From the NCBI GenBank assembly GCA_046758965.1, contig JBHIBG010000007.1, positions 5,276-69,275 of the forward strand: DNA of 64,000 bases, read 5' to 3'. The stretch is from Candidatus Methylomirabilia bacterium. GTDB lineage: Bacteria > Methylomirabilota > Methylomirabilia > Rokubacteriales > CSP1-6. The notes below the pieces were generated by a model. That model saw only the letters and a program-made list of their open reading frames with translations, searched no databases and was not told where the DNA came from. Shown one piece after another: positions 1-64,000 of this stretch. Within the stretch, counting starts at the first letter, position 1. Each line of letters opens with the position of its first letter. A program made the translations under genes and the position numbers.

Positions 1-537
1 GCAGAGATCGGGGTGGGGGAGTTGGGACGCTCCGCGCTCTATGCGAGCCTCCAGGGACTCCCGGCGCCTTTCAGTCTCCTCGCCTTGGGATGGCTTGCCG
101 ATCGCGCTCACCGGAAAGGCATCAGCCGGAAAGTCGTGGTAGCGCTCACCATCGTGCTTGCGGGAGCTTCCTTCGCAGCGATGGGGTTCGTGCTGCACAC
201 GGGTGGCTCGCCGGCACTCCTCGCCGCCCTCATGCTCGCCACGAGCTTCTTCTTCTGGGGGGCGTGGGGCCCCATCTTCGCCATCTTGAGCGACGTGATT
301 CCGGCCTCGTTCCTCGGCACCGCCTTTGGTCTCCTGAACCTCACCATCTTCGTGGGCGCGTTGGCCGGCCCGGTCTTCACCGGCTGGATGAAGGACATGA
401 CGGGCTCGTTCGCGTGGGGGTGTTACGTGGGAGGGCTCGTCAGCGTGCTGGGAGCGGCGATCGCCCTGACGTTGCGACCCGACTCTCCTCCGCACGCCGT
501 CCCCTCGGTTGCTGGGGCCGAAGAGCGGCGAGTATAA
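1..537 (+). CDS. MFS transporter, C-terminal portion; the 5' end runs off the window.
   Basis: ORF 13..537 encodes several hydrophobic helices with the typical MFS C-terminal half (GAWGPIFAILSD, LLNLTIFVGALAGP). The reading frame is open to position 1. Confidence 0.6.
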   Translation, partial: AEIGVGELGRSALYASLQGLPAPFSLLALGWLADRAHRKGISRKVVVALTIVLAGASFAAMGFVLHTGGSPALLAALMLATSFFFWGAWGPIFAILSDVIPASFLGTAFGLLNLTIFVGALAGPVFTGWMKDMTGSFAWGCYVGGLVSVLGAAIALTLRPDSPPHAVPSVAGAEERRV

Positions 538-1891
538 TCGACCCGTGATCGCCCTCTGTCGCGTGGTAGTCGCGCTCCTGGTGCTCCTCGTGGGCGCTGG
601 CCGGGCATCGGCCACCGAAGGTGTCCTGGAGGCTAGACTCGAGAACGGTCTCCGGATCCTCCTCCTTGAAGACCACCGGAGTCCCGTCGTCTCCTTCCAG
701 ATTTGGTACCGGGTCGGCTCGCGAAACGAGCGGCCGGGGTCCACGGGCATCACCCACCTGCTGGAGCACATGATGTTCAAGGGAACATCCACCTACGGCC
801 CCGGCGAGTACGCACGGCTGATCGACCAGAATGGCGGCCAGGACAACGCCTTCACGAGCCGCGACCACACCTCGTATTTCGTCAACATTGCGGCGGACAG
901 GATCGACCTGGTGCTGGCGCTGGAGGCGGACCGGATGCAGAACCTCCTCCTCGAGCCCCGGGCGATCGAGACCGAGCGCCAGGTGGTGATGGAGGAGCGG
1001 CGCACCCGGACGGAGGACGACCCGCAGGGATTCCTGGGGGAGGAACTGGCCGCCATCGCCTTCAAAGCTCACCCGTACCAGTGGCCCATCATCGGATGGA
1101 TGGAGGACCTGAGACGGATCACGCCCGAGGAGATCCGAAACTTCTACCGAACCTACTACACCCCGAACAACGCGCTCATCGTCGCCGCCGGGGATTTCAA
1201 AGCTCCCGAGCTCCTGGAGAAGATCAAGCGGCAGTTCGGCGCCGTCCCGCGCGGTCCTGCTCCGCCACCGGTGACGGCAGTCGAGCCACCCCAGCAGGGC
1301 GAGCGCCGCGTCACGGTTCGGAAGGAGGCCCGGCTGCCCGCCGTGTATATCGGCTACCACGTGCCGAATTTCCGCTCGGCCGACGCGGCCGCTCTCGATC
1401 TCCTGTCCGTTGTCCTCTCAGGTGGGCGCGCCTCCCGACTCTGGAAGCGGCTCGTCTACGAGCAGCAGATCGCCCTGAGTGCCGGAGGAGACTACTCCTA
1501 CTTCTCCGCTGACCCCAACCTGTTCTGGTTCTTCGCCACCCCCCTTCCCGGCCGGTCGCCCGAGGCCGTGGAGAGCGCGCTCACGCGAGAGGTCGAACGA
1601 CTCAAAGCTCAACCGGTTTCAGAGACCGAGCTGGCGCGGGCGAAGAATCAGATCGAGGCTTCGTTCGTGTTCGGGCAGGATTCGGTCCACCGGCGGGCAG
1701 CACTGCTAGCGCGCTTCGAGCTCATCGGTGGCTGGCGGCTCCTGGATCAGTTCGTCCCCCGGGTGCGCGCCGTGACCGCTCAGGACCTCTCACGAGTCGC
1801 GCGGCGCTACTTCCTGGACGCGCGCCGGAACGTGGGAGTGCTCATTCCGATTCCGCCAGGCTCTCCGACGCCGCGATCGCAAGGGCAGTGA
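509..1891 (+). CDS. M16 family zinc peptidase (insulinase/PqqL-like), catalytic subunit.
   Basis: Inverted zinc-binding motif HLLEHMMFKGT (HxxEH). The N-terminal hydrophobic segment looks like a signal/anchor. A 460-aa length is typical for M16. The start is uncertain because it overlaps the MFS end. Confidence 0.8.
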   Translation: MLGPKSGEYNRPVIALCRVVVALLVLLVGAGRASATEGVLEARLENGLRILLLEDHRSPVVSFQIWYRVGSRNERPGSTGITHLLEHMMFKGTSTYGPGEYARLIDQNGGQDNAFTSRDHTSYFVNIAADRIDLVLALEADRMQNLLLEPRAIETERQVVMEERRTRTEDDPQGFLGEELAAIAFKAHPYQWPIIGWMEDLRRITPEEIRNFYRTYYTPNNALIVAAGDFKAPELLEKIKRQFGAVPRGPAPPPVTAVEPPQQGERRVTVRKEARLPAVYIGYHVPNFRSADAAALDLLSVVLSGGRASRLWKRLVYEQQIALSAGGDYSYFSADPNLFWFFATPLPGRSPEAVESALTREVERLKAQPVSETELARAKNQIEASFVFGQDSVHRRAALLARFELIGGWRLLDQFVPRVRAVTAQDLSRVARRYFLDARRNVGVLIPIPPGSPTPRSQGQ

Positions 1892-3048
1892 ATCCCCCTG
1901 GCCGTCTCCGTATCGTCCGGGGCCTGCTCATCGGCCTCGGCGTCTTCCTCCTCGTGCTCGCCGGCTCGTACGGCGCCAGGGTGCTGAACTCCGGCTCTTC
2001 TGCCTCACTCGTCGTCTCCGGCACCATCGAGGCCACTCAGGTGGCGGTGAGCGCCAAGTATGCCGGTCGCATCGCTGCCCTCCTGGTGCGGGAAGGAGAG
2101 CGGGTGCGGCTGGAACAGCTCCTCGTCCGGCTTGAGGACGAGGAGCTGAGAGCCGGAGTCCGGCGGAGCGAGGCGGCACTCAGGAGCGCCCAGGCCGAGC
2201 TCCGTGACCTCCTCGCAGGAGCCCGCAAGGAGGAGATCGACGAGGCCCGTGCGGCGGTCGAGCGGGCCAGGGCTCAGCTGGAGGATCTCCTCGCAGGTGC
2301 CCGTGCGGAGGAGCTTGAGGAGGCGCGGCAGACCCTCGGGAGTGCCACCGCCACCCGGGAGTGGGCGGAACGTGATTTCGGGCGGGCTCAGGAGCTCTTC
2401 GCCAAGGAGCTGGTTGCGGCCCAGGAGGTGGATCAGGCCCGCCGGGCATATGAGGTGGCGGTAGCCCAGCAGCGTGCGGCCAGCGAGCGGCTCGACCTCC
2501 TCCTGGCCGGGCCGCGGCCTCACCAGGTCCACGCCGCCCGTGCCCAGCTCAAAGCTGCCCAAGACCGGCTGAGTCTGCTTCTCGCTGGTGCGCGGCCCTA
2601 CCGGGTCGAAGCCACGCGGGCTCAGGTGAGCCAGGCCGAGGCTGCTCTCGCCCTGGCCCGGAGCCGGATGAACGAAACCAGAATCATCGCTCCCATCACC
2701 GGCGTAGTGCTCAGGAAGAACCTCGAGATCGGGGAGACTGCCAACCCCGGCGTCTCGATCCTGAGCCTCGTGGACCCAAGCGACCTCTGGCTCCGCGCCT
2801 ACGTCCCGGAGAGTGAGATCGGGCGGATCACGGTCGGCCAGCCGGCCCGGATTACGATCGACTCGTTTGAAGACCGCGCCTTCCCCGGGAAAATCATCGA
2901 GATCGCCTCGGAAGCCGAGTTCACCCCCAAGAATGTCCAGACGAAAAGGGAGCGCGCGAACCTGGTCTTTCGCATCAAGATCGGCGTGGAGAATCCCGAG
3001 GGGATCCTGAAGCCCGGGATGCCTGCCGACGCCGAGATCCTGTTCTGA
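1888..3048 (+). CDS. HlyD-family membrane fusion/secretion adaptor protein.
   Basis: An N-terminal TM helix is followed by a long coiled-coil region with internally duplicated helical hairpins (DLLAGAR.EE..EAR repeated), then a beta-barrel C-terminus (IIAPITGVV...). The GTG start overlaps the upstream TGA (GTGA). Confidence 0.75.
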   Translation: MNPPGRLRIVRGLLIGLGVFLLVLAGSYGARVLNSGSSASLVVSGTIEATQVAVSAKYAGRIAALLVREGERVRLEQLLVRLEDEELRAGVRRSEAALRSAQAELRDLLAGARKEEIDEARAAVERARAQLEDLLAGARAEELEEARQTLGSATATREWAERDFGRAQELFAKELVAAQEVDQARRAYEVAVAQQRAASERLDLLLAGPRPHQVHAARAQLKAAQDRLSLLLAGARPYRVEATRAQVSQAEAALALARSRMNETRIIAPITGVVLRKNLEIGETANPGVSILSLVDPSDLWLRAYVPESEIGRITVGQPARITIDSFEDRAFPGKIIEIASEAEFTPKNVQTKRERANLVFRIKIGVENPEGILKPGMPADAEILF

Positions 3049-3069
3049 AGGCAGGCGCGAGAAACCTCG

Positions 3070-4041
3070 ATGGCGGACTATGCGGTGGTGACGGATGGGC
3101 TGACGCGGCGGTTCGGCACCCTGGTTGCGGTGGACGACCTCAACCTGCGGGTGCGCGCCGGCGAGGTCTATGGCTTCCTGGGTCCCAACGGCGCAGGCAA
3201 ATCCACCACGCTCCGGATGCTCTGCGGGATCCTGGAGCCGTCCGACGGGACGGGCACGGTGCTGGGCATCGACCTCCGCCGCGATCCCGAACGGGTGAAG
3301 TCGGTCATTGGCTACATGTCTCAGCGGTTCTCCCTCTACGACGACCTTACCGCGGAAGAAAACCTCACCTTCTACGCGCGCGTGTACATGGTGGTGCGCG
3401 CCGAGCGCGAGGGCCGGATTGCCCAGATGATCCGCCTGGCTGACCTGGTGGGACAGGAGAAGAAGCGCGCGGCCCATCTCTCCGGTGGCTACCGCCAGCG
3501 CCTGGCCTTGGCCTGCGCGATGGTTCACCGGCCCCGTCTGGTGCTCCTCGATGAGCCCACGGCCGGCGTGGATCCTGTCTCGCGGCGCAACTTCTGGGGC
3601 CTGATCCGGCGCCTCGTCGAGGAAGGGGTGACCGCCATGGTCACCACTCACTACATGGACGAGGCGGAGCTCTGCGACACCCTGAGCTTCATCTACCAGG
3701 GGAAACTGATCGCCCAGGGCGCGCCAGCCGAGATCAAGGCGACGGCGTTCAACAAGCCCGTGGTCGAGGTTGAGGTGGAGGGCCTCCGCCGCGCGACGGA
3801 CCTGCTCGCGGAATGGGAGGCGGTGGAGGAGGCCGTCAAGGTGGGGCCCAAGCTCCGCCTCATCCTGACGGACGAGAGAGGAACCCCGGAGGCCGTGATG
3901 CGCTACCTGGAGGGGCACGGGATGACAGGAGTGTCGGCCCGGGAGGTGGAACCCTCGGTGGAGGACCTGTTTGTCTCCTTTGTCGATGTCGAGCGGAAGG
4001 CCAGGCTCCGCGAGCAGCTCCGGGCCGTGACGAGCTGGTGA
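3070..4041 (+). CDS. ABC transporter ATP-binding protein (ABC-2 type).
   Basis: Walker A GPNGAGKST, ABC signature LSGGYRQRLALA and Walker B LVLLDEPTAGVD. Confidence 0.9.
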   Translation: MADYAVVTDGLTRRFGTLVAVDDLNLRVRAGEVYGFLGPNGAGKSTTLRMLCGILEPSDGTGTVLGIDLRRDPERVKSVIGYMSQRFSLYDDLTAEENLTFYARVYMVVRAEREGRIAQMIRLADLVGQEKKRAAHLSGGYRQRLALACAMVHRPRLVLLDEPTAGVDPVSRRNFWGLIRRLVEEGVTAMVTTHYMDEAELCDTLSFIYQGKLIAQGAPAEIKATAFNKPVVEVEVEGLRRATDLLAEWEAVEEAVKVGPKLRLILTDERGTPEAVMRYLEGHGMTGVSAREVEPSVEDLFVSFVDVERKARLREQLRAVTSW

Positions 4042-4042
4042 G

Positions 4043-5173
4043 ATGGCGAGCCGGCTGTTCGGGATGATCGCCAAGGAGTTCATCCACCTCCGGCGAGACC
4101 CGCTCGCCGTGACGCTGGCGCTCTTCGTGCCGGTGGTGATGCTCTTCATCTTCGGCTGGGCCATCAACACCGACGTCAAGCACATCCCGACCGTGGTCTT
4201 CGACCAGTCTCGGAGCAGGGAGGCGCGCACGCTCCTGGAGGCGCTGGTCAACAGCCAGTACTTCGATCTTACCCACTGGGCACGCAGCTACGCCGAGGTC
4301 ACCCGGCTGATCGATGAGGGGAAGGTCAAAGTCGGGATCGTGATTCCGCCGGACTACGCCCGGGACTTGGCCCGCCAGGCGGCGGCGATCCAGGTGATCG
4401 TGGACGCCTCCGATCCCCTGGTGGCGGCCTCGGCGATCAACTCCGCAACCTCGCTGGGGCTCCAGCGCTCCCTCCAGGTCCTCTCCAGGAACCTGGAAGG
4501 GACCGCGCTCCTCCGGCGAGTCGACAAGCTGCCCGTGGACTTCCGGGTGCGCGCCTGGTACAATCCCGATCTGCTCAGCGCCTTCTTCATCGTCCCCGGG
4601 CTCATCGGCACCCTCCTGATGCAGACCACCATTACCGCTATGGCGGTCGCCGTGGTCCGGGAGCGGGAGAAGGGAACACTGGAGACGCTCATCGTCAGCC
4701 CGATCCGGCGCTGGGAGTTGATGCTCGGGAAGATCATTCCCAACCTCGTGGTGGCCTATGGCCAGATGACGATGGCCCTCCTGGTGGCCCACTTCATCTT
4801 CGGCGTCCCGATCCGGGGGAGCCTGCCGTTGCTCTACGCCTTGTCGGCGGCCTTCATGTGGGGGACGCTCGGGATCGGGATCTTTGTCTCCACCGTGGCC
4901 AAGACCGTCCCCCAGGCCATGCAGCTCTCCTTCATGACTTTCCTGCCGTCGATCTACCTCTCGGGTCTCCTCTTCCCCATCGAGGGGATGCCGGAGGGGG
5001 CCCAGTATCTGGCGTCGATCATTCCGTTGACGTACTACCTCAGGATCGTCCGCGGCATCGTGCTGAAGGGGGTCGGGATTGGCTACCTCTGGCCCAACCT
5101 CCTCCCGCTCGTCGCCTTCGGCGCCGTCATCTTCACGCTGGCGGTGCTGCGCTTCCGGAAATCCTTGGATTGA
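4043..5173 (+). CDS. ABC-2 family transporter permease.
   Basis: An N-terminal TM helix is followed by a large periplasmic loop and then a cluster of 5 TM helices. This is the ABC-2 topology. The start lies 2 nt after the ATPase stop. Confidence 0.8.
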   Translation: MASRLFGMIAKEFIHLRRDPLAVTLALFVPVVMLFIFGWAINTDVKHIPTVVFDQSRSREARTLLEALVNSQYFDLTHWARSYAEVTRLIDEGKVKVGIVIPPDYARDLARQAAAIQVIVDASDPLVAASAINSATSLGLQRSLQVLSRNLEGTALLRRVDKLPVDFRVRAWYNPDLLSAFFIVPGLIGTLLMQTTITAMAVAVVREREKGTLETLIVSPIRRWELMLGKIIPNLVVAYGQMTMALLVAHFIFGVPIRGSLPLLYALSAAFMWGTLGIGIFVSTVAKTVPQAMQLSFMTFLPSIYLSGLLFPIEGMPEGAQYLASIIPLTYYLRIVRGIVLKGVGIGYLWPNLLPLVAFGAVIFTLAVLRFRKSLD

Positions 5174-5185
5174 GAGGTTCGGTGC

Positions 5186-6487
5186 ATGCGACAGCTCACG
5201 TGGATGCTCGCCTTCCTCCTGCTGGGAGCCGCCCCGGTCGGGGCGGCTCCCTTGCGCGCCCACCGCGAAGTTCTGCCCAATGGCCTCGTCCTTCTGGTTG
5301 CCGAGCGCCCCGCTATCCCCATCGTGGTGGTGCGCGCCTATGTGCGGGCCGGGTCGGCCTTCGACCCGCCGGACCATCCCGGCTTGGCCAACCTGACGGC
5401 TGGGCTTCTGACCCGTGGCACCGGCCAGCGCTCCGGCCCCGAGCTCGATGAGGCCATCGAATTTGTCGGCGGAAGCCTTGGCGCGAGCGCCGGGCGCGAC
5501 GGCGTGACGCTCTCCCTCGCCGTGCTGAAGAAGGACCTCGCGCTCGGGCTCGACCTCCTGGCCGAGGTCCTGCTCGAGCCCGTCTTCCCGGAGGAGGAGC
5601 TCAGGAGAACGGTCAAGGAGATCCAGGCCGCGATCCGGGCTTCGGAGGATGACCCGGCCCGGGTGGCGGCGCGTGCGCTCGCCCGGCTCCTCTACCCGGG
5701 CCATCCCTACGAGCACCCGGTGGCGGGGAGTGAGGTCGCGGTCGGGAAGCTCACTCGCGACCAGGTGGTGGAGTTCTACCGGCGTCACTACCGGCCGGAT
5801 GCCATGATCGTGACCGTGGTGGGGGATGTCCGGCGCGGGGCGATCGTCAAGGAGCTGGCGGGGAGGTTCGGGCGCTGGGCGGTAGCCGGGGACGGCCCGC
5901 CCCAGGTGCCGCTCGCCCCGGCTGCTCCACCGGTCCGGGCCCGCACGGTCACCCGCGAGCTCACGCAGGCGACGGTCTATCTGGGGCGCCCGGGCATCGG
6001 GTGGAACCATCCGGACTACTATCCGCTTCGGGTTGCGAGCTACATCCTGGGAGGCGGCTCTGCCTCTCGGCTCTACACCGCGGTGCGAGACCAGGCAGGA
6101 CTCGCCTACTCAGTCTGGAGCTACGTCGCCGCGCGACGCTACGGGGCCGTGCTGGTGGTGGGTCTCCAGACGCGGACTGAGGGGCTGGCCAAGGCACTTC
6201 AGCTCATCAGGGCAGAGATGGCCCGCATGGGCGAGGAGCCGGTCTCGGAGCAGGAGCTGGGCCTGGCTCAGGCCTACCTCACCGGGAGCTTTCCGCTCCG
6301 GATGGACACCTCCGGCGAGCTGGCGAACCTCCTCCTCACGGTGGAGGCGTTCGGCTTGGGCCTCGACTATCCCGACCGCTTCAAGGAGCAGGTGGAGCAG
6401 GTCACCGCGGCCGATATCGAGCGGGTGGCGAAGATCTACCTGGATCCGACCACCTTCTCGACCGTGAGCGTCGGGAAGCTGGACTGA
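5186..6487 (+). CDS. M16 family peptidase-like protein, probably the non-catalytic partner subunit (no HxxEH).
   Basis: It has a signal peptide (MRQLTWMLAFLLLGAAPVGAAP) and M16 fold-like blocks but lacks the HxxEH motif. It pairs with the 509..1891 gene and flanks the exporter. Confidence 0.75.
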   Translation: MRQLTWMLAFLLLGAAPVGAAPLRAHREVLPNGLVLLVAERPAIPIVVVRAYVRAGSAFDPPDHPGLANLTAGLLTRGTGQRSGPELDEAIEFVGGSLGASAGRDGVTLSLAVLKKDLALGLDLLAEVLLEPVFPEEELRRTVKEIQAAIRASEDDPARVAARALARLLYPGHPYEHPVAGSEVAVGKLTRDQVVEFYRRHYRPDAMIVTVVGDVRRGAIVKELAGRFGRWAVAGDGPPQVPLAPAAPPVRARTVTRELTQATVYLGRPGIGWNHPDYYPLRVASYILGGGSASRLYTAVRDQAGLAYSVWSYVAARRYGAVLVVGLQTRTEGLAKALQLIRAEMARMGEEPVSEQELGLAQAYLTGSFPLRMDTSGELANLLLTVEAFGLGLDYPDRFKEQVEQVTAADIERVAKIYLDPTTFSTVSVGKLD

Positions 6488-7084
6488 GTGGTACAATTTG
6501 GTGCGATGAACGTTTGGCTCATCGGCCTCGGATTCTTCCTCATCGGCCTTCTCGGGGGCGCCCCGCTCTCCGCGGCTTCCTTTTCGCTCACGCCCGGAGA
6601 GACGAGGGAGGCGCTCCGGGTGGGCCAGCGGAGCGTCGTCTCCAAAGAGTTCGGGAAGGAATGGCAGGTGGTGAACGAAAACGGGGACTCCCTCAGGGTC
6701 ATGACCCCGTTCCACCGGCTGGCCCTCGGCGCCCGGAACGCGGCCTTCAAAAACGAGACCCTCACCGAGCGAGAGATCGAGAAGATTCTCCGGGCGAAGG
6801 AGGGGAGGCTCCTCTTCTGGGCCAACCTCCACGGCGGCCGCACCGAGTTCGCCCGCTGGTATCGGCCGATGCTCCTGCTTCCCAACAACGAGGAGATCAA
6901 GCCGGCCTTCGTCCAGAATGAGCGGACGGCCCTACCCCTCGAAAACGGGCGCTATCTGGCTCGCTGCCTCTACTCGTTTCCCACCGAGAGGCTTCGCGCG
7001 AAGAGCCGGGTCGTGCTCGTGGTTCGGGAGCCTGACGGCAGAGAGGCTGCGCGATTCACACTGGACTTTTCGACCATGCGGTAA
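6488..7084 (+). CDS. Hypothetical secreted protein.
   Basis: N-terminal signal peptide (MNVWLIGLGFFLIGLLGGAPLSAASF). No recognisable family. It starts immediately after the M16 stop. Confidence 0.45.
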   Translation: MVQFGAMNVWLIGLGFFLIGLLGGAPLSAASFSLTPGETREALRVGQRSVVSKEFGKEWQVVNENGDSLRVMTPFHRLALGARNAAFKNETLTEREIEKILRAKEGRLLFWANLHGGRTEFARWYRPMLLLPNNEEIKPAFVQNERTALPLENGRYLARCLYSFPTERLRAKSRVVLVVREPDGREAARFTLDFSTMR

Positions 7085-7097
7085 GAAGGGGAGAGGA

Positions 7098-7604
7098 ATG
7101 GTGACCAAGGAGCGCTTCCAGCAGGGGATGACCTTTCAGCAGTACCTGGACCAGATGGGGACCAACAAGGAGAGATTCGTCCAGTTCCTCCGGGAGATCG
7201 CCATCACTCCCGAAGATCGAGAGGCGATGAAAAAGCTCTCGGGGAAGAAGCTCAATGTCCTGGTCATTACCGAGGACTGGTGCGGTGATGCGCTCTACAA
7301 CGTCCCTGTTCTGGCCAAACTCATGGAAGGGCTCCCCAACGTGGAGATGCGCGTCTTCCTCCGGGACCAGAACCCGGACCTCATAAACCGCTATCTGAAC
7401 CAGGGGCTGTACCGGTCGATTCCGGTCTTCGCCTTCTTCGACGAGAACATGAACGAGATCGCGCGCTTCATCGAGCGCCCTCCCAAGGTCACCGAGGTCC
7501 TCGAGCAGAAGATGCTCGAGGTGCGCCGGGCCTTCCGCAGCGAGCGCCTGGAAGAGTGGCGCCAGGCCGTTGTGGATGAGGTGCGCCAACTCCTCAGCGT
7601 CTAA
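7098..7604 (+). CDS. Thioredoxin-fold family protein with a WCGD motif.
   Basis: The motif LVITEDWCGDALYNVPVL sits in a thioredoxin-like context, with a single Cys where Trx has CxxC. RBS GGGGAGAGG lies 6-8 nt upstream of ATG 7098. This is the inner start of ORF 6918..7604. Confidence 0.6.
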   Translation: MVTKERFQQGMTFQQYLDQMGTNKERFVQFLREIAITPEDREAMKKLSGKKLNVLVITEDWCGDALYNVPVLAKLMEGLPNVEMRVFLRDQNPDLINRYLNQGLYRSIPVFAFFDENMNEIARFIERPPKVTEVLEQKMLEVRRAFRSERLEEWRQAVVDEVRQLLSV

Positions 7605-7613
7605 GGGAGAGCT

Positions 7614-8480
7614 GTGCCGGTCCACGGGTGGATCGGCCTCGTCGGCGTCGGGCTGGCGGAGGCCCTCCTCGCTTCAGGGACCCGACTGGTGGGGGAGTGG
7701 TTTACCCCTCTCGTCTGGACCGGCTACATCCTCCTTCTGGATGGTCTAATCGCCCGTTGGACAGGGCAATCCTACCTGACCACCCGCCGGGGAGAGCTGC
7801 TCCAAGTCGCCCTGGCCTCCGTGGGCTGCTGGTGGCTGTTCGAGTTCTACAATGCCCCCCGCTTCTGGCGCGGCGGGGAAGACCTCCTGGGCATCTGGTG
7901 GCACTACCACAGCCTTGAGTCTAGCCCTTACCTGCGCCGGGTGGGGTACGACTGGGCCTTCGCCACCATCTTCCCCGGGCTCTTCCTGACCGCGGAGGTG
8001 CTCAAGACCCGGGTTTTCAGTGGGCTCACCGGGCGCCGGCCGGTCCGGTTGCCCGCGTGGGCTGTCAAGCTCTCCGTCGTGCTTGGAGCGGTCTCGGCGC
8101 TGCTGCCGCTGGTCCTGGTCTCGACCTGGCTTGCCCCGCTGGTCTGGGTCGCCTACCTGCTTCTGCTCGAGCCGATCAACTACTGGCGGGGGCGTCCCTC
8201 GTGGCTCAGAGAGGTGGAAGGGGGCGACTACCGCACGGTCGCCTCGCTCCTGGGGAGCGGGATCATCTGCGGCTTCCTCTGGGAGTTCTGGAACTACTGG
8301 GCGGTCTCCAGGTGGACCTATACACTGCCCTACTGGGGCGAGGTCAAGCTCTTCGAGATGCCGCTCCTCGGCTACCTGGGGTTCCCGCTGTTCGCGCTGG
8401 AAGCCTTCGCGATGTATCACTTCCTGGCCTCGCTCCTCACGCCGAGACGATCCTGGTCGGGGGGAGAAATCAGGTCGTAG
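7614..8480 (+). CDS. Hypothetical integral membrane protein (Trp-rich, multi-TM).
   Basis: At least 6 predicted TM segments and many Trp/Tyr residues at helix ends (WWLFEFYNAPRFW, LWEFWNYWAVSRWTY). It starts 10 nt after the thioredoxin-like gene. Confidence 0.5.
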   Translation: MPVHGWIGLVGVGLAEALLASGTRLVGEWFTPLVWTGYILLLDGLIARWTGQSYLTTRRGELLQVALASVGCWWLFEFYNAPRFWRGGEDLLGIWWHYHSLESSPYLRRVGYDWAFATIFPGLFLTAEVLKTRVFSGLTGRRPVRLPAWAVKLSVVLGAVSALLPLVLVSTWLAPLVWVAYLLLLEPINYWRGRPSWLREVEGGDYRTVASLLGSGIICGFLWEFWNYWAVSRWTYTLPYWGEVKLFEMPLLGYLGFPLFALEAFAMYHFLASLLTPRRSWSGGEIRS

Positions 8481-8590
8481 AAACGGTTCCGAGCGGACGC
8501 AGACGGAGCGGTGCAAGGGTGGAGCCTTGCTGAGAACACGGTGGCTGTGGTAAAAACAAGGTGTCCTTCTTTTACTCTCCGGAGGAGACG

Positions 8591-9715
8591 ATGACGGCTG
8601 AGATCAAATTGGGTCTCGAAGATGTGGTGGTCTTGACCTCTGAGATCTGTTTCATTGATGGGCACCAGGGCCGGCTGATCTACCGGGGCTTCGATATCGA
8701 CGATCTCGTTGCACACTCCACCTTTGAGGAGGTCGTTTACCTCCTGTGGTACGGCGCGCTCCCCTCGCGGAAGGAGCTGGACTCCCACCGGAGGGCCTTG
8801 ATCCGGGCCAGGAAGCTCGCTCCCCGGGTGGTAGCGCTCCTGAGAACTCTGCCCAAGAAGACGACGCCGATGGAGGTGCTGCGCACGGGGGCCTCCGCCC
8901 TTGCGGCGTTCGATCCTGACGCGGCGGATAACTCCCGCGAGGCCTCACTCCGTAAGGCCGTTCGCCTCACCGCCCAGATGCCCACGTTGATGGCGGCCTG
9001 GGAGCGGATCCGTCGGGGCAAGGCACCGGTTCCCCCGAACCCCCGCCTGAGCCACGCGGCGAACTTCCTCTACATGATCTCCGGGAAGAAGCCGACCGAC
9101 CTGGCCGCCAAGACGTTTGACGTCGCGCTGATCCTCCACGCTGACCACGAGCTGAACGCCTCCACCTTTGCCGCACGGGTCACTGCAGCGACTCTCTCTG
9201 ACCTGCACTCCGCGATCACCTCCGCCATCGGCGCCCTCAAGGGCCCCCTTCACGGCGGCGCCAACGAGCAGGTGATGCGCATGGTGGAGCAGGTCAAGGA
9301 GCCGGCCCGCGCAGAAGCCTGGATTCGGAAGGCGCTGGTCGACAAGATCCGCATCAGCGGCTTCGGCCACCGGGTCTACCGGGTGGAGGACCCGCGGGCC
9401 AAGCACCTCCGGCGCCTGGCCACGGAGCTCGGGCAGCAGGCGGGAAATAGCCGCGACGTGGAGATCCTCCAGACGGTGGCCCGGGTCGTCACCGAGGAGA
9501 AGCATATCTACCCCAACGTGGACCTCTACTCAGGGGCTTCCTACGCCAGCATGGGAATCGCGACGGACCAGTTTACTCCCATCTTCGCCATCAGCCGGGT
9601 TGCCGGCTGGGCGGCCCATGTCCTGGAGCAGCACGCCCACAACCGGCTCATCCGGCCCCGCGCCGAGTACACTGGAGCCACCAGCGCCACCTACGTGCCG
9701 GTCGACCAGCGATAA
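8591..9715 (+). CDS. Citrate synthase / 2-methylcitrate synthase (short, archaeal-type).
   Basis: Conserved GFGHRVY motif and HADHE. The length is about 375 aa. RBS GGAGGAG lies 5 nt before ATG 8591. An earlier in-frame ATG exists at 8561. Confidence 0.85.
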   Translation: MTAEIKLGLEDVVVLTSEICFIDGHQGRLIYRGFDIDDLVAHSTFEEVVYLLWYGALPSRKELDSHRRALIRARKLAPRVVALLRTLPKKTTPMEVLRTGASALAAFDPDAADNSREASLRKAVRLTAQMPTLMAAWERIRRGKAPVPPNPRLSHAANFLYMISGKKPTDLAAKTFDVALILHADHELNASTFAARVTAATLSDLHSAITSAIGALKGPLHGGANEQVMRMVEQVKEPARAEAWIRKALVDKIRISGFGHRVYRVEDPRAKHLRRLATELGQQAGNSRDVEILQTVARVVTEEKHIYPNVDLYSGASYASMGIATDQFTPIFAISRVAGWAAHVLEQHAHNRLIRPRAEYTGATSATYVPVDQR

Positions 9716-9877
9716 GCGTGGGGGGGCGCGTTCGGAGTTGGGGTGCTCGAGCGCCGGCGCCGCCGACGCAATCTCACGGGGGAGGTTCGGCACGTAAAGC
9801 GGCCTTGCCTCGGCGAGGCCGCGGAGAGCCCGAGTCGGGAGCGAGGAAAGGGGGACGGTAGTCTCCCTCCGAGCGTT

Positions 9878-10717
9878 ATGACCAGGGTGAGCTTGGTGAC
9901 GGTGGTCTTCAACCAGCTCCCGCTGACCCGTCGTTGCCTCGAAAGCCTCCGTCCCACCACAATCCCCTTCGACCTCGTGGCGGTCGACAATGGCTCCACG
10001 GACGGAACCCGAGAGTTCTTCCAGTCGCTCCGTCATCCCTCCTCCGTCAGCTACCACCGGAACACGGAGAACCTGGGCCTGATCAAGGCCCTGAATCAGG
10101 GTTGGCGACTGGCCCGCGGGGAGTTCGTCTGCTTCCTTCACAACGACACAGAGGTCCGGGAGCCGCGGTGGCTGGAGCGGCTGGCGCAGGCGCTCGATGC
10201 CGATCCCTCAGTCGGGCTCGCCGGCCTCTACGGGGCGAGGCGGATCCGTGGGGACGGGCGTTATGTCGGCCGGACGATCGTGCACTGCCTGGCGGAGGCT
10301 CCCACGCTCCGGGGCCCGGTGGCCGAGGTGGCGGCGGTGGACGGGGTCTGTCTCTTCCTCCGGCGGGAGCTCTTGGAGCGGCTGGGCGGCTTCGACGAGG
10401 GCTATGGCTTCTTCCACGGCTATGACAAGGACCTCTCGTTCGCGGTGCGCGAGACGGGCCGGCGGTGTGTCGTGGTCAACGCGCCTTTCGTCCACCACGG
10501 CGGTGGGACCAGGACGAATTTCTTCACCGGGCTCGCCCGCGCCGGAGACGACCTCGCCCACCGACAGGAGGCGGGGGCCCGTTTTGCCGGCAAATGGGCC
10601 CACCGGCTCCCGTGTGATGTGAGGAGCCGGCTTGAGCGGGTGCGCGACTGGATTGCAGCCAGGCTCCGGGGCGGCGGAGCGGCATCTCTGGCCGCTTCCT
10701 CCCCCGAGCCCCGATGA
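9878..10717 (+). CDS. Family 2 glycosyltransferase.
   Basis: SLVTVVFNQ...VAVDNGSTDGT, a DxD-type context, and typical GT2 length after the internal ATG. The upstream part of ORF 9743..10717 is Arg-rich junk. Confidence 0.75.
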   Translation: MTRVSLVTVVFNQLPLTRRCLESLRPTTIPFDLVAVDNGSTDGTREFFQSLRHPSSVSYHRNTENLGLIKALNQGWRLARGEFVCFLHNDTEVREPRWLERLAQALDADPSVGLAGLYGARRIRGDGRYVGRTIVHCLAEAPTLRGPVAEVAAVDGVCLFLRRELLERLGGFDEGYGFFHGYDKDLSFAVRETGRRCVVVNAPFVHHGGGTRTNFFTGLARAGDDLAHRQEAGARFAGKWAHRLPCDVRSRLERVRDWIAARLRGGGAASLAASSPEPR

Positions 10718-11892
10718 GCGACGAGCAGATGGATAAGGTCAGGATCGGCATGGTCGGCACCGGCTTTGCCGCGGATCTCCACGCGGGGAACTACCGGTTC
10801 CTCCGCGGGCAAAAGGTCGAGCTGACCGCCGTGTGCGGCCGGGCCCGGGAGTCGACCGACCGCTTCGCCGAGCGCTTCAAGATTCCCCGGGTCTTCACGG
10901 ACTACCGCGCGCTGGCCGAGTGTTCCGAGGTGGACTGCGTGGACATCTGTGTCCCCACGGCGCTGCATCATGAGGTGGCGATCGCGGCCGCCGCGGCCGG
11001 CAAGCATCTCATCGTCGAGAAGCCGCTGACAGGCTACTTCGGCGAGGGCGACGAGCCGAGGGAGCGGATGCTGGAGGGTGCCCTCAAGAATGCTGATGCG
11101 GTCTTGGACGCCGTCAAACGGGCCGGGGTGACCCTCTGCTACGCCGAGGACTTCGTCTATGCGCCCGCCGTGGGGAAGCTCAAGCGTCTGATCGCTGCCA
11201 GCGGGGGGACGGTCCTCGAGCTCCGAGCGGAGGAGAGCCATTCCGGCTCTCACGCGACTTACTCAGGGCGCTGGAAGACCTCTGGCGGCGGCTCCTTGCT
11301 GAGGATGGGGTCCCATCCGGTCGGGGTGGTCCTTCACCTCAAGCACTACGAAGGGCAGCTCAGAGAAGGCCGACCGATCCGGGCCCGATCTGTCCTGGCG
11401 GATGTGGGCCAGCTCACCCGGCTCCCTCGAGTGGCTGCCGAGCCCCGGAAGTGGATGCGCTCCGAGTGGGTGGACGTGGAGGACTGGTCCACCGCGGTGA
11501 TCACCTTTGAGGACGGGACCAAAGCCACCATCCGGGCGAGTGACATCACCCTCGGCGGGATCAGGAACCAGCTGACGGCCTACCTCACCAACGCGGTGGT
11601 CGAGGTCAACATCAACCCCAATACGGCCATTCAGGCGTACACGCCCGATCCGGCCATCTTCAGGGACGAGTATCTCACCGAGAAGGTGGAGACCAAAGCG
11701 GGCTGGCAGTTTCCCAGCCCCGAGGAGGAATGGATGCGCGGCTTCCCCCAGGAGCTGGAGGACTTCGTGGATGCTCTTCGACAAGGCCGGGAGCCAGTCT
11801 CGGGCGCAGAGCTGGCTCGCGAAGTGGTCGAGGTGATCTACGCCGGTTACCTCTCAGCCGCCACCGCGCGCGGGGTCGATCTCTCGTGGTGA
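10714..11892 (+). CDS. Gfo/Idh/MocA family NAD(P)-dependent oxidoreductase.
   Basis: N-terminal Rossmann segment IGMVGTGFAADLHAGNY and the fold-typical EKPL motif (IVEKPLTG). The ATGA overlap with the GT2 stop suggests coupling. Confidence 0.85.
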   Translation: MSDEQMDKVRIGMVGTGFAADLHAGNYRFLRGQKVELTAVCGRARESTDRFAERFKIPRVFTDYRALAECSEVDCVDICVPTALHHEVAIAAAAAGKHLIVEKPLTGYFGEGDEPRERMLEGALKNADAVLDAVKRAGVTLCYAEDFVYAPAVGKLKRLIAASGGTVLELRAEESHSGSHATYSGRWKTSGGGSLLRMGSHPVGVVLHLKHYEGQLREGRPIRARSVLADVGQLTRLPRVAAEPRKWMRSEWVDVEDWSTAVITFEDGTKATIRASDITLGGIRNQLTAYLTNAVVEVNINPNTAIQAYTPDPAIFRDEYLTEKVETKAGWQFPSPEEEWMRGFPQELEDFVDALRQGREPVSGAELAREVVEVIYAGYLSAATARGVDLSW

Positions 11893-12764
11893 TTCCTTTC
11901 GTCAAGGGCCACGGCCTCGGCAACGATTACCTCGTGCTCCAGGGGAAGGACCTCGACTTCCGGCTGACCCCGGTCGCGGTTCAGCGCCTCTGCCACCGGA
12001 ACTGGGGGATCGGGTCCGACGGTCTCCTGCTCCTGGTGGAGTCGGCGAAGGCGGACTTCGGTCTCAGGATCTTCAACCCGGATGGCAGCGAGGCCGAAAA
12101 GTCCGGCAACGGCCTCAGGATCTTTGCAAAGTACCTGTACGAGCACGGGCAGGCCAAGGGCCGCGTGTTTCGCGTGGAGACGCGGGGCGGCGTCGTGGGG
12201 TGCGAGTGTCACCTTGCCGGGGGCCGGGTTGACTCCGTCACGGTGGAGATGGGCCAGGCCACCTTCCGCGCGCCCGACATCCCCATGTACGGCCCCGACC
12301 GCGAGGTGGTCGCGGTCCCGCTGCAGGTCAACGACCACTTTTTCCGGGTGACCGCGCTGTCAGTGGGCAATCCGCACTGCGTGATCTTCTGCGAGAGACT
12401 CGATGAGGCGGAGGTCAGAGGCTTCGGCCCGCTGATCGAACATCACGCGGCCTTTCCGAATCGGACCAACGTCCAGTTCGCCCGCATCGAGGGGAGAGAT
12501 CGGGTGTCGATCCTGATCTGGGAGCGTGGAGCCGGCTACACTCTGGCCTCGGGCTCCTCCTCGTGTGCGGTGGCCTCGGCGGCCGTGAAGAACGGACTCT
12601 GCGACCACGGGCCGGTCACGGTTGTGATGCCAGGGGGGGAGCTCGTCATCGAGGTGCGTCCCGACTGGTCACTCCGTCTTCAGGGGCCGGTGGAGGAGGT
12701 CTGCGTGGGTACGCTCTCCCCGGATCTCGTGGCCGCGCTCAAGGGGGGCATGCCGATCCCCTGA
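11889..12764 (+). CDS. dapF: Diaminopimelate epimerase.
   Basis: N-terminal FVKGHGLGNDYLVL, which is the F-x-K-M-H-G-x-G-N-D family signature. Both catalytic Cys regions are present (GNPHCVIF and SGSSSCAVA). The GTG start overlaps the upstream stop. Confidence 0.85.
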   Translation: MIPFVKGHGLGNDYLVLQGKDLDFRLTPVAVQRLCHRNWGIGSDGLLLLVESAKADFGLRIFNPDGSEAEKSGNGLRIFAKYLYEHGQAKGRVFRVETRGGVVGCECHLAGGRVDSVTVEMGQATFRAPDIPMYGPDREVVAVPLQVNDHFFRVTALSVGNPHCVIFCERLDEAEVRGFGPLIEHHAAFPNRTNVQFARIEGRDRVSILIWERGAGYTLASGSSSCAVASAAVKNGLCDHGPVTVVMPGGELVIEVRPDWSLRLQGPVEEVCVGTLSPDLVAALKGGMPIP

Positions 12765-12859
12765 GAGTCACGCACGCGTCGTCACGCCGTCGCGGTCCTT
12801 TCAAGGTTCCGGCTCTTGCGCAGCCGTGTGGCGGGCGGTCCCTCGCGCTGAGAGGCGTC

Positions 12860-14251
12860 TCAGAGCCCGGATTTGTCGGCAAGCGCCAGGGCGGCTTCGG
12901 CGAGGGCCTCGACACGAGGGCCAAAGCCGGCGAATCGCTCGTCCCGGGTCTGGCCGCGCTTGTACCGGATGTAGATCTGCTGGACTACCACCGCGATCTT
13001 GTAGAGGGCAAAGATCTCGTAGAAGGCGATCCTGGAGATGTCACGCCCCGTCTTCTCCGCGTACCGCCGAATGATCTGCGCTCGCGTGTACCACCCGGGC
13101 TGGGCGGTGACCTGGGCTATCGACTCCTTCCGGGCGTACGGGTCTCCCTCTTCAGCCCAGTAGCAGAGGAGAAGCCCGAGGTCCACCAGGGGATCCCCGA
13201 GAGTGCACATCTCCCAGTCCAGCACCGCGATCAGCCGGCCCGGATCCGCAGGGTCCAGCATCACGTTGTCCAGCTTGAAGTCGCCGTGGACCAACGCGGC
13301 CCCAGGCGGCTCAGGGATTCGCTCGGCGAGCCATCGGGCGAGTTGGCTAATGGTGGGCAGCTCGCGGTCCTTCGCGCGCTCCCAGCGCTCCACCCACCCC
13401 TTAACCTGTCGCTCCACGAAGCCCTCCGGTTTTCCCAGGGTCGCGAGCCCGGCGGCCACGTAGTCCACCGCGTGAAGCGCGACCAGCGTGTCCACCATCG
13501 CCTCGCTAACGCGGCGGCGGATCTCGAGAGCGCCTCCCCACTCAGCCGGCTCCTCCCGGCGCACCACGAGCCCCCGCCGTCGCTCCATCACGTAGAACGG
13601 GACGCCGATGACCGAGGGATCCTCGCAGAGCAGGTAGGGGCGCGGGGCAGGAGGGAACACGCGCCAGAGCCCGCCGAGGACCCGGTACTCCCGGCCCATG
13701 TCATGGGCCTTGGGGGCGACAGGGCCGAGCGGAGGCCGACGTATAACGAACTCCTGATCCCCGTAGCGAAGGAGGTAGGTGAGGTTCGAGTGGCCTCCCG
13801 GAAACTGCTCCACCACGAGTGGGCCCGTGGCCCCCTGGAGGCGGTCGCGCAGATAGCGGTCGAGGGCCGAGACGTCGAACCGCTCGTCAGGGCGGACGGG
13901 GGCCGTATCTTCGCTCGGAGGGGGGCTCGGCCCCCCTGCCGAACCTCCGCCCAGGGTGGCGCGGTCGAAGCTTGCGCCCGAACCGGCGGGCGTGGGGCTT
14001 CCCTCGACGGGGCTCGCAATGTGCTGGTCGGCGTGGGTGTTATCCAATCCTAGAACCGGCTCGCGAAGGCGGAGATCGACCTCCGCCGGTCCATCTTGCA
14101 GGCGGCGTGCATACGATGGATTATACGGCGGCTCTCGACAATCACAACCCATTAAGTCGCACGCTCTAGAAAACGGCGTGGGTGGGCGTGGCGGCTCTCC
14201 GGAGCAGCAGCGGTTGCCGGCGAGTGAAGACCCGGAAGGATAACCGCGCAA
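12860..14251 (-). CDS. Phosphotransferase (APH/ChoK-like kinase) family protein.
   Basis: Brenner/catalytic motif [13 protein letters not shown] and the downstream DWE motif. The homologous region begins near [12 protein letters not shown]. The N-terminal roughly 100 aa are Pro/Gly/Ser-rich low complexity, so the true start is uncertain. Confidence 0.7.
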
Positions 14252-14305
14252 GAGACTTGACCCCCCTTGGAAACGGGAGAATCATGGTGTACAGGAGGCT
14301 TGCCG

Positions 14306-15280
14306 ATGATCGGCGAGACAGCCCTCACGATTCGCGCGCGCGAGTTCGAGCCGGCCTACCTCCGGCTCCCGCCGGGGGAGATCGGGCGGCGGGCGGAGGA
14401 GGCCATTGCCGCGCTCGGCTCCTGCCAGGTCTGCCCCCGCAACTGCCGGGTGGACCGCCTCCATGGCAAAGCCGCGGTCTGTAAGTCCGGGCGGCACGCG
14501 GTCGTGGCCTCGCACTTCCCTCACTTCGGGGAGGAGGACTGCCTCCGCGGCTGGAACGGCTCGGGGACCATTTTCTTCTCCTGGTGCAACCTCCGCTGCG
14601 TCTCGTGTCAGAACTTCGACATCAGCCAGAAGGGCGAGGGCGAGCCCGTGGCGCCCGAGCGGCTGGCCGAGATGATGCTGCAGCTCCAGGCCCGCGGCTG
14701 CCACAACATCAACTTCGTGACACCGGAGCACGTGGTACCGCAGATCCTTGAAGCCCTCCTGTTCGCCATCCGCAACGGGCTCAGGCTCCCGATCGTCTAC
14801 AACACCAGCGCCTATGACAGCCTGGAGAGCCTCCGGTGGATGGACGGGATCGTGGACATCTACATGCCAGACTTCAAGGTCTGGAACGGCCAGGTGGCCA
14901 AGCGCTTCTTGAAGGCTCCGGACTATCCTGAGGCGGCGCGAGCCGCGATCCGGGAGATGCACCGGCAGGTCGGCGCGCTCGTCATGGACGAGGATGGCAT
15001 GGCCAAACGGGGAGTGCTGGTCCGTCACCTCGTGATGCCGGGGATGCTGGAGGAGACCCGGCAGATCATGGCATGGTTGGCCCGGGAGCTCTCCCCCGAC
15101 ACATACGTCAACGTGATGGGGCAGTACTCCCCAGCCGGGGCGGTCTCTTCGGAGAAGTACGCAGAGATCAACCGGAAACTCTTCCGGGACGAGTACGAGG
15201 AAGCTGTCAGGATTGCTCGTCAGGCCGGGCTCTGGCGCCTGGATGAGCGCGGCCCGCGCCTCCGCCCGCTGTGGGGGTGA
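14306..15280 (+). CDS. Radical SAM protein, PflX-like (COG1313; homologue of pyruvate formate-lyase activating enzymes).
   Basis: N-terminal Cys cluster CQVCPRNC and radical SAM CNLRCVSCQN (CxxxCxxC). RBS GGAGG lies 9 nt before ATG 14306, which is the inner start of ORF 14267..15280. Confidence 0.75.
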   Translation: MIGETALTIRAREFEPAYLRLPPGEIGRRAEEAIAALGSCQVCPRNCRVDRLHGKAAVCKSGRHAVVASHFPHFGEEDCLRGWNGSGTIFFSWCNLRCVSCQNFDISQKGEGEPVAPERLAEMMLQLQARGCHNINFVTPEHVVPQILEALLFAIRNGLRLPIVYNTSAYDSLESLRWMDGIVDIYMPDFKVWNGQVAKRFLKAPDYPEAARAAIREMHRQVGALVMDEDGMAKRGVLVRHLVMPGMLEETRQIMAWLARELSPDTYVNVMGQYSPAGAVSSEKYAEINRKLFRDEYEEAVRIARQAGLWRLDERGPRLRPLWG

Positions 15281-15334
15281 CGGCGAGCAGGGGCAGTATC
15301 AAAATCTGGACGTGGACAGACGCGGGTCGCAGGG

Positions 15335-15514
15335 TCAGGATGATCTTGATGGAGAGCGGTCAATGGACGTGACCCACGTGATCGTCATACCGTACAGCGC
15401 ATGGACCGAGCCCATCTTGCCCTGGACGTACGCGGGGGTTCGGATCTGTCCGGCTGGGGGTTCCGCTCGGGCCCTGACGCGGTCCCCGGGCTGAAACTTG
15501 GCTGCCGGCGTCAT
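15335..15514 (-). CDS. Nitrile hydratase beta-subunit-like protein, C-terminal SH3-like half.
   Basis: FQPGDRVRAR...AGQIRTPAYVQGKMGSVHALYG matches the NHase beta C-terminal barrel (FKPGD.VRV...GHTR.P.YVRGK.G.I). The ATG at 15514 overlaps the TGA of the N-terminal half (ATGA). Confidence 0.55.
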   Translation of the reverse strand: MTPAAKFQPGDRVRARAEPPAGQIRTPAYVQGKMGSVHALYGMTITWVTSIDRSPSRSS

Positions 15515-15816
15515 CTCCGGGCCTCGATTCCCTGCAGTCTCCGGCCGATTTCTTCGCGCGTCAGGATGCCTTTTTCGATCATGAGCGTCTCGACCGCGAG
15601 GAGCCATCGCTCGTAGCACGTGCACGCCGCATACTTCTTCGGCTCGATGCCCTCAATCGCCCGGCGCAGCTCGTCTACCCGCATCACCCGCTTGTCCGGA
15701 CTCGAGAGGAGCGTGACGATCGCGTCGATCCGCTTTTCCCACCGGGACAGCTCGTGTTCGGCTCTGTCGACGGGCCCGGCGCCGGGCCATCCGCCCCGAT
15801 CATGCACTCGTGGCAT
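15511..15816 (-). CDS. Nitrile hydratase beta-subunit-like protein, N-terminal-domain half.
   Basis: MPRVHDRGGWPGAGPV... and YERWLLAVETLMIEKGILTREEI match the NHase beta N-domain (MNGVHD.GG...; YYEHWL.A.E.LL.EKG.IT..EL). The stop overlaps the next ORF's ATG. Confidence 0.6.
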   Translation of the reverse strand: MPRVHDRGGWPGAGPVDRAEHELSRWEKRIDAIVTLLSSPDKRVMRVDELRRAIEGIEPKKYAACTCYERWLLAVETLMIEKGILTREEIGRRLQGIEARR

Positions 15817-15911
15817 CGCGGGCTCCTTGTCTCCGCCTGATCTGCCTCACGTCGCGGACAGGCCGATCGTATGGCACTGGCTGCCGAAGTCAAGAACGGC
15901 GCCGTGTCCTG

Positions 15912-16676
15912 TCAGCTCATGAGCTCCATGAGTCGTCGGGCGTTCTGGACCGCGAAGGCGGCCTGGTCGTTGTTGAAGTAGATATAGACGTCCCGCCGGG
16001 TCTCGAGCCAGCTTCTGAGCCGCGTTGCATCGCCCCTCAGCATCCCATCCGGATAGGAGCCACCGTAGCGAACCCCAGTCCCGTGGCGGCGGAGGTAGAC
16101 GAAGTCGGCGGTCACGGGATCCTCGACCGGAAGCTCGTGCCAATCAGCCAGGCACAAGGCCATGTTCGCCTCGCTGAGGCGGTCAAAGATTCCGGGCTCC
16201 AGCCACGAGGGATGGCGCACCTCGAGGACGGCTCGCAGCCCAGGCACCGTCCTCTGCTTGTCGAGCCAGGCGCAGAGCGCGTTCAGCCGGTTGATATCGA
16301 CCTTGAAATTCCCCGGAAGCTGGAAGAGGATCGGGCCGAGACTGGGGCCGAGGCGCTTTGCGCGCGTGAGAAAGGTGCGGAGTGGTTGGCCGACATCCTT
16401 GAGCCGCTTCACATGGGTGATGTAGCGACTGACCTTCACCGCGAAGACAAACCCCTTGGGCACGGCCTGGCGCCACGCCTGGAATCTCTCCGCTTCGGGA
16501 AGGCGGTAGAAGGGGTTGTTCAGCTCCGCCGTGTCGAAGCGCTCGGCGTAGAAGGGGAGCCAGGCGCGCTGGGGGAGTTCGGCCGGGTAGAAGGGGCCGC
16601 GCCAGTGGGGGTAGACGTAGCCGCTGGTGCCGATGAAGACCCGGCCGCCCATCTCAGTTAGGCTAACTTTTCGCAC
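15912..16676 (-). CDS. DUF72 (YecE-like) family protein.
   Basis: FIGTSGYVYPHWRG...FYP...LPFYAERFDTAELNNPFYRLP is the canonical DUF72 N-terminus. The length is about 250 aa. Confidence 0.8.
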   Translation of the reverse strand: MRKVSLTEMGGRVFIGTSGYVYPHWRGPFYPAELPQRAWLPFYAERFDTAELNNPFYRLPEAERFQAWRQAVPKGFVFAVKVSRYITHVKRLKDVGQPLRTFLTRAKRLGPSLGPILFQLPGNFKVDINRLNALCAWLDKQRTVPGLRAVLEVRHPSWLEPGIFDRLSEANMALCLADWHELPVEDPVTADFVYLRRHGTGVRYGGSYPDGMLRGDATRLRSWLETRRDVYIYFNNDQAAFAVQNARRLMELMS

Positions 16677-16720
16677 TCGCTGGGCGTAAGACCGTCATGC
16701 GCACAGGAGGACAGCTCGGC

Positions 16721-18442
16721 TCAGGAACGTGGTCTGTAGGCCCAATTGAGCAACGATTGTACCGGCAGGGTGTTCAGGACCTGGCTGGGTCCGATCCAGG
16801 CACGGCGGGCCATGGCGATCCCCAGGGTGATGCTGTTGAGGTTGTCGAGGTAGTGCGTGTCACTGTTGATGGCGATGGGAACGCCGAGCTCGGATGCCCT
16901 CCGGGCGTGGACATCCTTCAGGTCCAGCCGCTGCCAGGAAGAGTTGATCTCCAGAGCCTTGCCGTGCCTCTTGGCCGCGGTGAAGACCCGGTCGAGGTCC
17001 ACGTCGTAGGGGTCGCGCTCGCCGATGAGCCGACCCGTGGGGTGAACCAGGATGTTCACGTAGGGGTTCTCCAGGGCTTTGACGATCCGGGCCGTCATCT
17101 CCGCTCGGCTCTGCTTGAAGCGCGAGTGAACGGCAGCCAGCACGATATCCAGCTCCTTCAGGACGTCGTCGGGAAAGTCCATGCGGCCGTCAGCGAGGAT
17201 GTCGCACTCGCTGCCCGCCAGGATCCGGATCTTGTGCTTCTTTTGGAGCTCGCGGATCTTCTTGGTCTGCTCTCGGAGCTCTTCCGGGGTGAGCCCGCCG
17301 GCCACGGCGGAGGAGCGGGAGTGGTCGGAGACAATGATGTACTCGTAGCCCCGCGCCTCGGCGGCCTCGATCAGCTTCTCCAGCGGGTGGTGGCCGTCCG
17401 ACCAGTCGGTGTGGGCATGCAGGTCTCCCCGGATCGCGGCGAGGTCAATCGACTCCGGAAGGCTCCCGTCCAGGGCCGCTTCGATTTCCCCGCTGTTCTC
17501 CCTGAGCTCAGGGGGGATCCACGGAAGCCCGACGGCGGCATAGACCTCCTGCTCGGTGGCGCCGGCGATTCGCGTTCCGCTGGTCTCGTCGAAGACCCCG
17601 TACTCGCTGACCTTGAGCCGTTTGCGCGAGGCGATCTCTCGCACCCGGACATTGTGGTCCTTGGACCCGGTGAAGTACTGGAGCGCGGCGCCAAAGGCGC
17701 CCGGCTCGACCACGCGGAGGTCCACCTGGATCCCCTCCTGATGGCGGATCGAAGCCTTTGTATCGTCGTGGACGAGGAGATCCTGCGCCGACGGCAGCGC
17801 GACGAAGGTTCCCAGCACCCGGGCGGGGTCGGTGGAGGTGACCAGGATGTCAATGTCTCCCACGCTCTCCTTCATCCGACGCACCGAGCCCGCAACCTCA
17901 ATCTGGCTCACCCCGCCGTGGGTGGTGAGCGTCTCCGCTAATGAGCGGGCCAGGGCCACGGCCTTGCCCAGGGGCATGCGGCTCTGGCCGGCCTTCCAGG
18001 TCGCGATGGCCTTGAGAATGTTCTCCCGTGTCTTCTCCCGGATCCCGGGCACCGTGAGGATGTCGCCGGAGCGCGTCGCCTGCTCCAGCTTTTCCACGCT
18101 GTCGATCCCGAGCCGATCGTAGAGGAGCTTGGCGGTCTTCGGGCCGAGACCGCGGACCTCCAGCAGAGCGAGGACCCCGCGCGGGACCTCTGTGCGCATC
18201 AGCTCCAGGTCGGCGATCCTCCCCGACCTCAGGTACTCGGTGATCTTGGCGGCGAGGTCTCGGCCGACGCCAGGAATCTTCTCCAGCTCGCCGCGCCGCG
18301 CGACGGCGGCGATCTCCTCGGCGTGGGATTCCAGGTTCTGGGCGGCTCGCTGGTAGGCCCGGACGCGGAAGATATTCTCGCCCTTGATCTCCAGGAGGGC
18401 GGCTGTTTCGTAGAAGAGCTTGGCGATCTCGAAGTTCTTCAT
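16721..18442 (-). CDS. polX: DNA polymerase X family protein with a C-terminal PHP (histidinol-phosphatase-like) domain.
   Basis: N-terminal helix-hairpin-helix (IFRVRAYQRAAQNL; IPGVGRDLAAKITEY). The Pol beta-like palm has GSVRRMKESVGDIDILV. The C-terminal PHP motifs are DLHAHTDWSDG and GYEYIIVSDHS. Confidence 0.85.
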   Translation of the reverse strand: MKNFEIAKLFYETAALLEIKGENIFRVRAYQRAAQNLESHAEEIAAVARRGELEKIPGVGRDLAAKITEYLRSGRIADLELMRTEVPRGVLALLEVRGLGPKTAKLLYDRLGIDSVEKLEQATRSGDILTVPGIREKTRENILKAIATWKAGQSRMPLGKAVALARSLAETLTTHGGVSQIEVAGSVRRMKESVGDIDILVTSTDPARVLGTFVALPSAQDLLVHDDTKASIRHQEGIQVDLRVVEPGAFGAALQYFTGSKDHNVRVREIASRKRLKVSEYGVFDETSGTRIAGATEQEVYAAVGLPWIPPELRENSGEIEAALDGSLPESIDLAAIRGDLHAHTDWSDGHHPLEKLIEAAEARGYEYIIVSDHSRSSAVAGGLTPEELREQTKKIRELQKKHKIRILAGSECDILADGRMDFPDDVLKELDIVLAAVHSRFKQSRAEMTARIVKALENPYVNILVHPTGRLIGERDPYDVDLDRVFTAAKRHGKALEINSSWQRLDLKDVHARRASELGVPIAINSDTHYLDNLNSITLGIAMARRAWIGPSQVLNTLPVQSLLNWAYRPRS

Positions 18443-18547
18443 GCGGATCAGATCATATCATGGCCTCTAGAGCGCTGAGAGGCCGGAGCTCGCCTGCGTG
18501 GCCGGTCGACCCGGGCACGGCGCGAGTGACGCTTGTGCCATCGTTAC

Positions 18548-18575
18548 TTGACATGCCTGACCATCGAGCTATAAC
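18548..18575 (+). promoter_or_regulatory. Sigma70-like promoter candidate (TTGACA-16 nt-TATAAC) reading toward the GT39-like gene.
   Basis: TTGACA lies at 18548-18553 and TATAAC at 18570-18575, with a 16-nt spacer. It sits in the divergent intergenic region between polX (-) and the + strand membrane glycosyltransferase. Confidence 0.35.
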
Positions 18576-18659
18576 GATAGAGCTACAGTGCTGTGCGCCA
18601 TGCGGGTGATGTGCGGTCTTCCCCCAGGGGCTCCCCGTCTCGGCTGGAGCTCAATTGCC

Positions 18660-20381
18660 ATGCGGGCCCCTTCCATCTGCGCCGCTCTCGTTGCTGCCCT
18701 CCTTTTCTTCGTTGGCCTCGGAGCGCCGCCGTTTATCGATCCTCCCGAAGGGTTCCACGTCCAGATCGCTCGCGAGATGGGGGAGCGTGGTGACTGGATC
18801 ACCCCCCACCTGAACAGTGTCCGCTATCTCAACAAGCCACCGCTCCCCTACTGGCTGATGGCAGCTTCGTTCCTGCCGGCGGGCCCGACCCCGTTTGCTG
18901 CGCGGGTCTGGCAGGCCCTCGCCGCAGTGGCCTTGGCCGCCCTGACCGCGCGTCTGGGCGTGTGGCTCGGGGGGCCGCGGCTCGGGCTTCTGGCCGGCCT
19001 CATGGTCGCCGCCAACCTCGGGATCTTCGTGTTTGGCCGCATCGTCAAGCCCGACCTGGTCTTCATCCTCTGCATCATGGTGGCGTTTGCCGGGTTCGCG
19101 CGCGCTTACCTCAAAGGAGAGCGCTGGCCGCTGGCGGTCTTCTACGCCGGCCTCGGCCTCGCCGCCATGGCAAAGGACATCCTGGGTGCCTTGGGACCGA
19201 TGGTCGCCGTGGCCGTCTTCCTATGGCTCACGCGCGAACGGCAACCTCTCCGGTGGATCCCGTGGTGGGGTATCACGCTGTTCGCGCTGCTGGCGCTGCC
19301 GTGGTACGTGGCGGTCGAACTCCTCAACCCGGGGTTTCTCTGGTACACGGTCGTCGACAACCATCTCCTGAATTTCGCCAGGGAGCGCGTCTTTCCGGAC
19401 GAGGATGTCCCGCTGAGCGCGCTCGAGTTCGTTAGTGTCACCACCCTCGCCTTCTTGCCGTGGGCGCTCGCCGTGCCGTGGGCGCTCGCCCGCGCCTTCC
19501 GGCGGCCCTGGAAGGATGCCACGGCGCGGCTTTGGATGCTGCTGGCGCTCTGGGCGGTGGTGGTCCTCGGCTTCTTTACGCTGTCACCGTTCAAGCTCCC
19601 TCACTACGGGCTGCCCGCCTTTCCGGCGCTCGCGCTACTGGTCGCGCGTGAGTGGGATGAGGCGATCGAGAGAGCGCCTGGGGCCATTTCTCCTCGGCTG
19701 CTGCTGACCCCCGTGCTCTTGCTGCTGGTGCTGGTCACGCTGGCAGTGATCGCGGTATGGGCTGGTCTCCTCGCCCTTCCGTCCGGCGCGCTCGAGGCCG
19801 TCGACGTGGCGGCGCGCAATCTGGCAGCGAAGGGGGAACGCGCGCCGCCGCTCTTCGACTGGTTCCAGCCGCTCTTTGTCGCGCTGGCCATCACGCTCGG
19901 CCTGGCTGCCTGCGCGATGGTCGTCGCGGTGTGGCGGCGTGCAGTGGGGTTCGGGTGTGGCGTTGCCCTAACCGCGATGGCGGTGTTTCTTCTGATCGCC
20001 GGCGAGGGGATCGAGCGGTTCGCCCGGAGTCGCTCGGCTGACCCGATCGTGCAGGCGCTGCTGGTCCGGGCTCGGCCTGCGGATCTGATCGTGCACGAAG
20101 GTCCATTGGAGAATAGCGGCTCCGTGCTCCTGGCGTTGCAGGACCCCGTTCGCGTGGTGGATGGTCTCCGGTCGAATTTGGCCTTCGGTGCCACATTTCC
20201 TGATGCTCGAGCGCTCTTCTGGGATCGTTCTCGCCTTCGGGAGGAGTGGACGATGGGCCGGCGATTCCTCATCTCGGTGGTCAGTCCCGAGCAAAGCGTG
20301 GTACGCGGGCTTCCGCCGGGCACCGTCCACCTCATCGCGCGCTCCGGGAATCGGTGGCTCTACGCGAACATCGCTGAGTGA
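18660..20381 (+). CDS. GT39/ArnT-like membrane glycosyltransferase (dolichyl-phosphate-mannose-protein mannosyltransferase family).
   Basis: PPFIDPPEGFHVQIAREMGERGDWITPHLNSVRYLNKPPLPYW is the ArnT/PMT N-terminal signature loop. There are more than 10 TM helices and a C-terminal soluble domain. The ORF opens at 18588 (GTG); the Met at 18660 precedes the first TM. Confidence 0.75.
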   Translation: MRAPSICAALVAALLFFVGLGAPPFIDPPEGFHVQIAREMGERGDWITPHLNSVRYLNKPPLPYWLMAASFLPAGPTPFAARVWQALAAVALAALTARLGVWLGGPRLGLLAGLMVAANLGIFVFGRIVKPDLVFILCIMVAFAGFARAYLKGERWPLAVFYAGLGLAAMAKDILGALGPMVAVAVFLWLTRERQPLRWIPWWGITLFALLALPWYVAVELLNPGFLWYTVVDNHLLNFARERVFPDEDVPLSALEFVSVTTLAFLPWALAVPWALARAFRRPWKDATARLWMLLALWAVVVLGFFTLSPFKLPHYGLPAFPALALLVAREWDEAIERAPGAISPRLLLTPVLLLLVLVTLAVIAVWAGLLALPSGALEAVDVAARNLAAKGERAPPLFDWFQPLFVALAITLGLAACAMVVAVWRRAVGFGCGVALTAMAVFLLIAGEGIERFARSRSADPIVQALLVRARPADLIVHEGPLENSGSVLLALQDPVRVVDGLRSNLAFGATFPDARALFWDRSRLREEWTMGRRFLISVVSPEQSVVRGLPPGTVHLIARSGNRWLYANIAE

Positions 20382-20568
20382 ATGTGCGGGCGGGGTCTGG
20401 CACCGGAAGTATAGGGTCGCAGAACGGAGCAGGCTCGGTGAAGGTGTCTGCGGGTTTGACGGCCTTGCCGCGCCGGAGCATGATATGGTGCGTGGCAGGA
20501 TTCAGTGTGGCAGTCGGATCATCTCGGGAGCTGGCGGGGCGCCCGCGCTGAACGGTTTGAGAAGCTGG

Positions 20569-20937
20569 ATGATCGCACAGTGGGCGTGGGAACTGATCGA
20601 GCCGTATCTCGAGAGGAACCTGGCCGGGCGCGGAGTGGAGCGCCCCTCGAAAAAGGAGATGCTGGCGGAGTTCGGGCGCGTGTGGTCGGACTTCTCCGCG
20701 ACCATCATGGTGCAGGAGCCCTGGATGGGCACGATCCGATTCAAGCGCCTGGTCAAACTGCCATCTTCCGAGATGGAACGATTTCTCGAGGACCCGATGA
20801 GCTTCATCGGAGAGCGCTTCGGCGGCGGCAAATTCAAGGTAAACTTCCACTACGGCATGCACTTTGTCAGCACCAAGAACTTCAAGCCGGAGGGGCCCCC
20901 GATCTGGAAGGACCTCCCCGAGCTGGCGGAGGATTGA
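20569..20937 (+). CDS. Hypothetical protein.
   Basis: The tail of ORF 20161..20937 beyond the end of the upstream gene (20381). The frame is coherent and the codon usage is GC-rich. There is no family match. Alternative start GTG/ATG near 20485. Confidence 0.35.
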   Translation: MIAQWAWELIEPYLERNLAGRGVERPSKKEMLAEFGRVWSDFSATIMVQEPWMGTIRFKRLVKLPSSEMERFLEDPMSFIGERFGGGKFKVNFHYGMHFVSTKNFKPEGPPIWKDLPELAED

Positions 20938-20940
20938 CCC

Positions 20941-21120
20941 ATGCCGAGCGATGAGACCCGTCGGATGCTGAAGGTATTTGGAGTCGCAGTCACGGCATAC
21001 GAGGATGCCGTCGAGAAACGGGCCGCTCCCCAGGAGCTGGCGAAGGCTGAAGCCGAGGTCCGCACCCGTCTTCAAGAGATCACCGCCCTCATCGAGCGCC
21101 TCAACGCCAAGAAGCCGTGA
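20941..21120 (+). CDS. Small (59 aa) helical hypothetical protein; not in the ORF track because it is under 60 aa.
   Basis: ATG 20941 to TGA 21118-21120 translates to MPSDETRRMLKVFGVAVTAYEDAVEKRAAPQELAKAEAEVRTRLQEITALIERLNAKKP. Its stop overlaps the GTG start of the next gene (GTGA). Confidence 0.35.
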   Translation: MPSDETRRMLKVFGVAVTAYEDAVEKRAAPQELAKAEAEVRTRLQEITALIERLNAKKP

Positions 21121-21932
21121 TGCTCGGCCCTGTCACTGATGCCTCGGGTGTGGTGTTCGCCGCCCAGACCCCGCCCAGCCGCATCGTCTCTCTGATCCCG
21201 TCGATTACCGAGACGCTCTTCGCCCTGGGGCTGGGAGATGCCATAGCGGGCGTCACCATCTTCTGCGTCGAGCCGCGCCAGGGGGTGGTGGGGAAGGCCA
21301 AAGTGGGCGGCCAGAAAAACCCCAAGCTCGACCTGATCCGGTCGCTGAAACCCGATCTGGTGGTCGCCAACATCGAGGAGAACCTCAAGGAGCACGTGGA
21401 GACACTCCGGGGGTGGGGAATCCCCGTGTTCGTCACCTACCCCAGGACGGTGTGGGAAGGGATCGAGATGGTCAAGGAGCTGGGGATGGTCACCGGCGCC
21501 GATGCGCGGGCGGAGGAGGTCGCTTCAGGGCTCGAGTCCCTCTACCGGCAGGCGGTGAGCCTCTCGAAGGCGCGCGGCCCGGTCCGGGTCTTCTGCCCAA
21601 TCTGGCGCAACCCCTATATGACCGTTAACCGCGACACCTACATGCACGATATGATCCGCCTCTCCGGCGGAGAGAACGTATTCGCTGATCGGCCCGAGCG
21701 CTATCCCCAGGTGAGCCTTGAGGAGGTGGCCGTGGCCCGCCCCGAGGTCATCCTGCTTCCCGACGAGCCCTACCGCTTTCGGACGGCTCACATCGCCGAC
21801 TTCGAGGCGTTCGAGGACGCACCGGCGGTGCGGGACCGGCGCATCCACCTCGTGGACGGCAAGCGGCTCTGCTGGTACGGCCCGCGGATCGCGGAGGCGC
21901 TCGAGACGTTGCCGTCCCTGCTCAGAGTGTAG
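21117..21932 (+). CDS. BtuF-like (helical-backbone, cluster A) ABC substrate-binding protein homologue with no obvious signal peptide.
   Basis: RIVSLIPSITETLFALGLGDAIAGVT matches the BtuF/FhuD start (VVSLSPS.TE.L.ALG..D.LVGV). The product is about 270 aa. No hydrophobic leader, permease or ATPase is adjacent. Confidence 0.65.
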   Translation: MMLGPVTDASGVVFAAQTPPSRIVSLIPSITETLFALGLGDAIAGVTIFCVEPRQGVVGKAKVGGQKNPKLDLIRSLKPDLVVANIEENLKEHVETLRGWGIPVFVTYPRTVWEGIEMVKELGMVTGADARAEEVASGLESLYRQAVSLSKARGPVRVFCPIWRNPYMTVNRDTYMHDMIRLSGGENVFADRPERYPQVSLEEVAVARPEVILLPDEPYRFRTAHIADFEAFEDAPAVRDRRIHLVDGKRLCWYGPRIAEALETLPSLLRV

Positions 21933-21937
21933 GCTGG

Positions 21938-22396
21938 TTACTCTACCTCCAAGATCATCTCGATCTCCACGGGGATGCCCATCGGGAGTTCGGCCATCCC
22001 CACCGCCGAGCGGGCGTGGCGACCAGCCTCACCGAACACTTCCACCATGAGATCCGAGAAGCCGTTGATGACCTTGGGGTGATCGTTGAATCCTTCAGCC
22101 GACGCCACCATTCCCAGGACCTTCACCACACGTTTGACCTTGTCCAGACTCCCCAAGGCGGCTCGTGCCGAAGCCAGGAGACTCACCCCTACCTCCCGCG
22201 CGACCTGGTAGCCCTCCTCGACCGAGAGATCCTTCCCGAGCTTGCCGCGCCGTGTCGCCTTGCCCTCGCGAAGTGGGCCGTGACCGGCGAGGTAGAGCAG
22301 GTTTCCGACCCGCACGGATGGGATATAGTTGGCAACGGGTTTCACTGGTTCGGGGAGGGTGATGCTCAGCTCCTTGAGTCGCGCTTCAGCTCCCAT
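21938..22396 (-). CDS. RidA/YjgF family protein.
   Basis: The length of about 150 aa and the NLLYLAGHGP and C-terminal PVEIEMILEVE elements are typical of the Rid family. RBS GGAGG lies 8 nt before ATG 22396. Confidence 0.8.
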   Translation of the reverse strand: MGAEARLKELSITLPEPVKPVANYIPSVRVGNLLYLAGHGPLREGKATRRGKLGKDLSVEEGYQVAREVGVSLLASARAALGSLDKVKRVVKVLGMVASAEGFNDHPKVINGFSDLMVEVFGEAGRHARSAVGMAELPMGIPVEIEMILEVE

Positions 22397-22473
22397 GATG
22401 GTGACCTCCTTGGATGTTGGCAGAGCGGCGCCATCGTGGCACAATCACTTGTCGCTGTCAACGGAGAGACCTG

Positions 22474-23277
22474 ATGAGATCACCGAGCCGCCCTGTCGAG
22501 CCGTCTCCTGCTGCTACACTGGTGCTCCTTCGTGATCGTCCTGATGAGGGGATCGAGGTCTTGCTGGTCGAGCGTCACCGGGAGAGCAAGTTCGCGGGGG
22601 GAGCCTTCGTCTTCCCTGGTGGGAGGGTCGGGTCAGAAGATCTCCTGGATGGCCTCGAGGCTCGGTGCGTTGGGATTTCAGCGGACCGCGCACAGGCCCG
22701 GCTCGGAGGCCTCACGCCTGCTGAGAAGGCCCTCGGCTACTGGGTGGCGGCGATCCGGGAAACCTTTGAAGAAGTCGGGATGCTCATGGCCTATGACCGG
22801 GATGGCAGGGTCGTGCGGTTCACCGGGACGGACGGAGAGAGGTTCGCGGCCTACCGGCGCGCCTGCCAGCAGGACGGAAACGTCTTCTGGCAGATGCTCG
22901 GGAGAGAAGCCCTCACGCTGGCCGCCGACCGCCTCGTCTACTTTGCCCACTGGGTTACCCCGGAGGAGAACTCGATTCGCTTCGATACTCGCTTCTTCGC
23001 TGCCGAGGCGCCCCCGGAGCAGGAAGCTACGGCAGATGAGCGCGAGGTCGTGGCGGTCCGTTGGCTCAAGCCGGCCGAGGCGCTGGAGGCGTATCGGCGG
23101 GGAGAGCTGTCATTGCGCCTCCCGACGATCAAGAACCTGGAGCTGCTGGTCGGGCGCTCGGTTGCCGAGGTCGTAGCCGGCCTCAACGGTCGCTCCGTCC
23201 CGACGATCAGACCCCGGATCATCGCTGACGGCAACAGCCGCCGGGTGCTGCTCCCCACCGACCCCGGCTGGTACTGA
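22474..23277 (+). CDS. NUDIX hydrolase.
   Basis: Nudix box context GGAFVFPGGRV...EALGYWVAAIRETFEEVGMLMA (Gx5Ex7REUxEExGU-like). Confidence 0.75.
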   Translation: MRSPSRPVEPSPAATLVLLRDRPDEGIEVLLVERHRESKFAGGAFVFPGGRVGSEDLLDGLEARCVGISADRAQARLGGLTPAEKALGYWVAAIRETFEEVGMLMAYDRDGRVVRFTGTDGERFAAYRRACQQDGNVFWQMLGREALTLAADRLVYFAHWVTPEENSIRFDTRFFAAEAPPEQEATADEREVVAVRWLKPAEALEAYRRGELSLRLPTIKNLELLVGRSVAEVVAGLNGRSVPTIRPRIIADGNSRRVLLPTDPGWY

Positions 23278-23341
23278 GCCACCTCCCGCATCGGCTCCGA
23301 TTGTGAGGGGAGTAAGCCGAGTGGCGCTCGCTGACAGGACG

Positions 23342-24331
23342 ATGCTCGCAGGCTCTACGGCCGTGCTGCTCCTCGCCGGTGCGCTGCTGGCAGGATCGGG
23401 GTGCGCCAGCGGGTCGGGGGTCGCGTGGGAAACGACCTTCGGGCGGGACCATCCGCTCACGGGGCGAATCTGGGATGTGTCAGCCGCCAGCTTCCTCGAT
23501 CGCCCGACCCTGGCCAGCCGTCTGGCTCGCGGTCGGTTCGTGCTGCTCGGGGAGAAGCACGACAACCCCGACCACCACGGGCTGCAGGCCGGGCTGCTCC
23601 GCTCCCTGATCACCGTCGGACGCCGTCCCGCCGTGGGCTTCGAGATGTTCAGCACTGACGATGCGCCCGCGATTGCGAGGCATCTCGCCACGGCTCCGAC
23701 CGATGCCGCGGGGCTTGCGGAGGCCGTTCACTGGGACGAGAGAGGCTGGCCGGACTGGGTGCTGTATCAACCGATCGCTGAGGCCGCCCTCGAGGCGGGG
23801 TTGCCGATCGTCGCGACCAACCTCAGCCCGGCCACGGCCCGGACGCTGGGCCGCGAGGGCGTGAGCGCCCTCGACCGGGCGGTGGTGGTCCGGCTCGACC
23901 TCGATCGCCCGCTGCCGCCGGACATTTACGCGGAGATGGCGGCCGAAATCCGCGAGGCCCATTGCGGCTACGTATCCGGGGCAGCGATCGAAGCGATGGT
24001 AACCGTGCAGAGGGCACGAGATGCCCAGATGGCAGAGAGCCTTGTCGCTTCCGGCTCCCAGGACGGCGCGGTGCTGGTTGCGGGCGCCGGGCACGTCCGA
24101 AACGACCGAGGCATCCCGGCCCATCTTGCTGCCAGAGCGCCGGGTGAGACGGTGATCAGCCTGGCGTTTGTCGAGGTTGGGGACGGCGAGACTGAGCCGC
24201 CGGCGTACGCGCGGAGATTCGGCCGGGACAGGTTGCCCTTCGACTATGTCTGGTTCACGCCCCGTCTCGACGACCTGGACCCCTGCGAGAAATTCAGGAA
24301 AGAGCTGGAGCGGCTGAGAAAGCCGGGGTGA
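23342..24331 (+). CDS. ChaN-family lipoprotein (PF04187, haem-binding/uptake, Tiki-like).
   Basis: Lipoprotein signal with lipobox LLAGSGC. Family motif VLLGEKHDNPDHH (GExHD). The length is about 330 aa. Confidence 0.7.
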   Translation: MLAGSTAVLLLAGALLAGSGCASGSGVAWETTFGRDHPLTGRIWDVSAASFLDRPTLASRLARGRFVLLGEKHDNPDHHGLQAGLLRSLITVGRRPAVGFEMFSTDDAPAIARHLATAPTDAAGLAEAVHWDERGWPDWVLYQPIAEAALEAGLPIVATNLSPATARTLGREGVSALDRAVVVRLDLDRPLPPDIYAEMAAEIREAHCGYVSGAAIEAMVTVQRARDAQMAESLVASGSQDGAVLVAGAGHVRNDRGIPAHLAARAPGETVISLAFVEVGDGETEPPAYARRFGRDRLPFDYVWFTPRLDDLDPCEKFRKELERLRKPG

Positions 24332-24383
24332 CGGGGAAGGCCCGCCGGGCGAACAGTCGCAAGAGAACGAGGCCGAGCTGGCC

Positions 24384-25412
24384 TTACGGGAGCAGGACGA
24401 GCTTGCCGAACTGCTTTCCTTCAGCCAGGATTCGCTGGGCCTCGACGCCGTCTTTCAACGGGAAGATCCGGTCGACGATCGGCTGGAGCCGGCCTCGGAA
24501 GAGCTGGGTCATCACGGCGAGGAACTCTTTCCGGTTGGCCATGGTCGAGCCGATGATCCGGAGCTGCTTCCAGAAGACGACCCGGATATCGGTCTCGCCG
24601 ATCGGACCGGTGGTCGCGCCGCACGTGACGAGGCGTCCGTTCTTCGCCAGGACGCGGAGAGAGTGGTTCCACGTGGCCGTCCCCACGGTTTCCACCACCA
24701 CGTCCACGCCCCGCTTGCCGGTCTTCTCCCAAACCACCTTGGCCCATTCTGTGTTGCCGTAGTTGATGCACTCATCGGCGCCCAGGGCCTTGGCCCGCTC
24801 GAGCTTCTCGTCGCTCGACGAGGTGACCCAGACGCGGGCGCCGCAGAGCTTGCCGATCTGCACCGCCGCCGAGGACACCCCGCCCCCGACCCCGAGAATG
24901 AGCAGGTCCTCACCGGGGCGCAGCGCGGCCTGGGTGACGAGCATGCGCCAGGCAGTCATGTTCACCAGGATGAAGGCCGCGGCGGCCTCGAAGCTGACCG
25001 CGTCGGGGAGCTTGAGCACGTTTCTCCCGTCCACGTTGACGTACTCGGCAAGCCCTCCGCAGGCATGCTCTCCCAGAATCCCGTAGGTGACGCAGAGGCT
25101 GTCCTCCCCCTGGTTGCAGTACTCGCACCGACCACAGCTGAGGTTCGGATTGATCGCCACACGGTCACCGACGTTGACCCCCTGAACCTCGGCGCCGACC
25201 TTCACCGCCTCACCGGCGATGTCGGAGCCAGTCCAGAAGGGAAGGGGGGTCTGGAGCGCAGGCAAGCCGTTACGGACCCAGAGGTCCAGATGGTTGAGCG
25301 CGCAGGCGCGGACTCTGATGAGGACCTCCCCCGGGCCGCTGACGGGGTCAGCGGTATCGTCGTAGCGGAGCACTTCAGGGCCGCCAAACTGCCGGAAGAG
25401 CAGCGCTTTCAC
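24384..25412 (-). CDS. Zinc-type medium-chain dehydrogenase/reductase (quinone oxidoreductase-like).
   Basis: MKALLFRQFGGPEVLRYDD...GEVLIRVRACALNHLD and the Rossmann motif LILGVGGGVSSAAVQI. Confidence 0.85.
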   Translation of the reverse strand: MKALLFRQFGGPEVLRYDDTADPVSGPGEVLIRVRACALNHLDLWVRNGLPALQTPLPFWTGSDIAGEAVKVGAEVQGVNVGDRVAINPNLSCGRCEYCNQGEDSLCVTYGILGEHACGGLAEYVNVDGRNVLKLPDAVSFEAAAAFILVNMTAWRMLVTQAALRPGEDLLILGVGGGVSSAAVQIGKLCGARVWVTSSSDEKLERAKALGADECINYGNTEWAKVVWEKTGKRGVDVVVETVGTATWNHSLRVLAKNGRLVTCGATTGPIGETDIRVVFWKQLRIIGSTMANRKEFLAVMTQLFRGRLQPIVDRIFPLKDGVEAQRILAEGKQFGKLVLLP

Positions 25413-25447
25413 CGATCCGCCTCTCGCCCGGGAGTGTCGGCCCTCGC

Positions 25448-26485
25448 TTATGGCACCAGCACCAGCTTGCCGAACTGGGCCCGGTTCTCCATGACCCGCT
25501 GAGCCTCGGCCGCGTCCTTCAGGGGGAGGACACGGTCCACCACGGGCCGGATTCTCCCCGCCTCCACGAGCCTCAGCGCTTCCAGGAGTTCGGCCTTCGA
25601 GCCTTGGTGGGAGCCCAACAGCGAAAGTTGTTTGTTGAACAGCAGACGCAGGTCAGTCTTGGCCTCGAAGCCCGTGGTGTTGCCGCAGATGACGAGCCGT
25701 CCGCCCCACGCCATGGCGGCAATCGAGCGCTCCCAAGTGGCCTGGCCGACGTGCTCGAACACCAGCTCCACCCCTTTCCGGTTCGTGATCTTGCGGACCT
25801 CAGACACCACGTCTTGGCTCGAGTGGTTGAGGACATGGTTGGCGCCCAGGGCCTTGGCTTTCTCCAGCTTGGCGTCACTCCCGGCCACTCCGATCACGCG
25901 GGCCCCCATGAGCTTGGCGATCTGGATCGCGATGCTTCCGATCCCGCTCCCCGCGCCCCAGATCAGAACGTCCTCGCCCGGGAGGAGGCGGGCGCGGGTC
26001 ACCAGCATGTGCCAGGTGGTGAGGAGCACCAGCGGGAGGGAGGCGGCTTCCTCCCACGAGAGATTCGCCGGCTTGGGAATCGCATTGGCCTCGGGGATCC
26101 TGGCGTATTCGGCGTGGCCGCCGTCGAGCGGCCCGGTCTGAAACCCCCAGATCTTGAACTGGCGGCAGAAATACTCCTGCCCTCGCGTACAGGCCTCGCA
26201 GATGCGGCATGAGAGAGCGGGGTGGACGACGACCTCCTGTCCGGCCTTGACGGAGGTCACCGCGCTGCCGACCTGGGTGACGACGCCGGCGGCATCGCTC
26301 CCCGAGATATGCGGGAGATCGAATTTCATGCCCGGCAGGCCCTGACGGGCCCACAGGTCGTTGTAGTTGCACCCGGAGGCCTTCACCTGGATCACAACGT
26401 CGTGGGGCCCCGGCCCCGGCTCCGGGACATCTTCGTATTTGAGAACCTCCGGCCCACCGTGCTGGTGAAAGACGCTAGCTTTCAT
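25448..26485 (-). CDS. Zinc-type medium-chain dehydrogenase/reductase (second paralogue).
   Basis: MKASVFHQHGGPEVLKYEDVPEP...VIQVKASGCNYNDL and the Rossmann motif LIWGAGSGIGSIAIQI. Confidence 0.85.
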   Translation of the reverse strand: MKASVFHQHGGPEVLKYEDVPEPGPGPHDVVIQVKASGCNYNDLWARQGLPGMKFDLPHISGSDAAGVVTQVGSAVTSVKAGQEVVVHPALSCRICEACTRGQEYFCRQFKIWGFQTGPLDGGHAEYARIPEANAIPKPANLSWEEAASLPLVLLTTWHMLVTRARLLPGEDVLIWGAGSGIGSIAIQIAKLMGARVIGVAGSDAKLEKAKALGANHVLNHSSQDVVSEVRKITNRKGVELVFEHVGQATWERSIAAMAWGGRLVICGNTTGFEAKTDLRLLFNKQLSLLGSHQGSKAELLEALRLVEAGRIRPVVDRVLPLKDAAEAQRVMENRAQFGKLVLVP

Positions 26486-26530
26486 CGTGCTCTCCTCTCG
26501 TCAAGTTCCTCTGGGCTCCTGGGCCCCGGG

Positions 26531-27550
26531 TCAGGACGCAGCGAACGCCTTCACCAGCGCTGGCCAGCGGGGGTCATTCAAGTCCGGCTGGGTCATCTGG
26601 TAGAAGGAGACGCGATCGAGCAGCCCGGCATAGCGTTCCTGGATGCGCTGGGCGATGGTCTCGTACGTTCCTGTCACGGCATAGGTGTCTACCATCTCAT
26701 CGGTGATCAAGCCAGCCATCCCCTGCCAGTCCCCTTCCACGGACTTCCGGTGGAGCTTCGGGGTCAGATCCTGCCAGCCGTGGGCCGCCAGCACCGGCTC
26801 GTAGGTCCGCGTGGAGGCGTAGAAGGAGATCTGCTGCTTGACCACCTGCCTCGCCTCGGCGACCTCTTTCTCGGTCTCTCCGACAATGACGAAGGCCGAG
26901 GTGGCGTAGGTAAAGTCACTCCGCGTTCGGCCCGACTTGGCGAGCCCCTCTTCAACCGCGGGGTGGACGAACTCGCGCAGATACTTCGGGCTGTTGAAGG
27001 GGTGGACGTGAAGGCCGTCGCAGACCTCCCCGGCAAGCTGGCACATGTACCGGTTGACCGCCGCGATGTAGATCGGGATCTCAGGGTGCTCGATCGGCCC
27101 GGGGTTGAAGAACGGGGTCATCAGATCAAAGGTGTAGAACTTCCCTTTGAAACTGAGCTTGGTGCCATTCTGCCAGCAGTCCCAGATCGCCCGAAGCGCC
27201 AGGATGACCTCGCGGAGCCGGGGTCCGGGCGCTTCCCACTTCACCGAGAAGCGCCGCTCGTTGTGTCCCTTCACCTGAGTGCCGAGCCCCAAAATGAAGC
27301 GTCCCCCCGAGGCGTCCTGGAGGTCCCAGGCGCTGTGAGCCAGGATCATGGGACTCCGCGGGAAGGCCACGGCGATCGAGGTGCCGAGCGTGAGCCTGGA
27401 AGTGGTGGAGGCAGCCACGGCCAGGGGGAGGAACGGGTCGTGCTGAGTCTCGGAGGACCAGAGGCAATCGAAGCCCATCGCCTCCACCGTGCGGGCGCAG
27501 TCGCCGATCCTCGTGAGGTCGTGAGTCAAGAGCCCGATATCCAGTTTCAC
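26531..27550 (-). CDS. LLM-class (luciferase-like) flavin/F420-dependent oxidoreductase.
   Basis: TIM-barrel LLM blocks (GFDCLWSSETQHDPF, RFILGLGTQ). The length is 339 aa. It overlaps the upstream ligase stop by 4 nt. Confidence 0.8.
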   Translation of the reverse strand: MKLDIGLLTHDLTRIGDCARTVEAMGFDCLWSSETQHDPFLPLAVAASTTSRLTLGTSIAVAFPRSPMILAHSAWDLQDASGGRFILGLGTQVKGHNERRFSVKWEAPGPRLREVILALRAIWDCWQNGTKLSFKGKFYTFDLMTPFFNPGPIEHPEIPIYIAAVNRYMCQLAGEVCDGLHVHPFNSPKYLREFVHPAVEEGLAKSGRTRSDFTYATSAFVIVGETEKEVAEARQVVKQQISFYASTRTYEPVLAAHGWQDLTPKLHRKSVEGDWQGMAGLITDEMVDTYAVTGTYETIAQRIQERYAGLLDRVSFYQMTQPDLNDPRWPALVKAFAAS

Positions 27551-29247
27551 GGTTCACTCCTTCTTTCGGTTAGCGCCAACTCCTCGAGCGCCTGCTCGCG
27601 GAGCTTAGGCTTCTGGACCTTGTCGCCGTGGGGGCCCGGGGTACGGGGAACATCCTTCACGAAGCGGATGTAGCGGGGGATCTTGAAGGATGCGATCTTC
27701 CCCTTACAGTGCGCCATGATGTCGTCTTCGGAAAGGATCTCTCCCTCTCTGGGGATGACATACGCAAAAGCCGCCTCGCCGAGCTTGATGTCGGGGACCC
27801 CCACGACGAAGGCCTGGTGGACCCTCGGGTGGGCCATGAGAAACTCCTCGATCTCCCGCGGCGCCACCATAAAGTGGCTGATCCTGAGCACCTCTCTCAA
27901 CCGGCCCTTGAAGATTGTGCGTCCGGCGTCGTCCTGGAGCGCCAGATCTCCGGTCTTGAACCAGCCGTCGCGGGTGAACGCCTTGGCCGTCTCCTCGGGG
28001 TTCTCGTAGTAGCCCTTGGTGACGACGGGGCCGCGCAGCCAGAGCTCGCCTTCCTCCCCGGGATTGCACGGAGCGGCGGTCTCCGGGTTCACGACCCTCA
28101 CCTCGAGCCCTGGAGCCGGCCAGATGCCCGGCAGCTTCCGGCTCTCCTGGGGTTCATCGAGGTCGTGGAAGAGGGCGAGGGCGTTGACCTCCGTCATCCC
28201 GTACGGCTGGAACGCCTGTCGGATCCCGATCCGTTCCACCGCCAGGTCGAAGAGAGCCTGGGCCCCTCCCGCGGTCATGGCCACTCCGCCGGTTCGGAGG
28301 GTGGAGCGCTCGGAGCGGTCGAGGTCTGGATGCTCCAGGACACCCTGGAGAATGGCATCCACCGCGTTCCAGATCGTGATCCGTTCCTTCTCGATGAGAG
28401 AGAGTGCCTGTCCGGGGTCGAACTGCTCCATCAGAACCAGAGCGGCGCCGTGCGTGAAGGTAGTCAGGGGGATACAGAGTCCGCCCCACGTGCCGGAGAG
28501 AGGGAGGGTGTGGAGCACCCGGTCCTCCGCCGTGACCCGCAGTTGCTCGCCGCAGTTCCAGCCGTGGGGGAGGCAGTTTCGGTGCGTGATCATAGCCCCT
28601 TTGGGAAACGATGTGGTGCCAGAGGTATAGAGGATCATGAGCGTGTCGTCTGGGCCCACCGCCTCCCGGGCCGCCGCGAGCCGGGCGTCCAGGGCCGGGT
28701 CCTCACCCGCCTCGAAGATATCCCGAAGCCGGAGGGTACCGGGATACGGATCCTCGGCATCCACGATCACCCGCCTGAGCAGCGGAAACTTCTCCGCTTG
28801 AAGGTTGCCGGGCTCAGCCTCTCTGAGATCGGGCAGCACCTTATGAAGCACGTCGAAAAAGTCCACGGAAGCCAGGTGGTCGGTGAGGACGAGCGTTGTG
28901 GAATCCGACTGGCCGAGGATGTAAGAGAGCTCGTGCGCCTTGTAGCGAGGGTTCAGCGCCACGACGGTGGCGCCGATCTTGGCGCAGGCGTACTGGCAGA
29001 AGAGCCAGGTCGGCCGGTTGGGGAGCCAGAGGGCTACCTTTTCGTCTTTCCGGATCCCGAGAGCGAGGAGGCCCGAGGCGATCCGCTCCGCCTGATGACC
29101 GAACTCCAGATAGGAGATCCGCTCATCCCCGAGGACGATGGCCTCGCGCTCGTGATGAGCCGTCACCACCTCATCGAGCATCTCCCCGACGGTCTTATCC
29201 CAGAACGGGTTCTCTCGCACGGCGCACTCCGAGGCCGACCCTACCAT
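27547..29247 (-). CDS. AMP-dependent acyl-CoA synthetase/ligase.
   Basis: AMP-binding motif LYTSGTTSFPKGAMITHRN and a C-terminal GWFKTGD...GR motif. Confidence 0.85.
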   Translation of the reverse strand: MVGSASECAVRENPFWDKTVGEMLDEVVTAHHEREAIVLGDERISYLEFGHQAERIASGLLALGIRKDEKVALWLPNRPTWLFCQYACAKIGATVVALNPRYKAHELSYILGQSDSTTLVLTDHLASVDFFDVLHKVLPDLREAEPGNLQAEKFPLLRRVIVDAEDPYPGTLRLRDIFEAGEDPALDARLAAAREAVGPDDTLMILYTSGTTSFPKGAMITHRNCLPHGWNCGEQLRVTAEDRVLHTLPLSGTWGGLCIPLTTFTHGAALVLMEQFDPGQALSLIEKERITIWNAVDAILQGVLEHPDLDRSERSTLRTGGVAMTAGGAQALFDLAVERIGIRQAFQPYGMTEVNALALFHDLDEPQESRKLPGIWPAPGLEVRVVNPETAAPCNPGEEGELWLRGPVVTKGYYENPEETAKAFTRDGWFKTGDLALQDDAGRTIFKGRLREVLRISHFMVAPREIEEFLMAHPRVHQAFVVGVPDIKLGEAAFAYVIPREGEILSEDDIMAHCKGKIASFKIPRYIRFVKDVPRTPGPHGDKVQKPKLREQALEELALTERRSEP

Positions 29248-29366
29248 ATCCCCGCGTGGGCTGTCTATCGGCGGGCGCCAGAGGCAGGTCGCGGTCGTCG
29301 TTTCTTACGCCGAAGAGCCGGCATGCGTTCTTGTCCGCATCGTGCCCGGCGGGCGACCGCAGACGG

Positions 29367-29561
29367 CTACGGGCCAGGCGGCGAGATCTTTCCAGGTGCG
29401 GCCGCTGGGTTCCGCCGGTTCAAGTGGAGCTCCATCGCTTTGACCAGCAGCGCCAGCGCTTCCGGCTCGGTTCGGCCTGTGGCGCGGACGTCCGGGTACG
29501 CGACGGCGGTCGCGACGAACTCTCCACGCTCGTTCTGCTCGACGATGACTTCAAACTTCAT
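29367..29561 (-). CDS. UPF0150/HicB-like small protein.
   Basis: MKFEVIVEQNERGEFVATAVAYPDVRATGRTEPEALALLVKAMELHL follows the HicB/UPF0150 pattern (MKFEVI.E.DEDGGYVA.VPELPGC...G.T.EEAL.N.KEAIELYL). Confidence 0.5.
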   Translation of the reverse strand: MKFEVIVEQNERGEFVATAVAYPDVRATGRTEPEALALLVKAMELHLNRRNPAAAPGKISPPGP

Positions 29562-29595
29562 GCTGTCTTGCAGATCACCGTCCCGCCGGGCCCGG

Positions 29596-32500
29596 TCAGA
29601 GCCGCCCCGCCGCGGAAACCCGGGACTCCCTCAAGCGCTCCGTCAACTTCTCGGCCCGCCCCTTCACCGCCGCCACGTTGTCGAGCTTGATCTCCTCGTA
29701 CCCCCGAATCCCATCCGGGAGCCGGGCGATCTCGGCGACCAGGGGATGGGTGCCGGGGTCGAGGCGGTCCAGGGCGTCCTCGACGAGCGCCGTGTACCAC
29801 GGAATCAGGCGCCGCTCCTCCCGACGCACGCCGGCGTACCCGAAGATATCCCACGGGGTGCCGCGCAAACCCCGCATTCGGCGCAGCATGCGCAGCACGG
29901 GCGTGAACCAGGGACCGAACGCCAGCTTTCGCCTGAGGCCGATCGCTCGCAGCAATGGCGGATGGAAGTTGTAGACGAGGCGACGCGGCTCGACGAAAAG
30001 GCTCCGCGTCTCGGCATGAAATCGCGGTTTCAGGTGGAGGCGCGCGACCTCGTACTCATCCTTGTAGGCCATGAGCTTGTAGAGGTGGCGAATCACCGCG
30101 TGGGTCACCTCGAATCGGCCCTCCACTACCGCCTGCTCGCGCGCGGCCACCCTGAGGACGAACTCCACGTACGCCTCGGGATACCGGGCGTCCTGGTAGT
30201 CGATGAGTTCGGCGATGCGGACCGCCAGCATCCGCCGAGATTCCTCGTCGAGGTGGGCACCACGGTCCAGCAGGGACACGTAGGCGTGGGCGTCGTTGCC
30301 GGAGAGGCGCGCGAGGACCCCGGCTCGCTCATCCTCGAAGCCGCGTCGGGGCGGCTCCGCCAGCGCCCGCACCCCCGCCGGATCCGCCACGTGAAGACGC
30401 CCGTAGCGGAACGCCTGGAGGCTCTGATCCACCTGCACCCGGTTCAGCCGGATCGCGGCCTCGATGCTCCGGGCAGTGAGTGGCAGGAGACCGGACTGAT
30501 AGGCCACGCCGAGGATGAACAGGTTCGTGGTCATGTAGTCGCCGAAGAGGGCCTCGGCGATGCGGCGCCCCTCAACGAAGACGCTCCGCCCCGCGCTGGT
30601 GAATCTGGCGATGGCGCCCTTCATGGCCTCGACTGGTGGGGAGAAGGAGATGTTCCGCACCATCTCGCCGCTGGGGAAGAGCGTGGTGTTGGTGACCGCG
30701 GCTGTTCGGTTGGGATCGCAGCGGTCGAGGTTCGTAGGGTTGGCGGCGGCCATGAGATCAAAGGCGAGGTAGAGATCCGCCGTGCCGGCCCCGACCTTGT
30801 TCGCGGCCAGAGGATGGTCGGGAGCGGCGATAACCAGGCTCGAGAGGACCGGCCCCCACTTCTGGGCCGCCCCGGTCTGGTCGTAGCTCAGGACGCGCTT
30901 GCCGTCGATCAGCGCGGCGTAGCAGAGCAGGGCGTTGATGGTGATCACGCCGGTCCCGCCGACACCCGGAATGTAGATCCGGTACGGCTGGTCCAGCCGG
31001 ACCTTGCGCGCGGGCTCCGGGATTGCCTCGCCGTCCAAAATGGGTGGAGCCGGCCGGCGATACCCTGTTCCCTCCTTGGTCTCTACGCTCACGAAGGACG
31101 GGCAGTCTCCCGCCAGGCACGAGTAGTCCTGGTTGCAGGAGGAGGCGTGGACCTGCGTCTTCAGACCGAACTCCGTGTCCACCGTGGGCAGGGACATGCA
31201 GTTGGTGAGGGCACCGCAGTGCCCGCACCCTTCGCAGACCGCCTCGTTGATCACCACGAACCTGTTGGGGACAGGCAGCTTGCCCCGCTTCCGCCGTCGT
31301 CGCCGCTCGTTGGCGCACATCCCGTCATAGATGAACACGGTCACCCCGGCCTCCCGCTCCAGCTCCTTCAGGACCCGGTCCTGCTGTTCCACGGGGTACG
31401 CCCGGGCGTTGGATGCGAGGCTCGCATTGCGATATGCCTTGGGGTTCTTCGTCACGACGGCGATGCGCCGCACGCCTTCGGTTTCCAGAAGCCGGGTCAG
31501 CTCGGGGATCGGCTTCGCCCCGACCATATCTTGGGCGCCAGTGTTGGCGACGAAGCCGTTGTAGAGGATCTTGAACGTCATGTTCACCCCGGCCGCCACG
31601 CAGAAACGGATGTTCAGGTAGCTCGAGTGAAAGAGCGACCCGTCGCCCACGTTCTGCACCAGGTGCCGGCGATCGGTGAACGGGGCCAGCCCGATCCACG
31701 GAAGACCCTCGCCGCCGAGCTGTGTCATCGAGACGATGTGGCGCTCCGGCTGCTCGATGATGGAGGCAAAGGAGTGGCAGCCAGGGCTCCCCCAGGCCAC
31801 CTGCCCGTCCAGCAGGCGGGTGGAGATGTTGTGCGGGCAGCCCGAGCAGTAGTTGGGGGTGCGCATCGGCAGGGTGTCGTACCGGCGCTCCCGGATCCCC
31901 CGCAGCTCGGCCAGGCGGCCAAGGATCCCCGGGTGATCGCCGGCAAGCTTGAGGAGGCGAGGACCCAGGCGCTCAGCCACGAGATCGCTATCCATCCCGC
32001 CCTGAATCGGGAAGAGCGGGGCCCCGCTCTCGTCAGACTTCCCCACGACGCGCGGCGCGTGCGGGAGGCTGCAGAGCGCCTCCTTCACCTGGGCTTCCAA
32101 GAAGCCGCGCTTCTCCTCGACGACGATGATCTCGTCCAGGCCGCCGGCGAACTCGCGCACGAGGTCGGCATCGACCGGGTAGATCAGGCCGACCTGGAGC
32201 AGCCGGATGCCGACGCCCCGCAGGGTGTGGTCGTCCAGCCGCAGCTCCAGCAGCGCCTGGCGAGTGTCGGCGTAGCTCTTGCCGGCGGTGATGATGCCCA
32301 GCCGGTCGCGCGCCGACCGGACGACGACCCGATCGAGCTTGTTGGCCCGCGCGTAGGCGAGCACGGCCTGGTGGCGCTCGTAGTAGAGCTGCCGCTCCGT
32401 CTCGATGTTCATGCCGGGGAAGAAGGTGAAGTCCGTCGCCTTCTTGAAGGGCCGCCCCCAGAACGCGAGCTCGGGAATGACCACCGACGGCCGCTCAGGG

Positions 32501-33153
32501 CCGACCTCCACGGTCTCCCCCCCGTCGGCCAGCGCTCCGACCAGCTTCATCGCCACCCAGCAGCCGCTGAAGCGAGACATTGCGATGGCGTGAAGACCCA
32601 TCTCCAGGAACTCCGCCACGGACGCCGGGTACACGACGGGGATGCCGGCGCTCAGGAAGGCGTAATCGTCCTGGTAGGGGACGGTGGAGCTCTTGGCCTC
32701 GTGATCCTCGCCGCTCAGGATGACGACGGCGCCGTGGCGGCTGGTCCCGGCGAAGTTCCCGTGCTTCAAGGCGTCGCCACTCCGGTCAACGCCCGGCCCC
32801 TTGCCGTACCAGATGGCGACCACCCCCTCGTAACGGGAGTGGGGGTAGGTATCCAGCATCTGCGTGCCGCTGATGGCGGTGGCGGCCAGCTCCTCGTTCG
32901 CGCCGGGCACGTGCAGGACGTCATGTCGCTCCAGGAGCGCGCGCGCCTGTTGCAGCGCCAGGTCGTACCCTCCGAGCGGCGACCCCGGATAGCCACTGAT
33001 GAAGGTGCCGATGGAGAGCCCCGCACGGCGGTCCCGGCGGCTCTGCTCGAGAGGCAGGCGCACCAGCGCCTGCAGGCCGCTGAGGTAGACGATTCCTTCT
33101 TCTTGAAGGTACCGATCGTCCAATGTGACATCCTTCGTCGTGCGCCCGGTCAT
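29596..33153 (-). CDS. Fused alpha-beta indolepyruvate:ferredoxin oxidoreductase family protein (2-oxoacid:ferredoxin oxidoreductase, about 1185 aa).
   Basis: N-terminal TPP/pyrimidine domains, a 4Fe-4S ferredoxin insert CEGCGHCGALTNC...CNQDYSCLAGDCPSF, and a C-terminal IorB-like domain. The length matches single-chain IOR fusions. Confidence 0.85.
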   Translation of the reverse strand: MTGRTTKDVTLDDRYLQEEGIVYLSGLQALVRLPLEQSRRDRRAGLSIGTFISGYPGSPLGGYDLALQQARALLERHDVLHVPGANEELAATAISGTQMLDTYPHSRYEGVVAIWYGKGPGVDRSGDALKHGNFAGTSRHGAVVILSGEDHEAKSSTVPYQDDYAFLSAGIPVVYPASVAEFLEMGLHAIAMSRFSGCWVAMKLVGALADGGETVEVGPERPSVVIPELAFWGRPFKKATDFTFFPGMNIETERQLYYERHQAVLAYARANKLDRVVVRSARDRLGIITAGKSYADTRQALLELRLDDHTLRGVGIRLLQVGLIYPVDADLVREFAGGLDEIIVVEEKRGFLEAQVKEALCSLPHAPRVVGKSDESGAPLFPIQGGMDSDLVAERLGPRLLKLAGDHPGILGRLAELRGIRERRYDTLPMRTPNYCSGCPHNISTRLLDGQVAWGSPGCHSFASIIEQPERHIVSMTQLGGEGLPWIGLAPFTDRRHLVQNVGDGSLFHSSYLNIRFCVAAGVNMTFKILYNGFVANTGAQDMVGAKPIPELTRLLETEGVRRIAVVTKNPKAYRNASLASNARAYPVEQQDRVLKELEREAGVTVFIYDGMCANERRRRRKRGKLPVPNRFVVINEAVCEGCGHCGALTNCMSLPTVDTEFGLKTQVHASSCNQDYSCLAGDCPSFVSVETKEGTGYRRPAPPILDGEAIPEPARKVRLDQPYRIYIPGVGGTGVITINALLCYAALIDGKRVLSYDQTGAAQKWGPVLSSLVIAAPDHPLAANKVGAGTADLYLAFDLMAAANPTNLDRCDPNRTAAVTNTTLFPSGEMVRNISFSPPVEAMKGAIARFTSAGRSVFVEGRRIAEALFGDYMTTNLFILGVAYQSGLLPLTARSIEAAIRLNRVQVDQSLQAFRYGRLHVADPAGVRALAEPPRRGFEDERAGVLARLSGNDAHAYVSLLDRGAHLDEESRRMLAVRIAELIDYQDARYPEAYVEFVLRVAAREQAVVEGRFEVTHAVIRHLYKLMAYKDEYEVARLHLKPRFHAETRSLFVEPRRLVYNFHPPLLRAIGLRRKLAFGPWFTPVLRMLRRMRGLRGTPWDIFGYAGVRREERRLIPWYTALVEDALDRLDPGTHPLVAEIARLPDGIRGYEEIKLDNVAAVKGRAEKLTERLRESRVSAAGRL

Positions 33154-33469
33154 CGCGCCCTCCGTTCACTCATCCAGGTAGGCCTGGGCCACAGTCGCGA
33201 CGCGGAGAACTCTCAGGGAGTTCCTGCTCTGCGCAGATACCATAGCCTCTTCCCTTGGCGTGCGCGGAGCGAGCGGAGCCCGAGTGGTGAAGCCACGTAA
33301 GCCCGTGTTTTGATGGCTCATTCTGAACGATACCGGTCCATCGCGTCCTCGTCCGAGTCACTCCGAGTTTACTGAATTTCGCTCGGCTCCGATCCGAAAA
33401 GTGAGCGGCGCTGTGATCGGCCGGTCGCCTCCGATGGGGGTGATCTGGTGTTCGGCGAGAAGAAGGGAG

Positions 33470-33895
33470 CTACAAGGCGTCGGCAGGGAAAAGGAAGACC
33501 CGCGTTCGGCGGACGGCGATCCCCTCGGCGGGTCCCTGCGCCGCGTGAGCGATCACCACGCGCAACCCTCTCCGGGCGGTGACGAGCACGAGCTCTGCCT
33601 CCCCCGGGCGCACCTGCCAGGCGCGGTCTCCGGCCCTCAGCGGGCGGCTGACGACGACGGCGACCCATCCGCTCACCGGTCGCCACCACGCGCGGACCGG
33701 CGGAAACGAGGCGCCGATGGCGGCCAGCGCGGCGGCCAGCGTTGCCTGGGCCGTTCCGCCGGCGTCAGGGAGCAGGAGCGCCGTGCCGGCCCAAAGAAGA
33801 ATCCACACGGCCGCGGCATCCAGCCAGCGGAGCCAGCGGACACGGTCGGTCCAGCGGTCAATGGCGGCGGGAAGAGGCTTGATCGGCGTTCGCAT
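33470..33895 (-). CDS. Hypothetical membrane protein (NfeD-like architecture: two TM helices plus a C-terminal beta-rich domain).
   Basis: Hydrophobic segments AAAVWILLWAGTALLL and LAAALAAIGASF are followed by a beta-strand-rich tail. This is the only coherent ORF in the 800-bp gap upstream of the IOR gene. The call is weak. Confidence 0.35.
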   Translation of the reverse strand: MRTPIKPLPAAIDRWTDRVRWLRWLDAAAVWILLWAGTALLLPDAGGTAQATLAAALAAIGASFPPVRAWWRPVSGWVAVVVSRPLRAGDRAWQVRPGEAELVLVTARRGLRVVIAHAAQGPAEGIAVRRTRVFLFPADAL

Positions 33896-33946
33896 CGCGT
33901 CGGCGTTTTCAGTCTAGCACAGATGCGCGGGTGAGACACTGCTCCC

Positions 33947-34978
33947 ATGAAATCTCCTTGCGGTCCCTTGCATCCTTACAGTAGGATGGGCAGAGGTGTA
34001 GAGCATGCACGCGTGGCGATCTTTCAGAGTAGGGAAGAGATAGGTCCGGCGGTGCGCGGGGCGCTTCTGCTGCTTGCCGGGATCTGGCTTGCTGGATGCG
34101 CCTCTGCCGGTTCTGGAGGAGTTCCCTCTCCCGCGTCGGATATCACATCGCCGCCAGCAGTCGCGGCACGAGAGCCGGTCGCGTCCACGCTCGGAGTGTC
34201 AGCTCAGGAGCAGCCGGAGTGGGCGGCGTTCGGTCTTTCGGGGCCGCCAGCATGGTGGGAAATAGGGCCCGCCAACCCGCGCAGGGATGCGCCCCGCATG
34301 TTCATCCTTGAGGCCTCGGCGCATGAAGGGTCTCGGCCGGTCCAGCTGAAGTTGGAGCTGGAGAAAGAGGAGGAAGTGGGGGCGCACGATCCATTCGAGC
34401 CGTTCAACCAGGCGATGTTTGGCTTCAACCGGCAGGTCGACCACTTCGTCCTCAAGCCCGTCGCGATTATGTACGATGCGGTCCTTCCCGATCTTGTCCA
34501 GGGTAGCCTCCGCAACGTGTTCCAGAATATCGGCGTGGTCCCCCGTGTGGTGAACAACGCGCTTCAGCTGAAGTTCGGGGGCATGACCCGTGAACTGAGT
34601 CGCTTCGTCCTCAACAGCACCGTGGGGATCGCCGGGCTGTTCGATTTCGCCAAGCTCGTTGGCGTGGAGACGAGCCAGGAGGACACCGGCCAGACGCTGG
34701 GCGTGTACGGGGTGGCGCCGGGACCGTACGTGGTCTTGCCGTTTCTGCCCCCGTTCACGGTTCGTGACGGCTTCGGCGCCGTGGTTGACATCTTCCTTAA
34801 CCCCCTGATCTACTTCGCCCCCTTCGCGGCCACGGCTAGCATCAGAGCCACCGACACCGTCAATGAGCGCTCGTTGAACCTCGAGCTCTACGAAGGTGTC
34901 GAGGAGGCGGCGCTCGACCTCTACACGGCGGTCAAGGACGGCTACCTCCAACGGAGGCGTAGCGCGATTTCGGAGTAG
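33947..34978 (+). CDS. mlaA: MlaA/VacJ family outer-membrane lipoprotein.
   Basis: Lipobox LLAGIWLAGCAS. Family signature DPFEPFNQAMFGFNRQVD (DP.E..NR.MF.FN). The start is uncertain and several in-frame starts exist. Confidence 0.7.
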   Translation: MKSPCGPLHPYSRMGRGVEHARVAIFQSREEIGPAVRGALLLLAGIWLAGCASAGSGGVPSPASDITSPPAVAAREPVASTLGVSAQEQPEWAAFGLSGPPAWWEIGPANPRRDAPRMFILEASAHEGSRPVQLKLELEKEEEVGAHDPFEPFNQAMFGFNRQVDHFVLKPVAIMYDAVLPDLVQGSLRNVFQNIGVVPRVVNNALQLKFGGMTRELSRFVLNSTVGIAGLFDFAKLVGVETSQEDTGQTLGVYGVAPGPYVVLPFLPPFTVRDGFGAVVDIFLNPLIYFAPFAATASIRATDTVNERSLNLELYEGVEEAALDLYTAVKDGYLQRRRSAISE

Positions 34979-34992
34979 CGCGCGCTCCGACC

Positions 34993-36297
34993 TCACATCA
35001 CGCCGCGCGCCCTGAGCCCTGCCAGCGTCTCGCGCCCGTACCCGAGATACTTGGCGTAGATGTGGGCGTTGTCCTGTCCGGGCTTGCGGCACGCCCACTT
35101 GAGTCGCGGAGGGGAGGCGCTCAGCTTCTGGAAGGGGAGCTGGATCAGGAGATCGCCGTAGGTCGGATCAGAGAAGATCGCCAGGGTGCCCCGCTCCCGG
35201 TAGTGTTCGTTCAGAACCACATCCCGGGGGTCGACGACCCGTCCGGCCACCATGACCCCGCCCTCGATGAGCCGATTCTGATCCTCGAATCGTGCGACGA
35301 TCTCCTCAAAGGTCAGCGTGGTGGTCCAGGCCTCGATCTCCTGGTGCAGGCGGCTCTGCACCTCGAGAGGTCGCCGCGAGGAGATTGACGGGTACTGCTC
35401 GATGAGGCCGGGCCGGTTCATGAGCCGGCACAGGGCCTGCCAGGCCGGCTCCATCACGGCGGCGAGCAGGAGGTAGCCGTCCTTGCACCGGACGTACGTG
35501 TACGGAAAGATGGCGGTGTCATAGTTTCCCACCCGGGAACGGACGACTCCATCCAGCTCCCACCAGGCCACGCTGAGATCGGCGCTCCGCATCAAGGCTT
35601 CGGCGGGGGAGACGTCCACGAACTGACCGATCCCGGTGAGGGCTCGGAAATGCACGGCCACGAGGATTCCGAACGCCCCCCAAAGCCCGCCCAGCGTCCA
35701 GCCGTGCCAGCTCCCTTGCCGCGTGGGCACGGCGGAGGGGTCCGCATCCACGCCGGGTGGGGAACCGGTGATGAAGGTGACCCCGGAGAGGGCCTGGTCC
35801 GCGATATCGGCATTGGGCTGGCCGCAGCCAGCGCGCGGGCCGAACTGGCCGTACGTATAGAGCGCGCAGTAGATCAGCCGGGGATTGTGCTCCGAAAGCT
35901 GCCGGTAGCCGAGCCCCCAGGAATCCATCTGGCCGGGCAAGAAGGTCTCGATGAGCACGTCGGCCCGCCGGGAGAGCGTCTCCAGGATCCGGCGCCCCTC
36001 CTCGCTCTCCAGGCTCAGGGTGATATGGAGCTTGTTTCTCCCCTCCACGAGGTAGCCGAGGCCGGTCCCGTCGTGGAGCAAGCCAAACGGTGTGAAGCGA
36101 CGGGCTGGGTCTCCTTCGGGAGGCTCGATCCGAACCACCTCGGCGCCCAGCTCCGCAAGGAATGACGACGCCACCAGGCCGGCCATGCTGGCTCGGGAGC
36201 AGTCCAGCACCAGGAGGTCGGCGAGGGCCTCGGCCTTCTTGAATGCTGTCTTGGGATCGTCGAGGGTCCGGATCCAGTCGGGCCAGGAGTCGTTCAT
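34993..36297 (-). CDS. Family III CoA-transferase (CaiB/BaiF).
   Basis: LVLDCSRASMAGLVASSFLAELGAEVVRIEPPEGDPARRF. The start was chosen at the Met (MNDSW...) just below the upstream gene's stop; ORF 34993..36390 extends further. Confidence 0.85.
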   Translation of the reverse strand: MNDSWPDWIRTLDDPKTAFKKAEALADLLVLDCSRASMAGLVASSFLAELGAEVVRIEPPEGDPARRFTPFGLLHDGTGLGYLVEGRNKLHITLSLESEEGRRILETLSRRADVLIETFLPGQMDSWGLGYRQLSEHNPRLIYCALYTYGQFGPRAGCGQPNADIADQALSGVTFITGSPPGVDADPSAVPTRQGSWHGWTLGGLWGAFGILVAVHFRALTGIGQFVDVSPAEALMRSADLSVAWWELDGVVRSRVGNYDTAIFPYTYVRCKDGYLLLAAVMEPAWQALCRLMNRPGLIEQYPSISSRRPLEVQSRLHQEIEAWTTTLTFEEIVARFEDQNRLIEGGVMVAGRVVDPRDVVLNEHYRERGTLAIFSDPTYGDLLIQLPFQKLSASPPRLKWACRKPGQDNAHIYAKYLGYGRETLAGLRARGVM

Positions 36298-36301
36298 GAG
36301 A

Positions 36302-37630
36302 TCAAAGGGCTTTGCCCTCGCCCTGCCAATCGTCGGGAGGCTTCTGGCCTGGACGGTCCGCCCACTGGCCGATGATCCCGGCCGCCTCAAGGTCGTTCAA
36401 CTCTGCTCGTGAGAGGCCCAGAAGGCCCCGGAGGATGAAGTCGTTGTCCGCGCCGATGGGCTTGATGGCCCACTTGATCCGTCCCGGGGTCGCCGAAAGC
36501 TTCGCTGCCGGGCCGCCCAGCGGGAATTTTCCGTATATCGGGTCGTCGTGGCGCCAGAGGGCGCGCCTGGCAGCCAGGTGAGGTTCCTTGGCGTGGTCCC
36601 TGCCGCTCGCCACCGGAGCGGCAGCGAAGCCGTGGCGGTCGCCGAGTGCGACCAGCTCTGCAATGGTTCGCTGCTTCGCCCAAGCCCGGATGAGAGCCAG
36701 GAGCGTCTCGCTGTTGTCGTGCCGGGCGCGGGCCAGCTGCGTTTGGTACGGTGAATGTTCGGCCAGGTCAGGCTGCCCCATCGCGGCGGCCAGGCCCCTG
36801 AAGGCCTCATCCGTGGGGGCCGAGATGGCGATAAACCCGTCGGTCGCCTCGACGATGTCTGAGGGGACGATGGCAGGATCAGCGTTCCCGTAGCGGCCCC
36901 GGTGCTGGTTCGTGAGACCGTGGAAGACCCAGGTCCAGTCCAGGAACCGGATCAGCGCCTCCACCTGAGCGATCTCGATGAACTGGCCCTCACCGGTGCG
37001 CTGCCGGTGGTGCAAGGCGGCCAGAATCGTGGCGGCGGCGGCAATGGCTCCCAGGTAGTCCCCGACGTACCCTCCGCTCTTGAGGGGCGGCCGGGTGGAG
37101 AACCCCGTGATGGCGGCCATTCCGCTCTCCCCCTGGGCGATGGCATCGTAGGAAGGGCGTCCTGCCCCGTAACTGCCCCACTGCCCGAAGCCGTTGTGGG
37201 CCGAGTAGATCAGGCGGGGATTCACCTCGCGGAGTCGTCGGTAGCCGATCCCCCACCGCTCCAACGTGCCTGCCCTGAAGTTCTCCACCACCACGTCCGC
37301 CTTCGCCGCTAGCTGTCTGAACAAGGCAGCACCCTCGGGCTTCCGCACATCGAGCCCGACGAAGTACTTGTTCTTCGGCTCGCTCAGGCCGATCAGCGAC
37401 ATGTTCTGGTGGTAGCTGGGACCGAGTGCCCGGATGGTGTCGCCAACTCCGGGGATCTCGACTTTGAGGACCTCCGCTCCGTACTCGGCCAGATACGTGG
37501 TGGTAGTCGGGCCGAGGAAGATGGTACCGAGGTCAATGACCCGGAGGCCACGCAGCGCCTCCGGCTTCGTGAAGATTTTCGTGGGATCGAAGAGGGCAGA
37601 GGTCCACTGGAAATACCCGGGGACAGTCAT
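36302..37630 (-). CDS. Family III CoA-transferase (CaiB/BaiF).
   Basis: LRVIDLGTIFLGPTTTTYLAEYGAEVLKVEIPGVGD. The catalytic Asp context GDYLGA is present. Confidence 0.85.
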   Translation of the reverse strand: MTVPGYFQWTSALFDPTKIFTKPEALRGLRVIDLGTIFLGPTTTTYLAEYGAEVLKVEIPGVGDTIRALGPSYHQNMSLIGLSEPKNKYFVGLDVRKPEGAALFRQLAAKADVVVENFRAGTLERWGIGYRRLREVNPRLIYSAHNGFGQWGSYGAGRPSYDAIAQGESGMAAITGFSTRPPLKSGGYVGDYLGAIAAAATILAALHHRQRTGEGQFIEIAQVEALIRFLDWTWVFHGLTNQHRGRYGNADPAIVPSDIVEATDGFIAISAPTDEAFRGLAAAMGQPDLAEHSPYQTQLARARHDNSETLLALIRAWAKQRTIAELVALGDRHGFAAAPVASGRDHAKEPHLAARRALWRHDDPIYGKFPLGGPAAKLSATPGRIKWAIKPIGADNDFILRGLLGLSRAELNDLEAAGIIGQWADRPGQKPPDDWQGEGKAL

Positions 37631-37761
37631 GGCTCCACGACTCTAGCAGACCTGGCGCTCCCCAATCAATGGGCGTTCAGCCCAATTCCTTCAGTCCGAC
37701 TCGCCACGCTGGCGTTCGCTTCAGTATCCGATCCAGGTATACTCACCCCGGGGTAGCAGCG

Positions 37762-39264
37762 ATGGAGTTCCTGGGCTGGATGTACGACATCGCGCGGGAG
37801 CAGGCCCCGCGTGAGAGGCTCCTGCTCGAGACGTTGCGCCGGTCGGGGGAGGCGGGGTACACCGCTGTCGGCCTCTACGTCGAGCACCGCTTCGCCTATC
37901 CCTCCGCGCCATGGGCGGCAGCGCCCGGCTGCCTCACGCCCGAGGCGATGCGCCGTCTGTCCGGTGCCCTGGGTGTCTCGGGCCCGCGGGTCATCCCGTT
38001 TCTCAATACGCTCGGACACATGGAGGGGTTCGTCCGCTCCGAGGGCGGGCAGTGGCTGGGCGAGGCGTCAGCCCGGGGGTCACTGCAGATTTGTCCAAGC
38101 CGTCCAGAATGCGTCGAGTTCGCCTGGAGTCTGGTTTCCGACGCGATGGGGGCGTTCGGCGACGGGTGGGTGCACATCGGGGGCGACGAGACAAGACAAC
38201 TGGGCGCGTGCCCCGCCTGCGCGGAGCGGGTGCGGTCGATCGGAAAGGCCGGATTGTACGCGGAGTACTTCGGCCGCCTCTGCCGTCGTGTGCTGGAGCG
38301 CGGGCGGCGGCCCTGCCTGTGGGGGGATCTGCTCGCGCGGCATCCCGAAGCCTTGAGCGGCATCCCGACCGAGACGGTGATCTTCGACTGGCGCTACGAC
38401 GCGGGCCCGGCGGAGACGACGCGCATCTTCCGACAACGCGGCTTCGAGGTGGTCTGCTGCCCGGCCCTGCGCAGCTACGATTCCGGATGGTGCTTTCTCG
38501 ATGAGACGCGGCAGCTCATCGACGCGCACGCAGCGGATGCGCGGCGTCTGGGGGCGCTGGGCGTCCTCGTGTGCGCCTGGGAGTTCTTCGGCTTCTCCTC
38601 CCTCCCGTCGGTGCTCCCGCTGATTTTCGCAGCGGGCCGACGCCTGGCGAGGGGTGAAGGCTGGACGGCAGCGACGGCATCGGAAGGCGGGCCCGGGTAC
38701 GCCGAGGCCGCGGAGATCGTGGGAAGCCGCCTTCCCGCTGCCTCGCGGTTTCTTCGTCCGGGAACGTGGCGCTCGCTCCGCGGACAGCTTGCGCTTCAGG
38801 GCGACCCGTTCGCTCTCTGGCGTGCGTGGAGGGAGGAGGCCTGCAGCGGGGCCGGCGAGGCGATTCTGCGCGACTGTGACCGAGCGGAGGCGCTCCTGCC
38901 GGAGGCCAGCCCGTTGCGATTTCCGGTCGAGCTGCACCGCGTCGCCGTGGAATGGGTGCGCCTCGTCGAAGGAGCGTACCGCCGCTATGCCGCCCGGGAT
39001 GTAGCCGGGTGCGCCACCGCACTCGCTCGGGGGCGCGCGCTGCTCGGGCGCTTGCAACCCGGCCTGGAGCGCATCGCGGCGGAGGGCGGGTCAGTGGGAG
39101 ATCTCCACCGGCTCGACCGCCTCCTGGAAGCGATCGATCGCGTTGCGAAGCGCCTGGGCGAGCTGCCGGGCGATGCCCCCTGGCGGCCCGCGTTCGAAGC
39201 GCTGACTCACGAGGCATTCACTCCAGGTGACCAGGCCGGGTGGCGAACGGACGGAGCGGCGTAG
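37762..39264 (+). CDS. Glycoside hydrolase family 20-like (beta-N-acetylhexosaminidase catalytic domain) protein with a Cys-rich C-terminal extension.
   Basis: GH20 catalytic blocks IPFLNTLGHMEGF and HIGGDE (the H-x-G-G-D-E acid/base pair). It carries the cysteine quartet CPSRPEC...CPAC and lacks a signal peptide. Confidence 0.6.
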   Translation: MEFLGWMYDIAREQAPRERLLLETLRRSGEAGYTAVGLYVEHRFAYPSAPWAAAPGCLTPEAMRRLSGALGVSGPRVIPFLNTLGHMEGFVRSEGGQWLGEASARGSLQICPSRPECVEFAWSLVSDAMGAFGDGWVHIGGDETRQLGACPACAERVRSIGKAGLYAEYFGRLCRRVLERGRRPCLWGDLLARHPEALSGIPTETVIFDWRYDAGPAETTRIFRQRGFEVVCCPALRSYDSGWCFLDETRQLIDAHAADARRLGALGVLVCAWEFFGFSSLPSVLPLIFAAGRRLARGEGWTAATASEGGPGYAEAAEIVGSRLPAASRFLRPGTWRSLRGQLALQGDPFALWRAWREEACSGAGEAILRDCDRAEALLPEASPLRFPVELHRVAVEWVRLVEGAYRRYAARDVAGCATALARGRALLGRLQPGLERIAAEGGSVGDLHRLDRLLEAIDRVAKRLGELPGDAPWRPAFEALTHEAFTPGDQAGWRTDGAA

Positions 39265-39386
39265 GTACTACGGTTCATCGCGCGTGCGCTTGCCACCTCC
39301 CGACGCGCATGGCAGCAGACCCTGTTGAAGAGGGGTGGTTCTGGTGCTATGGTCGGATGAAATCCTGCGAGCAGAGAGGTGACCTC

Positions 39387-39929
39387 ATGAGGATCGTGCT
39401 GCCGCACATAACCTACCGGAGCGAAGGGATACGTCTGGCGCCGCGCCCGGCCACCCTCGCCGGCAAGGTTATCGGGTTCCTGGATGGATGGGGGCGCCGT
39501 GAGGAAGATGGCAGCTTCCGGATGTACCCCCTCATGGAGGAGTTGAAGGAGCTTCTGGAGCAGCGGCACGGCGCGGCTGGCGCGCTTTGGCTCAAGAAGC
39601 CGAGCATCTCCAAGCCCGCCCCCAAGGAGCAGATCGCCGAGCTGGTGGCCGAAGCTGACGTGGTCATCAACGGCGAAGCGGCATGAGGGTCCTGCACTTA
39701 CGCGTCCGTGCAAGACGCGGTGGACTTGGAGCTTCAAGGTAAGCCGACTATCACCATCTCCCATGACACCTTCGAGCGAGCGGCCCGCAACCACGCGACG
39801 GCTATGGGGCTTCCGGATCTCCTGCTCCTGGTGGAGCCAGCGCCCAAAGGCGGCAACCTCAGCAAGGAGGCTCGGGCCCTGGCTGAGCAGAACCTTGAGC
39901 GCGTGCTCGCCGCACTAACCGCACGGTAG
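39387..39929 (+). CDS. Putative UGSC-motif selenoprotein. It is a single gene read through the in-frame TGA at 39684-39686 as selenocysteine, joining ORFs 39240..39686 and 39708..39929.
   Basis: The same frame continues across the TGA with no other stop: ...VVINGEAA-TGA-GSCTYASVQDAVDLELQGKPTITISHD.... This gives a U-G-S-C redox motif. A hairpin lies 15 nt downstream of the TGA. Both halves have coding-like composition. The downstream half has only a GTG, with no RBS of its own. Confidence 0.6.
39701..39719 (+). promoter_or_regulatory. Candidate bacterial SECIS-like hairpin downstream of the in-frame UGA.
   Basis: cgcgtc (39701-39706) pairs with gacgcg (39714-39719) around a 7-nt loop cgugcaa that contains a GU. 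It starts 15 nt after the UGA, within the spacing range for bacterial SECIS elements. Confidence 0.3.
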
Positions 39930-39975
39930 GATCCTGACCTTGCCCTCTCCCTCGGGGGGGAGGAAGGCCCTGGGG

Positions 39976-41061
39976 GTGCCGAATGTGAGGTCACCTGTTC
40001 AGGAACTCTCAGACTTCTGGGAGTGGTACGAGCTGGCATGTCAGAAGGGCTGGACAGATGGCCTTCTGGTCGCTCCTCCAACGGAAGAGCGGGTCCACGC
40101 CACCATCGACTATTTGGGTCGCGATCCCTTGGAGGTCCTTGGTGTGGTTCCACCCAAGCACGGGCTCGCGACGATCGAACAGATTGCCGTGAACTGCACC
40201 ATGGCAGGCTGCGAACCGGAGCATGTCCCGGTGGTGATCGCGGCGCTTGAGGCGATGCTGGAGCCTGAGTTCAACCTCCACGGGGTGCAATCCACGACGA
40301 ACCCCTGCGCCCCCCTGACCATCGTCAACGGGCCGATCGTCAGAGCGCTCGGCTTCAACGCCAAGGAGGGGGCCTTCGGTGGAAGCTCCCGAGCCAATGC
40401 CTGCGTGGGCCGCGCAATCCGCCTGATCCTCTGGAACATCGGCGGCGGCATCCCAGGTGAGACCGACATGTCGACTCAGGGGCAGCCGGCCAAGTATCTC
40501 TTCTGCGTGGCAGAGAACGAGGAGGACAGCCCCTGGGAGCCGCTTCATGTGGAGCGCGGATGCCGGCCTGAGGAGAGCGCGGTTACCGTCTTCGCCTGTC
40601 AGTCGCCGGATCCCCTTTTCGTCCCTGGCGCGGCGGAGCGCATCCTCCGGGTCATCGCCGCGACGGTTCCAACGCCGGGAGTCAACATGTTCCACACCGC
40701 TGGCCAGTTTCTCCTCTCCTTCGGCGTCAAGCCCGCCCAGGAGCTGGCCCGGGCCGGCTACTCGAAGGCAGAAGTCAAGCGCTGGGTCTGGGAGCACGCC
40801 CGGTATCATCTCGGACGGCTCCGTCGGAGCGGTGTCCTGGTAGAGGGCGAAGGCCACACGTACTATTGGGGTCACGGGGAGGGGGACGTTCCCGACCTCC
40901 ACACCTTGCCCGATGAGAGCAAGCTTCCCATGGTCCGCTCGCCGGAGATGATTCATCTGGCAGTGATCGGCGGGTCCTCCCAGTGGTGGGTCGGGATGTC
41001 AGCCGGCTGGGGAAACTACGGCGGCTACGCCGTGACGAAGCCGATCCGACTTCCCGGCTGA
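39976..41061 (+). CDS. Hypothetical Cys-rich protein, co-transcribed partner of the selenoprotein gene.
   Basis: Conserved-looking Cys positions (CTMAGCEPEH, NPCAPLTIVNG, ANACVGRAI, FACQSPD). RBS GGGAGGAAGG precedes GTG 39976; the ORF track opens at TTG 39940. No family was recognised. Confidence 0.55.
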   Translation: MPNVRSPVQELSDFWEWYELACQKGWTDGLLVAPPTEERVHATIDYLGRDPLEVLGVVPPKHGLATIEQIAVNCTMAGCEPEHVPVVIAALEAMLEPEFNLHGVQSTTNPCAPLTIVNGPIVRALGFNAKEGAFGGSSRANACVGRAIRLILWNIGGGIPGETDMSTQGQPAKYLFCVAENEEDSPWEPLHVERGCRPEESAVTVFACQSPDPLFVPGAAERILRVIAATVPTPGVNMFHTAGQFLLSFGVKPAQELARAGYSKAEVKRWVWEHARYHLGRLRRSGVLVEGEGHTYYWGHGEGDVPDLHTLPDESKLPMVRSPEMIHLAVIGGSSQWWVGMSAGWGNYGGYAVTKPIRLPG

Positions 41062-41131
41062 TCAGGCGCATCCTCGCGCGGTTTGGCGTTATCCCGGGGA
41101 GCGAGGGCCTTACAGTCAGTTGGAGGGAAAG

Positions 41132-43831
41132 ATGCCGGACGACTATTTCACGTGGAGCGCGGAGACCTTCCGGATAGATCGCATCTTCGCCAAGCCCGAA
41201 GCGCTCAGGGGGATCCGGGTCCTGGAGCTGGCGACCTTGATCTTGGGACCGGCCACCCCGGCGTACCTGGCCGAGTTCGGCGCCGAGGTGATCAAAGTCG
41301 AGCTGCCGGGGGTGGGAGACACGATGCGCTCGCTCACTCCGCGCGCCCGCTTCTGGAAGAACGCGGCCCTGGGCTGGCTCAGCGAGGCCCGGAACAAGTA
41401 CCACGTGGCCATCGACGTGAGGAAGCCGGAGGGGCAAGCCCTCTTCCGGTCCCTGGCGGCCCAGTCCGACGTCCTCGTCGAGAACCTCCGCGCCGGGACC
41501 ATGGAGGAAAAGTGGGGGATCGGCTACCGCCAGCTCTCCGCCATCAACCCGCGCCTCATCTACGTCGCCAACTCCGGCTTTGGGCAGTGGGGTCCCTTCT
41601 CCCGGGGCCGCGCCTCCTACGATGCCATTGCCCAGTCGGTGAGCGGGATGGCAGCCATCACCGGGTTCGCTGAGCGCGATCCTCTGAAGAGCGGAATCTG
41701 GATCGGCGACTACTTCGGTGCGCTCATGTCGGCGGTGGCGGTCCTGGCGGCGCTCCACTATCGGGATCGAACGGGGAAAGGGCAGTTCATCGACTTTGCC
41801 CAATCAGAGAATCTGATTCGCGCGCTCGACTGGACCTGGGTCTATCACGGCCTCACCGGTCAGAGCCGCGGCCGCCACGGCAACTGCGACGTGGCGGTGT
41901 CACCCTCGAGCTTTTTCGCGTGCCGGGACGGGATGGTGGCGATCGCTGCCCCTCACGATGAGGCCTTCCGGGGGCTCTGCGAAGCCATGGGCCGACCCGA
42001 GCTGGCCGAGGACCCCCGGTTCTCCACCCAGCTCGAGCGCCTGAAGGAAGAGAACATCGCCGCCCTCCTCAAGCTCATCGCCGAGTGGGCGAGCGACAAA
42101 GCCAGGGGGGAGGTGGATGAGCTGGGAAGCCGCTACGCTTTTGCGGCCGCTCCGGTGGCGAACGCGGAAGATCACTACCGCGACGTTCACCTCCGGAAGC
42201 GGGGCTCAGTCTGGAAGCTCGACGACCCCATCTACGGCTCCGTGGTGGAGTACGGCCCGGTCCCCAAGCTCTCGGAAACTCCGGGACGGCTTAAGTGGGC
42301 CGGCAAGCTCGTGGGGCAAGACAACCGGCTCATCTTGACGCGGGTCCTCGGCCTGAGCCCGGAGGAGATCCAGCCCCTCGAGGCCCGGGGCATTATCGGC
42401 AAGTGGAGCGACATGATCGGCCGGAAGCCTCCGGAGGGGTGGACAGACTCTGAGGAGGATTCCGCGAGTGCTTCACCCCTATCCCCGAGGCGTGAGGCCC
42501 CCTGGCCAATGCCAACAACGGCCTCGGTGAATGACCCGCCGCCCTGGACTGTCTGGGCGAAGGCGGCCACTGACCCGGCTCGGGCCTTCGACAAGCCCGA
42601 AGCTTTGGAGGGCATTCGAGTCCTGGATTGCTCGTACGGAAGCCTGGCCGGCTGTTTCTGCTCGTCGGTCCTGGCCGAGTTCGGGGCTGAGGTGATCCGA
42701 ATCGAGCCTCCGGAGGGCGACCTGGCGCGGCGGTTCACCCCGTTTGGCCTGCTTCATCAGGGGACCGGGCTCGGCTATCTGGTCGAGGGACGAAACAAGC
42801 ACCATGTGACCCTCAATCTCAGGCATCCCGGAGGCCAGGCGCTCCTCCGGACGCTCGCACAGAACGCCGATATCCTCATCGAGACCTTTCTCCCCGGCAC
42901 GATGGATGCCTGGGGGATCGGCTACCGCCAGCTCCGCGAGGTGAACCCCCGTCTCATTTATTGCGCGCTCTCAACCTACGGCCAGTTCGGCCCCAGGGCG
43001 GCATGCGGGAAGCCGCCAGCCGAGGTCGTTGACCAGGCCCTGTCCGGGGTCTCCTACTTCACGGGTGAGTCGGACCTGGACGTGGGGCCGGCCGCCTACG
43101 CGGTGCCGACCAAGCAGGGGAACTGGCATGGCTGGTACGCAGGAGGCGGCTACGGAGCGTTCGCGACCCTGCTGGCCCTCCATCACCGCGTCCTCACCCT
43201 AGAGGGGCAGCTCATCGATGTCTCCCCCGCGGAGGCCGCGATGCGCTTTGCCGACTACAACTGCCTCTGGTACCACGCCGAGGGGAAAAACCGGGAGCGC
43301 GTGGGGAACCTCGACATGGCGGTCTTTCCCTACACCTACTTCAGGTGCAAGGATGGCTTCGCGTTCATCGCCGGTTTCTCCGACGTCAACTGGGCGGCCC
43401 TCACCACGATCATGGGCCGGCCTGACCTCCGCGAGCGTTACCCGACGATCTTCCAGCGCCTCGAGCACGAGAAGGAGAAGGAGATTTACCGCGAGCTGGA
43501 GTCCTGGGCCACCAACTACAGCTCGGAGGAGATTCTGGAGATGGTCCAGAACTACAGAGGCAAAGGGGTGGTGGCCACCGGCCGAATCAACGAGCCGAAG
43601 GAGACCCTTGCCGAGGAGAACTGGTGGGAGCGGGGGGTCTTTCAGCGGATCCAGGACCCGTACTACGGCGAGCTACTCGTCCAGAATCCACCGTGGAAGA
43701 TGACCGAGACCCCGCCGCGGGTCAAGTGGGTCTGCCGGCCGGTCGGCGCTGACAATGAAGAGATCTACGCCAAACGGTTCGGCTTGGATTCCGCTTCCCA
43801 GAAAGCCCTTCAGGCGGAGGGGGTGCTGTGA
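41132..43831 (+). CDS. Tandem-fused protein with two family III CoA-transferase (CaiB/BaiF) domains, about 900 aa.
   Basis: Domain 1 has IRVLELATLILGPATPAYLAEFGAEVIKVE. A Ser/Pro/Asp-rich linker (DSEEDSASASPLSPRREAPWP) follows. Domain 2 has IRVLDCSYGSLAGCFCSSVLAEFGAEVIRIEPPEGD. RBS GGAGGG precedes ATG 41132. Confidence 0.85.
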   Translation: MPDDYFTWSAETFRIDRIFAKPEALRGIRVLELATLILGPATPAYLAEFGAEVIKVELPGVGDTMRSLTPRARFWKNAALGWLSEARNKYHVAIDVRKPEGQALFRSLAAQSDVLVENLRAGTMEEKWGIGYRQLSAINPRLIYVANSGFGQWGPFSRGRASYDAIAQSVSGMAAITGFAERDPLKSGIWIGDYFGALMSAVAVLAALHYRDRTGKGQFIDFAQSENLIRALDWTWVYHGLTGQSRGRHGNCDVAVSPSSFFACRDGMVAIAAPHDEAFRGLCEAMGRPELAEDPRFSTQLERLKEENIAALLKLIAEWASDKARGEVDELGSRYAFAAAPVANAEDHYRDVHLRKRGSVWKLDDPIYGSVVEYGPVPKLSETPGRLKWAGKLVGQDNRLILTRVLGLSPEEIQPLEARGIIGKWSDMIGRKPPEGWTDSEEDSASASPLSPRREAPWPMPTTASVNDPPPWTVWAKAATDPARAFDKPEALEGIRVLDCSYGSLAGCFCSSVLAEFGAEVIRIEPPEGDLARRFTPFGLLHQGTGLGYLVEGRNKHHVTLNLRHPGGQALLRTLAQNADILIETFLPGTMDAWGIGYRQLREVNPRLIYCALSTYGQFGPRAACGKPPAEVVDQALSGVSYFTGESDLDVGPAAYAVPTKQGNWHGWYAGGGYGAFATLLALHHRVLTLEGQLIDVSPAEAAMRFADYNCLWYHAEGKNRERVGNLDMAVFPYTYFRCKDGFAFIAGFSDVNWAALTTIMGRPDLRERYPTIFQRLEHEKEKEIYRELESWATNYSSEEILEMVQNYRGKGVVATGRINEPKETLAEENWWERGVFQRIQDPYYGELLVQNPPWKMTETPPRVKWVCRPVGADNEEIYAKRFGLDSASQKALQAEGVL

Positions 43832-45177
43832 AATCCGATCCGACGCAGGCTGACTACCTCACCTGGACGAGGGAAGCGTTCCGGCGCGATCGGATCTTCG
43901 CCAAGCCCGAAGCTCTCAGCGGGCTCCGCATTCTGGAGCTGGCCACCCTGATCCTCGGTCCCGTCACGCCTTCCTTCCTGGCCGAGTTCGGAGCTGAAGT
44001 GATCAAGGTTGAGCTGCCGGGCATCGGCGACCCGCTCCGCTCCATCACTCCCCGGGCGCGCTTCTGGAAGAACGCGGCGCTGGCCTGGCTCAACGAGGCT
44101 CGGAACAAGTACCACGTGGCCTTTGATGTCCGAGCCCCGGAGGGGCAGGCCCTGTTCAAGGCCCTGGCCGCCAAGTCCGACGTCGTCGTGGAGAATTTCA
44201 AGGCCGGGACGATGGAGGCCAAGTGGGGGATCGGCTACCGGCAGCTCCGGGAGCTGAATCCCCGCCTCATCTACGTGGCCAACACCGGGTTCGGGCAGTG
44301 GGGCTCGTTCTCCCAGGGCCGGGCCTCCTACGATGCGATCGCCCAGTCGGTGAGCAGCATGGCGACCATCACCGGCTTTCCGGAGCGGGACCCGGTCAAA
44401 TCCGGGGCCTGGATTGGCGACTACTTCGGGGCCCTCATGTCAGCCGTGGCCGTGCTGGTCGCGCTCCATTGGCGGGACCGGACCGGCGAGGGGCAGTTCA
44501 TCGACCTCGCGCAGTCCGAAAGCCTGATCCGCGCGCTCGACTGGACCTGGGTTCATCACGCTCTGACCGGAGAGAGCCGGAGCCGCTATGGGAACCGGGA
44601 TGTGGCGATCGCGCCCTCGGACATCGTGCGATGCCGCGATGGAATGGCTGCCGTTGCGGCGCCCTCCGATGACGCCTTCAGGGGTCTCTGCCAGGCCATG
44701 GGCCGCCCCGAGCTCGCCGAGGATCCGCGCTTCTCCACCCAGCTCGAGCGGTTGAAGGAAGAGCACGCGAAGGCTCTCGTCGCCCTCATCGCCGAGTGGG
44801 CGAGGGACAGGACGGTGGGGGAGGTAGATGCCCTCGGAGGCCGCTTCGGCTTTGCCTCGGCTCCGGTGCAAACCTCCCGCGATCACTACCATGACCCTCA
44901 CCTCCGCGAGCGAGGGGCGGTCTGGCAGCTCGACGACCCCATCTACGGCGAGGTGGTGGAGTACGGCCCGGTTCCGAAGCTCTCCGACACCCCCGGGAGG
45001 CTCAAGTGGGCAGGGAAGCCCGTCGGCCTGGACAACGACTATGTCCTGACGGCGATCCTCGGCCTCTCCCGGGAAGAGATCGAGAAGCTCGAGGCGAAAG
45101 GCGTCATCGGGAGGTGGAACGACGCGATCGGCCGGAAGCCTCCCGAGGGATGGGCAGGAGAGGGGAGGATTTTTTGA
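43828..45177 (+). CDS. Family III CoA-transferase, paralogue of domain 1 of the fused gene.
   Basis: It is collinear with domain 1 of the fused gene at protein and DNA level (FAKPEALSGLRILELATLILGPVTPSFLAEFGAEVIKVELPG vs FAKPEALRGIRVLELATLILGPATPAYLAEFGAEVIKVELPG). The GTG start overlaps the upstream TGA. Confidence 0.85.
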   Translation: MKSDPTQADYLTWTREAFRRDRIFAKPEALSGLRILELATLILGPVTPSFLAEFGAEVIKVELPGIGDPLRSITPRARFWKNAALAWLNEARNKYHVAFDVRAPEGQALFKALAAKSDVVVENFKAGTMEAKWGIGYRQLRELNPRLIYVANTGFGQWGSFSQGRASYDAIAQSVSSMATITGFPERDPVKSGAWIGDYFGALMSAVAVLVALHWRDRTGEGQFIDLAQSESLIRALDWTWVHHALTGESRSRYGNRDVAIAPSDIVRCRDGMAAVAAPSDDAFRGLCQAMGRPELAEDPRFSTQLERLKEEHAKALVALIAEWARDRTVGEVDALGGRFGFASAPVQTSRDHYHDPHLRERGAVWQLDDPIYGEVVEYGPVPKLSDTPGRLKWAGKPVGLDNDYVLTAILGLSREEIEKLEAKGVIGRWNDAIGRKPPEGWAGEGRIF

Positions 45178-46505
45178 AGCCGGGCGGCCGAGTGGGTGGG
45201 GGGCCGGATCGTCCGGAACAAGCGTGGGCCGAGTGGGCACAGGCGGCAACGGATCCCACCAACGCCAAGGAGAAGCCCGAAGCCCTCGATGATCTTCTGG
45301 TGCTGGACTGCTCTTACGGGAGCCTGGCCGGCAGCTTCTGCTCCTCCCTTCTGGCGGAGTTTGGAGCCGAGGTGATCCGGTTCGAGCCCCCCGAAGGCGA
45401 CCTCGCTCGGCACTTCACCCCCTGGGGGCTCCTCCAAGAGGGGACCGGACTCGGGTACCTCCCCGAGGGGCGAAACAAATTTCATGTCACGCTGAACCTC
45501 AGGCACGCCGAGGGACAGGAGCTGTTTCGGGCCTTGGCCCGTCGCGCGGACGTGCTGATCGAGACCTTCCTTCCGGGGATGATGGAGGGCTGGGGGATCG
45601 GCTACCGGCAGCTCCGGGAGCTGAATCCCCGCCTGCTGTACTGCGCTGTCTACACGTACGGCCAGTTCGGCTCCAAGGCCGCCTCGGGCAAGCCCCCGGC
45701 CGATGTCGTGGATCAGGCGCTCTCCGGGATCACCTCCTTCACCGGTGAGCCGGAGCCAGCCGAGGGGCCGGCTCCGTACGCGGTCCCGACCAGGCAGGGG
45801 AGCTGGTTCGGCTGGTACGCTGGCGGGGCCTACGCCGCTTTCGGGACCCTCGTGGCGCTCCGCTATCGTCGTCTCACGGGCCAGGGACAGTTCCTGGACG
45901 TTTCTCCGGCAGAGGCGGCGATGCGCTTTGCGGACTTCAACTGCCTCTGGTACCACGCCGAGGGGCAGAGCCGGGAGCGCCTGGGGAACCTGGACATTGC
46001 CGTCTACCCCTACACCTACTTCCGCTGCAAGCGCGGGTTTGTCTTCATCGCCGGCTTTCTGGACCCCAACTGGGCTGCCTTGACTGAGATCATGGGCCGA
46101 CCAGACCTCCGGGATCGCTACCCCACGATCCGGCGACGCCTGGAACATGCCAGGGAGATCCATCCCGAGATCGAGGCCTGGACCGCGAGGCACACCTTCG
46201 AGGAGATCCTCGACCAGGTGCAGCGCTATCAGGGCGGAGGAGTCGTGGCCACGGGACCGGTCAACGAGCCTCGGGAGACGGTGGCCGAGGCTCACTGGTG
46301 GGAGCGGGGGGTGTTCCAGCGCTTCCGGGATCCTTACTACGGCGAGATGCTGATCCAGAACCCGCCCTGGAAGATGACCGCCACCCCACCACGGGTAAAG
46401 TGGCTCTGCCGGCCTGTGGGGGCGGACACCGCGGCGATCTACGGAAAGTATCTCGGCCTCGGTCCCTCCCGGCTTGCGACCCTCAGGGACTCTGGAGTGG
46501 TCTGA
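45174..46505 (+). CDS. Family III CoA-transferase, paralogue of domain 2 of the fused gene.
   Basis: LVLDCSYGSLAGSFCSSLLAEFGAEVIRFEPPEGD...FLDVSPAEAAMRFADFNCLWYHAEG parallels domain 2. The probable TTG start at 45174 overlaps the upstream TGA (TTGA) and follows GGGAGG. Confidence 0.8.
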   Translation: MKPGGRVGGGPDRPEQAWAEWAQAATDPTNAKEKPEALDDLLVLDCSYGSLAGSFCSSLLAEFGAEVIRFEPPEGDLARHFTPWGLLQEGTGLGYLPEGRNKFHVTLNLRHAEGQELFRALARRADVLIETFLPGMMEGWGIGYRQLRELNPRLLYCAVYTYGQFGSKAASGKPPADVVDQALSGITSFTGEPEPAEGPAPYAVPTRQGSWFGWYAGGAYAAFGTLVALRYRRLTGQGQFLDVSPAEAAMRFADFNCLWYHAEGQSRERLGNLDIAVYPYTYFRCKRGFVFIAGFLDPNWAALTEIMGRPDLRDRYPTIRRRLEHAREIHPEIEAWTARHTFEEILDQVQRYQGGGVVATGPVNEPRETVAEAHWWERGVFQRFRDPYYGEMLIQNPPWKMTATPPRVKWLCRPVGADTAAIYGKYLGLGPSRLATLRDSGVV

Positions 46506-46647
46506 GCGGGGGGGCCAGGTCGTTCTTGACAAACCCCCATCACCTCGCTACCCTCTCACCACGCTCCGGCCGAGGCAGAGGCTCCCCGCGGCACGGCGCG
46601 GGGTTACGCACTCTCCGAGGACCGGACTCGACAGAGGAGGAACCACC

Positions 46648-47661
46648 ATGAACAAGAAGTTGTTCGGGGTTCTCATCGTTTCATTGGCGCTGCTGGTTTC
46701 AGGGGTGCTGCCAGCTTTTGCCGAAACCATGACCTGGAAAGTTGTGGGGCTCAACCGCGCCACCCCCCAATTCAAGCCATGGGAATGGTTCGCAGCGGAG
46801 CTGGAGAAGCGAACCAAGGGGCAGATAAAGGTGAATCTGGTGAGCCTGCCCGAGCTAGGGCTGACCGGCTTTGAGCTGGTACGGGTGATCAAAGCGGGCT
46901 TGGTCGACGTCGCTGACATCCTGCCCACCTATGTCGCCGGGGACGTGCCGATCATCGAGGGGGTCGACCTGGTGGGGCTCTTCCCCGATTTTGACACGTC
47001 CGTGAAGGCCCACGATGCCTTCATGCCAGTGTTGAGCAAGCATCTGGCGAAGATCGCCGGTGGGGTGGTCATCGGGGTCTACTACTGGCCTCACCAGGTG
47101 ATGTGGAGCCGTAAGCCGGTCCGGAGCCTGAACGACTTGAAGGGAATGAAGGTCCGGGTCTACGGCACCGCGCAGACAGAGTTCCTGAAGGCGCTCGGCG
47201 CCGTGCCGGTCTCCATCGCCTTTGCCGAGGTGTACACGGCGCTGGAGCGGGGCACCGTGGATGCGGCCATTACGGGAACCTATTCGGGATATGCCTTGAA
47301 GTGGTACGAGGTCAGCAAGTACCAGATTGAGATGAACCTGGGGCCTGTGATCGGAACCCTGACCGTGAGCAAGCGGACCTGGGACAAGCTCACCCCGGGG
47401 CTCAAGGCCACGCTGAACCAGCTTGGAAAAGAGTTCACCGAGAGGGGGACGGAGGTCGGCCGGCGAACCTCTCAGCTCGGTATCGACGAGTCTGCAAAGA
47501 AGGGAATTGAGTATGTCAATCTGGGACCGAAGTTTCTCAAGGGCACTCGGAAGGCTGTCATCAACGCCGTGATCCCGGGGTGGGTGAGGCGGGCCGGGCC
47601 GGAGGCCAAGCCCGTGTTCAACCAGTACATCGCGCCATATGCAGGATACAAGATTCCCTGA
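46648..47661 (+). CDS. dctP: TRAP transporter substrate-binding protein (DctP family).
   Basis: Signal peptide MNKKLFGVLIVSLALLVSGVLPAFA. DctP-like body with the conserved Arg/Tyr context (KVRVYGTAQTEF). RBS GAGGAGG lies 7 nt upstream of ATG 46648. Confidence 0.85.
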   Translation: MNKKLFGVLIVSLALLVSGVLPAFAETMTWKVVGLNRATPQFKPWEWFAAELEKRTKGQIKVNLVSLPELGLTGFELVRVIKAGLVDVADILPTYVAGDVPIIEGVDLVGLFPDFDTSVKAHDAFMPVLSKHLAKIAGGVVIGVYYWPHQVMWSRKPVRSLNDLKGMKVRVYGTAQTEFLKALGAVPVSIAFAEVYTALERGTVDAAITGTYSGYALKWYEVSKYQIEMNLGPVIGTLTVSKRTWDKLTPGLKATLNQLGKEFTERGTEVGRRTSQLGIDESAKKGIEYVNLGPKFLKGTRKAVINAVIPGWVRRAGPEAKPVFNQYIAPYAGYKIP

Positions 47662-47667
47662 AGGCCG

Positions 47668-48294
47668 GTGAACCCCACGCCCGGGCGTGAGCCTGACGAG
47701 CGGTCTCTCACTGCCCGTCTTCTTCAAACGGTCAGCCAGGTCATCCGGGTGACGGATGGCCTGGCGACCGGCATGGCCTATCTCAGCGGCGCAGTCTTCC
47801 TGCTGATCTCGGCTTACATCACCATCGACGTCGTCGGGCGCAAGTTCTTTGGCATCACCACAGGCGTCTCGGATGAAATCGGGGGCTACGCCCTGGCCTT
47901 CGGCGGCGTGTGGGCGTTGGCATACACCCTCAGAACCGGGGGCCACGTCCGCATCGACGTCCTCCTCCCGTATCTGCCGCGCAGGACGAGATGGGTGCTC
48001 AACTATGCGGCCATGATCGTGATGGGGTTCTTCTCGGCTGTGCTTGCTGCCTACACCTGGCAACTCGCCCTGGACTCCTTCGCCATGAAAGCCAAGGCGA
48101 TGAGCTACATCCAGACACCCATCTGGCTGCCCCAGACCTTGGTGGCAGTGGGGCTGAGCGCGTTGACCGTGCAGGCCGCCATCATGCTCGGAGCGGGACT
48201 GGTGGAATCAGTCCTCTTGCGACAGTTAGCTCCCCTGAAAACCCTCCCAGCTCCCGGGACGAGCGAGGAGCCGGAAGCCCCGGAACCTGGTTAG
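47668..48294 (+). CDS. dctQ: TRAP transporter small permease (DctQ family).
   Basis: Four predicted TM helices and a length of about 200 aa. It is positioned between DctP and DctM. Confidence 0.7.
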   Translation: MNPTPGREPDERSLTARLLQTVSQVIRVTDGLATGMAYLSGAVFLLISAYITIDVVGRKFFGITTGVSDEIGGYALAFGGVWALAYTLRTGGHVRIDVLLPYLPRRTRWVLNYAAMIVMGFFSAVLAAYTWQLALDSFAMKAKAMSYIQTPIWLPQTLVAVGLSALTVQAAIMLGAGLVESVLLRQLAPLKTLPAPGTSEEPEAPEPG

Positions 48295-48366
48295 TGCCGT
48301 TCCAACTTCGAATCGCCTGCCGCCGCTTGCTACCCGGTAACGTGTGAACATCAGGAGCAATTTGCT

Positions 48367-49683
48367 TTGACAGCTCTTCTCGTCGCCTCCGGCTTGATGC
48401 TGGTCACGTTCATGCTCGGCCTCTACGTGGCCGCCGCCCTTGGCGTGCTGAGCCTGGGGCTCCTCTCGGTCTTCAGTGACGTCTCCATGTGGGGGATGTT
48501 CGGGCTCATCACCTGGAATACCAACATCAACTTCGTCCTGGTCGCGATCCCGCTGTTCGTCCTGATGGGGGAACTCCTCTTGCGGAGCGGCTTGACCGAG
48601 CGGCTCTACACGGTCATCTCCCAATGGCTCAACCCGCTGCCGGGGGGGCTGATGCACAGCAACATCGCCGCGTGCGCGATCTTCGCCGCGGTCTCCGGCT
48701 CGAGCATCGCGACCTCAGCGACCATCGGCTCGGTGGCGCTCCCCGCCTTTCGCGAACGCGGCTACGACGAGCGGCTGGTCATGGGCTCCCTGGCTGCCGG
48801 GGGTACCCTGGGGATCCTGATTCCTCCCAGCATCAACATGATCGTCTATGGCGTCCTGGTGGAGGAGTCGGTCGGCAGGCTGTATATCGCCGGGATTTTC
48901 CCCGGGATCATGCTCACGCTGCTCTTCATGTCCGTCATCTTTCTCGGCACCAAAATCGTGCGAGGCGCTGCGCCTCGCGAAGCTGCAACGCCCTGGCGGG
49001 TCAGGCTCGTCGGGCTGATTGCCCTCGGGCCCACCTTCATCTTGATCTTCCTGGTGCTGGGAACGATCTACCTCGGCGTGGCCACCCCGACCGAGGCCGC
49101 GGCCTTCGGCGTGGTCGGGGCGCTTGTGCTGGCCGCGCTCGCCGGACGTGTCAATTTCAGGATGCTGAGAGACGCCGCCCTGTCGGGTTCCCGGACGACG
49201 GCCATGATCATGCTCATCCTGACCGCCGCCTTCATCCTCAACTTCACCCTGTCGATTCTGGGCGTCCCTCACGCCCTGTCTCAGGGTGTCGTCGCCATGG
49301 GGCTGGGCCAGACCGCTACCCTGCTCATCCTGATCGGCTTCTACCTGCTGCTGGGGACATTCATGGATGGCTTCGCCATGATGGTGACCACCATCCCGGT
49401 GATCCTCCCCATCTTAAAAACGCAGAACATCGATCTGGTGTGGTTCGGCATCATCATCGTGATTCTCACAGAGGCGGCTCTGATTTCCCCGCCCGAGGGA
49501 CTGAACCTCTACGTCATCCACGGCCTCCGCAAGAAAGGAGCCAGGGAAGAGCTCAACCCGACCATCATGGACGTCTACATCGGGGTCCTCCCCTTCTTTT
49601 TTGCCATGGTCCTGGCTATCGGGATCATCGTGCTCTTCCCGCAAATCGCCCTCTGGCTGCCGTCCACGATGTTCGCCATGTGA
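48367..49683 (+). CDS. dctM: TRAP transporter large permease (DctM family).
   Basis: A 438-aa polytopic protein with typical DctM blocks (FVLMGELLLRSGLTERLY, GSSIATSATIGSVALP). Confidence 0.85.
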   Translation: MTALLVASGLMLVTFMLGLYVAAALGVLSLGLLSVFSDVSMWGMFGLITWNTNINFVLVAIPLFVLMGELLLRSGLTERLYTVISQWLNPLPGGLMHSNIAACAIFAAVSGSSIATSATIGSVALPAFRERGYDERLVMGSLAAGGTLGILIPPSINMIVYGVLVEESVGRLYIAGIFPGIMLTLLFMSVIFLGTKIVRGAAPREAATPWRVRLVGLIALGPTFILIFLVLGTIYLGVATPTEAAAFGVVGALVLAALAGRVNFRMLRDAALSGSRTTAMIMLILTAAFILNFTLSILGVPHALSQGVVAMGLGQTATLLILIGFYLLLGTFMDGFAMMVTTIPVILPILKTQNIDLVWFGIIIVILTEAALISPPEGLNLYVIHGLRKKGAREELNPTIMDVYIGVLPFFFAMVLAIGIIVLFPQIALWLPSTMFAM

Positions 49684-49726
49684 GTCGGGGGATGACAGCG
49701 GCCGCCCCTGCGACAGCAGAAAGGCG

Positions 49727-50425
49727 TTACGGGAGGTCGAGAAGGATGAGCTCGGTGGGGGCCGTCGCGGTCAGGGGGAGAGGCGATTCGTCAGCGACCC
49801 TGGCCTGGTCGCCCGCCGAGAGCGGGATGCGATTCAGGTCAAGGGCGCCGCTGATGGCGAAAAGATAGGCTCGCCGTCCAGGAGCGAGCGGCTGGGTAAC
49901 CGCCTGGCCGGGATCCAAGGCGCTGACGAAGATCGTCGCGTGCTGATCGATCCTGAGACAGTCCCGCTCCGCATTGGCTGAGACTACGGGGAAGAGCCGC
50001 CCGCGGCGCTCGGCAGCGGTGAACTTGCGCTGCTCCCACCGCGGGCGGAGCCTCTTCGTGCGCGGGAGGATCCAGATCTGGAGGAGATGCAGGGGGACCG
50101 TCGTCGATGGGTTACGTTCGGCGTGGACGATCCCCGTCCCCGCTGACATCACCTGCACCTGGCCGGCTCGAAGCAGTCCCCGGTTCCCCTGGTCGTCCTC
50201 GTGCTCCAACTCCCCTTCCAGGACGTAGGTGATGATCTCCATCTCCCGGTGGCCGTGGGGCGGGAAGCCGGTGCCGGGCTGGATCACATCGTCGTTGAAG
50301 ACCCTCAGCGTCCCGAAGGCGACGTTGTCGGGGTCCCAGTAGTGATCGAAAGAGAAATGCCAGTAGGTGGAAAGCCAGTCCGTCTGGTGGTGATACCGGT
50401 CGCCGGATCTGATGACCTGGATCAT
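49727..50425 (-). CDS. Pirin family protein.
   Basis: Cupin motifs FPPHGHREMEIITYVLEGELEHEDDQGN and the N-terminal HQTDWLSTYWHFSF. Confidence 0.85.
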   Translation of the reverse strand: MIQVIRSGDRYHHQTDWLSTYWHFSFDHYWDPDNVAFGTLRVFNDDVIQPGTGFPPHGHREMEIITYVLEGELEHEDDQGNRGLLRAGQVQVMSAGTGIVHAERNPSTTVPLHLLQIWILPRTKRLRPRWEQRKFTAAERRGRLFPVVSANAERDCLRIDQHATIFVSALDPGQAVTQPLAPGRRAYLFAISGALDLNRIPLSAGDQARVADESPLPLTATAPTELILLDLP

Positions 50426-50451
50426 CTCAAGCTTACCTCACGCGTTCCCGC

Positions 50452-51123
50452 TCACTCCAGGGCCATCCACAGCTCGTCGAAGCTTTTCACGAGGAGATCG
50501 GGCTTTACCCCCATGGGGTCGAGCGGCGCTCCAGCCCGGTTCAGCCAGCAAACCTTCAAGCCGAAGGTCTTCGCTCCCACCACGTCGAAGCCGTTGGAGG
50601 AGACGAAGAGGATCTGCTGCTTTGGGAGCCTCATCTGTTTCGGCGCAAGCTGATAGACCTTGGGCGATGGCTTGAAGATCTTGACGGCGTCTGCGCTGAT
50701 CACCCAGCGGAAGTAGCGGCGGAGTCCGGTGGTCTCCAACCCGACCCGAAGCATCTTGGGGCTGCCGTTGGAGACAACAGCGAGTGCGTACCGCTCCTGG
50801 AGCCGGGGCAGGGCTGAGGCCACCTCGGGGTAGGGGGTTGGGCGAAGCCAGGCCTCCATGAGCTCTCGCCGCTGCTCCGGGCTCACGGCGAGTCCGAACC
50901 GCTGGATCGCAAACTCCAAGGCCTGCTCTGACACCTTCCAGAAGTCCTGGTATTTCCCCATCAGGCTCCTGAGGAAGGTGTACTCCAGCTGCTTGGCCCG
51001 CCACTGCATATTGAACGCGACCGGATCGGGAGCCACTTCCTTGCACGCTTCTGCCACCGCCCCGACGTCAACCACCGTGCCGTACATGTCGAAGGCAATC
51101 CCTTTGATCCGAAGTTTCGCCAT
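50452..51123 (-). CDS. HAD-superfamily haloacid dehalogenase type II-like hydrolase.
   Basis: N-terminal nucleophile motif IKGIAFDMYGTVVDV (DxYGT). The length is about 225 aa. A strong RBS GGAGAGGAGGAAGGG precedes ATG 51123. Confidence 0.8.
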   Translation of the reverse strand: MAKLRIKGIAFDMYGTVVDVGAVAEACKEVAPDPVAFNMQWRAKQLEYTFLRSLMGKYQDFWKVSEQALEFAIQRFGLAVSPEQRRELMEAWLRPTPYPEVASALPRLQERYALAVVSNGSPKMLRVGLETTGLRRYFRWVISADAVKIFKPSPKVYQLAPKQMRLPKQQILFVSSNGFDVVGAKTFGLKVCWLNRAGAPLDPMGVKPDLLVKSFDELWMALE

Positions 51124-51154
51124 CAGCCCTTCCTCCTCTCCGATTTGGGTTCTG

Positions 51155-51919
51155 CTAGGCGAACCCTGCGCCCATCCCGCCATCCACCGGGAGAGCGATC
51201 CCGGTCACCCAGCGCGCCTCGTCACTGGCCAGGTACACCGCGGCGTAGGCCACGTCGTCCGGGTCGCCGAGGAACCCGAGCGGGTGGCGCTTCACCACCG
51301 TGTTGTACTCTCCCGCCCGCTTGAGTGCCGCCAGGTACTCCCGGTTGATCTCGGTCTCCACGAAGGCCGGGCAGATGGCATTGATGCGCACCCCGTGCCG
51401 GGCGTACTCGATCGCCATTCCGCGAGTCAGGATCACCACCCCGCCCTTGGTCGCTCCATACGCCACGAGGTTGGGAGTGCCCTTGAGCCCTGCCATTGAC
51501 GCGATGTTGATGATGTTGCCTTTCGATTTCATCAGCTCGGGAAGGGCATACTTCGAGCAGAGGAAGACGCTCGTGAGGTTCCCCTCGATCATCTTCTGCC
51601 AATCTTCCTCGGCGCACTGCTGCGCCGGGGTGCGGGAGGTAATGACTCCGGCGTTGTTCACGAGCAGATCGAGCTGACCGAAGCGATCCACAGCCTGCCG
51701 GATCAGGCGCTTGATGTCGGCAACCTTGGTCACGTCAGCGGCAACGGCAAGCGCGCCCCCTCCGGCAGCTTCGATCTCCTTGGCAACGGCCTCGATCGGC
51801 CCCGGGCGGCGGCCGTTCACCACCACGCTGGCGCCTTCCCGTCCGAACATGAGGGCGATGGCGCGGCCGAGCCCGGTACCGCTGCCCGTCACGACGGCAA
51901 TCTTGTTTTTCAATCGCAT
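51155..51919 (-). CDS. SDR family oxidoreductase.
   Basis: KIAVVTGSGTGLGRAIA (TGxxxGxG), NNAG, and the catalytic YGATKGG (YxxxK). Confidence 0.85.
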   Translation of the reverse strand: MRLKNKIAVVTGSGTGLGRAIALMFGREGASVVVNGRRPGPIEAVAKEIEAAGGGALAVAADVTKVADIKRLIRQAVDRFGQLDLLVNNAGVITSRTPAQQCAEEDWQKMIEGNLTSVFLCSKYALPELMKSKGNIINIASMAGLKGTPNLVAYGATKGGVVILTRGMAIEYARHGVRINAICPAFVETEINREYLAALKRAGEYNTVVKRHPLGFLGDPDDVAYAAVYLASDEARWVTGIALPVDGGMGAGFA

Positions 51920-52129
51920 GCCGGCTCTCTCATGCTTGCCATCCCTTTCTTCTGCTGTTCGCGCTTTGGCGCGGGTGGTCTCTCCCCCGCGAGTAGCTCC
52001 TGGCAATTATAAGTCAGAACGCACGGAGTGGGATAGGGCTGGCAAGGTTTCGGTCGCACGCGCCCGGCCTCCAGCCGGCCCAAGCCCTATTCTTGACAGA
52101 ATGTACCCCATCGCGTAGGATGCGGCCCC

Positions 52130-52309
52130 ATGAAATTCCGCCTGCTCATGCTTCCTACCGTGGGCCAGCCCCACGAACTCACCCAGGGCATGGCGGGCCA
52201 GCGCGACGACCTCTTTATCTGGCTGAACCAGGGCCTCTCGCCTCACGGGCGGGTTCTGGAGAACCTGGAGTTGTTCGCCTCGAAGGTGATCCCCCGCTTC
52301 AAGTAGAGG
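52130..52309 (+). pseudogene. Collapsed remnant of an LLM (luciferase-like monooxygenase) gene: an N-terminal-like start fused to a C-terminal-like end in 59 codons.
   Basis: MKFRLLMLPTVG resembles the LLM N-terminus (MKFGLF.LP). LENLELFASKVIPRFK resembles the LLM C-terminus (ELFA.EV.P.F). A promoter-like TTGACA(52093-98)-17-TAGGAT sits just upstream. Confidence 0.3.
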
Positions 52310-52582
52310 ACTCAGGCTGGTCAGGGTCTCCCGGGCCGCCGTGGTCGCACGGAGAAGTTTGCGCTGGCAGCTGATTTCGCCGATGATAGCTGAAGGGCCT
52401 TGGATCGCCCGACTTCCGGAGATCCGAGCCAGTACCGGGTGCGCCGAGAACCGAGCAGCCCTAGGATGGAGAAGATGCTGGCGACCCGTTCTCTCTCGAA
52501 GGCCGGCCTCCCGCTCGTCGCCGAATCGGTCGTCCTGCGGGACGGCTCCGTGGCGCTCCGGCGGCTGGTCGAGCGCTGCTGA

Positions 52583-53173
52583 GTGGAACGGGAACTTTCC
52601 TCACCCCGCGCTGTCCAACTCCGAGCGGGGAACCTTGACGACGTTGAGCTTCTGGACGCTCTGCGGCGGGGAGAGCCGGAGGCCTTCGAGGCGCTCGTGG
52701 TGACCTACCAGCACCGGATCTTCAGCATCGCGCTCCGGATGGTCCGCGATCGGGGAGAGGCTGAGGAGATCGCCCAGGAGGTTTTCCTCCGCGTTCACCG
52801 CTCGATCCGGGAGTTCCGCGGTGAAGCGAAGATTTCCACCTGGCTGTACGCGATCACCTCCCGTCTCTGCCTGAACCAGCTGAAATCTGCCGGGCGCCAG
52901 CGCCGGGCCGGGGGGGCCGCGCTCGAGCAGATCGCCGACGGCCACCCCGATGCTAGCGCGACCCTGGAGGCGTCCGAGCTGCGGGCGGCGCTCTATCGCG
53001 CCATCGCGGAACTGGACGATGAGCGGCGGATCGTCGTGGTGCTGCGGGATCTCCAGGGCCTTGCCTACGAGGAGATCGCGGCCGCCCTCGACCTGGAGCT
53101 GGGCACCGTACGCTCTCGCCTTCACCGAGCCCGCATGGAGCTGAAGGAGCGCCTGGAGCGGCACTTTCGATGA
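52583..53173 (+). CDS. ECF-subfamily RNA polymerase sigma-70 factor (sigma-24/RpoE-like).
   Basis: Region 2 (YQHRIFSIALRMVRDRGEAEEIAQEVFLRVHRSIREF; STWLYAITSRLCLNQL). Region 4 (VVVLRDLQGLAYEEIAAALDLELGTVRSRLHRAR). Confidence 0.85.
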   Translation: MERELSSPRAVQLRAGNLDDVELLDALRRGEPEAFEALVVTYQHRIFSIALRMVRDRGEAEEIAQEVFLRVHRSIREFRGEAKISTWLYAITSRLCLNQLKSAGRQRRAGGAALEQIADGHPDASATLEASELRAALYRAIAELDDERRIVVVLRDLQGLAYEEIAAALDLELGTVRSRLHRARMELKERLERHFR

Positions 53174-54033
53174 ACTGTTCCGAGGCCCGCGGGCTCTTCT
53201 CTGCCAGGGCGGATGAGCTGCTCACGCCGGAGCAGGACGTTCTCCTGGACCGCCACCTCGAGAGATGCGTGGAGTGCCCGCGGGAGTGGGAGCGCTTCCG
53301 CCAGACCCTGGCCGTGCTCCACTCGCTGGAGGAGGTGCAGGCGCCGGGAGGCTTTTCCCGGCGAGTGATCGAGGCGGCGGTCCAGGGCCCGTGGCACCGG
53401 CGCCTGTTCCGGCGCATCTTCCTCCCGCTTTACGTCAAGCTCCCCCTCGAGGCCGCCGCGCTGGTCCTCGTCTCGACGCTTGTGATCGTGCTCTTTCGCC
53501 AGACGCCTGAGATCCAGCGCGTCGTCGAGGCGCCTCCAGCTCGGGAGCTGATGGAGCCCGCGCCGCCGGCTCAACCAAAGGCGGCTGAGCTCAAGCAGCG
53601 CCGCGCCTTCGACATCGTCAGAAAGAAGGAGCGGCCAGAGGAGGATGAGGGAGTCGCGCCGGCTGAGGCCGAGTCCAGAGGCGGCCGTTTGGAGATCGCC
53701 GGCGAGGCTCGCAAGTCCGCTGCGGCTCCTCCCGAGGCTCAGCGAGCGCCCCGGGCTCGGGCCCCGCTGCACGTCGTCGGGCGGCTGCGGGCCAAAGATT
53801 CAGAAGCCGTCGATCGCCAGATCAACACTCTCTTGAAGCGGGTCGGCGGCGTTGTTCGTCGCGATGTCATGGGTGGCGATGTCGAGTCAGGACGGACGAT
53901 CATCGTGGTGGTTCCCCGGGAGGACTACCCCGGGCTTGCGGCTGGACTCAGCCAGATCGGCGACTTCACCGTCGAGAAGGAACCCCGGATTCTCCCCGAC
54001 CCGGTCCACGTGACGATTCAGATCGCGGATTGA
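53170..54033 (+). CDS. Anti-sigma factor with an N-terminal zf-HC2 zinc finger, one TM helix and a periplasmic C-terminal domain.
   Basis: H-x3-C-x2-C motif LDRHLERCVECPREWERF. TM segment LVLVSTLVIVLF. Its ATG overlaps the sigma-gene stop (ATGA), the classic coupled sigma/anti-sigma arrangement. Confidence 0.7.
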   Translation: MNCSEARGLFSARADELLTPEQDVLLDRHLERCVECPREWERFRQTLAVLHSLEEVQAPGGFSRRVIEAAVQGPWHRRLFRRIFLPLYVKLPLEAAALVLVSTLVIVLFRQTPEIQRVVEAPPARELMEPAPPAQPKAAELKQRRAFDIVRKKERPEEDEGVAPAEAESRGGRLEIAGEARKSAAAPPEAQRAPRARAPLHVVGRLRAKDSEAVDRQINTLLKRVGGVVRRDVMGGDVESGRTIIVVVPREDYPGLAAGLSQIGDFTVEKEPRILPDPVHVTIQIAD

Positions 54034-54117
54034 CCTCCCATCACAGCCCAGGAACTTTCGCTCCTCCGCCCTGTCTAACCAGGCAGACCGAGTCATCCCA
54101 CCAAGGAGGAGCGAACG

Positions 54118-55536
54118 ATGCGTACCGTGTGGGTTTCCCTTGCCCTTATCGTGAGCCTGGCTGCTACGGGCACAGCCTGGGCGCGCCCCGCCTCCGGGCG
54201 CCAGGCGATCACGCAGCAGGATCAGCGCGACGTGGCGGTGACAATCTACAACGGCAACTTCGGCCTCGTGAAAGACATTCGCGAGGTGCGCCTCGCGGTG
54301 GGGAGCGGCCTTGTCCAATTCATGGACGTTGCCGCGCGGATCGATCCCACCACGGTGCACCTGAAGTCCCTGACTGACCCGGCCGGGCTGAAGATCCTGG
54401 AGCAGAACTACGAGTATGATTTGCTCTCCCGCCAGAAGCTCCTGGAGAAGTATCTGGGGCGGACGGTGCGGCTCTACCAGGGGAACGGCTCGTACCTGGA
54501 GGGCACGCTGCTCTCCACCAACGGCCCTATCTACGAGATCAATGGCCAGATCCACATGGGCCACGCCGGGAGAGTGGTGCTTCCCTCGTTGCCGGAGAAC
54601 CTGGTGTCCAAACCGACCCTCGTCTGGCTACTCCGGAACCAGAAGGCTGCGCCCCAGCGGATCGAGGCCTCCTACCTGGCCGGCGGGATCACGTGGAAGG
54701 CGGACTACGTGATGGTCCTGAACCCTGCCGATGACCGGGCCGACCTCTCGGGCTGGGTGACGATCGATAACAAGAGCGGCGCCACCTACCGGAAGGCGAC
54801 GCTGAAGCTCGTGGCGGGGGACGTCCACCGAGCGCCGGACCGCGTTGCGGTCCGTCGGATGCTGGAGATGGCGGCCAAGGCCAGGGCGAGCGAGCCGAGC
54901 CATGATTTCGCCTCCGAGGGGTTCTTCGAGTACCACCTCTACACCCTCGACGGCCGCACCACGATCAAGGACAACCAGACCAAGCAACTCGCCCTCATGG
55001 CGGCCAACGGCGTGCCGGTCACCAAGCAGTTCATCTATTACGGGGCGCAGGACTACTACCGGAACCGCTACGGCGTTCCGATCTCCAACCAGAAGGTAAG
55101 CGTCTTTATCGAGATTCCCAACAGCGAGGCCAACGGCCTGGGCATCCCCCTCCCCAAGGGAAAGGTGCGCGTGTACAAGGCCGATCGCTCAGGCAGCCAG
55201 CAGTTCATCGGCGAGGACTGGATCGACCATACGCCTAAGGACGAGCGCGTGAAGATCAAGATGGGGGAAGCCTTCGACGTGGTGGGCGAGCGGACTCAGA
55301 AGGACTGGAGGAAGATCGGGTGGGGCATGTACGAGGTGGAGTGGGAGATCTCACTCCGGAACCATAAGGAGGAGGACGTGACCGTGACCGTCATCGAGCC
55401 GATGCCTGGAGACTGGGAGGTCCTCCGCTCCACCCACCCTCACGAGAAGATCGAGGCGCACACGCTCCGCTTCCGTATTCCCGTCCCGAAGGACGGGGGC
55501 ACGAAGCTCACCTACCGGGTGCGTCTCCGGTTCTAG
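54118..55536 (+). CDS. Secreted DUF4139/DUF4140 domain protein (MuiA-like).
   Basis: Signal peptide MRTVWVSLALIVSLAATGTAWA. The N-terminal VAVTIYNGNFGLVKDIREVRL matches the DUF4140 start. A long beta-rich body follows. Confidence 0.7.
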   Translation: MRTVWVSLALIVSLAATGTAWARPASGRQAITQQDQRDVAVTIYNGNFGLVKDIREVRLAVGSGLVQFMDVAARIDPTTVHLKSLTDPAGLKILEQNYEYDLLSRQKLLEKYLGRTVRLYQGNGSYLEGTLLSTNGPIYEINGQIHMGHAGRVVLPSLPENLVSKPTLVWLLRNQKAAPQRIEASYLAGGITWKADYVMVLNPADDRADLSGWVTIDNKSGATYRKATLKLVAGDVHRAPDRVAVRRMLEMAAKARASEPSHDFASEGFFEYHLYTLDGRTTIKDNQTKQLALMAANGVPVTKQFIYYGAQDYYRNRYGVPISNQKVSVFIEIPNSEANGLGIPLPKGKVRVYKADRSGSQQFIGEDWIDHTPKDERVKIKMGEAFDVVGERTQKDWRKIGWGMYEVEWEISLRNHKEEDVTVTVIEPMPGDWEVLRSTHPHEKIEAHTLRFRIPVPKDGGTKLTYRVRLRF

Positions 55537-55676
55537 CCATCGACTGCTCCTCCCCCTCACCGATATCCTCTCCTCCATTGGGGGAGAGGGGAAGGTGAGA
55601 GTGATAGGTGGCCTCGAGTGGGGGAGGGGCGAGTGAGGCGGACCGCGGTCGATCCCCCACCTTCTTGTGAGCCGGG

Positions 55677-56876
55677 TCAGGCGACAACGCGCTTGTCTCG
55701 CAGCGCCTTGATCTCCTGAGGCGCCAGGTTCAGACCCCGGAGCACGTCGTCGGTGTGCTCGCCCGGGTAGGGGGCGGCCCGACGGACCGAGCCGGGCGTC
55801 TCCGAGAGTTTGATGGCGATGCCGAACTGCTTCACCTTCCCGACCTCGGGGTGCTCGGTTTCCACCACCATCTGGCGGTGCTGGACCTGCGGATCCTCGA
55901 CGACCTCCTCGACGTCGTACACCTTCCCTACGCAGACGTCGTGCTTCGCCAGGAACTCGTACCACTCCTCGCGGGTCCTGGTCCGGATAATCGCCTGGAT
56001 CTCCTCGCGCGCCCGCACCTCCTCGGCGTTGGCGGCGCGGACGAACTGGTCGGCTTTCCGGGCGTACTTGGCGAGGTCGGGACGGTTGATCACCCTGCAG
56101 AAATTCTCCCAGAGCCACGGCTCGGTGCAGCCGATAGTGAGCAGCTTTCCATCGCGAGTCTCGTAGACGGCGTAGTAGGGGTAGGAGCCGCCGAGAAAGC
56201 CCCCGCCGCGCCGCGGGGCGAGGCCGTCGCTGAAGAACGCGCGAAGGTTCGGGGTCGCGGCGAGGAGGGAGAGGGTCGTGTCCAGGTAGGCGATGTCCAC
56301 GTGCTGTCCCTTGCCGGTGCGCTCGCGAGCGTAGAGCGCCAGGACGATGCCCAAGGCGCCGTGGAGGCTCGCCCCGCCGTAGTCAGCGACGATGTTGAGG
56401 GGGATCGCGGGCTTCCGGTCGGGCTCGCCGATCAGGCCGAGGACGCCGGCCAGCGAGAGGTAGTTGATGTCGTGGGCCGGATAGCTCTTGTAGGGGCCGT
56501 CCTGGCCGAATCCGGAGAGCGAACAGTAGATGATCCGCGGGTTCGTCTTCCGGATCGTCTCGTAGCCGCCGCCGAGGCGGTTCATCACCCCGGGGCGGAA
56601 CCCCTCGACGATCACGTCCGCCGCGGCGGCAAGGGTGTGGAAGATGTCCTGGCCTTCGGGGGCCTTGAGGTTTAGGGCGATCGAGCGCTTGTTCCGGTTG
56701 ACAAAGGCGTGGGCGGCGCGACGTTTCTCGTCCTGAGGCTCCGGCTCCCGGTCAGAGGGCGGGGTCTCGATCTTCAGGACCTCTGCCCCCATGTCGGCCA
56801 ACATCATGGTGCAAAACTCGCCCGGCGCTACACGCGCCAGCTCCAGGATCTTGATGCCGGCTAAGACTCCCGCCAT
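55677..56876 (-). CDS. Family III CoA-transferase (CaiB/BaiF).
   Basis: IKILELARVAPGEFCTMMLADMGAEVLKIETPP and the catalytic Asp context IVADYGGA. Confidence 0.85.
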   Translation of the reverse strand: MAGVLAGIKILELARVAPGEFCTMMLADMGAEVLKIETPPSDREPEPQDEKRRAAHAFVNRNKRSIALNLKAPEGQDIFHTLAAAADVIVEGFRPGVMNRLGGGYETIRKTNPRIIYCSLSGFGQDGPYKSYPAHDINYLSLAGVLGLIGEPDRKPAIPLNIVADYGGASLHGALGIVLALYARERTGKGQHVDIAYLDTTLSLLAATPNLRAFFSDGLAPRRGGGFLGGSYPYYAVYETRDGKLLTIGCTEPWLWENFCRVINRPDLAKYARKADQFVRAANAEEVRAREEIQAIIRTRTREEWYEFLAKHDVCVGKVYDVEEVVEDPQVQHRQMVVETEHPEVGKVKQFGIAIKLSETPGSVRRAAPYPGEHTDDVLRGLNLAPQEIKALRDKRVVA

Positions 56877-56930
56877 GAGAGACTCCTTCGGGTTGAGGGT
56901 TCGCTGGCCCGTTGAACTGACGCTCCGTCC

Positions 56931-57695
56931 TCATCTGTAGCAGTCGGGGGGCTGCCTCACGGACGGCCAGAAGGCCGGGTCGTGGCCGGGGAAGATCTGG
57001 CCCTTCACGAGGCGCGCGAGCGTCTTGAGCCGCTTGATCGAGTGGAGGGCCTGGGTCGGGTTCCAGACCACGCCCGGGACGCGCTCCAGGTCGATATGCT
57101 CCTGCCAGTAGCAGCAGTCCCCTGCCAGGATAATCGGGCCGGACTCGGGGAGCTCCACCAGGAGCGACTGGTGCCCCGGCGTGTGACCGTCGCTCCGGAG
57201 CACCGTCACCCCGGGAACCAGCTCCAGGTCACCTTCGATGAGCCTCCAGTGGTAGCCAGGGAGGTCGAAGTTTTTCCGGTAGTACATGGAGGCGAAAAAT
57301 GCGGCCGGGTGGTGGGCGTACGCGTACTCGTCCTGCTGCACGATCAGCTGAGAGCGGGGAAAGAGCGCGGCGCCCCCGGCGTGGTCGAAGTGCAGATGCG
57401 AGATCACCACCAGATCCACCGAGTCGGGATTGAGCCCGACGGACTCCAGGCGCCTGACGAGGAGATCAGCGTCGGTGAAGCGGGCCAGGGGATCGTCGCG
57501 GAGAAGGCCGGGCACCGCACGAGGGGCGAAGCCTGTGTCGAAGAGAATGGTGGCATCCGAAGTCCTGGCCAGGTAGCAGGCCACAGGGATCTGCACGCGC
57601 TCGCCTGAGCGCTCCCCGTAAAAGAGGCCGCTCCGCTCGAAGCCGATAAACCCGTTCTGGAGCGCGTAGAGGCCCTTGACCGGCACGAGGCGCAT
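56931..57695 (-). CDS. MBL-fold metallo-hydrolase.
   Basis: HLHFDHAGG is the HxHxDH motif, with downstream His and Asp ligands (GHTPGHQS). The start is at the inner Met (MRLVPVKGLYAL). Confidence 0.8.
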   Translation of the reverse strand: MRLVPVKGLYALQNGFIGFERSGLFYGERSGERVQIPVACYLARTSDATILFDTGFAPRAVPGLLRDDPLARFTDADLLVRRLESVGLNPDSVDLVVISHLHFDHAGGAALFPRSQLIVQQDEYAYAHHPAAFFASMYYRKNFDLPGYHWRLIEGDLELVPGVTVLRSDGHTPGHQSLLVELPESGPIILAGDCCYWQEHIDLERVPGVVWNPTQALHSIKRLKTLARLVKGQIFPGHDPAFWPSVRQPPDCYR

Positions 57696-57811
57696 TATGG
57701 CACAGCAGGGCCCCGTATCCAACCTCGGGTTGATTCCTGCCGGAGCGTGGCAGAATTGTTCAGCTCCGGGTATACTAGGGCGACCAGCACTCTGTTCACC
57801 GGAGGAGCGCC

Positions 57812-58981
57812 GTGGACTTCGCCTTCACTGAGCAGCAGGAGATGATCCGAAAGGAGGTGTCGGCCCTCGCCCGCTCCTTCTCCTGGGACTACTGGCTGGA
57901 GAAGGACCGGAAAGCCGAATACCCGAAGGAGTTCATCGACGCCTTTGCCCGGAACGGCTGGCTCGGGATCAGCATTCCCGAGGAGTACGGCGGATCGGGG
58001 CTCGGCGTCACCGAGGCCTCGATCCTGCTCCACGAAATCTGCGCCTCGGGGGCGGGGACCACCGGCGCCTCCCCGATCCATTTCTATGTCTTTCCCCCGA
58101 TGCCGCTGATCAAGCACGGGAGTGAGGCGCTCAAGCGAAGGACGCTTCCCAAGATCGCCACGGGCGAGACCGTCATGTCCTTCGGCGTCACCGAACCTAA
58201 CGCCGGCTCTGACACCTCGCGGATCCAGACCCGCGCTGAGAAACGGGGCGATCGGTGGGTCATCAACGGACGCAAGGTCTGGAACACCAACGCTCAGCGC
58301 GCCACCAAGATCCTGCTCCTGGCCCGCACCACGCCTCGGGAGCAAACCGGGAATAGACCGTTCAAGGGGATGACGCTCTTCTTCGCCGATTTCGACCGCT
58401 CCCGCATCACGGTGCGGGAGATCGAGAAGCTGGGGCGGGCTGCCGTGGATTCCAACGAGCTGTTCATCGAAGAGTTGGAGGTGCCGGACGACGAGGTGGT
58501 GGGCCAGGTCGGTGAAGGATTCTATCACCTGCTCGACTCGCTGAATCCCGAGCGGATCCTCACAGCCATCGAGGCCGTGGGAATCGGCAGAGCTGCCCTG
58601 GACCGGGCGGTCCAGTACGGCAAGGAGCGGATCGTCTTCGATCGGCCGATCGGGAAGAACCAGGCCATCGCTCATCCCCTGGCTCAGGCTTGGGCGAAGC
58701 TGGAAACGGCTGAGCTGATCTGCTGGAAGGCCGCCTGGCTGTACGACCAGGGGCGCCCCTGCGGAGCTGAGTGCAACGCCGCCAAGCTCATGGCGGCCGA
58801 GGCCGGGTTCGAGGCCTGCGATACGGCGCTCCAGACCTTCGGTGGCTTCGGGTACGCGAAGGAGTTCTACGTGGAGCGGCTCTGGCGCGAGGTCCGCCTT
58901 TACAAGATCGCCCCGATCTCCCAAGGAATGGTGCTCAACTATCTCTCCGAGCACGTTCTGGGCTTGCCCCGCTCGTACTGA
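57812..58981 (+). CDS. Acyl-CoA dehydrogenase.
   Basis: MDFAFTEQQEMIRKEV... and the ACAD signatures (FGVTEPNAGSD; the QTFGGFGY catalytic-base region). Confidence 0.9.
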   Translation: MDFAFTEQQEMIRKEVSALARSFSWDYWLEKDRKAEYPKEFIDAFARNGWLGISIPEEYGGSGLGVTEASILLHEICASGAGTTGASPIHFYVFPPMPLIKHGSEALKRRTLPKIATGETVMSFGVTEPNAGSDTSRIQTRAEKRGDRWVINGRKVWNTNAQRATKILLLARTTPREQTGNRPFKGMTLFFADFDRSRITVREIEKLGRAAVDSNELFIEELEVPDDEVVGQVGEGFYHLLDSLNPERILTAIEAVGIGRAALDRAVQYGKERIVFDRPIGKNQAIAHPLAQAWAKLETAELICWKAAWLYDQGRPCGAECNAAKLMAAEAGFEACDTALQTFGGFGYAKEFYVERLWREVRLYKIAPISQGMVLNYLSEHVLGLPRSY

Positions 58982-59246
58982 TCGCTAAGGCCGCTTCCTC
59001 GGAAGGGAGACAGGTTCTCCTGAGCGTGCTCCCGGGCGCCCGAGAGAGTCGCTCAGAAGCCCCTCGCTCGGGGACGCGGAGATGACCCTGTGTCGGATTC
59101 TGCACGAGGCGAATACCATGCCCCTTGGTGACTCCGTCCGCATCCCGACCGCGTCGCCGTCAGGTCGATGAGGGAGACGGCGACTTCCTGGGGAGCGGAT
59201 CCAGCCCGAAGCGGGCTCCGAGGGGCATGATGAGAGGAGGCTTCCA

Positions 59247-60032
59247 GTGAGCTATACGGACATCCTATACGAGGTGCGCGACCACGTGGCTCGGATTACG
59301 ATCAATCGGCCAAAGCAGTACAATGCCTTCACCGGCCACACCCTGAAGGAGATGACGTTGGCCGTGGAGGCCGCCGGCGCCGACGACGAAGTCGGGGTCA
59401 TCGTGCTGACCGGGGCCGGGACCAAGGCCTTCTGCGCCGGGGGGGACGTGAACTGGGAGAGGGAGGGCGGGCTCGAGCGGCAAGCGCTGGAGCCCTACCT
59501 CTTCCACGTCACGCTCTCTCGCTGCCTTAAGCCCATCATCGCCCGGGTGAACGGCTACGCGATCGGCGGCGGGAACCACATTGCCTACTTCTGTGACTTC
59601 ACCATTGCCGCCGAGCACGCCATCTTCGGCCAGAACGGTCCCCGTGTCGGGAGCCCGGCCAGCGGCGCCATCGTGAGTTACCTGAGCCGCGTGGTGGGGG
59701 CCAAGCGCGCCCGCGAGATCTGGATGCTCTGCCGCCGGTATACCGCTCGCCAGGCGCTGGAGATGGGGCTCGCGAACGCGGTGGTCCCGTCCGAGACGCT
59801 CGACGAGGAGGTGGACCGTTGGTGCCAGGAGCTCCTGGCCCTCTCCCCCACCTGCCTCAAGATCCTCAAGGCATCGTTCGTGGAGGAGTTCAGTTCCCTC
59901 TTCGGGCAAGGGGACCAACTCCGCCGCTACATGACCTCCCGGGAGTTCTGGGAGGAGGAACAGCAGGAGGGAGCTCGGGCCTTCCTCGAGAAGCGCCCGC
60001 CGGACTTTTCGCGGTTTCGCCGTGGGCGATAA
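59247..60032 (+). CDS. Enoyl-CoA hydratase/isomerase (crotonase) family protein, MenB/BadI-like.
   Basis: ITINRPKQYNAF and the oxyanion-hole elements FCAGGDV and NGYAIGGG. The length is 261 aa. Confidence 0.85.
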   Translation: MSYTDILYEVRDHVARITINRPKQYNAFTGHTLKEMTLAVEAAGADDEVGVIVLTGAGTKAFCAGGDVNWEREGGLERQALEPYLFHVTLSRCLKPIIARVNGYAIGGGNHIAYFCDFTIAAEHAIFGQNGPRVGSPASGAIVSYLSRVVGAKRAREIWMLCRRYTARQALEMGLANAVVPSETLDEEVDRWCQELLALSPTCLKILKASFVEEFSSLFGQGDQLRRYMTSREFWEEEQQEGARAFLEKRPPDFSRFRRGR

Positions 60033-60061
60033 CAGGGGCGGTTACCGCGGAGGAGAAAGCC

Positions 60062-60820
60062 ATGAAGCTCAAGGATCGGGTGGCAGTCGTGACGGCAGCC
60101 GCTGGAGCGGGGATCGGCCAGGCGGTGGCACGGAAGTTCGCGGAAGAGGGGGCTCAGGTCGTGATCTCCGACGCCCACGCCAGGCGGGTTCAGGAGGTGG
60201 CCGCGGAGATGTCGAAGGACTACGGCCGCGAAGTGCCGGCCTACGCCGTGGACGTGACCCGGCGGGAGCAGGTGGAGGCGATGGTTGCCGGTGCCCTCGA
60301 ACGATTCGGCCGGATCGACGTCCTTTTCAATAACGCCGGCATCAACAAGCTGGAACCGGTGTGGGAGATGTCCGACGAGACGTGGCATTTGGTGCTGGGC
60401 GTCTGCCTCACCGGGACCTTTTACGTGACCCGCGCCGTTCTCCCGCACATGATCAGACAGAAAAAGGGGGCGATCGTCAATATGGCGTCGGTGGCGGGGT
60501 GGATCGCCTCGGGCGACGGGCAGGCACACTACTGCGCGGCCAAGGCAGGGGTGATGGCCTTTACGCGCTCGGTGGCGGCGGAGGCGGGGAAGTTCGGGGT
60601 CCGGGCCAACGCGATCGCGCCGGGCGTCATCTACAACGAGTTCCTGAACCGGATCTATCCCGCGCGCTACTTCGAAGAGCGGAGGACTCGGGCGATCCTG
60701 GAGCGTCTAGGTGAGCCGACCGAGGTGGCGAGCCTCGCGCTCTTCCTCGCCTCGGATGACTCCGCGTACATGACCGGCGAGGCGTTCTGTATCTCCGGCG
60801 GCTCCTACGTGAGGGGCTGA
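60062..60820 (+). CDS. SDR family oxidoreductase.
   Basis: RVAVVTAAAGAGIGQAVA (TGxxxGxG variant), NNAG, and YCAAKAG (YxxxK). RBS GGAGGAG precedes ATG 60062, the inner start of ORF 59819..60820. Confidence 0.85.
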   Translation: MKLKDRVAVVTAAAGAGIGQAVARKFAEEGAQVVISDAHARRVQEVAAEMSKDYGREVPAYAVDVTRREQVEAMVAGALERFGRIDVLFNNAGINKLEPVWEMSDETWHLVLGVCLTGTFYVTRAVLPHMIRQKKGAIVNMASVAGWIASGDGQAHYCAAKAGVMAFTRSVAAEAGKFGVRANAIAPGVIYNEFLNRIYPARYFEERRTRAILERLGEPTEVASLALFLASDDSAYMTGEAFCISGGSYVRG

Positions 60821-61005
60821 CCGGTCATCACCTCCGTTCGTCCCACGCGCTCTCGCTGCCCGAAGCCCATCGTGAACAGACCGTCGGCCGCAAGCCAACG
60901 GGGGCTCCGAGGCGGCGGCCCCCTTTCAGGCCCCTCAACGGGTGTTGAGACTGCTTTCCAAACGCCTATAATGGTGGCAGAATGGGAAGATAAGGGCAGA
61001 TCGCC

Positions 61006-63162
61006 GTGACCAAGCTCCAGAGCCTGATCGAGGAGATTCCGAAGTATCAGCCGGGCGCGGACCTGGACTTGCTCACGCACGCGTTCCGCTTCTCGGAGCT
61101 TTCCCATCAGGGCCAACAGCGAGCCTCCGGAGAGCCCTATCTCTCTCACCCGCTGGAGGTGGCCAGCCTGCTGGTCAGATTCAGGATGGACGTCACCACG
61201 GTGACGGCCGGCCTGCTCCACGACGTCTTGGAGGATACCGGCACCACCAAGGAGGACCTGGTCCGGGAGTTCGGCCCGGAGATCGCGGAGCTGGTGGACG
61301 GGGTGACCAAGATCGGCAAGCTGGCGTTCGCCTCCCGAGAGGAACGGCAGGCCGAGAACTTCCGCAAGATGCTGGTCGCCATGGCCCGCGACATCCGGGT
61401 GCTGGTGGTCAAGCTGGCCGACCGGCTCCACAATATGCGCACGCTCCACTACTTGCCTCCTGCTAGGGCGCGACGGGTCGCCCAGGAAACGTTCGCGATA
61501 TACGCCCCGCTGGCCCACCGGCTGGGTATGGCCCAGGTTAAGGCGGAGCTCGAGGACCTTGCCCTCAAGGTACTCCACCCCGAAGACTACGAGGATCTCC
61601 AGCGGAGGGTCGCCAAGCGGCGCCTGGAGCGAGAGGCGGAGATCAATCGGGTCATCGCCATTCTGGAGAGGAAGCTGGGGGAGGTGGGGATCGAGGCACA
61701 GATTCAGGGGCGACCCAAGCACTTCTACTCCATCTGGAAGAAGATGCACGAGCAGGGGCGTGAGTTTGACGAGATCTATGACCTGACGGCGGTCCGGGTG
61801 CTGGTCAACTCCGTGCGGGAGTGCTACGGGACGCTCGGGGTGCTCCACTCGCTCTGGAAGCCGGTGCCGGGGCGGTTCAGGGACTTCATCGCCATGCCGA
61901 AGGTCAACATGTACCAGTCGCTCCACACCACGGTCATCGGCCCCACGGGCGACCCGGTGGAGATCCAGATCCGCACGTGGGAGATGCACCGGGTGGCCGA
62001 GGAGGGGATCGCGGCGCACTGGCGCTACAAAGAGCGGAAGAGCGAGACGGACAAGTTCGATCAGACGTTCGTCTGGCTGCGCCAGCTCATGGAGTGGCAG
62101 CAGGAGATGAAGGACCCGGGGGAGTTCATGGACTCAGTCCAGTTCGACCTCTTCCCCGACGAGGTGTACGTCTTTACCCCCAAGGGCGACGTGAAGGCGC
62201 TCGCCGAGAGCTCCACGCCCGTCGACTTCGCGTACGCCGTCCACACCGAGATAGGGCACCACTGCATGGGGGCCAAGGTCAACGGCAAGCTGGTCCCCCT
62301 TCGCTACACCCTCCGGCAGGGCGACATCGTCGAGATTCTCACCTCGTCCGGCCAGCACCCGAGCCGCGACTGGCTCAAGATCGTCAAGTCCTCCCGCGCC
62401 CGCTCCAAGATCAAGCAGTGGCTCAAAGGCGAGGAGCGGGTGCGCTCATTGAGCCTGGGCCGGGAGATCTTTGAGCGGGAGGCTCGGAAGTATCGTCTCT
62501 CCTCCACGCAGCTGTTGGACTCTGAGGCTCTCCCGAAGCTCCTCGCCGACCTTGGCTTGTCCACTCCGGATGACCTCCTGGCCTCCATCGGGTACGGTAA
62601 GACTTCGGCCCAGCAGGTGCTCGGCAAGTTGGCCCCCACCGAGGTCCTCGAGACCGAGCGGGGCGCCGCCGCCGCGCGGCAGAAGGCCACCAGGCCCAGT
62701 TCGACGGGAGAAGGGGGCGTCAAGATCCGGGGCGTGGAGGATCTACTGGTCCGCTTTGCCCGCTGTTGCGGACCGGTTCCCGGAGATGCCATCGTCGGGT
62801 TCATCACGCGCGGCCGCGGCCTGACCGTCCACACGACGGACTGCCTCACCGTGACCCAGGGGATGCTGGGGCGGGAGCGGCTCGTGAGCGTAGAGTGGGA
62901 AGTGGCCGGCCCCGTGCTCCGCCCGGTGAAGATCGCCGTCTACATCGGGCGCGACCGTCCGGGGCTCTTGGCCGAGATCACCGGCGCGATCTCCACTCGC
63001 CGAGGAAACATCACCAAGGCTGAGGTCACCGTCACCGAGGACCGCAAAGGCATTAACCGGTTCGTGGTGGAGGTGGCCGACCTGACCCAGCTTCAGGAGA
63101 TCATGCAGGGCATCCGCGCGGTGAGCGGCGTCATCAACGTGGAGCGCTTGCCGGGGCTCTAG
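61006..63162 (+). CDS. rel: Bifunctional (p)ppGpp synthetase/hydrolase, RelA/SpoT (Rel) family.
   Basis: HD hydrolase domain (HPLEVASLL...LHDVLEDT), synthetase domain (RPKHFYSIWKKM), and the TGS and ACT C-terminal domains. The length is 718 aa. Confidence 0.9.
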   Translation: MTKLQSLIEEIPKYQPGADLDLLTHAFRFSELSHQGQQRASGEPYLSHPLEVASLLVRFRMDVTTVTAGLLHDVLEDTGTTKEDLVREFGPEIAELVDGVTKIGKLAFASREERQAENFRKMLVAMARDIRVLVVKLADRLHNMRTLHYLPPARARRVAQETFAIYAPLAHRLGMAQVKAELEDLALKVLHPEDYEDLQRRVAKRRLEREAEINRVIAILERKLGEVGIEAQIQGRPKHFYSIWKKMHEQGREFDEIYDLTAVRVLVNSVRECYGTLGVLHSLWKPVPGRFRDFIAMPKVNMYQSLHTTVIGPTGDPVEIQIRTWEMHRVAEEGIAAHWRYKERKSETDKFDQTFVWLRQLMEWQQEMKDPGEFMDSVQFDLFPDEVYVFTPKGDVKALAESSTPVDFAYAVHTEIGHHCMGAKVNGKLVPLRYTLRQGDIVEILTSSGQHPSRDWLKIVKSSRARSKIKQWLKGEERVRSLSLGREIFEREARKYRLSSTQLLDSEALPKLLADLGLSTPDDLLASIGYGKTSAQQVLGKLAPTEVLETERGAAAARQKATRPSSTGEGGVKIRGVEDLLVRFARCCGPVPGDAIVGFITRGRGLTVHTTDCLTVTQGMLGRERLVSVEWEVAGPVLRPVKIAVYIGRDRPGLLAEITGAISTRRGNITKAEVTVTEDRKGINRFVVEVADLTQLQEIMQGIRAVSGVINVERLPGL

Positions 63163-63185
63163 CCGCGCCCACACGTTGGAGCAGC

Positions 63186-63551
63186 GTGACCCGAGAGGCG
63201 TTCGAGTCCCTAGTCGAGTCCGCCCTCAAGTCTCTGCCGCGTCGCTTCAAGCGGATGCTCAAGAACGTCGCTGTCGTCGTGGAAGACTGGCCTGACGCGG
63301 CCACCCTCGAGGAGATGAGGATCGAGCCTCCCGACACGCTCTACGGCCTCTACCGGGGGGTGGATCTCCCCCGGCGCGGCTCCTCCTATGCCAACACACT
63401 TCCGGACACCATCACCATCTACCAGCAGCCGATTGAGCATGACTGCGCCGACGAAAGCGAAATGGCTGAGCTAGTCCGGGAGGTGGTGGTGCATGAGATC
63501 GGCCACTACTTCGGCCTCGATGACGAGCGGATGGAGGAGCTGGAGTCGTGA
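63186..63551 (+). CDS. Zincin-like metallopeptidase family protein (PF06262/DUF1025-type).
   Basis: C-terminal HEIGHYFGLDDE (HExxH plus acidic tail). A length of 121 aa is typical of this family. Confidence 0.7.
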   Translation: MTREAFESLVESALKSLPRRFKRMLKNVAVVVEDWPDAATLEEMRIEPPDTLYGLYRGVDLPRRGSSYANTLPDTITIYQQPIEHDCADESEMAELVREVVVHEIGHYFGLDDERMEELES

Positions 63552-63670
63552 GGCAGAGCGATCGGACCTGCGTTCGTTCTGCCCGTCGCTGAGGCATCTC
63601 TGAACCTCCGTTTGTGGTCTCACATTTCACAGAAACTCAAACTGCACATCAGACCCAAAATCTTTTTTGC

Positions 63671-63716
63671 TTGACAAGGCTTTCATTTTTTCTTAATGTT
63701 TCAGCAAATGCTGAAA
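63671..63716 (+). promoter_or_regulatory. Sigma70-like promoter (TTGACA-17 nt-TAATGT) with an overlapping 8-bp inverted repeat (tttcagca-aa-tgctgaaa), a candidate operator.
   Basis: TTGACA lies at 63671-63676 and TAATGT at 63694-63699. The perfect palindrome TTTCAGCA/TGCTGAAA spans 63699-63716. Local GC is about 40% against about 68% elsewhere. Confidence 0.3.
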
Positions 63717-63735
63717 GACGCGGTGCAAGTGAAAC

Positions 63736-64000
63736 GATGCTTCACGCCAAGGAAATCCGGCGTATGGCGGCTCAACGGCTCCGGGAGATCTTTCCGAAGG
63801 CGAAGTCGTGGGAGGAAGTGGCTGACAGCCGAGTCGGAAGCCAACCGGCTGATCTCATAGTGAAATTCCAAATGGGCCAGGTCGATCATACGCTGGTGCT
63901 GGAAGTAACAGGACTCGGTCAGCCCAAGCAGATTAGAGAAGCGATTACGCGGCTGAGCGAGATTCGACGCGAGCTCCCCGGAGCTTACCCGGTTGCCGTC
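63736..64000 (+). CDS. Hypothetical protein, 3' end beyond the window.
   Basis: ATG 63736 opens a frame to the window end (MLHAKEIRRMAAQRLREIFPKAKSWEEVADSRVGSQPADLIVKFQ...). GC is about 56%, lower than its neighbours. It follows the AT-rich promoter region. Confidence 0.4.

Follow-up and report, generated by a model that had tools for sequence, protein, structure and literature searches.

A minus-strand locus in a Candidatus Methylomirabilia bacterium, located at positions 15335 to 15816 of the 64,000-nucleotide stretch of DNA analyzed here (the window), is best explained as the relic of a three-gene operon for a cobalt-type nitrile hydratase (NHase). A deletion would have removed the 3' half of the betaC gene and the alpha gene, and the probability of this reading is estimated at approximately 0.8. 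Operons of this kind are common in Rokuibacteriota/Methylomirabilota, Binatia, and Dehalococcoidia. An ancestor is proposed to have carried the genes betaN, betaC, and alpha, which encode the N-terminal helical half of NHase beta, its C-terminal SH3-like half, and the metal-binding subunit, respectively. The deletion would have taken betaC from codon 43 onward, the whole of alpha with its CTLCSC metal site, and about 15 nt beyond, or about 0.83 kb. In place of the gap, 53 nt of unrecognizable sequence would have added 17 codons to the shortened frame, and betaN would have been left over and begun to drift. Since alpha is gone along with half of the SH3-like barrel of beta, the locus is no longer able to make NHase. 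If the locus is a relic, and a recent one, it should be counted neither as a nitrile-hydrating function in this Methylomirabilia genome nor as a new NHase-like system.

The two open reading frames

A first-pass annotation of the window described two ORFs, and both are present on the minus strand where it placed them, at 15511..15816 (101 aa) and 15335..15514 (59 aa). As it also noted, they are joined by a stop/start overlap, ATGA, at 15511-15514, in which the ATG of the second ORF occupies 15514-15512 and the TGA of the first occupies 15513-15511. The window therefore has separate, overlapping genes for betaN and then betaC. In the annotation of the source metagenome-assembled genome (MAG), betaN is MFQ5897325.1 (locus tag ACE5JN_03675) and the shortened betaC is MFQ5897324.1, a 90-aa "SH3-like domain-containing protein" with its start called upstream.

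The assignment of the first ORF, betaN, to the N-terminal helical half of NHase beta is well founded. Its match to PF21006 (NHase_beta_N) has E = 8.4e-20 and 71.4 bits, relative to a gathering score of 21.5, and extends over profile positions 1-96 of 115; TIGR03888 is matched over positions 1-96 of 226. As whole proteins, betaN (72.9 bits) and the second ORF (38 bits) both score below the TIGR03888 equivalog cutoff of 152.2 bits; intact split halves would also miss this cutoff, with the full betaC of a relative reaching 67.6 bits.

The second ORF had been assigned to the C-terminal barrel. The homology is real, but it is partial: the match to PF02211 (NHase_beta_C; E = 2.7e-9, 37.8 bits, gathering score 27.7) extends over profile positions 9-54 of 98 only, and a complete C-terminal SH3-like domain of about 94-98 residues is not encoded. 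In an alignment to 79 complete betaC sequences (about 94 aa), the ORF remains on the family consensus through G42 (...GKMGSVHALYG), which is encoded up to nt 15389. It aligns to residues 1-40 of the ~94-aa betaC proteins and diverges afterwards. Homology detected by tblastn also stops at nt 15389, and DNA homology to five related loci (L007, L011, L015, L087, and L089) stops at 15402-15404. The second ORF is a fragment and not a C-terminal barrel. The first 42 codons of betaC, at 15389..15514 on the minus strand, are referred to below as betaC'.

The remainder of the 59-aa ORF, at 15335..15388 on the minus strand, comprises 17 codons and a TGA. Its 17 residues (MTITWVTSIDRSPSRSS) match nothing and are unrelated to betaC; the nucleotide sequence has no blastn match and no similarity to betaC or alpha. 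A frameshifted continuation of betaC was rejected because no frame past 15389 carries on the family sequence, as judged from six-frame translation and tblastn. A fusion to the in-frame C-terminus of alpha was also considered. The two sequences are alike by eye, though the score was no better than that of shuffled sequences (p ~0.25, six relatives), and the fusion was rejected. The 59-aa protein clusters only with its own MAG annotation and has no counterpart in other species.

The reported lack of an alpha subunit gene near the pair holds across the entire 64-kb window. A six-frame scan for CxLCxC produced a sole match, a CLLCRC at 3972 that does not belong to an alpha subunit, and a phmmer search of the window with the alpha protein of a relative produced no match.

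The betaN-betaC-alpha operon in related genomes

A database search with betaN identified more than 1000 homologues, nearly all of which are stand-alone, about 100 aa long, and contain PF21006. Their gene neighborhoods present a three-gene unit composed of betaN (101-105 aa), betaC (94-95 aa), and alpha (206-211 aa). Arrangements were counted over 80 species-representative loci (L007-L086) from Rokuibacteriota, Binatia, Dehalococcoidia/SAR202, Latescibacterota, Tectomicrobia, and other taxa. Consecutive betaN, complete betaC, and alpha genes are present in 72 of the 80. Of the other eight, four are interrupted by contig ends, one carries a betaC that occupies two frames, and three have dispersed genes or betaN alone. 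The CxLCSC alpha gene that is absent from the window follows directly in the 72 loci.

The close relatives of the window locus (L087, L089, L007, L008, L009, L011, and L015) all have a 94-aa betaC and, where the contig allows, a 206-211-aa alpha. The closest relative of betaN in the database is that of L087 (75% identical), which comes from the sibling run SRR29324607 of the series SRR293246xx; in this relative, betaC is complete at 94 aa and the genes are still in their ancestral order. An ATGA (or GTGA) overlap between betaN and betaC is also found in L007, L008, L011, L018, and others, as well as in L087 and L089. Since the same overlap occurs in intact operons, the coupling of betaN and betaC in the window is inherited. 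The two-gene split is likewise genuine and not the product of a frameshift, given that separate betaN and betaC genes are native to the relatives.

The alpha proteins of the relatives carry a VCTLCSC motif. They pass the cutoff of the NCBIfam equivalog for NHase alpha (TIGR01323, 256.1 bits vs. 249.85) and fail that for the gamma subunit of thiocyanate hydrolase (SCNase; TIGR03887, 190.7 bits vs. 291.45). Against the PDB, they match alpha chains of Co-type NHases with E values of 1e-63 to 1e-65, compared to 1.8e-44 for the SCNase gamma chain 2dd4_C. Together with the subunit sizes, these cutoffs and matches identify the family as a split-beta, cobalt-type NHase for which the split is the normal state. 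Across several uncultivated phyla, three-gene NHases of this type are widespread and keep a stable synteny.

An ancestral unsplit beta gene was considered and rejected. The only fused case is a 191-aa protein (P0002) on L003, a contig full of broken genes, and is probably the product of an assembly error. At 3339-7267 of this contig (ENA contig_56774), alpha is fragmented into several short ORFs and so is a luciferase-like gene, which suggests assembly indel errors instead of a true fusion.

Some variation in the unit was observed. In Binatia-type loci (L012, L019-L031, L035, L037, L039, L040, and L043), an SDR gene of about 0.8 kb (adh_short_C2, E = 1.7e-56) lies between betaN and betaC, for example at L022:10349-11134; even an intact operon may thus have its two beta halves apart. 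In a Nitrospinota MAG (L045:10245-10632), the betaC that precedes an intact alpha changes frame, with residues 1-69 in one frame and 68-94 in another, which is either a frameshift mutation or a sequencing error. In L082, betaC and alpha are found 3.6 kb and 6.5 kb downstream of betaN, respectively, and in L077 betaC is 3.2 kb away. At L072:4199-4543 and L088:17-310, an intact betaN with YYERW or YYQRW is followed by a convergent, unrelated gene, and no betaC or alpha was found within 8-9 kb downstream. From these two loci, it follows that lone betaN genes recur.

The junction of the proposed deletion

The far side of the proposed deletion is marked by a 45-nt block at 15291..15335 on the minus strand, which shares with the shortened ORF its TGA. 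The block is 80% identical (36/45 nt) to L007 10666-10709 in the same orientation, where the counterpart is spacer sequence located 16-60 nt past the stop codon of alpha. Its local score of 25.5 compares to a maximum of 17.5 in 500 shuffles, and it occurs as a single copy in the window. In a search of 89 loci and 241 million metagenome records, a pattern derived from the block was found after alpha in L007 and in L090, a near-identical twin of L007, and nowhere else. The block is thus spacer sequence specific to this locus, as opposed to a dispersed repeat, with the match coming from this one relative lineage (L007/L090).

Since homology to betaC stops at approximately 15389-15404 and the post-alpha spacer resumes at 15291-15335, about 0.83 kb is missing. 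In terms of L007, the interval 9837-10665 (829 nt), which contains betaC codons 41-94, alpha, and 15 nt past the alpha stop codon, stands replaced in the window by 53 nt without recognizable similarity. This loss would have been caused by one deletion. A permissive tblastn search of 13800-15450 found no remnants beyond chance of alpha or of three genes that accompany it in relatives, namely an FKBP-type gene, a gene for a 367-aa protein, and ACAD. The first-pass annotation had mentioned a decayed operon as one possible account of the locus, and the cut betaC, the post-alpha spacer remnant, and the presence of alpha as the next gene in 72 of 80 related loci all bear this out.

The junction is reproducible and not an artefact of assembly. 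Independent Logan assemblies of the runs SRR29324603 and SRR29324601 each gave a contig with 100% identity to the window along a 751-nt stretch that spans a DUF72 gene, betaN, betaC', the junction, and the 3' end of a radical SAM gene. A search for repeats, IS ends, and microhomology at the junction detected only short repeats at chance level, and neither a terminator nor a known RNA was found in the convergent spacer. A foreign-DNA signature is absent, with GC content flat at 0.63-0.67 across DUF72, betaN, and the junction.

Gene order around the locus

The locus is flanked by the same anchor genes as in L007 and L008: a PolX-type DNA polymerase with a PHP domain (16721..18442, minus strand; Pfam HHH_8, DNA_pol_B_thumb, and PHP), an APH-family phosphotransferase (12860..13948, minus strand; PF01636, E = 1.5e-48), and DapF. 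These three are 72-82% identical to their orthologues in L007, L008, L009, L011, and L015. Taken individually, PolX is 77-80% identical to the orthologues of L007, L008, and L011, and APH is 74-77% identical to those of L007, L008, L009, and L015. From these anchors, the window contains the orthologous locus.

The genes between the anchors are arranged differently. An intact radical SAM gene (14303..15280, plus strand; PF04055) is 74-83% identical to the orthologues of L007, L009, L015, and L087. In L007, L009, L015, L087, and L089, it is situated just upstream of betaN and is divergent, whereas in the window it is downstream of betaC' and convergent with it. The first-pass annotation had described this gene as convergent and PflX-like; the orientation and the radical SAM family are correct, and the matches to NrdG/PflA-type activases are weak. 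The interval between the likely APH start and the radical SAM start (13949-14302, about 350 nt) matches nothing. On the other side, a DUF72 gene (15912..16676, minus strand; PF01904, E = 4e-67) lies between PolX and betaN. No DUF72 homologue was found in about 85 related loci, which makes its position beside betaN unique to the window lineage. An ancestor with DUF72 adjacent to betaN, from which the present order would have arisen by a single deletion, was rejected because no relative has this adjacency.

In L007 and L008, the order is alpha, FKBP, a gene for an unknown protein (367 aa), ACAD, and APH, and all four of the genes that precede APH are absent from the window. Still other arrangements of the interval are present in L008 and L011. 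From these differing gene orders, the PolX-to-APH interval is fluid in Rokuibacteriota and may be regarded as a rearrangement-prone spot. Since the gene order of the window is unlike that of every relative, one deletion cannot explain the whole locus. The added rearrangements would be a switch of side by the radical SAM gene, an insertion of DUF72, and a loss of the FKBP-unknown-ACAD genes, each of which may have come before or after the deletion. As a separate observation, APH adjoins ACAD in L007 and L008, and with this dehydrogenase absent, the APH kinase of the window may be a further gene left without a partner.

State of the surviving betaN gene

The betaN reading frame has no frameshift and no internal stop codon. 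A Shine-Dalgarno sequence, AAGGAG, lies 8 nt upstream of its ATG, and a sigma-70-like promoter match, TTGACT-16-TACGAT, is predicted by consensus at 15893-15866 on the minus strand (one site found, 0.1 expected in shuffles). With both of these sequences present, betaN may still be transcribed and translated.

The protein is 63-75% identical to the betaN proteins of Rokuibacteriota relatives. Conservation among 118 homologues reaches 90% or more at 48 columns, and the protein departs from three of these, with the substitutions T30I, E63A, and Y67C. Position 63 is Glu in 116 of the 118 homologues and E63A is seen in two. Position 67 is Tyr in 117 of the 118, the sole exception being betaN of the window. 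Residues 37-91 align to residues 42-96 of the beta chain of an Fe-type NHase (2ahj_B) with no change in length and an offset of +5; as a result, Cys67 occupies the position of betaTyr72. In Fe-type NHase, betaTyr72 is one of three strictly conserved candidate catalytic bases (PMC7193024). The conserved active-site tyrosine (Fe-type numbering) is therefore replaced by Cys67 in the window, and the loss of this otherwise invariant residue fits relaxed selection.

The distances of betaN point in the same direction. The 63-75% identity of the window protein to close relatives compares to 71-82% for L087 and L089 against those same relatives, and the neighboring radical SAM gene shows no such excess distance. 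In three-taxon relative-rate comparisons, betaN of the window had more unique changes than L087 or L089 in 10 of 10 cases (for example, 17 vs. 0 and 14 vs. 4). The signal is only nominally significant and, given an assumed tree topology and small counts, no more than suggestive. Both the distances and the rates are in keeping with relaxed constraint, and betaN is probably non-functional.

Alternative explanations

Several of these observations may be read differently. Should betaN be a working subunit after all, it would have to pair with a betaC and an alpha encoded elsewhere, whether dispersed or in a second operon. The intact ORF with its Shine-Dalgarno and promoter-like sequences would agree with such a role, as would the dispersed genes of L082 and L077 and the lone intact betaN genes of L072 and L088. 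The reading is nevertheless rather unlikely given that the window protein has lost the tyrosine found at the betaTyr72-equivalent position in 117 of 118 homologues, has a longer branch than its relatives, and is not accompanied by an alpha gene in 64 kb. Among the best 120 of more than 8000 alpha homologues, none has the locus-tag prefix ACE5JN, which is a weak test because most of the entries are nameless. It is very unlikely that betaN with Cys67 has been kept as a stand-alone protein, either as a chaperone or assembly factor resembling the beta-related NHase activators or as a partner for an alpha encoded elsewhere. If this were so, the lone betaN genes of L072 and L088 would be further cases of a recurrent, alpha-independent betaN.

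The first-pass annotation also raised a scaffolding or regulatory role for the two ORFs, read as beta halves that are translationally coupled and have no alpha; the ATGA overlap and the lack of a nearby alpha would agree with it. This is highly improbable, for the betaC ORF is cut in half: 42 homologous residues followed by an unrelated tail are too little for a 94-residue barrel. The overlap itself is inherited from intact operons (L007, L008, L011, L018, L087, and L089), the 59-aa form exists in this population only, and a piece of post-alpha spacer is still present at the junction. An artefact, whether a chimeric join made during assembly or a frameshift that sequencing introduced into a contiguous beta gene, might be suspected of a MAG, particularly with a "fused" 191-aa beta on L003, albeit on a contig with many broken genes. 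Such an artefact is extremely unlikely when two other runs, each assembled on its own, yielded identical sequence for the 751 nt that contain DUF72, the junction, and the 3' end of the radical SAM gene. Moreover, the betaN/betaC split is native to the family and no downstream frame continues betaC. A relic of a three-gene cobalt-type NHase operon remains the preferred reading.

Comparison with known NHase-type systems

Classical two-subunit cobalt-type NHases, such as the enzymes from Pseudomonas putida (PDB: 3QXE) and Pseudonocardia thermophila (PDB: 1IRE), provide the closest match to betaN among solved structures (3qxe_B, residues 3-92, E = 8e-12). The family of the window shares with them an alpha with VCTLCSC that passes the TIGR01323 cutoff. 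It differs in that the beta subunit, a single polypeptide of about 220-230 aa in the classical enzymes, is encoded by two genes. In the window, moreover, the C-terminal half is shortened and alpha is absent.

SCNase (PDB: 2DD4) is a three-subunit enzyme of the NHase family, and two of its subunits are counterparts of the N- and C-terminal halves of NHase beta. The first-pass annotation drew on this enzyme as an analogy, which is sound for architecture and does not extend further, as the alpha of the relatives is of the NHase type and not an SCNase gamma. Membership in the thiocyanate hydrolases was rejected on the failed TIGR03887 cutoff (190.7 vs. 291.45 bits) and on the PDB matches of betaN, which at E <= 0.01 include no SCNase beta or alpha chain.

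NHase accessory or activator proteins (TIGR03889; P14K/NhlE-type) resemble betaN in being small, stand-alone proteins related to part of NHase beta. The closest relatives of betaN, in contrast, are true betaN subunits in three-gene operons. A search against TIGR03889 returned 14.9 bits relative to a cutoff of 46 and covered positions 49-73 of 74 only (25 residues), and the assignment of betaN as an accessory protein was rejected.

The toyocamycin NHase (ToyJKL) has subunits of 21.2, 10, and 11.4 kDa that form an (alpha-beta-gamma)2 complex (PMC8574189). The polypeptides of the intact relatives, at approximately 210, 94, and 101 aa, match these subunit sizes, and in both systems NHase beta consists of two separate proteins beside a normal alpha; the likeness is one of architecture. 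Of the three genes, the window retains betaN and about half of betaC, and it lacks alpha. In addition, the hosts are uncultivated Methylomirabilota instead of Streptomyces and there is no nucleoside-antibiotic cluster.

Additional features of the related loci

In Rokuibacteriota, alpha is followed by the FKBP-type gene and the 367-aa gene, which has no Pfam match (L008:11221-12854 and L007:10790-12444). No classical NHase activator gene was seen beside alpha in these loci. The two genes could encode maturation factors of this NHase family.

The radical SAM orthologue of L015 (1-1778, minus strand) contains an insert of about 450 aa directly after the cluster-binding motif CNLRCVFC. The insert has Cys as its first residue, ends in ...VGN followed by Cys, and contains LAGLIDADG-type motifs. 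In Pfam, it matches LAGLIDADG_3 with 23.2 bits (gathering score 22.5) and Intein_splicing with E = 8.5e-6, below the gathering score. From its sequence, the insert looks like an intein with a homing endonuclease.

The N-terminal helix of alpha (residues 16-52 in L007, YYEKRTDAIQALLIEKGAITADEV) has a weak, repeated similarity to the two helical motifs of betaN, with tblastn E values of 1e-5 to 1e-7; the similarity was also detected in L072, L077, L082, and L088. The precomputed matches of Pfam place PF21006 on many alpha proteins as well.

Follow-up and report, generated by a model that had tools for sequence, protein, structure and literature searches.

One frame on the plus strand of the window (the whole 64-kb stretch of DNA analysed here, 64,000 nt in length) runs from an ATG at 39387 to a TAG at 39927-39929 and is interrupted by the TGA at 39684-39686 alone. 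Translation through this codon gives a product of 180 aa, ...VVINGEAA-U-GSC-TYASVQDAV..., in which codons 100–103 spell U-G-S-C, the peptide across the putative selenocysteine (Sec) site being ...NGEAA-U-GSCTYASVQDAVDLELQGK. A preliminary description of this DNA had joined the ORFs 39240..39686 and 39708..39929 into one frame split solely by the TGA, and the frame and its coordinates are confirmed. While the continuity through the TGA stands, the beginning of the ORF at 39240 does not: the GTG at that position was rejected as the start of the gene because homologues begin with MR(I/V)V, and these N-termini (MRIV...) fix the start at ATG 39387. The description's further statements that the second half has no plausible ribosome-binding site (RBS) of its own and that annotation would report two fragments also held, as neither GTG 39708 nor GTG 39720 has a Shine-Dalgarno (SD) sequence and the public annotation of the source metagenome-assembled genome (MAG) lists ACE5JN_03780 (99 aa) and ACE5JN_03785 (69 aa), both as “hypothetical protein”. 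Other ORF-TGA-ORF pairs in the window (6487/6488, 20937/20938 and 52582/52583) were considered and rejected as ordinary gene boundaries.

The features of the locus and its surroundings are as follows.

34993-37630, minus strand: two family III CoA-transferase genes, upstream and divergent (Pfam PF02515)
39373-39379, plus strand: Shine-Dalgarno-like AGAGAGG, 7 nt before ATG 39387, read from the sequence
39387-39929, plus strand: predicted UGSC-family selenoprotein gene, 180 codons and TAG in one frame, with Sec as codon 100
39684-39686, plus strand: UGA, probable Sec codon and first residue of U-G-S-C, from aligned-codon comparison and Cys homologues
39693-39695, plus strand: TGC, putative resolving Cys of U-G-S-C
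39701-39719, plus strand: bSECIS-like hairpin, stem 39701-39706 with 39714-39719, loop 39707-39713
39976-41061, plus strand: partner gene encoding 361 aa of an uncharacterised family, 46 nt past the UGSC gene, with a GGAGGA-rich RBS
41120-46505, plus strand: three family III CoA-transferase genes with four CaiB/BaiF-type domains (Pfam PF02515), namely the three that follow
41120-43831, plus strand: CoA-transferase III, double domain (PF02515)
43828-45177, plus strand: CoA-transferase III (PF02515)
45006-46505, plus strand: CoA-transferase III (PF02515)
46474-49683, plus strand: TRAP transporter genes (Pfam PF03480, PF04290 and PF06808), namely the three that follow
46474-47661, plus strand: DctP of the TRAP system
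47668-48294, plus strand: DctQ of the TRAP system
48367-49683, plus strand: DctM of the TRAP system

Comparative analysis of the in-frame TGA

Related loci were taken from genomes and metagenomes (76 loci, 72 of which cover the TGA site). Of these 72, 70 have TGA as the aligned codon, the two others being TGC (Cys) in L060 and TCC (Ser) in L020, and the hosts belong to five phyla or more (Rokubacteria/Methylomirabilia, Dehalococcoidia/SAR202, Burkholderiales, Alphaproteobacteria and several Actinomycetota). Homologues align to residues 1–180 of the window protein across the TGA, and the frame beyond it is open in the related loci, where the 80 encoded residues are 54–92% identical to those of the window. 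TGA is the most frequent ordinary stop codon within the window, and the genetic code is therefore not reassigned.

Public relatives are mostly split at the same point. A set of 5.8 billion proteins contained 103 relatives, all but a handful of which are fragments of ~99 aa that end in ...NG(E/Q)(A/C)A just before the TGA; they include the window's own fragment (100% identical, from a Candidatus Methylomirabilia MAG). The C-terminal halves are annotated in relatives as separate ORFs of 67–82 aa, and the mis-split amounts to about 100 N-terminal and about 40 C-terminal fragments. Full-length relatives carry CGSC (P0008 and P0014) or SGGC (P0011) at the site. The Cys homologues that the preliminary description expected at the U position are thus found: U-G-S-C aligns with CGSC in P0008, P0014, P0219 and P0222 and with GDCGSC in distant members, and the U column is occupied by Cys in L060 and in many more distant CGSC forms as well. 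A search of 1.84 billion cluster representatives returned 336 clusters, with many full-length CGSC forms among them.

Were the TGA a real stop, the locus would hold a pseudogene or two small genes of 99 aa and about 69–73 aa, which would agree with the two ORFs called here and in relatives, and with a window that carries no Sec machinery: Pfam searches of essentially all large genes and a tRNA scan detected no selA, selB, selD or tRNA-Sec within the 64 kb, and ARAGORN reported zero tRNAs in the window and tRNA-Ser and tRNA-Arg only in the fetched related loci. However, a pseudogene or two separate genes cannot account for a TGA that 70 of 72 loci, spread over five phyla, keep at the same codon, with the downstream frame conserved as well. 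The site is also spanned by single-chain Cys homologues and by fusion proteins, the two GTG codons that could open a second gene are without an SD sequence, and the Pfam profile PF24696 covers both halves as a single unit. A genuine stop is strongly disfavoured by these comparative data, and we give it hardly any credence. The TGA is instead very probably a real selenocysteine codon within a UGSC gene, as the preliminary description had proposed. In the wider phylum, a Methylomirabilota MAG was reported with 63 predicted selenoprotein genes (PMC13188914), and Sec-type hydrogenases have been reported in Methylomirabilota (PMC13582414).

A candidate bSECIS hairpin within the coding sequence

The hairpin at 39701-39719 announced in the preliminary description is present, with a stem of 6 bp (CGCGUC/GACGCG), a loop of 7 nt (CGUGCAA) and 14 nt between the UGA and the stem. 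Bacterial SECIS (bSECIS) elements of the Escherichia coli fdhF type are hairpins just 3' of the UGA that are bound by SelB and expose a G and a U in the apical loop. The candidate resembles them in its position within the coding sequence, its GC-rich stem of 6–7 bp, its distance from the UGA (14 nt here and 11 nt in L026) and its loop with an invariant G-U, whereas it differs in having neither an evident bulged U nor an Rfam SECIS match. The Rfam search, which covered the whole window at the gathering threshold and 39600-39800 permissively (E up to 10), returned no SECIS or other RNA family. The fold of the 62-nt hairpin region has an energy of −22.7 kcal/mol (z = −1.38), which is by itself unexceptional. 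The bSECIS-like placement noted in the preliminary description is upheld by comparative evidence, but not by folding energy or by Rfam.

The hairpin is present in nearly every Sec locus, and alignment of 46 distinct Sec-type sequences shows a conservation that exceeds chance, with 97.5% of cells paired over the six pairs. The observed pairing or covariation score was attained in 0 of 500 shuffles, and the pairing is lost once the 3' arm is slid along the sequence. Compensatory changes are present at two of the six pairs, the only two that vary on both sides; so strongly conserved a stem leaves little room for covariation, and the changes probably go back to a small number of separate events. 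In most loci the closing pair is C:G, and in the Dehalococcoidia group it is G:C; in that group TAC (Tyr) has become TCG (Ser), and GCG has changed synonymously to GCC, which keeps the pair. Two pairs (G:C/C:G) are replaced by A:U in the low-GC locus L062, and the divergent L026 paralogue, 11 nt past its UGA, pairs GCCCGC with GCGGGC, a stem of entirely different sequence under a loop that opens with the same CGUG. This CGUG, on the loop's 5' side, is invariant.

Synonymous sites are similarly constrained. Of the 54 four-fold sites in the gene, the three that lie in the hairpin come 1st, 2nd and 4th in order of conservation, a ranking equalled or undercut by 2 of 24,804 triples of four-fold sites, and four-fold sites elsewhere in the gene have a mean third-position entropy of 1.37 bits. 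The hairpin codons TAC, GCG, TCC, GTG and GAC are nearly invariant synonymously, with TCC for Ser and TAC for Tyr invariant. In the Cys form L060 the hairpin is absent, although the encoded peptide is similar.

These patterns bear on the possibility that the hairpin is a by-product of a conserved peptide (GSCTYASVxDA) written in GC-rich codons, with read-through achieved by other means. The peptide is indeed highly conserved, and the missing Rfam match, the modest z-score and the small number of covarying pairs would be expected under such a reading. Peptide conservation would nevertheless leave the rank of the synonymous sites, the GCG to GCC change that accompanies Tyr-to-Ser and preserves pairing, the retention of a hairpin with different stems in L062 and in the L026 paralogue, and its absence from the Cys form with a similar peptide without explanation, and we regard a by-product as highly improbable. 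The conservation, the compensatory changes, the synonymous constraint and the loss in the Cys form match the SECIS-like role first ascribed to the hairpin. Under the recoding model that we favour on this comparative evidence, the UGA at 39684 would not act as a stop in translation and the hairpin would serve as a bSECIS, recruiting SelB and Sec-tRNA(Sec) so that selenocysteine is inserted.

UGSC family membership and predicted fold

The read-through product, with Cys in place of U, matches the Pfam profile PF24696 “UGSC family” with 138 bits against a cut-off of 25, residues 3–178 corresponding to profile positions 2–171 of 172, that is, from end to end; PF24696 is its sole match, and PF07355 and PF09338 gave no match in the window protein even at E = 0.1. 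The NCBIfam model NF041046 “UGSC family (seleno)protein” also matched (90.2 bits, E = 1.3e-25), over residues 49–178 only. This model is an equivalog of 147 positions with a curated cut-off of 125 bits, so that the window protein lies below the cut-off and, under NCBI's rule, the equivalog name would be withheld from it. Given this lower score and the coverage of residues 49–178 alone, the window protein represents a longer, divergent subfamily. The assignment to the UGSC family made in the preliminary description is thus borne out by the full-length Pfam match.

The UGSC family was already treated as known by Zhang & Gladyshev in 2007 (PMC1976440). In the GOS study of 2008 it was among the major and most abundant selenoprotein families, with 255 Sec against 21 Cys sequences; that study also recorded a fusion of UGSC with a domain named “Unknown_1” and assumed the protein to be thioredoxin-like in fold and redox-active in function (PMC2398784). 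A 2026 review lists the family as still uncharacterised (PMC13188914). Our results agree with the published family in the U-G-S-C motif, in the CGSC of the Cys homologues and in the full-length PF24696 match, and with the GOS set in the excess of Sec over Cys forms among close relatives of the window protein and in the fusion with a second, unnamed domain. They differ from the 2008 description in the fold, which is predicted here to be Rossmann-like rather than thioredoxin-like. The family, its motif and a fusion had thus been published before, and the classification of the family is unaltered by these results; since the family was described in 2007–2008 and has curated models, the present finding is ordinary in kind, though correct and well supported.

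The structure of the UGSC domain was taken from the model of the Cys homologue P0008, which is 47% identical to the window protein and represents it by proxy. A small Rossmann-like alpha/beta/alpha domain, and not a thioredoxin fold, is predicted. By analogy with this Cys-homologue model, Sec100 would sit where a beta-strand ends and a helix begins, with Cys103 three residues further on. Such a geometry would be that of a standard redox pair, which may cycle between selenolate/thiol and selenenylsulfide states.

A partner protein coupled to UGSC by adjacency and fusion

The product of the gene at 39976-41061 has zero matches in Pfam and NCBIfam. Its homologues number >7,690, all of them unnamed and none with a Pfam domain. 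The AlphaFold2 (AF2) model of the partner has a pLDDT of 91.5, and structure comparison found no close solved fold. Thioredoxin reductase 4jnq, the sole sequence hit to solved structures (E = 4e-4, 22 bits), was rejected as a relative; this weak match was taken to be spurious because the alignment stops at the CATC of the reductase, where the partner has no Cys. The preliminary description was right that the next gene is unclassified and lies directly downstream, but overstated its composition as “Cys-rich”: its 361 aa include 8 Cys, three of them (C79, C177 and C208) nearly invariant.

The coupling of the two genes, likewise proposed in that description, is borne out. In nearly every locus with enough sequence, the UGSC gene has the partner as its immediate downstream neighbour; in L018 the partner is upstream, and in L019 it is missing. 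P0219, P0222, P0336 and P0387 join it to a UGSC domain of CGSC type, and P0207, P0211, P0212 and P0170 join it to the half of that domain encoded after the TGA, the latter four being read as Sec-containing fusions truncated by the gene caller; the L026 paralogue is a Sec-type fusion of UGSC and partner. Fusions thus comprise at least eight proteins, in near and distant branches of the family. On this classic gene-fusion evidence, drawn from sequence comparison, UGSC and its partner are read as one functional unit, and the partner is very probably the “Unknown_1” domain of the GOS study (PMC2398784).

This evidence can be set against the view that UGSC is a stand-alone thiol/selenol oxidoreductase, such as a thioredoxin-like antioxidant, whose adjacency to the partner and to CoA-transferase and TRAP genes is incidental. 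A UxxC motif is typical of general oxidoreductases, the thioredoxin-like fold and redox role supposed in the GOS study would suit such an enzyme (PMC2398784), and L019 has TRAP genes after its UGSC gene and lacks the partner. The predicted fold is, however, Rossmann-like, and a chance neighbour would scarcely stand beside UGSC in nearly every locus of several phyla and share a chain with it in eight or more proteins of distant branches; we consider an independent oxidoreductase unlikely. Under the two-part reading that we prefer, the UGSC domain would be the redox-active subunit of an enzyme whose larger part is the 361-aa partner, the two presumably forming a physical complex. Partner paralogues without a UGSC gene adjoin an arylmalonate-decarboxylase-like gene, and for this reason the partner is probably the catalytic subunit and UGSC an accessory redox module.

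A comparable organisation is known from the selenoprotein B subunits of Stickland enzymes, PrdB of D-proline reductase and GrdB of glycine reductase (PF07355). As in the UGSC protein, Sec lies in a UxxC motif and the selenoprotein subunit is encoded beside a larger catalytic partner, which in the UGSC pair is the probable catalytic part; action on small amino or organic acids may be a further shared trait. In contrast to these systems, the UGSC partner is without any Pfam match, and the UGSC hosts are Rokubacteria, SAR202 and soil Proteobacteria, whereas the Stickland hosts are fermenting Clostridia. The likeness is one of organisation only, offered as an analogy, and no membership is claimed.

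Gene neighbourhood and proposed function

The catabolic setting described previously for the pair, with CoA-transferase and TRAP genes around it, is confirmed by the Pfam matches on both sides (PF02515, PF03480, PF04290 and PF06808), and one more CoA-transferase, an acyl-CoA dehydrogenase and an enoyl-CoA hydratase are encoded at 55.7–60 kb. No terminator-like site was found in the gap from the UGSC gene to the partner or in that from the partner to the first CoA-transferase gene, and the pair appears to be co-transcribed with the family III CoA-transferases and the TRAP transporter. A TRAP system follows the pair in about 10 other loci, and other neighbours include Opp-type or branched-chain-type ABC systems, a TctC receptor and IclR regulators. 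In one locus, a thioredoxin-reductase-like flavoprotein adjoins the pair, and the Cys form in L081 has a Pyr_redox_2 gene next to it. CoA-transferase III, enoyl-CoA hydratase, SDR and IclR genes, together with transporters, recur around both Sec and Cys forms, and the theme these neighbourhoods share is the import of small organic acids and their CoA-dependent degradation. Judged from the neighbourhood, the pair would most likely catalyse a redox reaction of an organic acid that the cell has imported, or of its CoA thioester.

Taking the lines of evidence together, we hold it to be highly probable that 39387-39929 is one UGSC selenoprotein gene, recoded through a SECIS element, whose product would act as a redox subunit with the partner in a step of organic-acid/CoA metabolism. 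A broader proposal, which we put forward tentatively and as the less likely outcome, is that UGSC and its partner constitute a widespread uncharacterised selenoenzyme for Sec-dependent organic-acid breakdown, with two subunits here and one fused chain elsewhere. If so, Rokubacteria, SAR202 and soil Proteobacteria would degrade organic acids imported by TRAP, ABC or TctC systems through a Sec-dependent step, Sec would be used in a type of reaction beyond the formate dehydrogenase, hydrogenase and Stickland-reductase classes, and the larger part of the enzyme would be a family of >7,000 sequence clusters with neither a Pfam model nor a solved structural relative.

UGSC is among the most abundant environmental selenoprotein families, with its function still to be assigned (PMC2398784, PMC13188914). 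The present analysis adds a near-obligate coupling to one large uncharacterised family, a Rossmann-like predicted fold and a consistent catabolic neighbourhood with beta-oxidation-type, CoA-transferase and transporter genes, which together make the function of UGSC open to experiment. For annotation, the locus is a clear example of a probable selenoprotein gene split into two “hypothetical proteins”, and the same split is seen in essentially every public relative found.

Partner paralogues and a second UGSC gene at related loci

A paralogue of the partner protein (the uncharacterised 361-aa product encoded next to the UGSC gene), 38–44% identical to it, is encoded ~2 kb 5' of the UGSC gene in four related loci (L004, L005, L030 and L031), where the neighbouring genes encode an arylmalonate decarboxylase/Asp-Glu racemase-like protein and an alpha/beta hydrolase. 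This paralogue has an N-terminal extension of ~90 aa and lacks the UGSC domain; the partner family therefore occurs also without the UGSC module. Examples of the paralogue region are:

L005:961-2205
L004:796-1734

On the Rokubacteria contig L026, TRAP genes come after the usual UGSC-partner pair, and 3' of all these lies another UGSC gene, a divergent one:

L026:9765-10540, second UGSC gene, TGA at 10104

The motif of this second gene is VISGMAC-U-GSCT, its match to the Pfam UGSC family reaches 35 bits, and a partner-like domain is joined to it in frame, forming a fusion. Its hairpin, 11 nt 3' of the UGA, differs from that of the window in the stem (GCCCGC/GCGGGC) but shares the loop start CGUG.

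Codon context of the Sec codon

The codon two positions 5' of the UGA (window 39678-39680) encodes Ala; among the 41 sequences with Ala at this position, 36 use GCG, which makes it the third most conserved four-fold site of the UGSC gene. This preference may point to a constraint on codon context immediately before the Sec codon.

Flavoprotein neighbour of a Cys-form UGSC gene

At locus L081, a Cys-form UGSC homologue (P0008) is clustered with the partner, a family III CoA-transferase, an enoyl-CoA hydratase, an SDR, an IclR regulator, a TctC receptor and a flavoprotein:

L081:4616-5551, thioredoxin-reductase-like flavoprotein (311 aa, Pyr_redox_2)

This flavoprotein, a single case at one locus, is a possible electron donor.

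Other genes and ORFs of the window

Directly 5' of the UGSC gene lies an ORF with a weak match (41.6 bits) to glycoside hydrolase family 20:

37669-39264 (+), 531-aa ORF

It fails the third-position GC filter, which nearly all other window genes pass, and is overlapped by long antisense ORFs; it is a doubtful gene, or one of uncertain origin. Three window ORFs of 258–404 aa (7614-8480, 20161-20937 and 60805-62019) had no Pfam match; the last, on the (-) strand and probably not a real gene, overlaps a RelA/SpoT gene (61006-63162, +).

Seven family III CoA-transferase (CaiB/BaiF) domains, two of them in one 903-aa protein (41120-43831), lie in one 22-kb part of the window, an unusual local expansion:

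34993-37630, family III CoA-transferase domains
41120-46505, family III CoA-transferase domains
55677-56876, family III CoA-transferase domain

What looks like another catabolic cluster includes a protein of the fused indolepyruvate/2-oxoacid:ferredoxin oxidoreductase type:

29596-33153 (-), 1,185 aa, POR and DUF6537 domains

The genes that come after it on this strand encode an AMP-binding acyl-CoA ligase, a luciferase-like monooxygenase and two zinc alcohol dehydrogenases.
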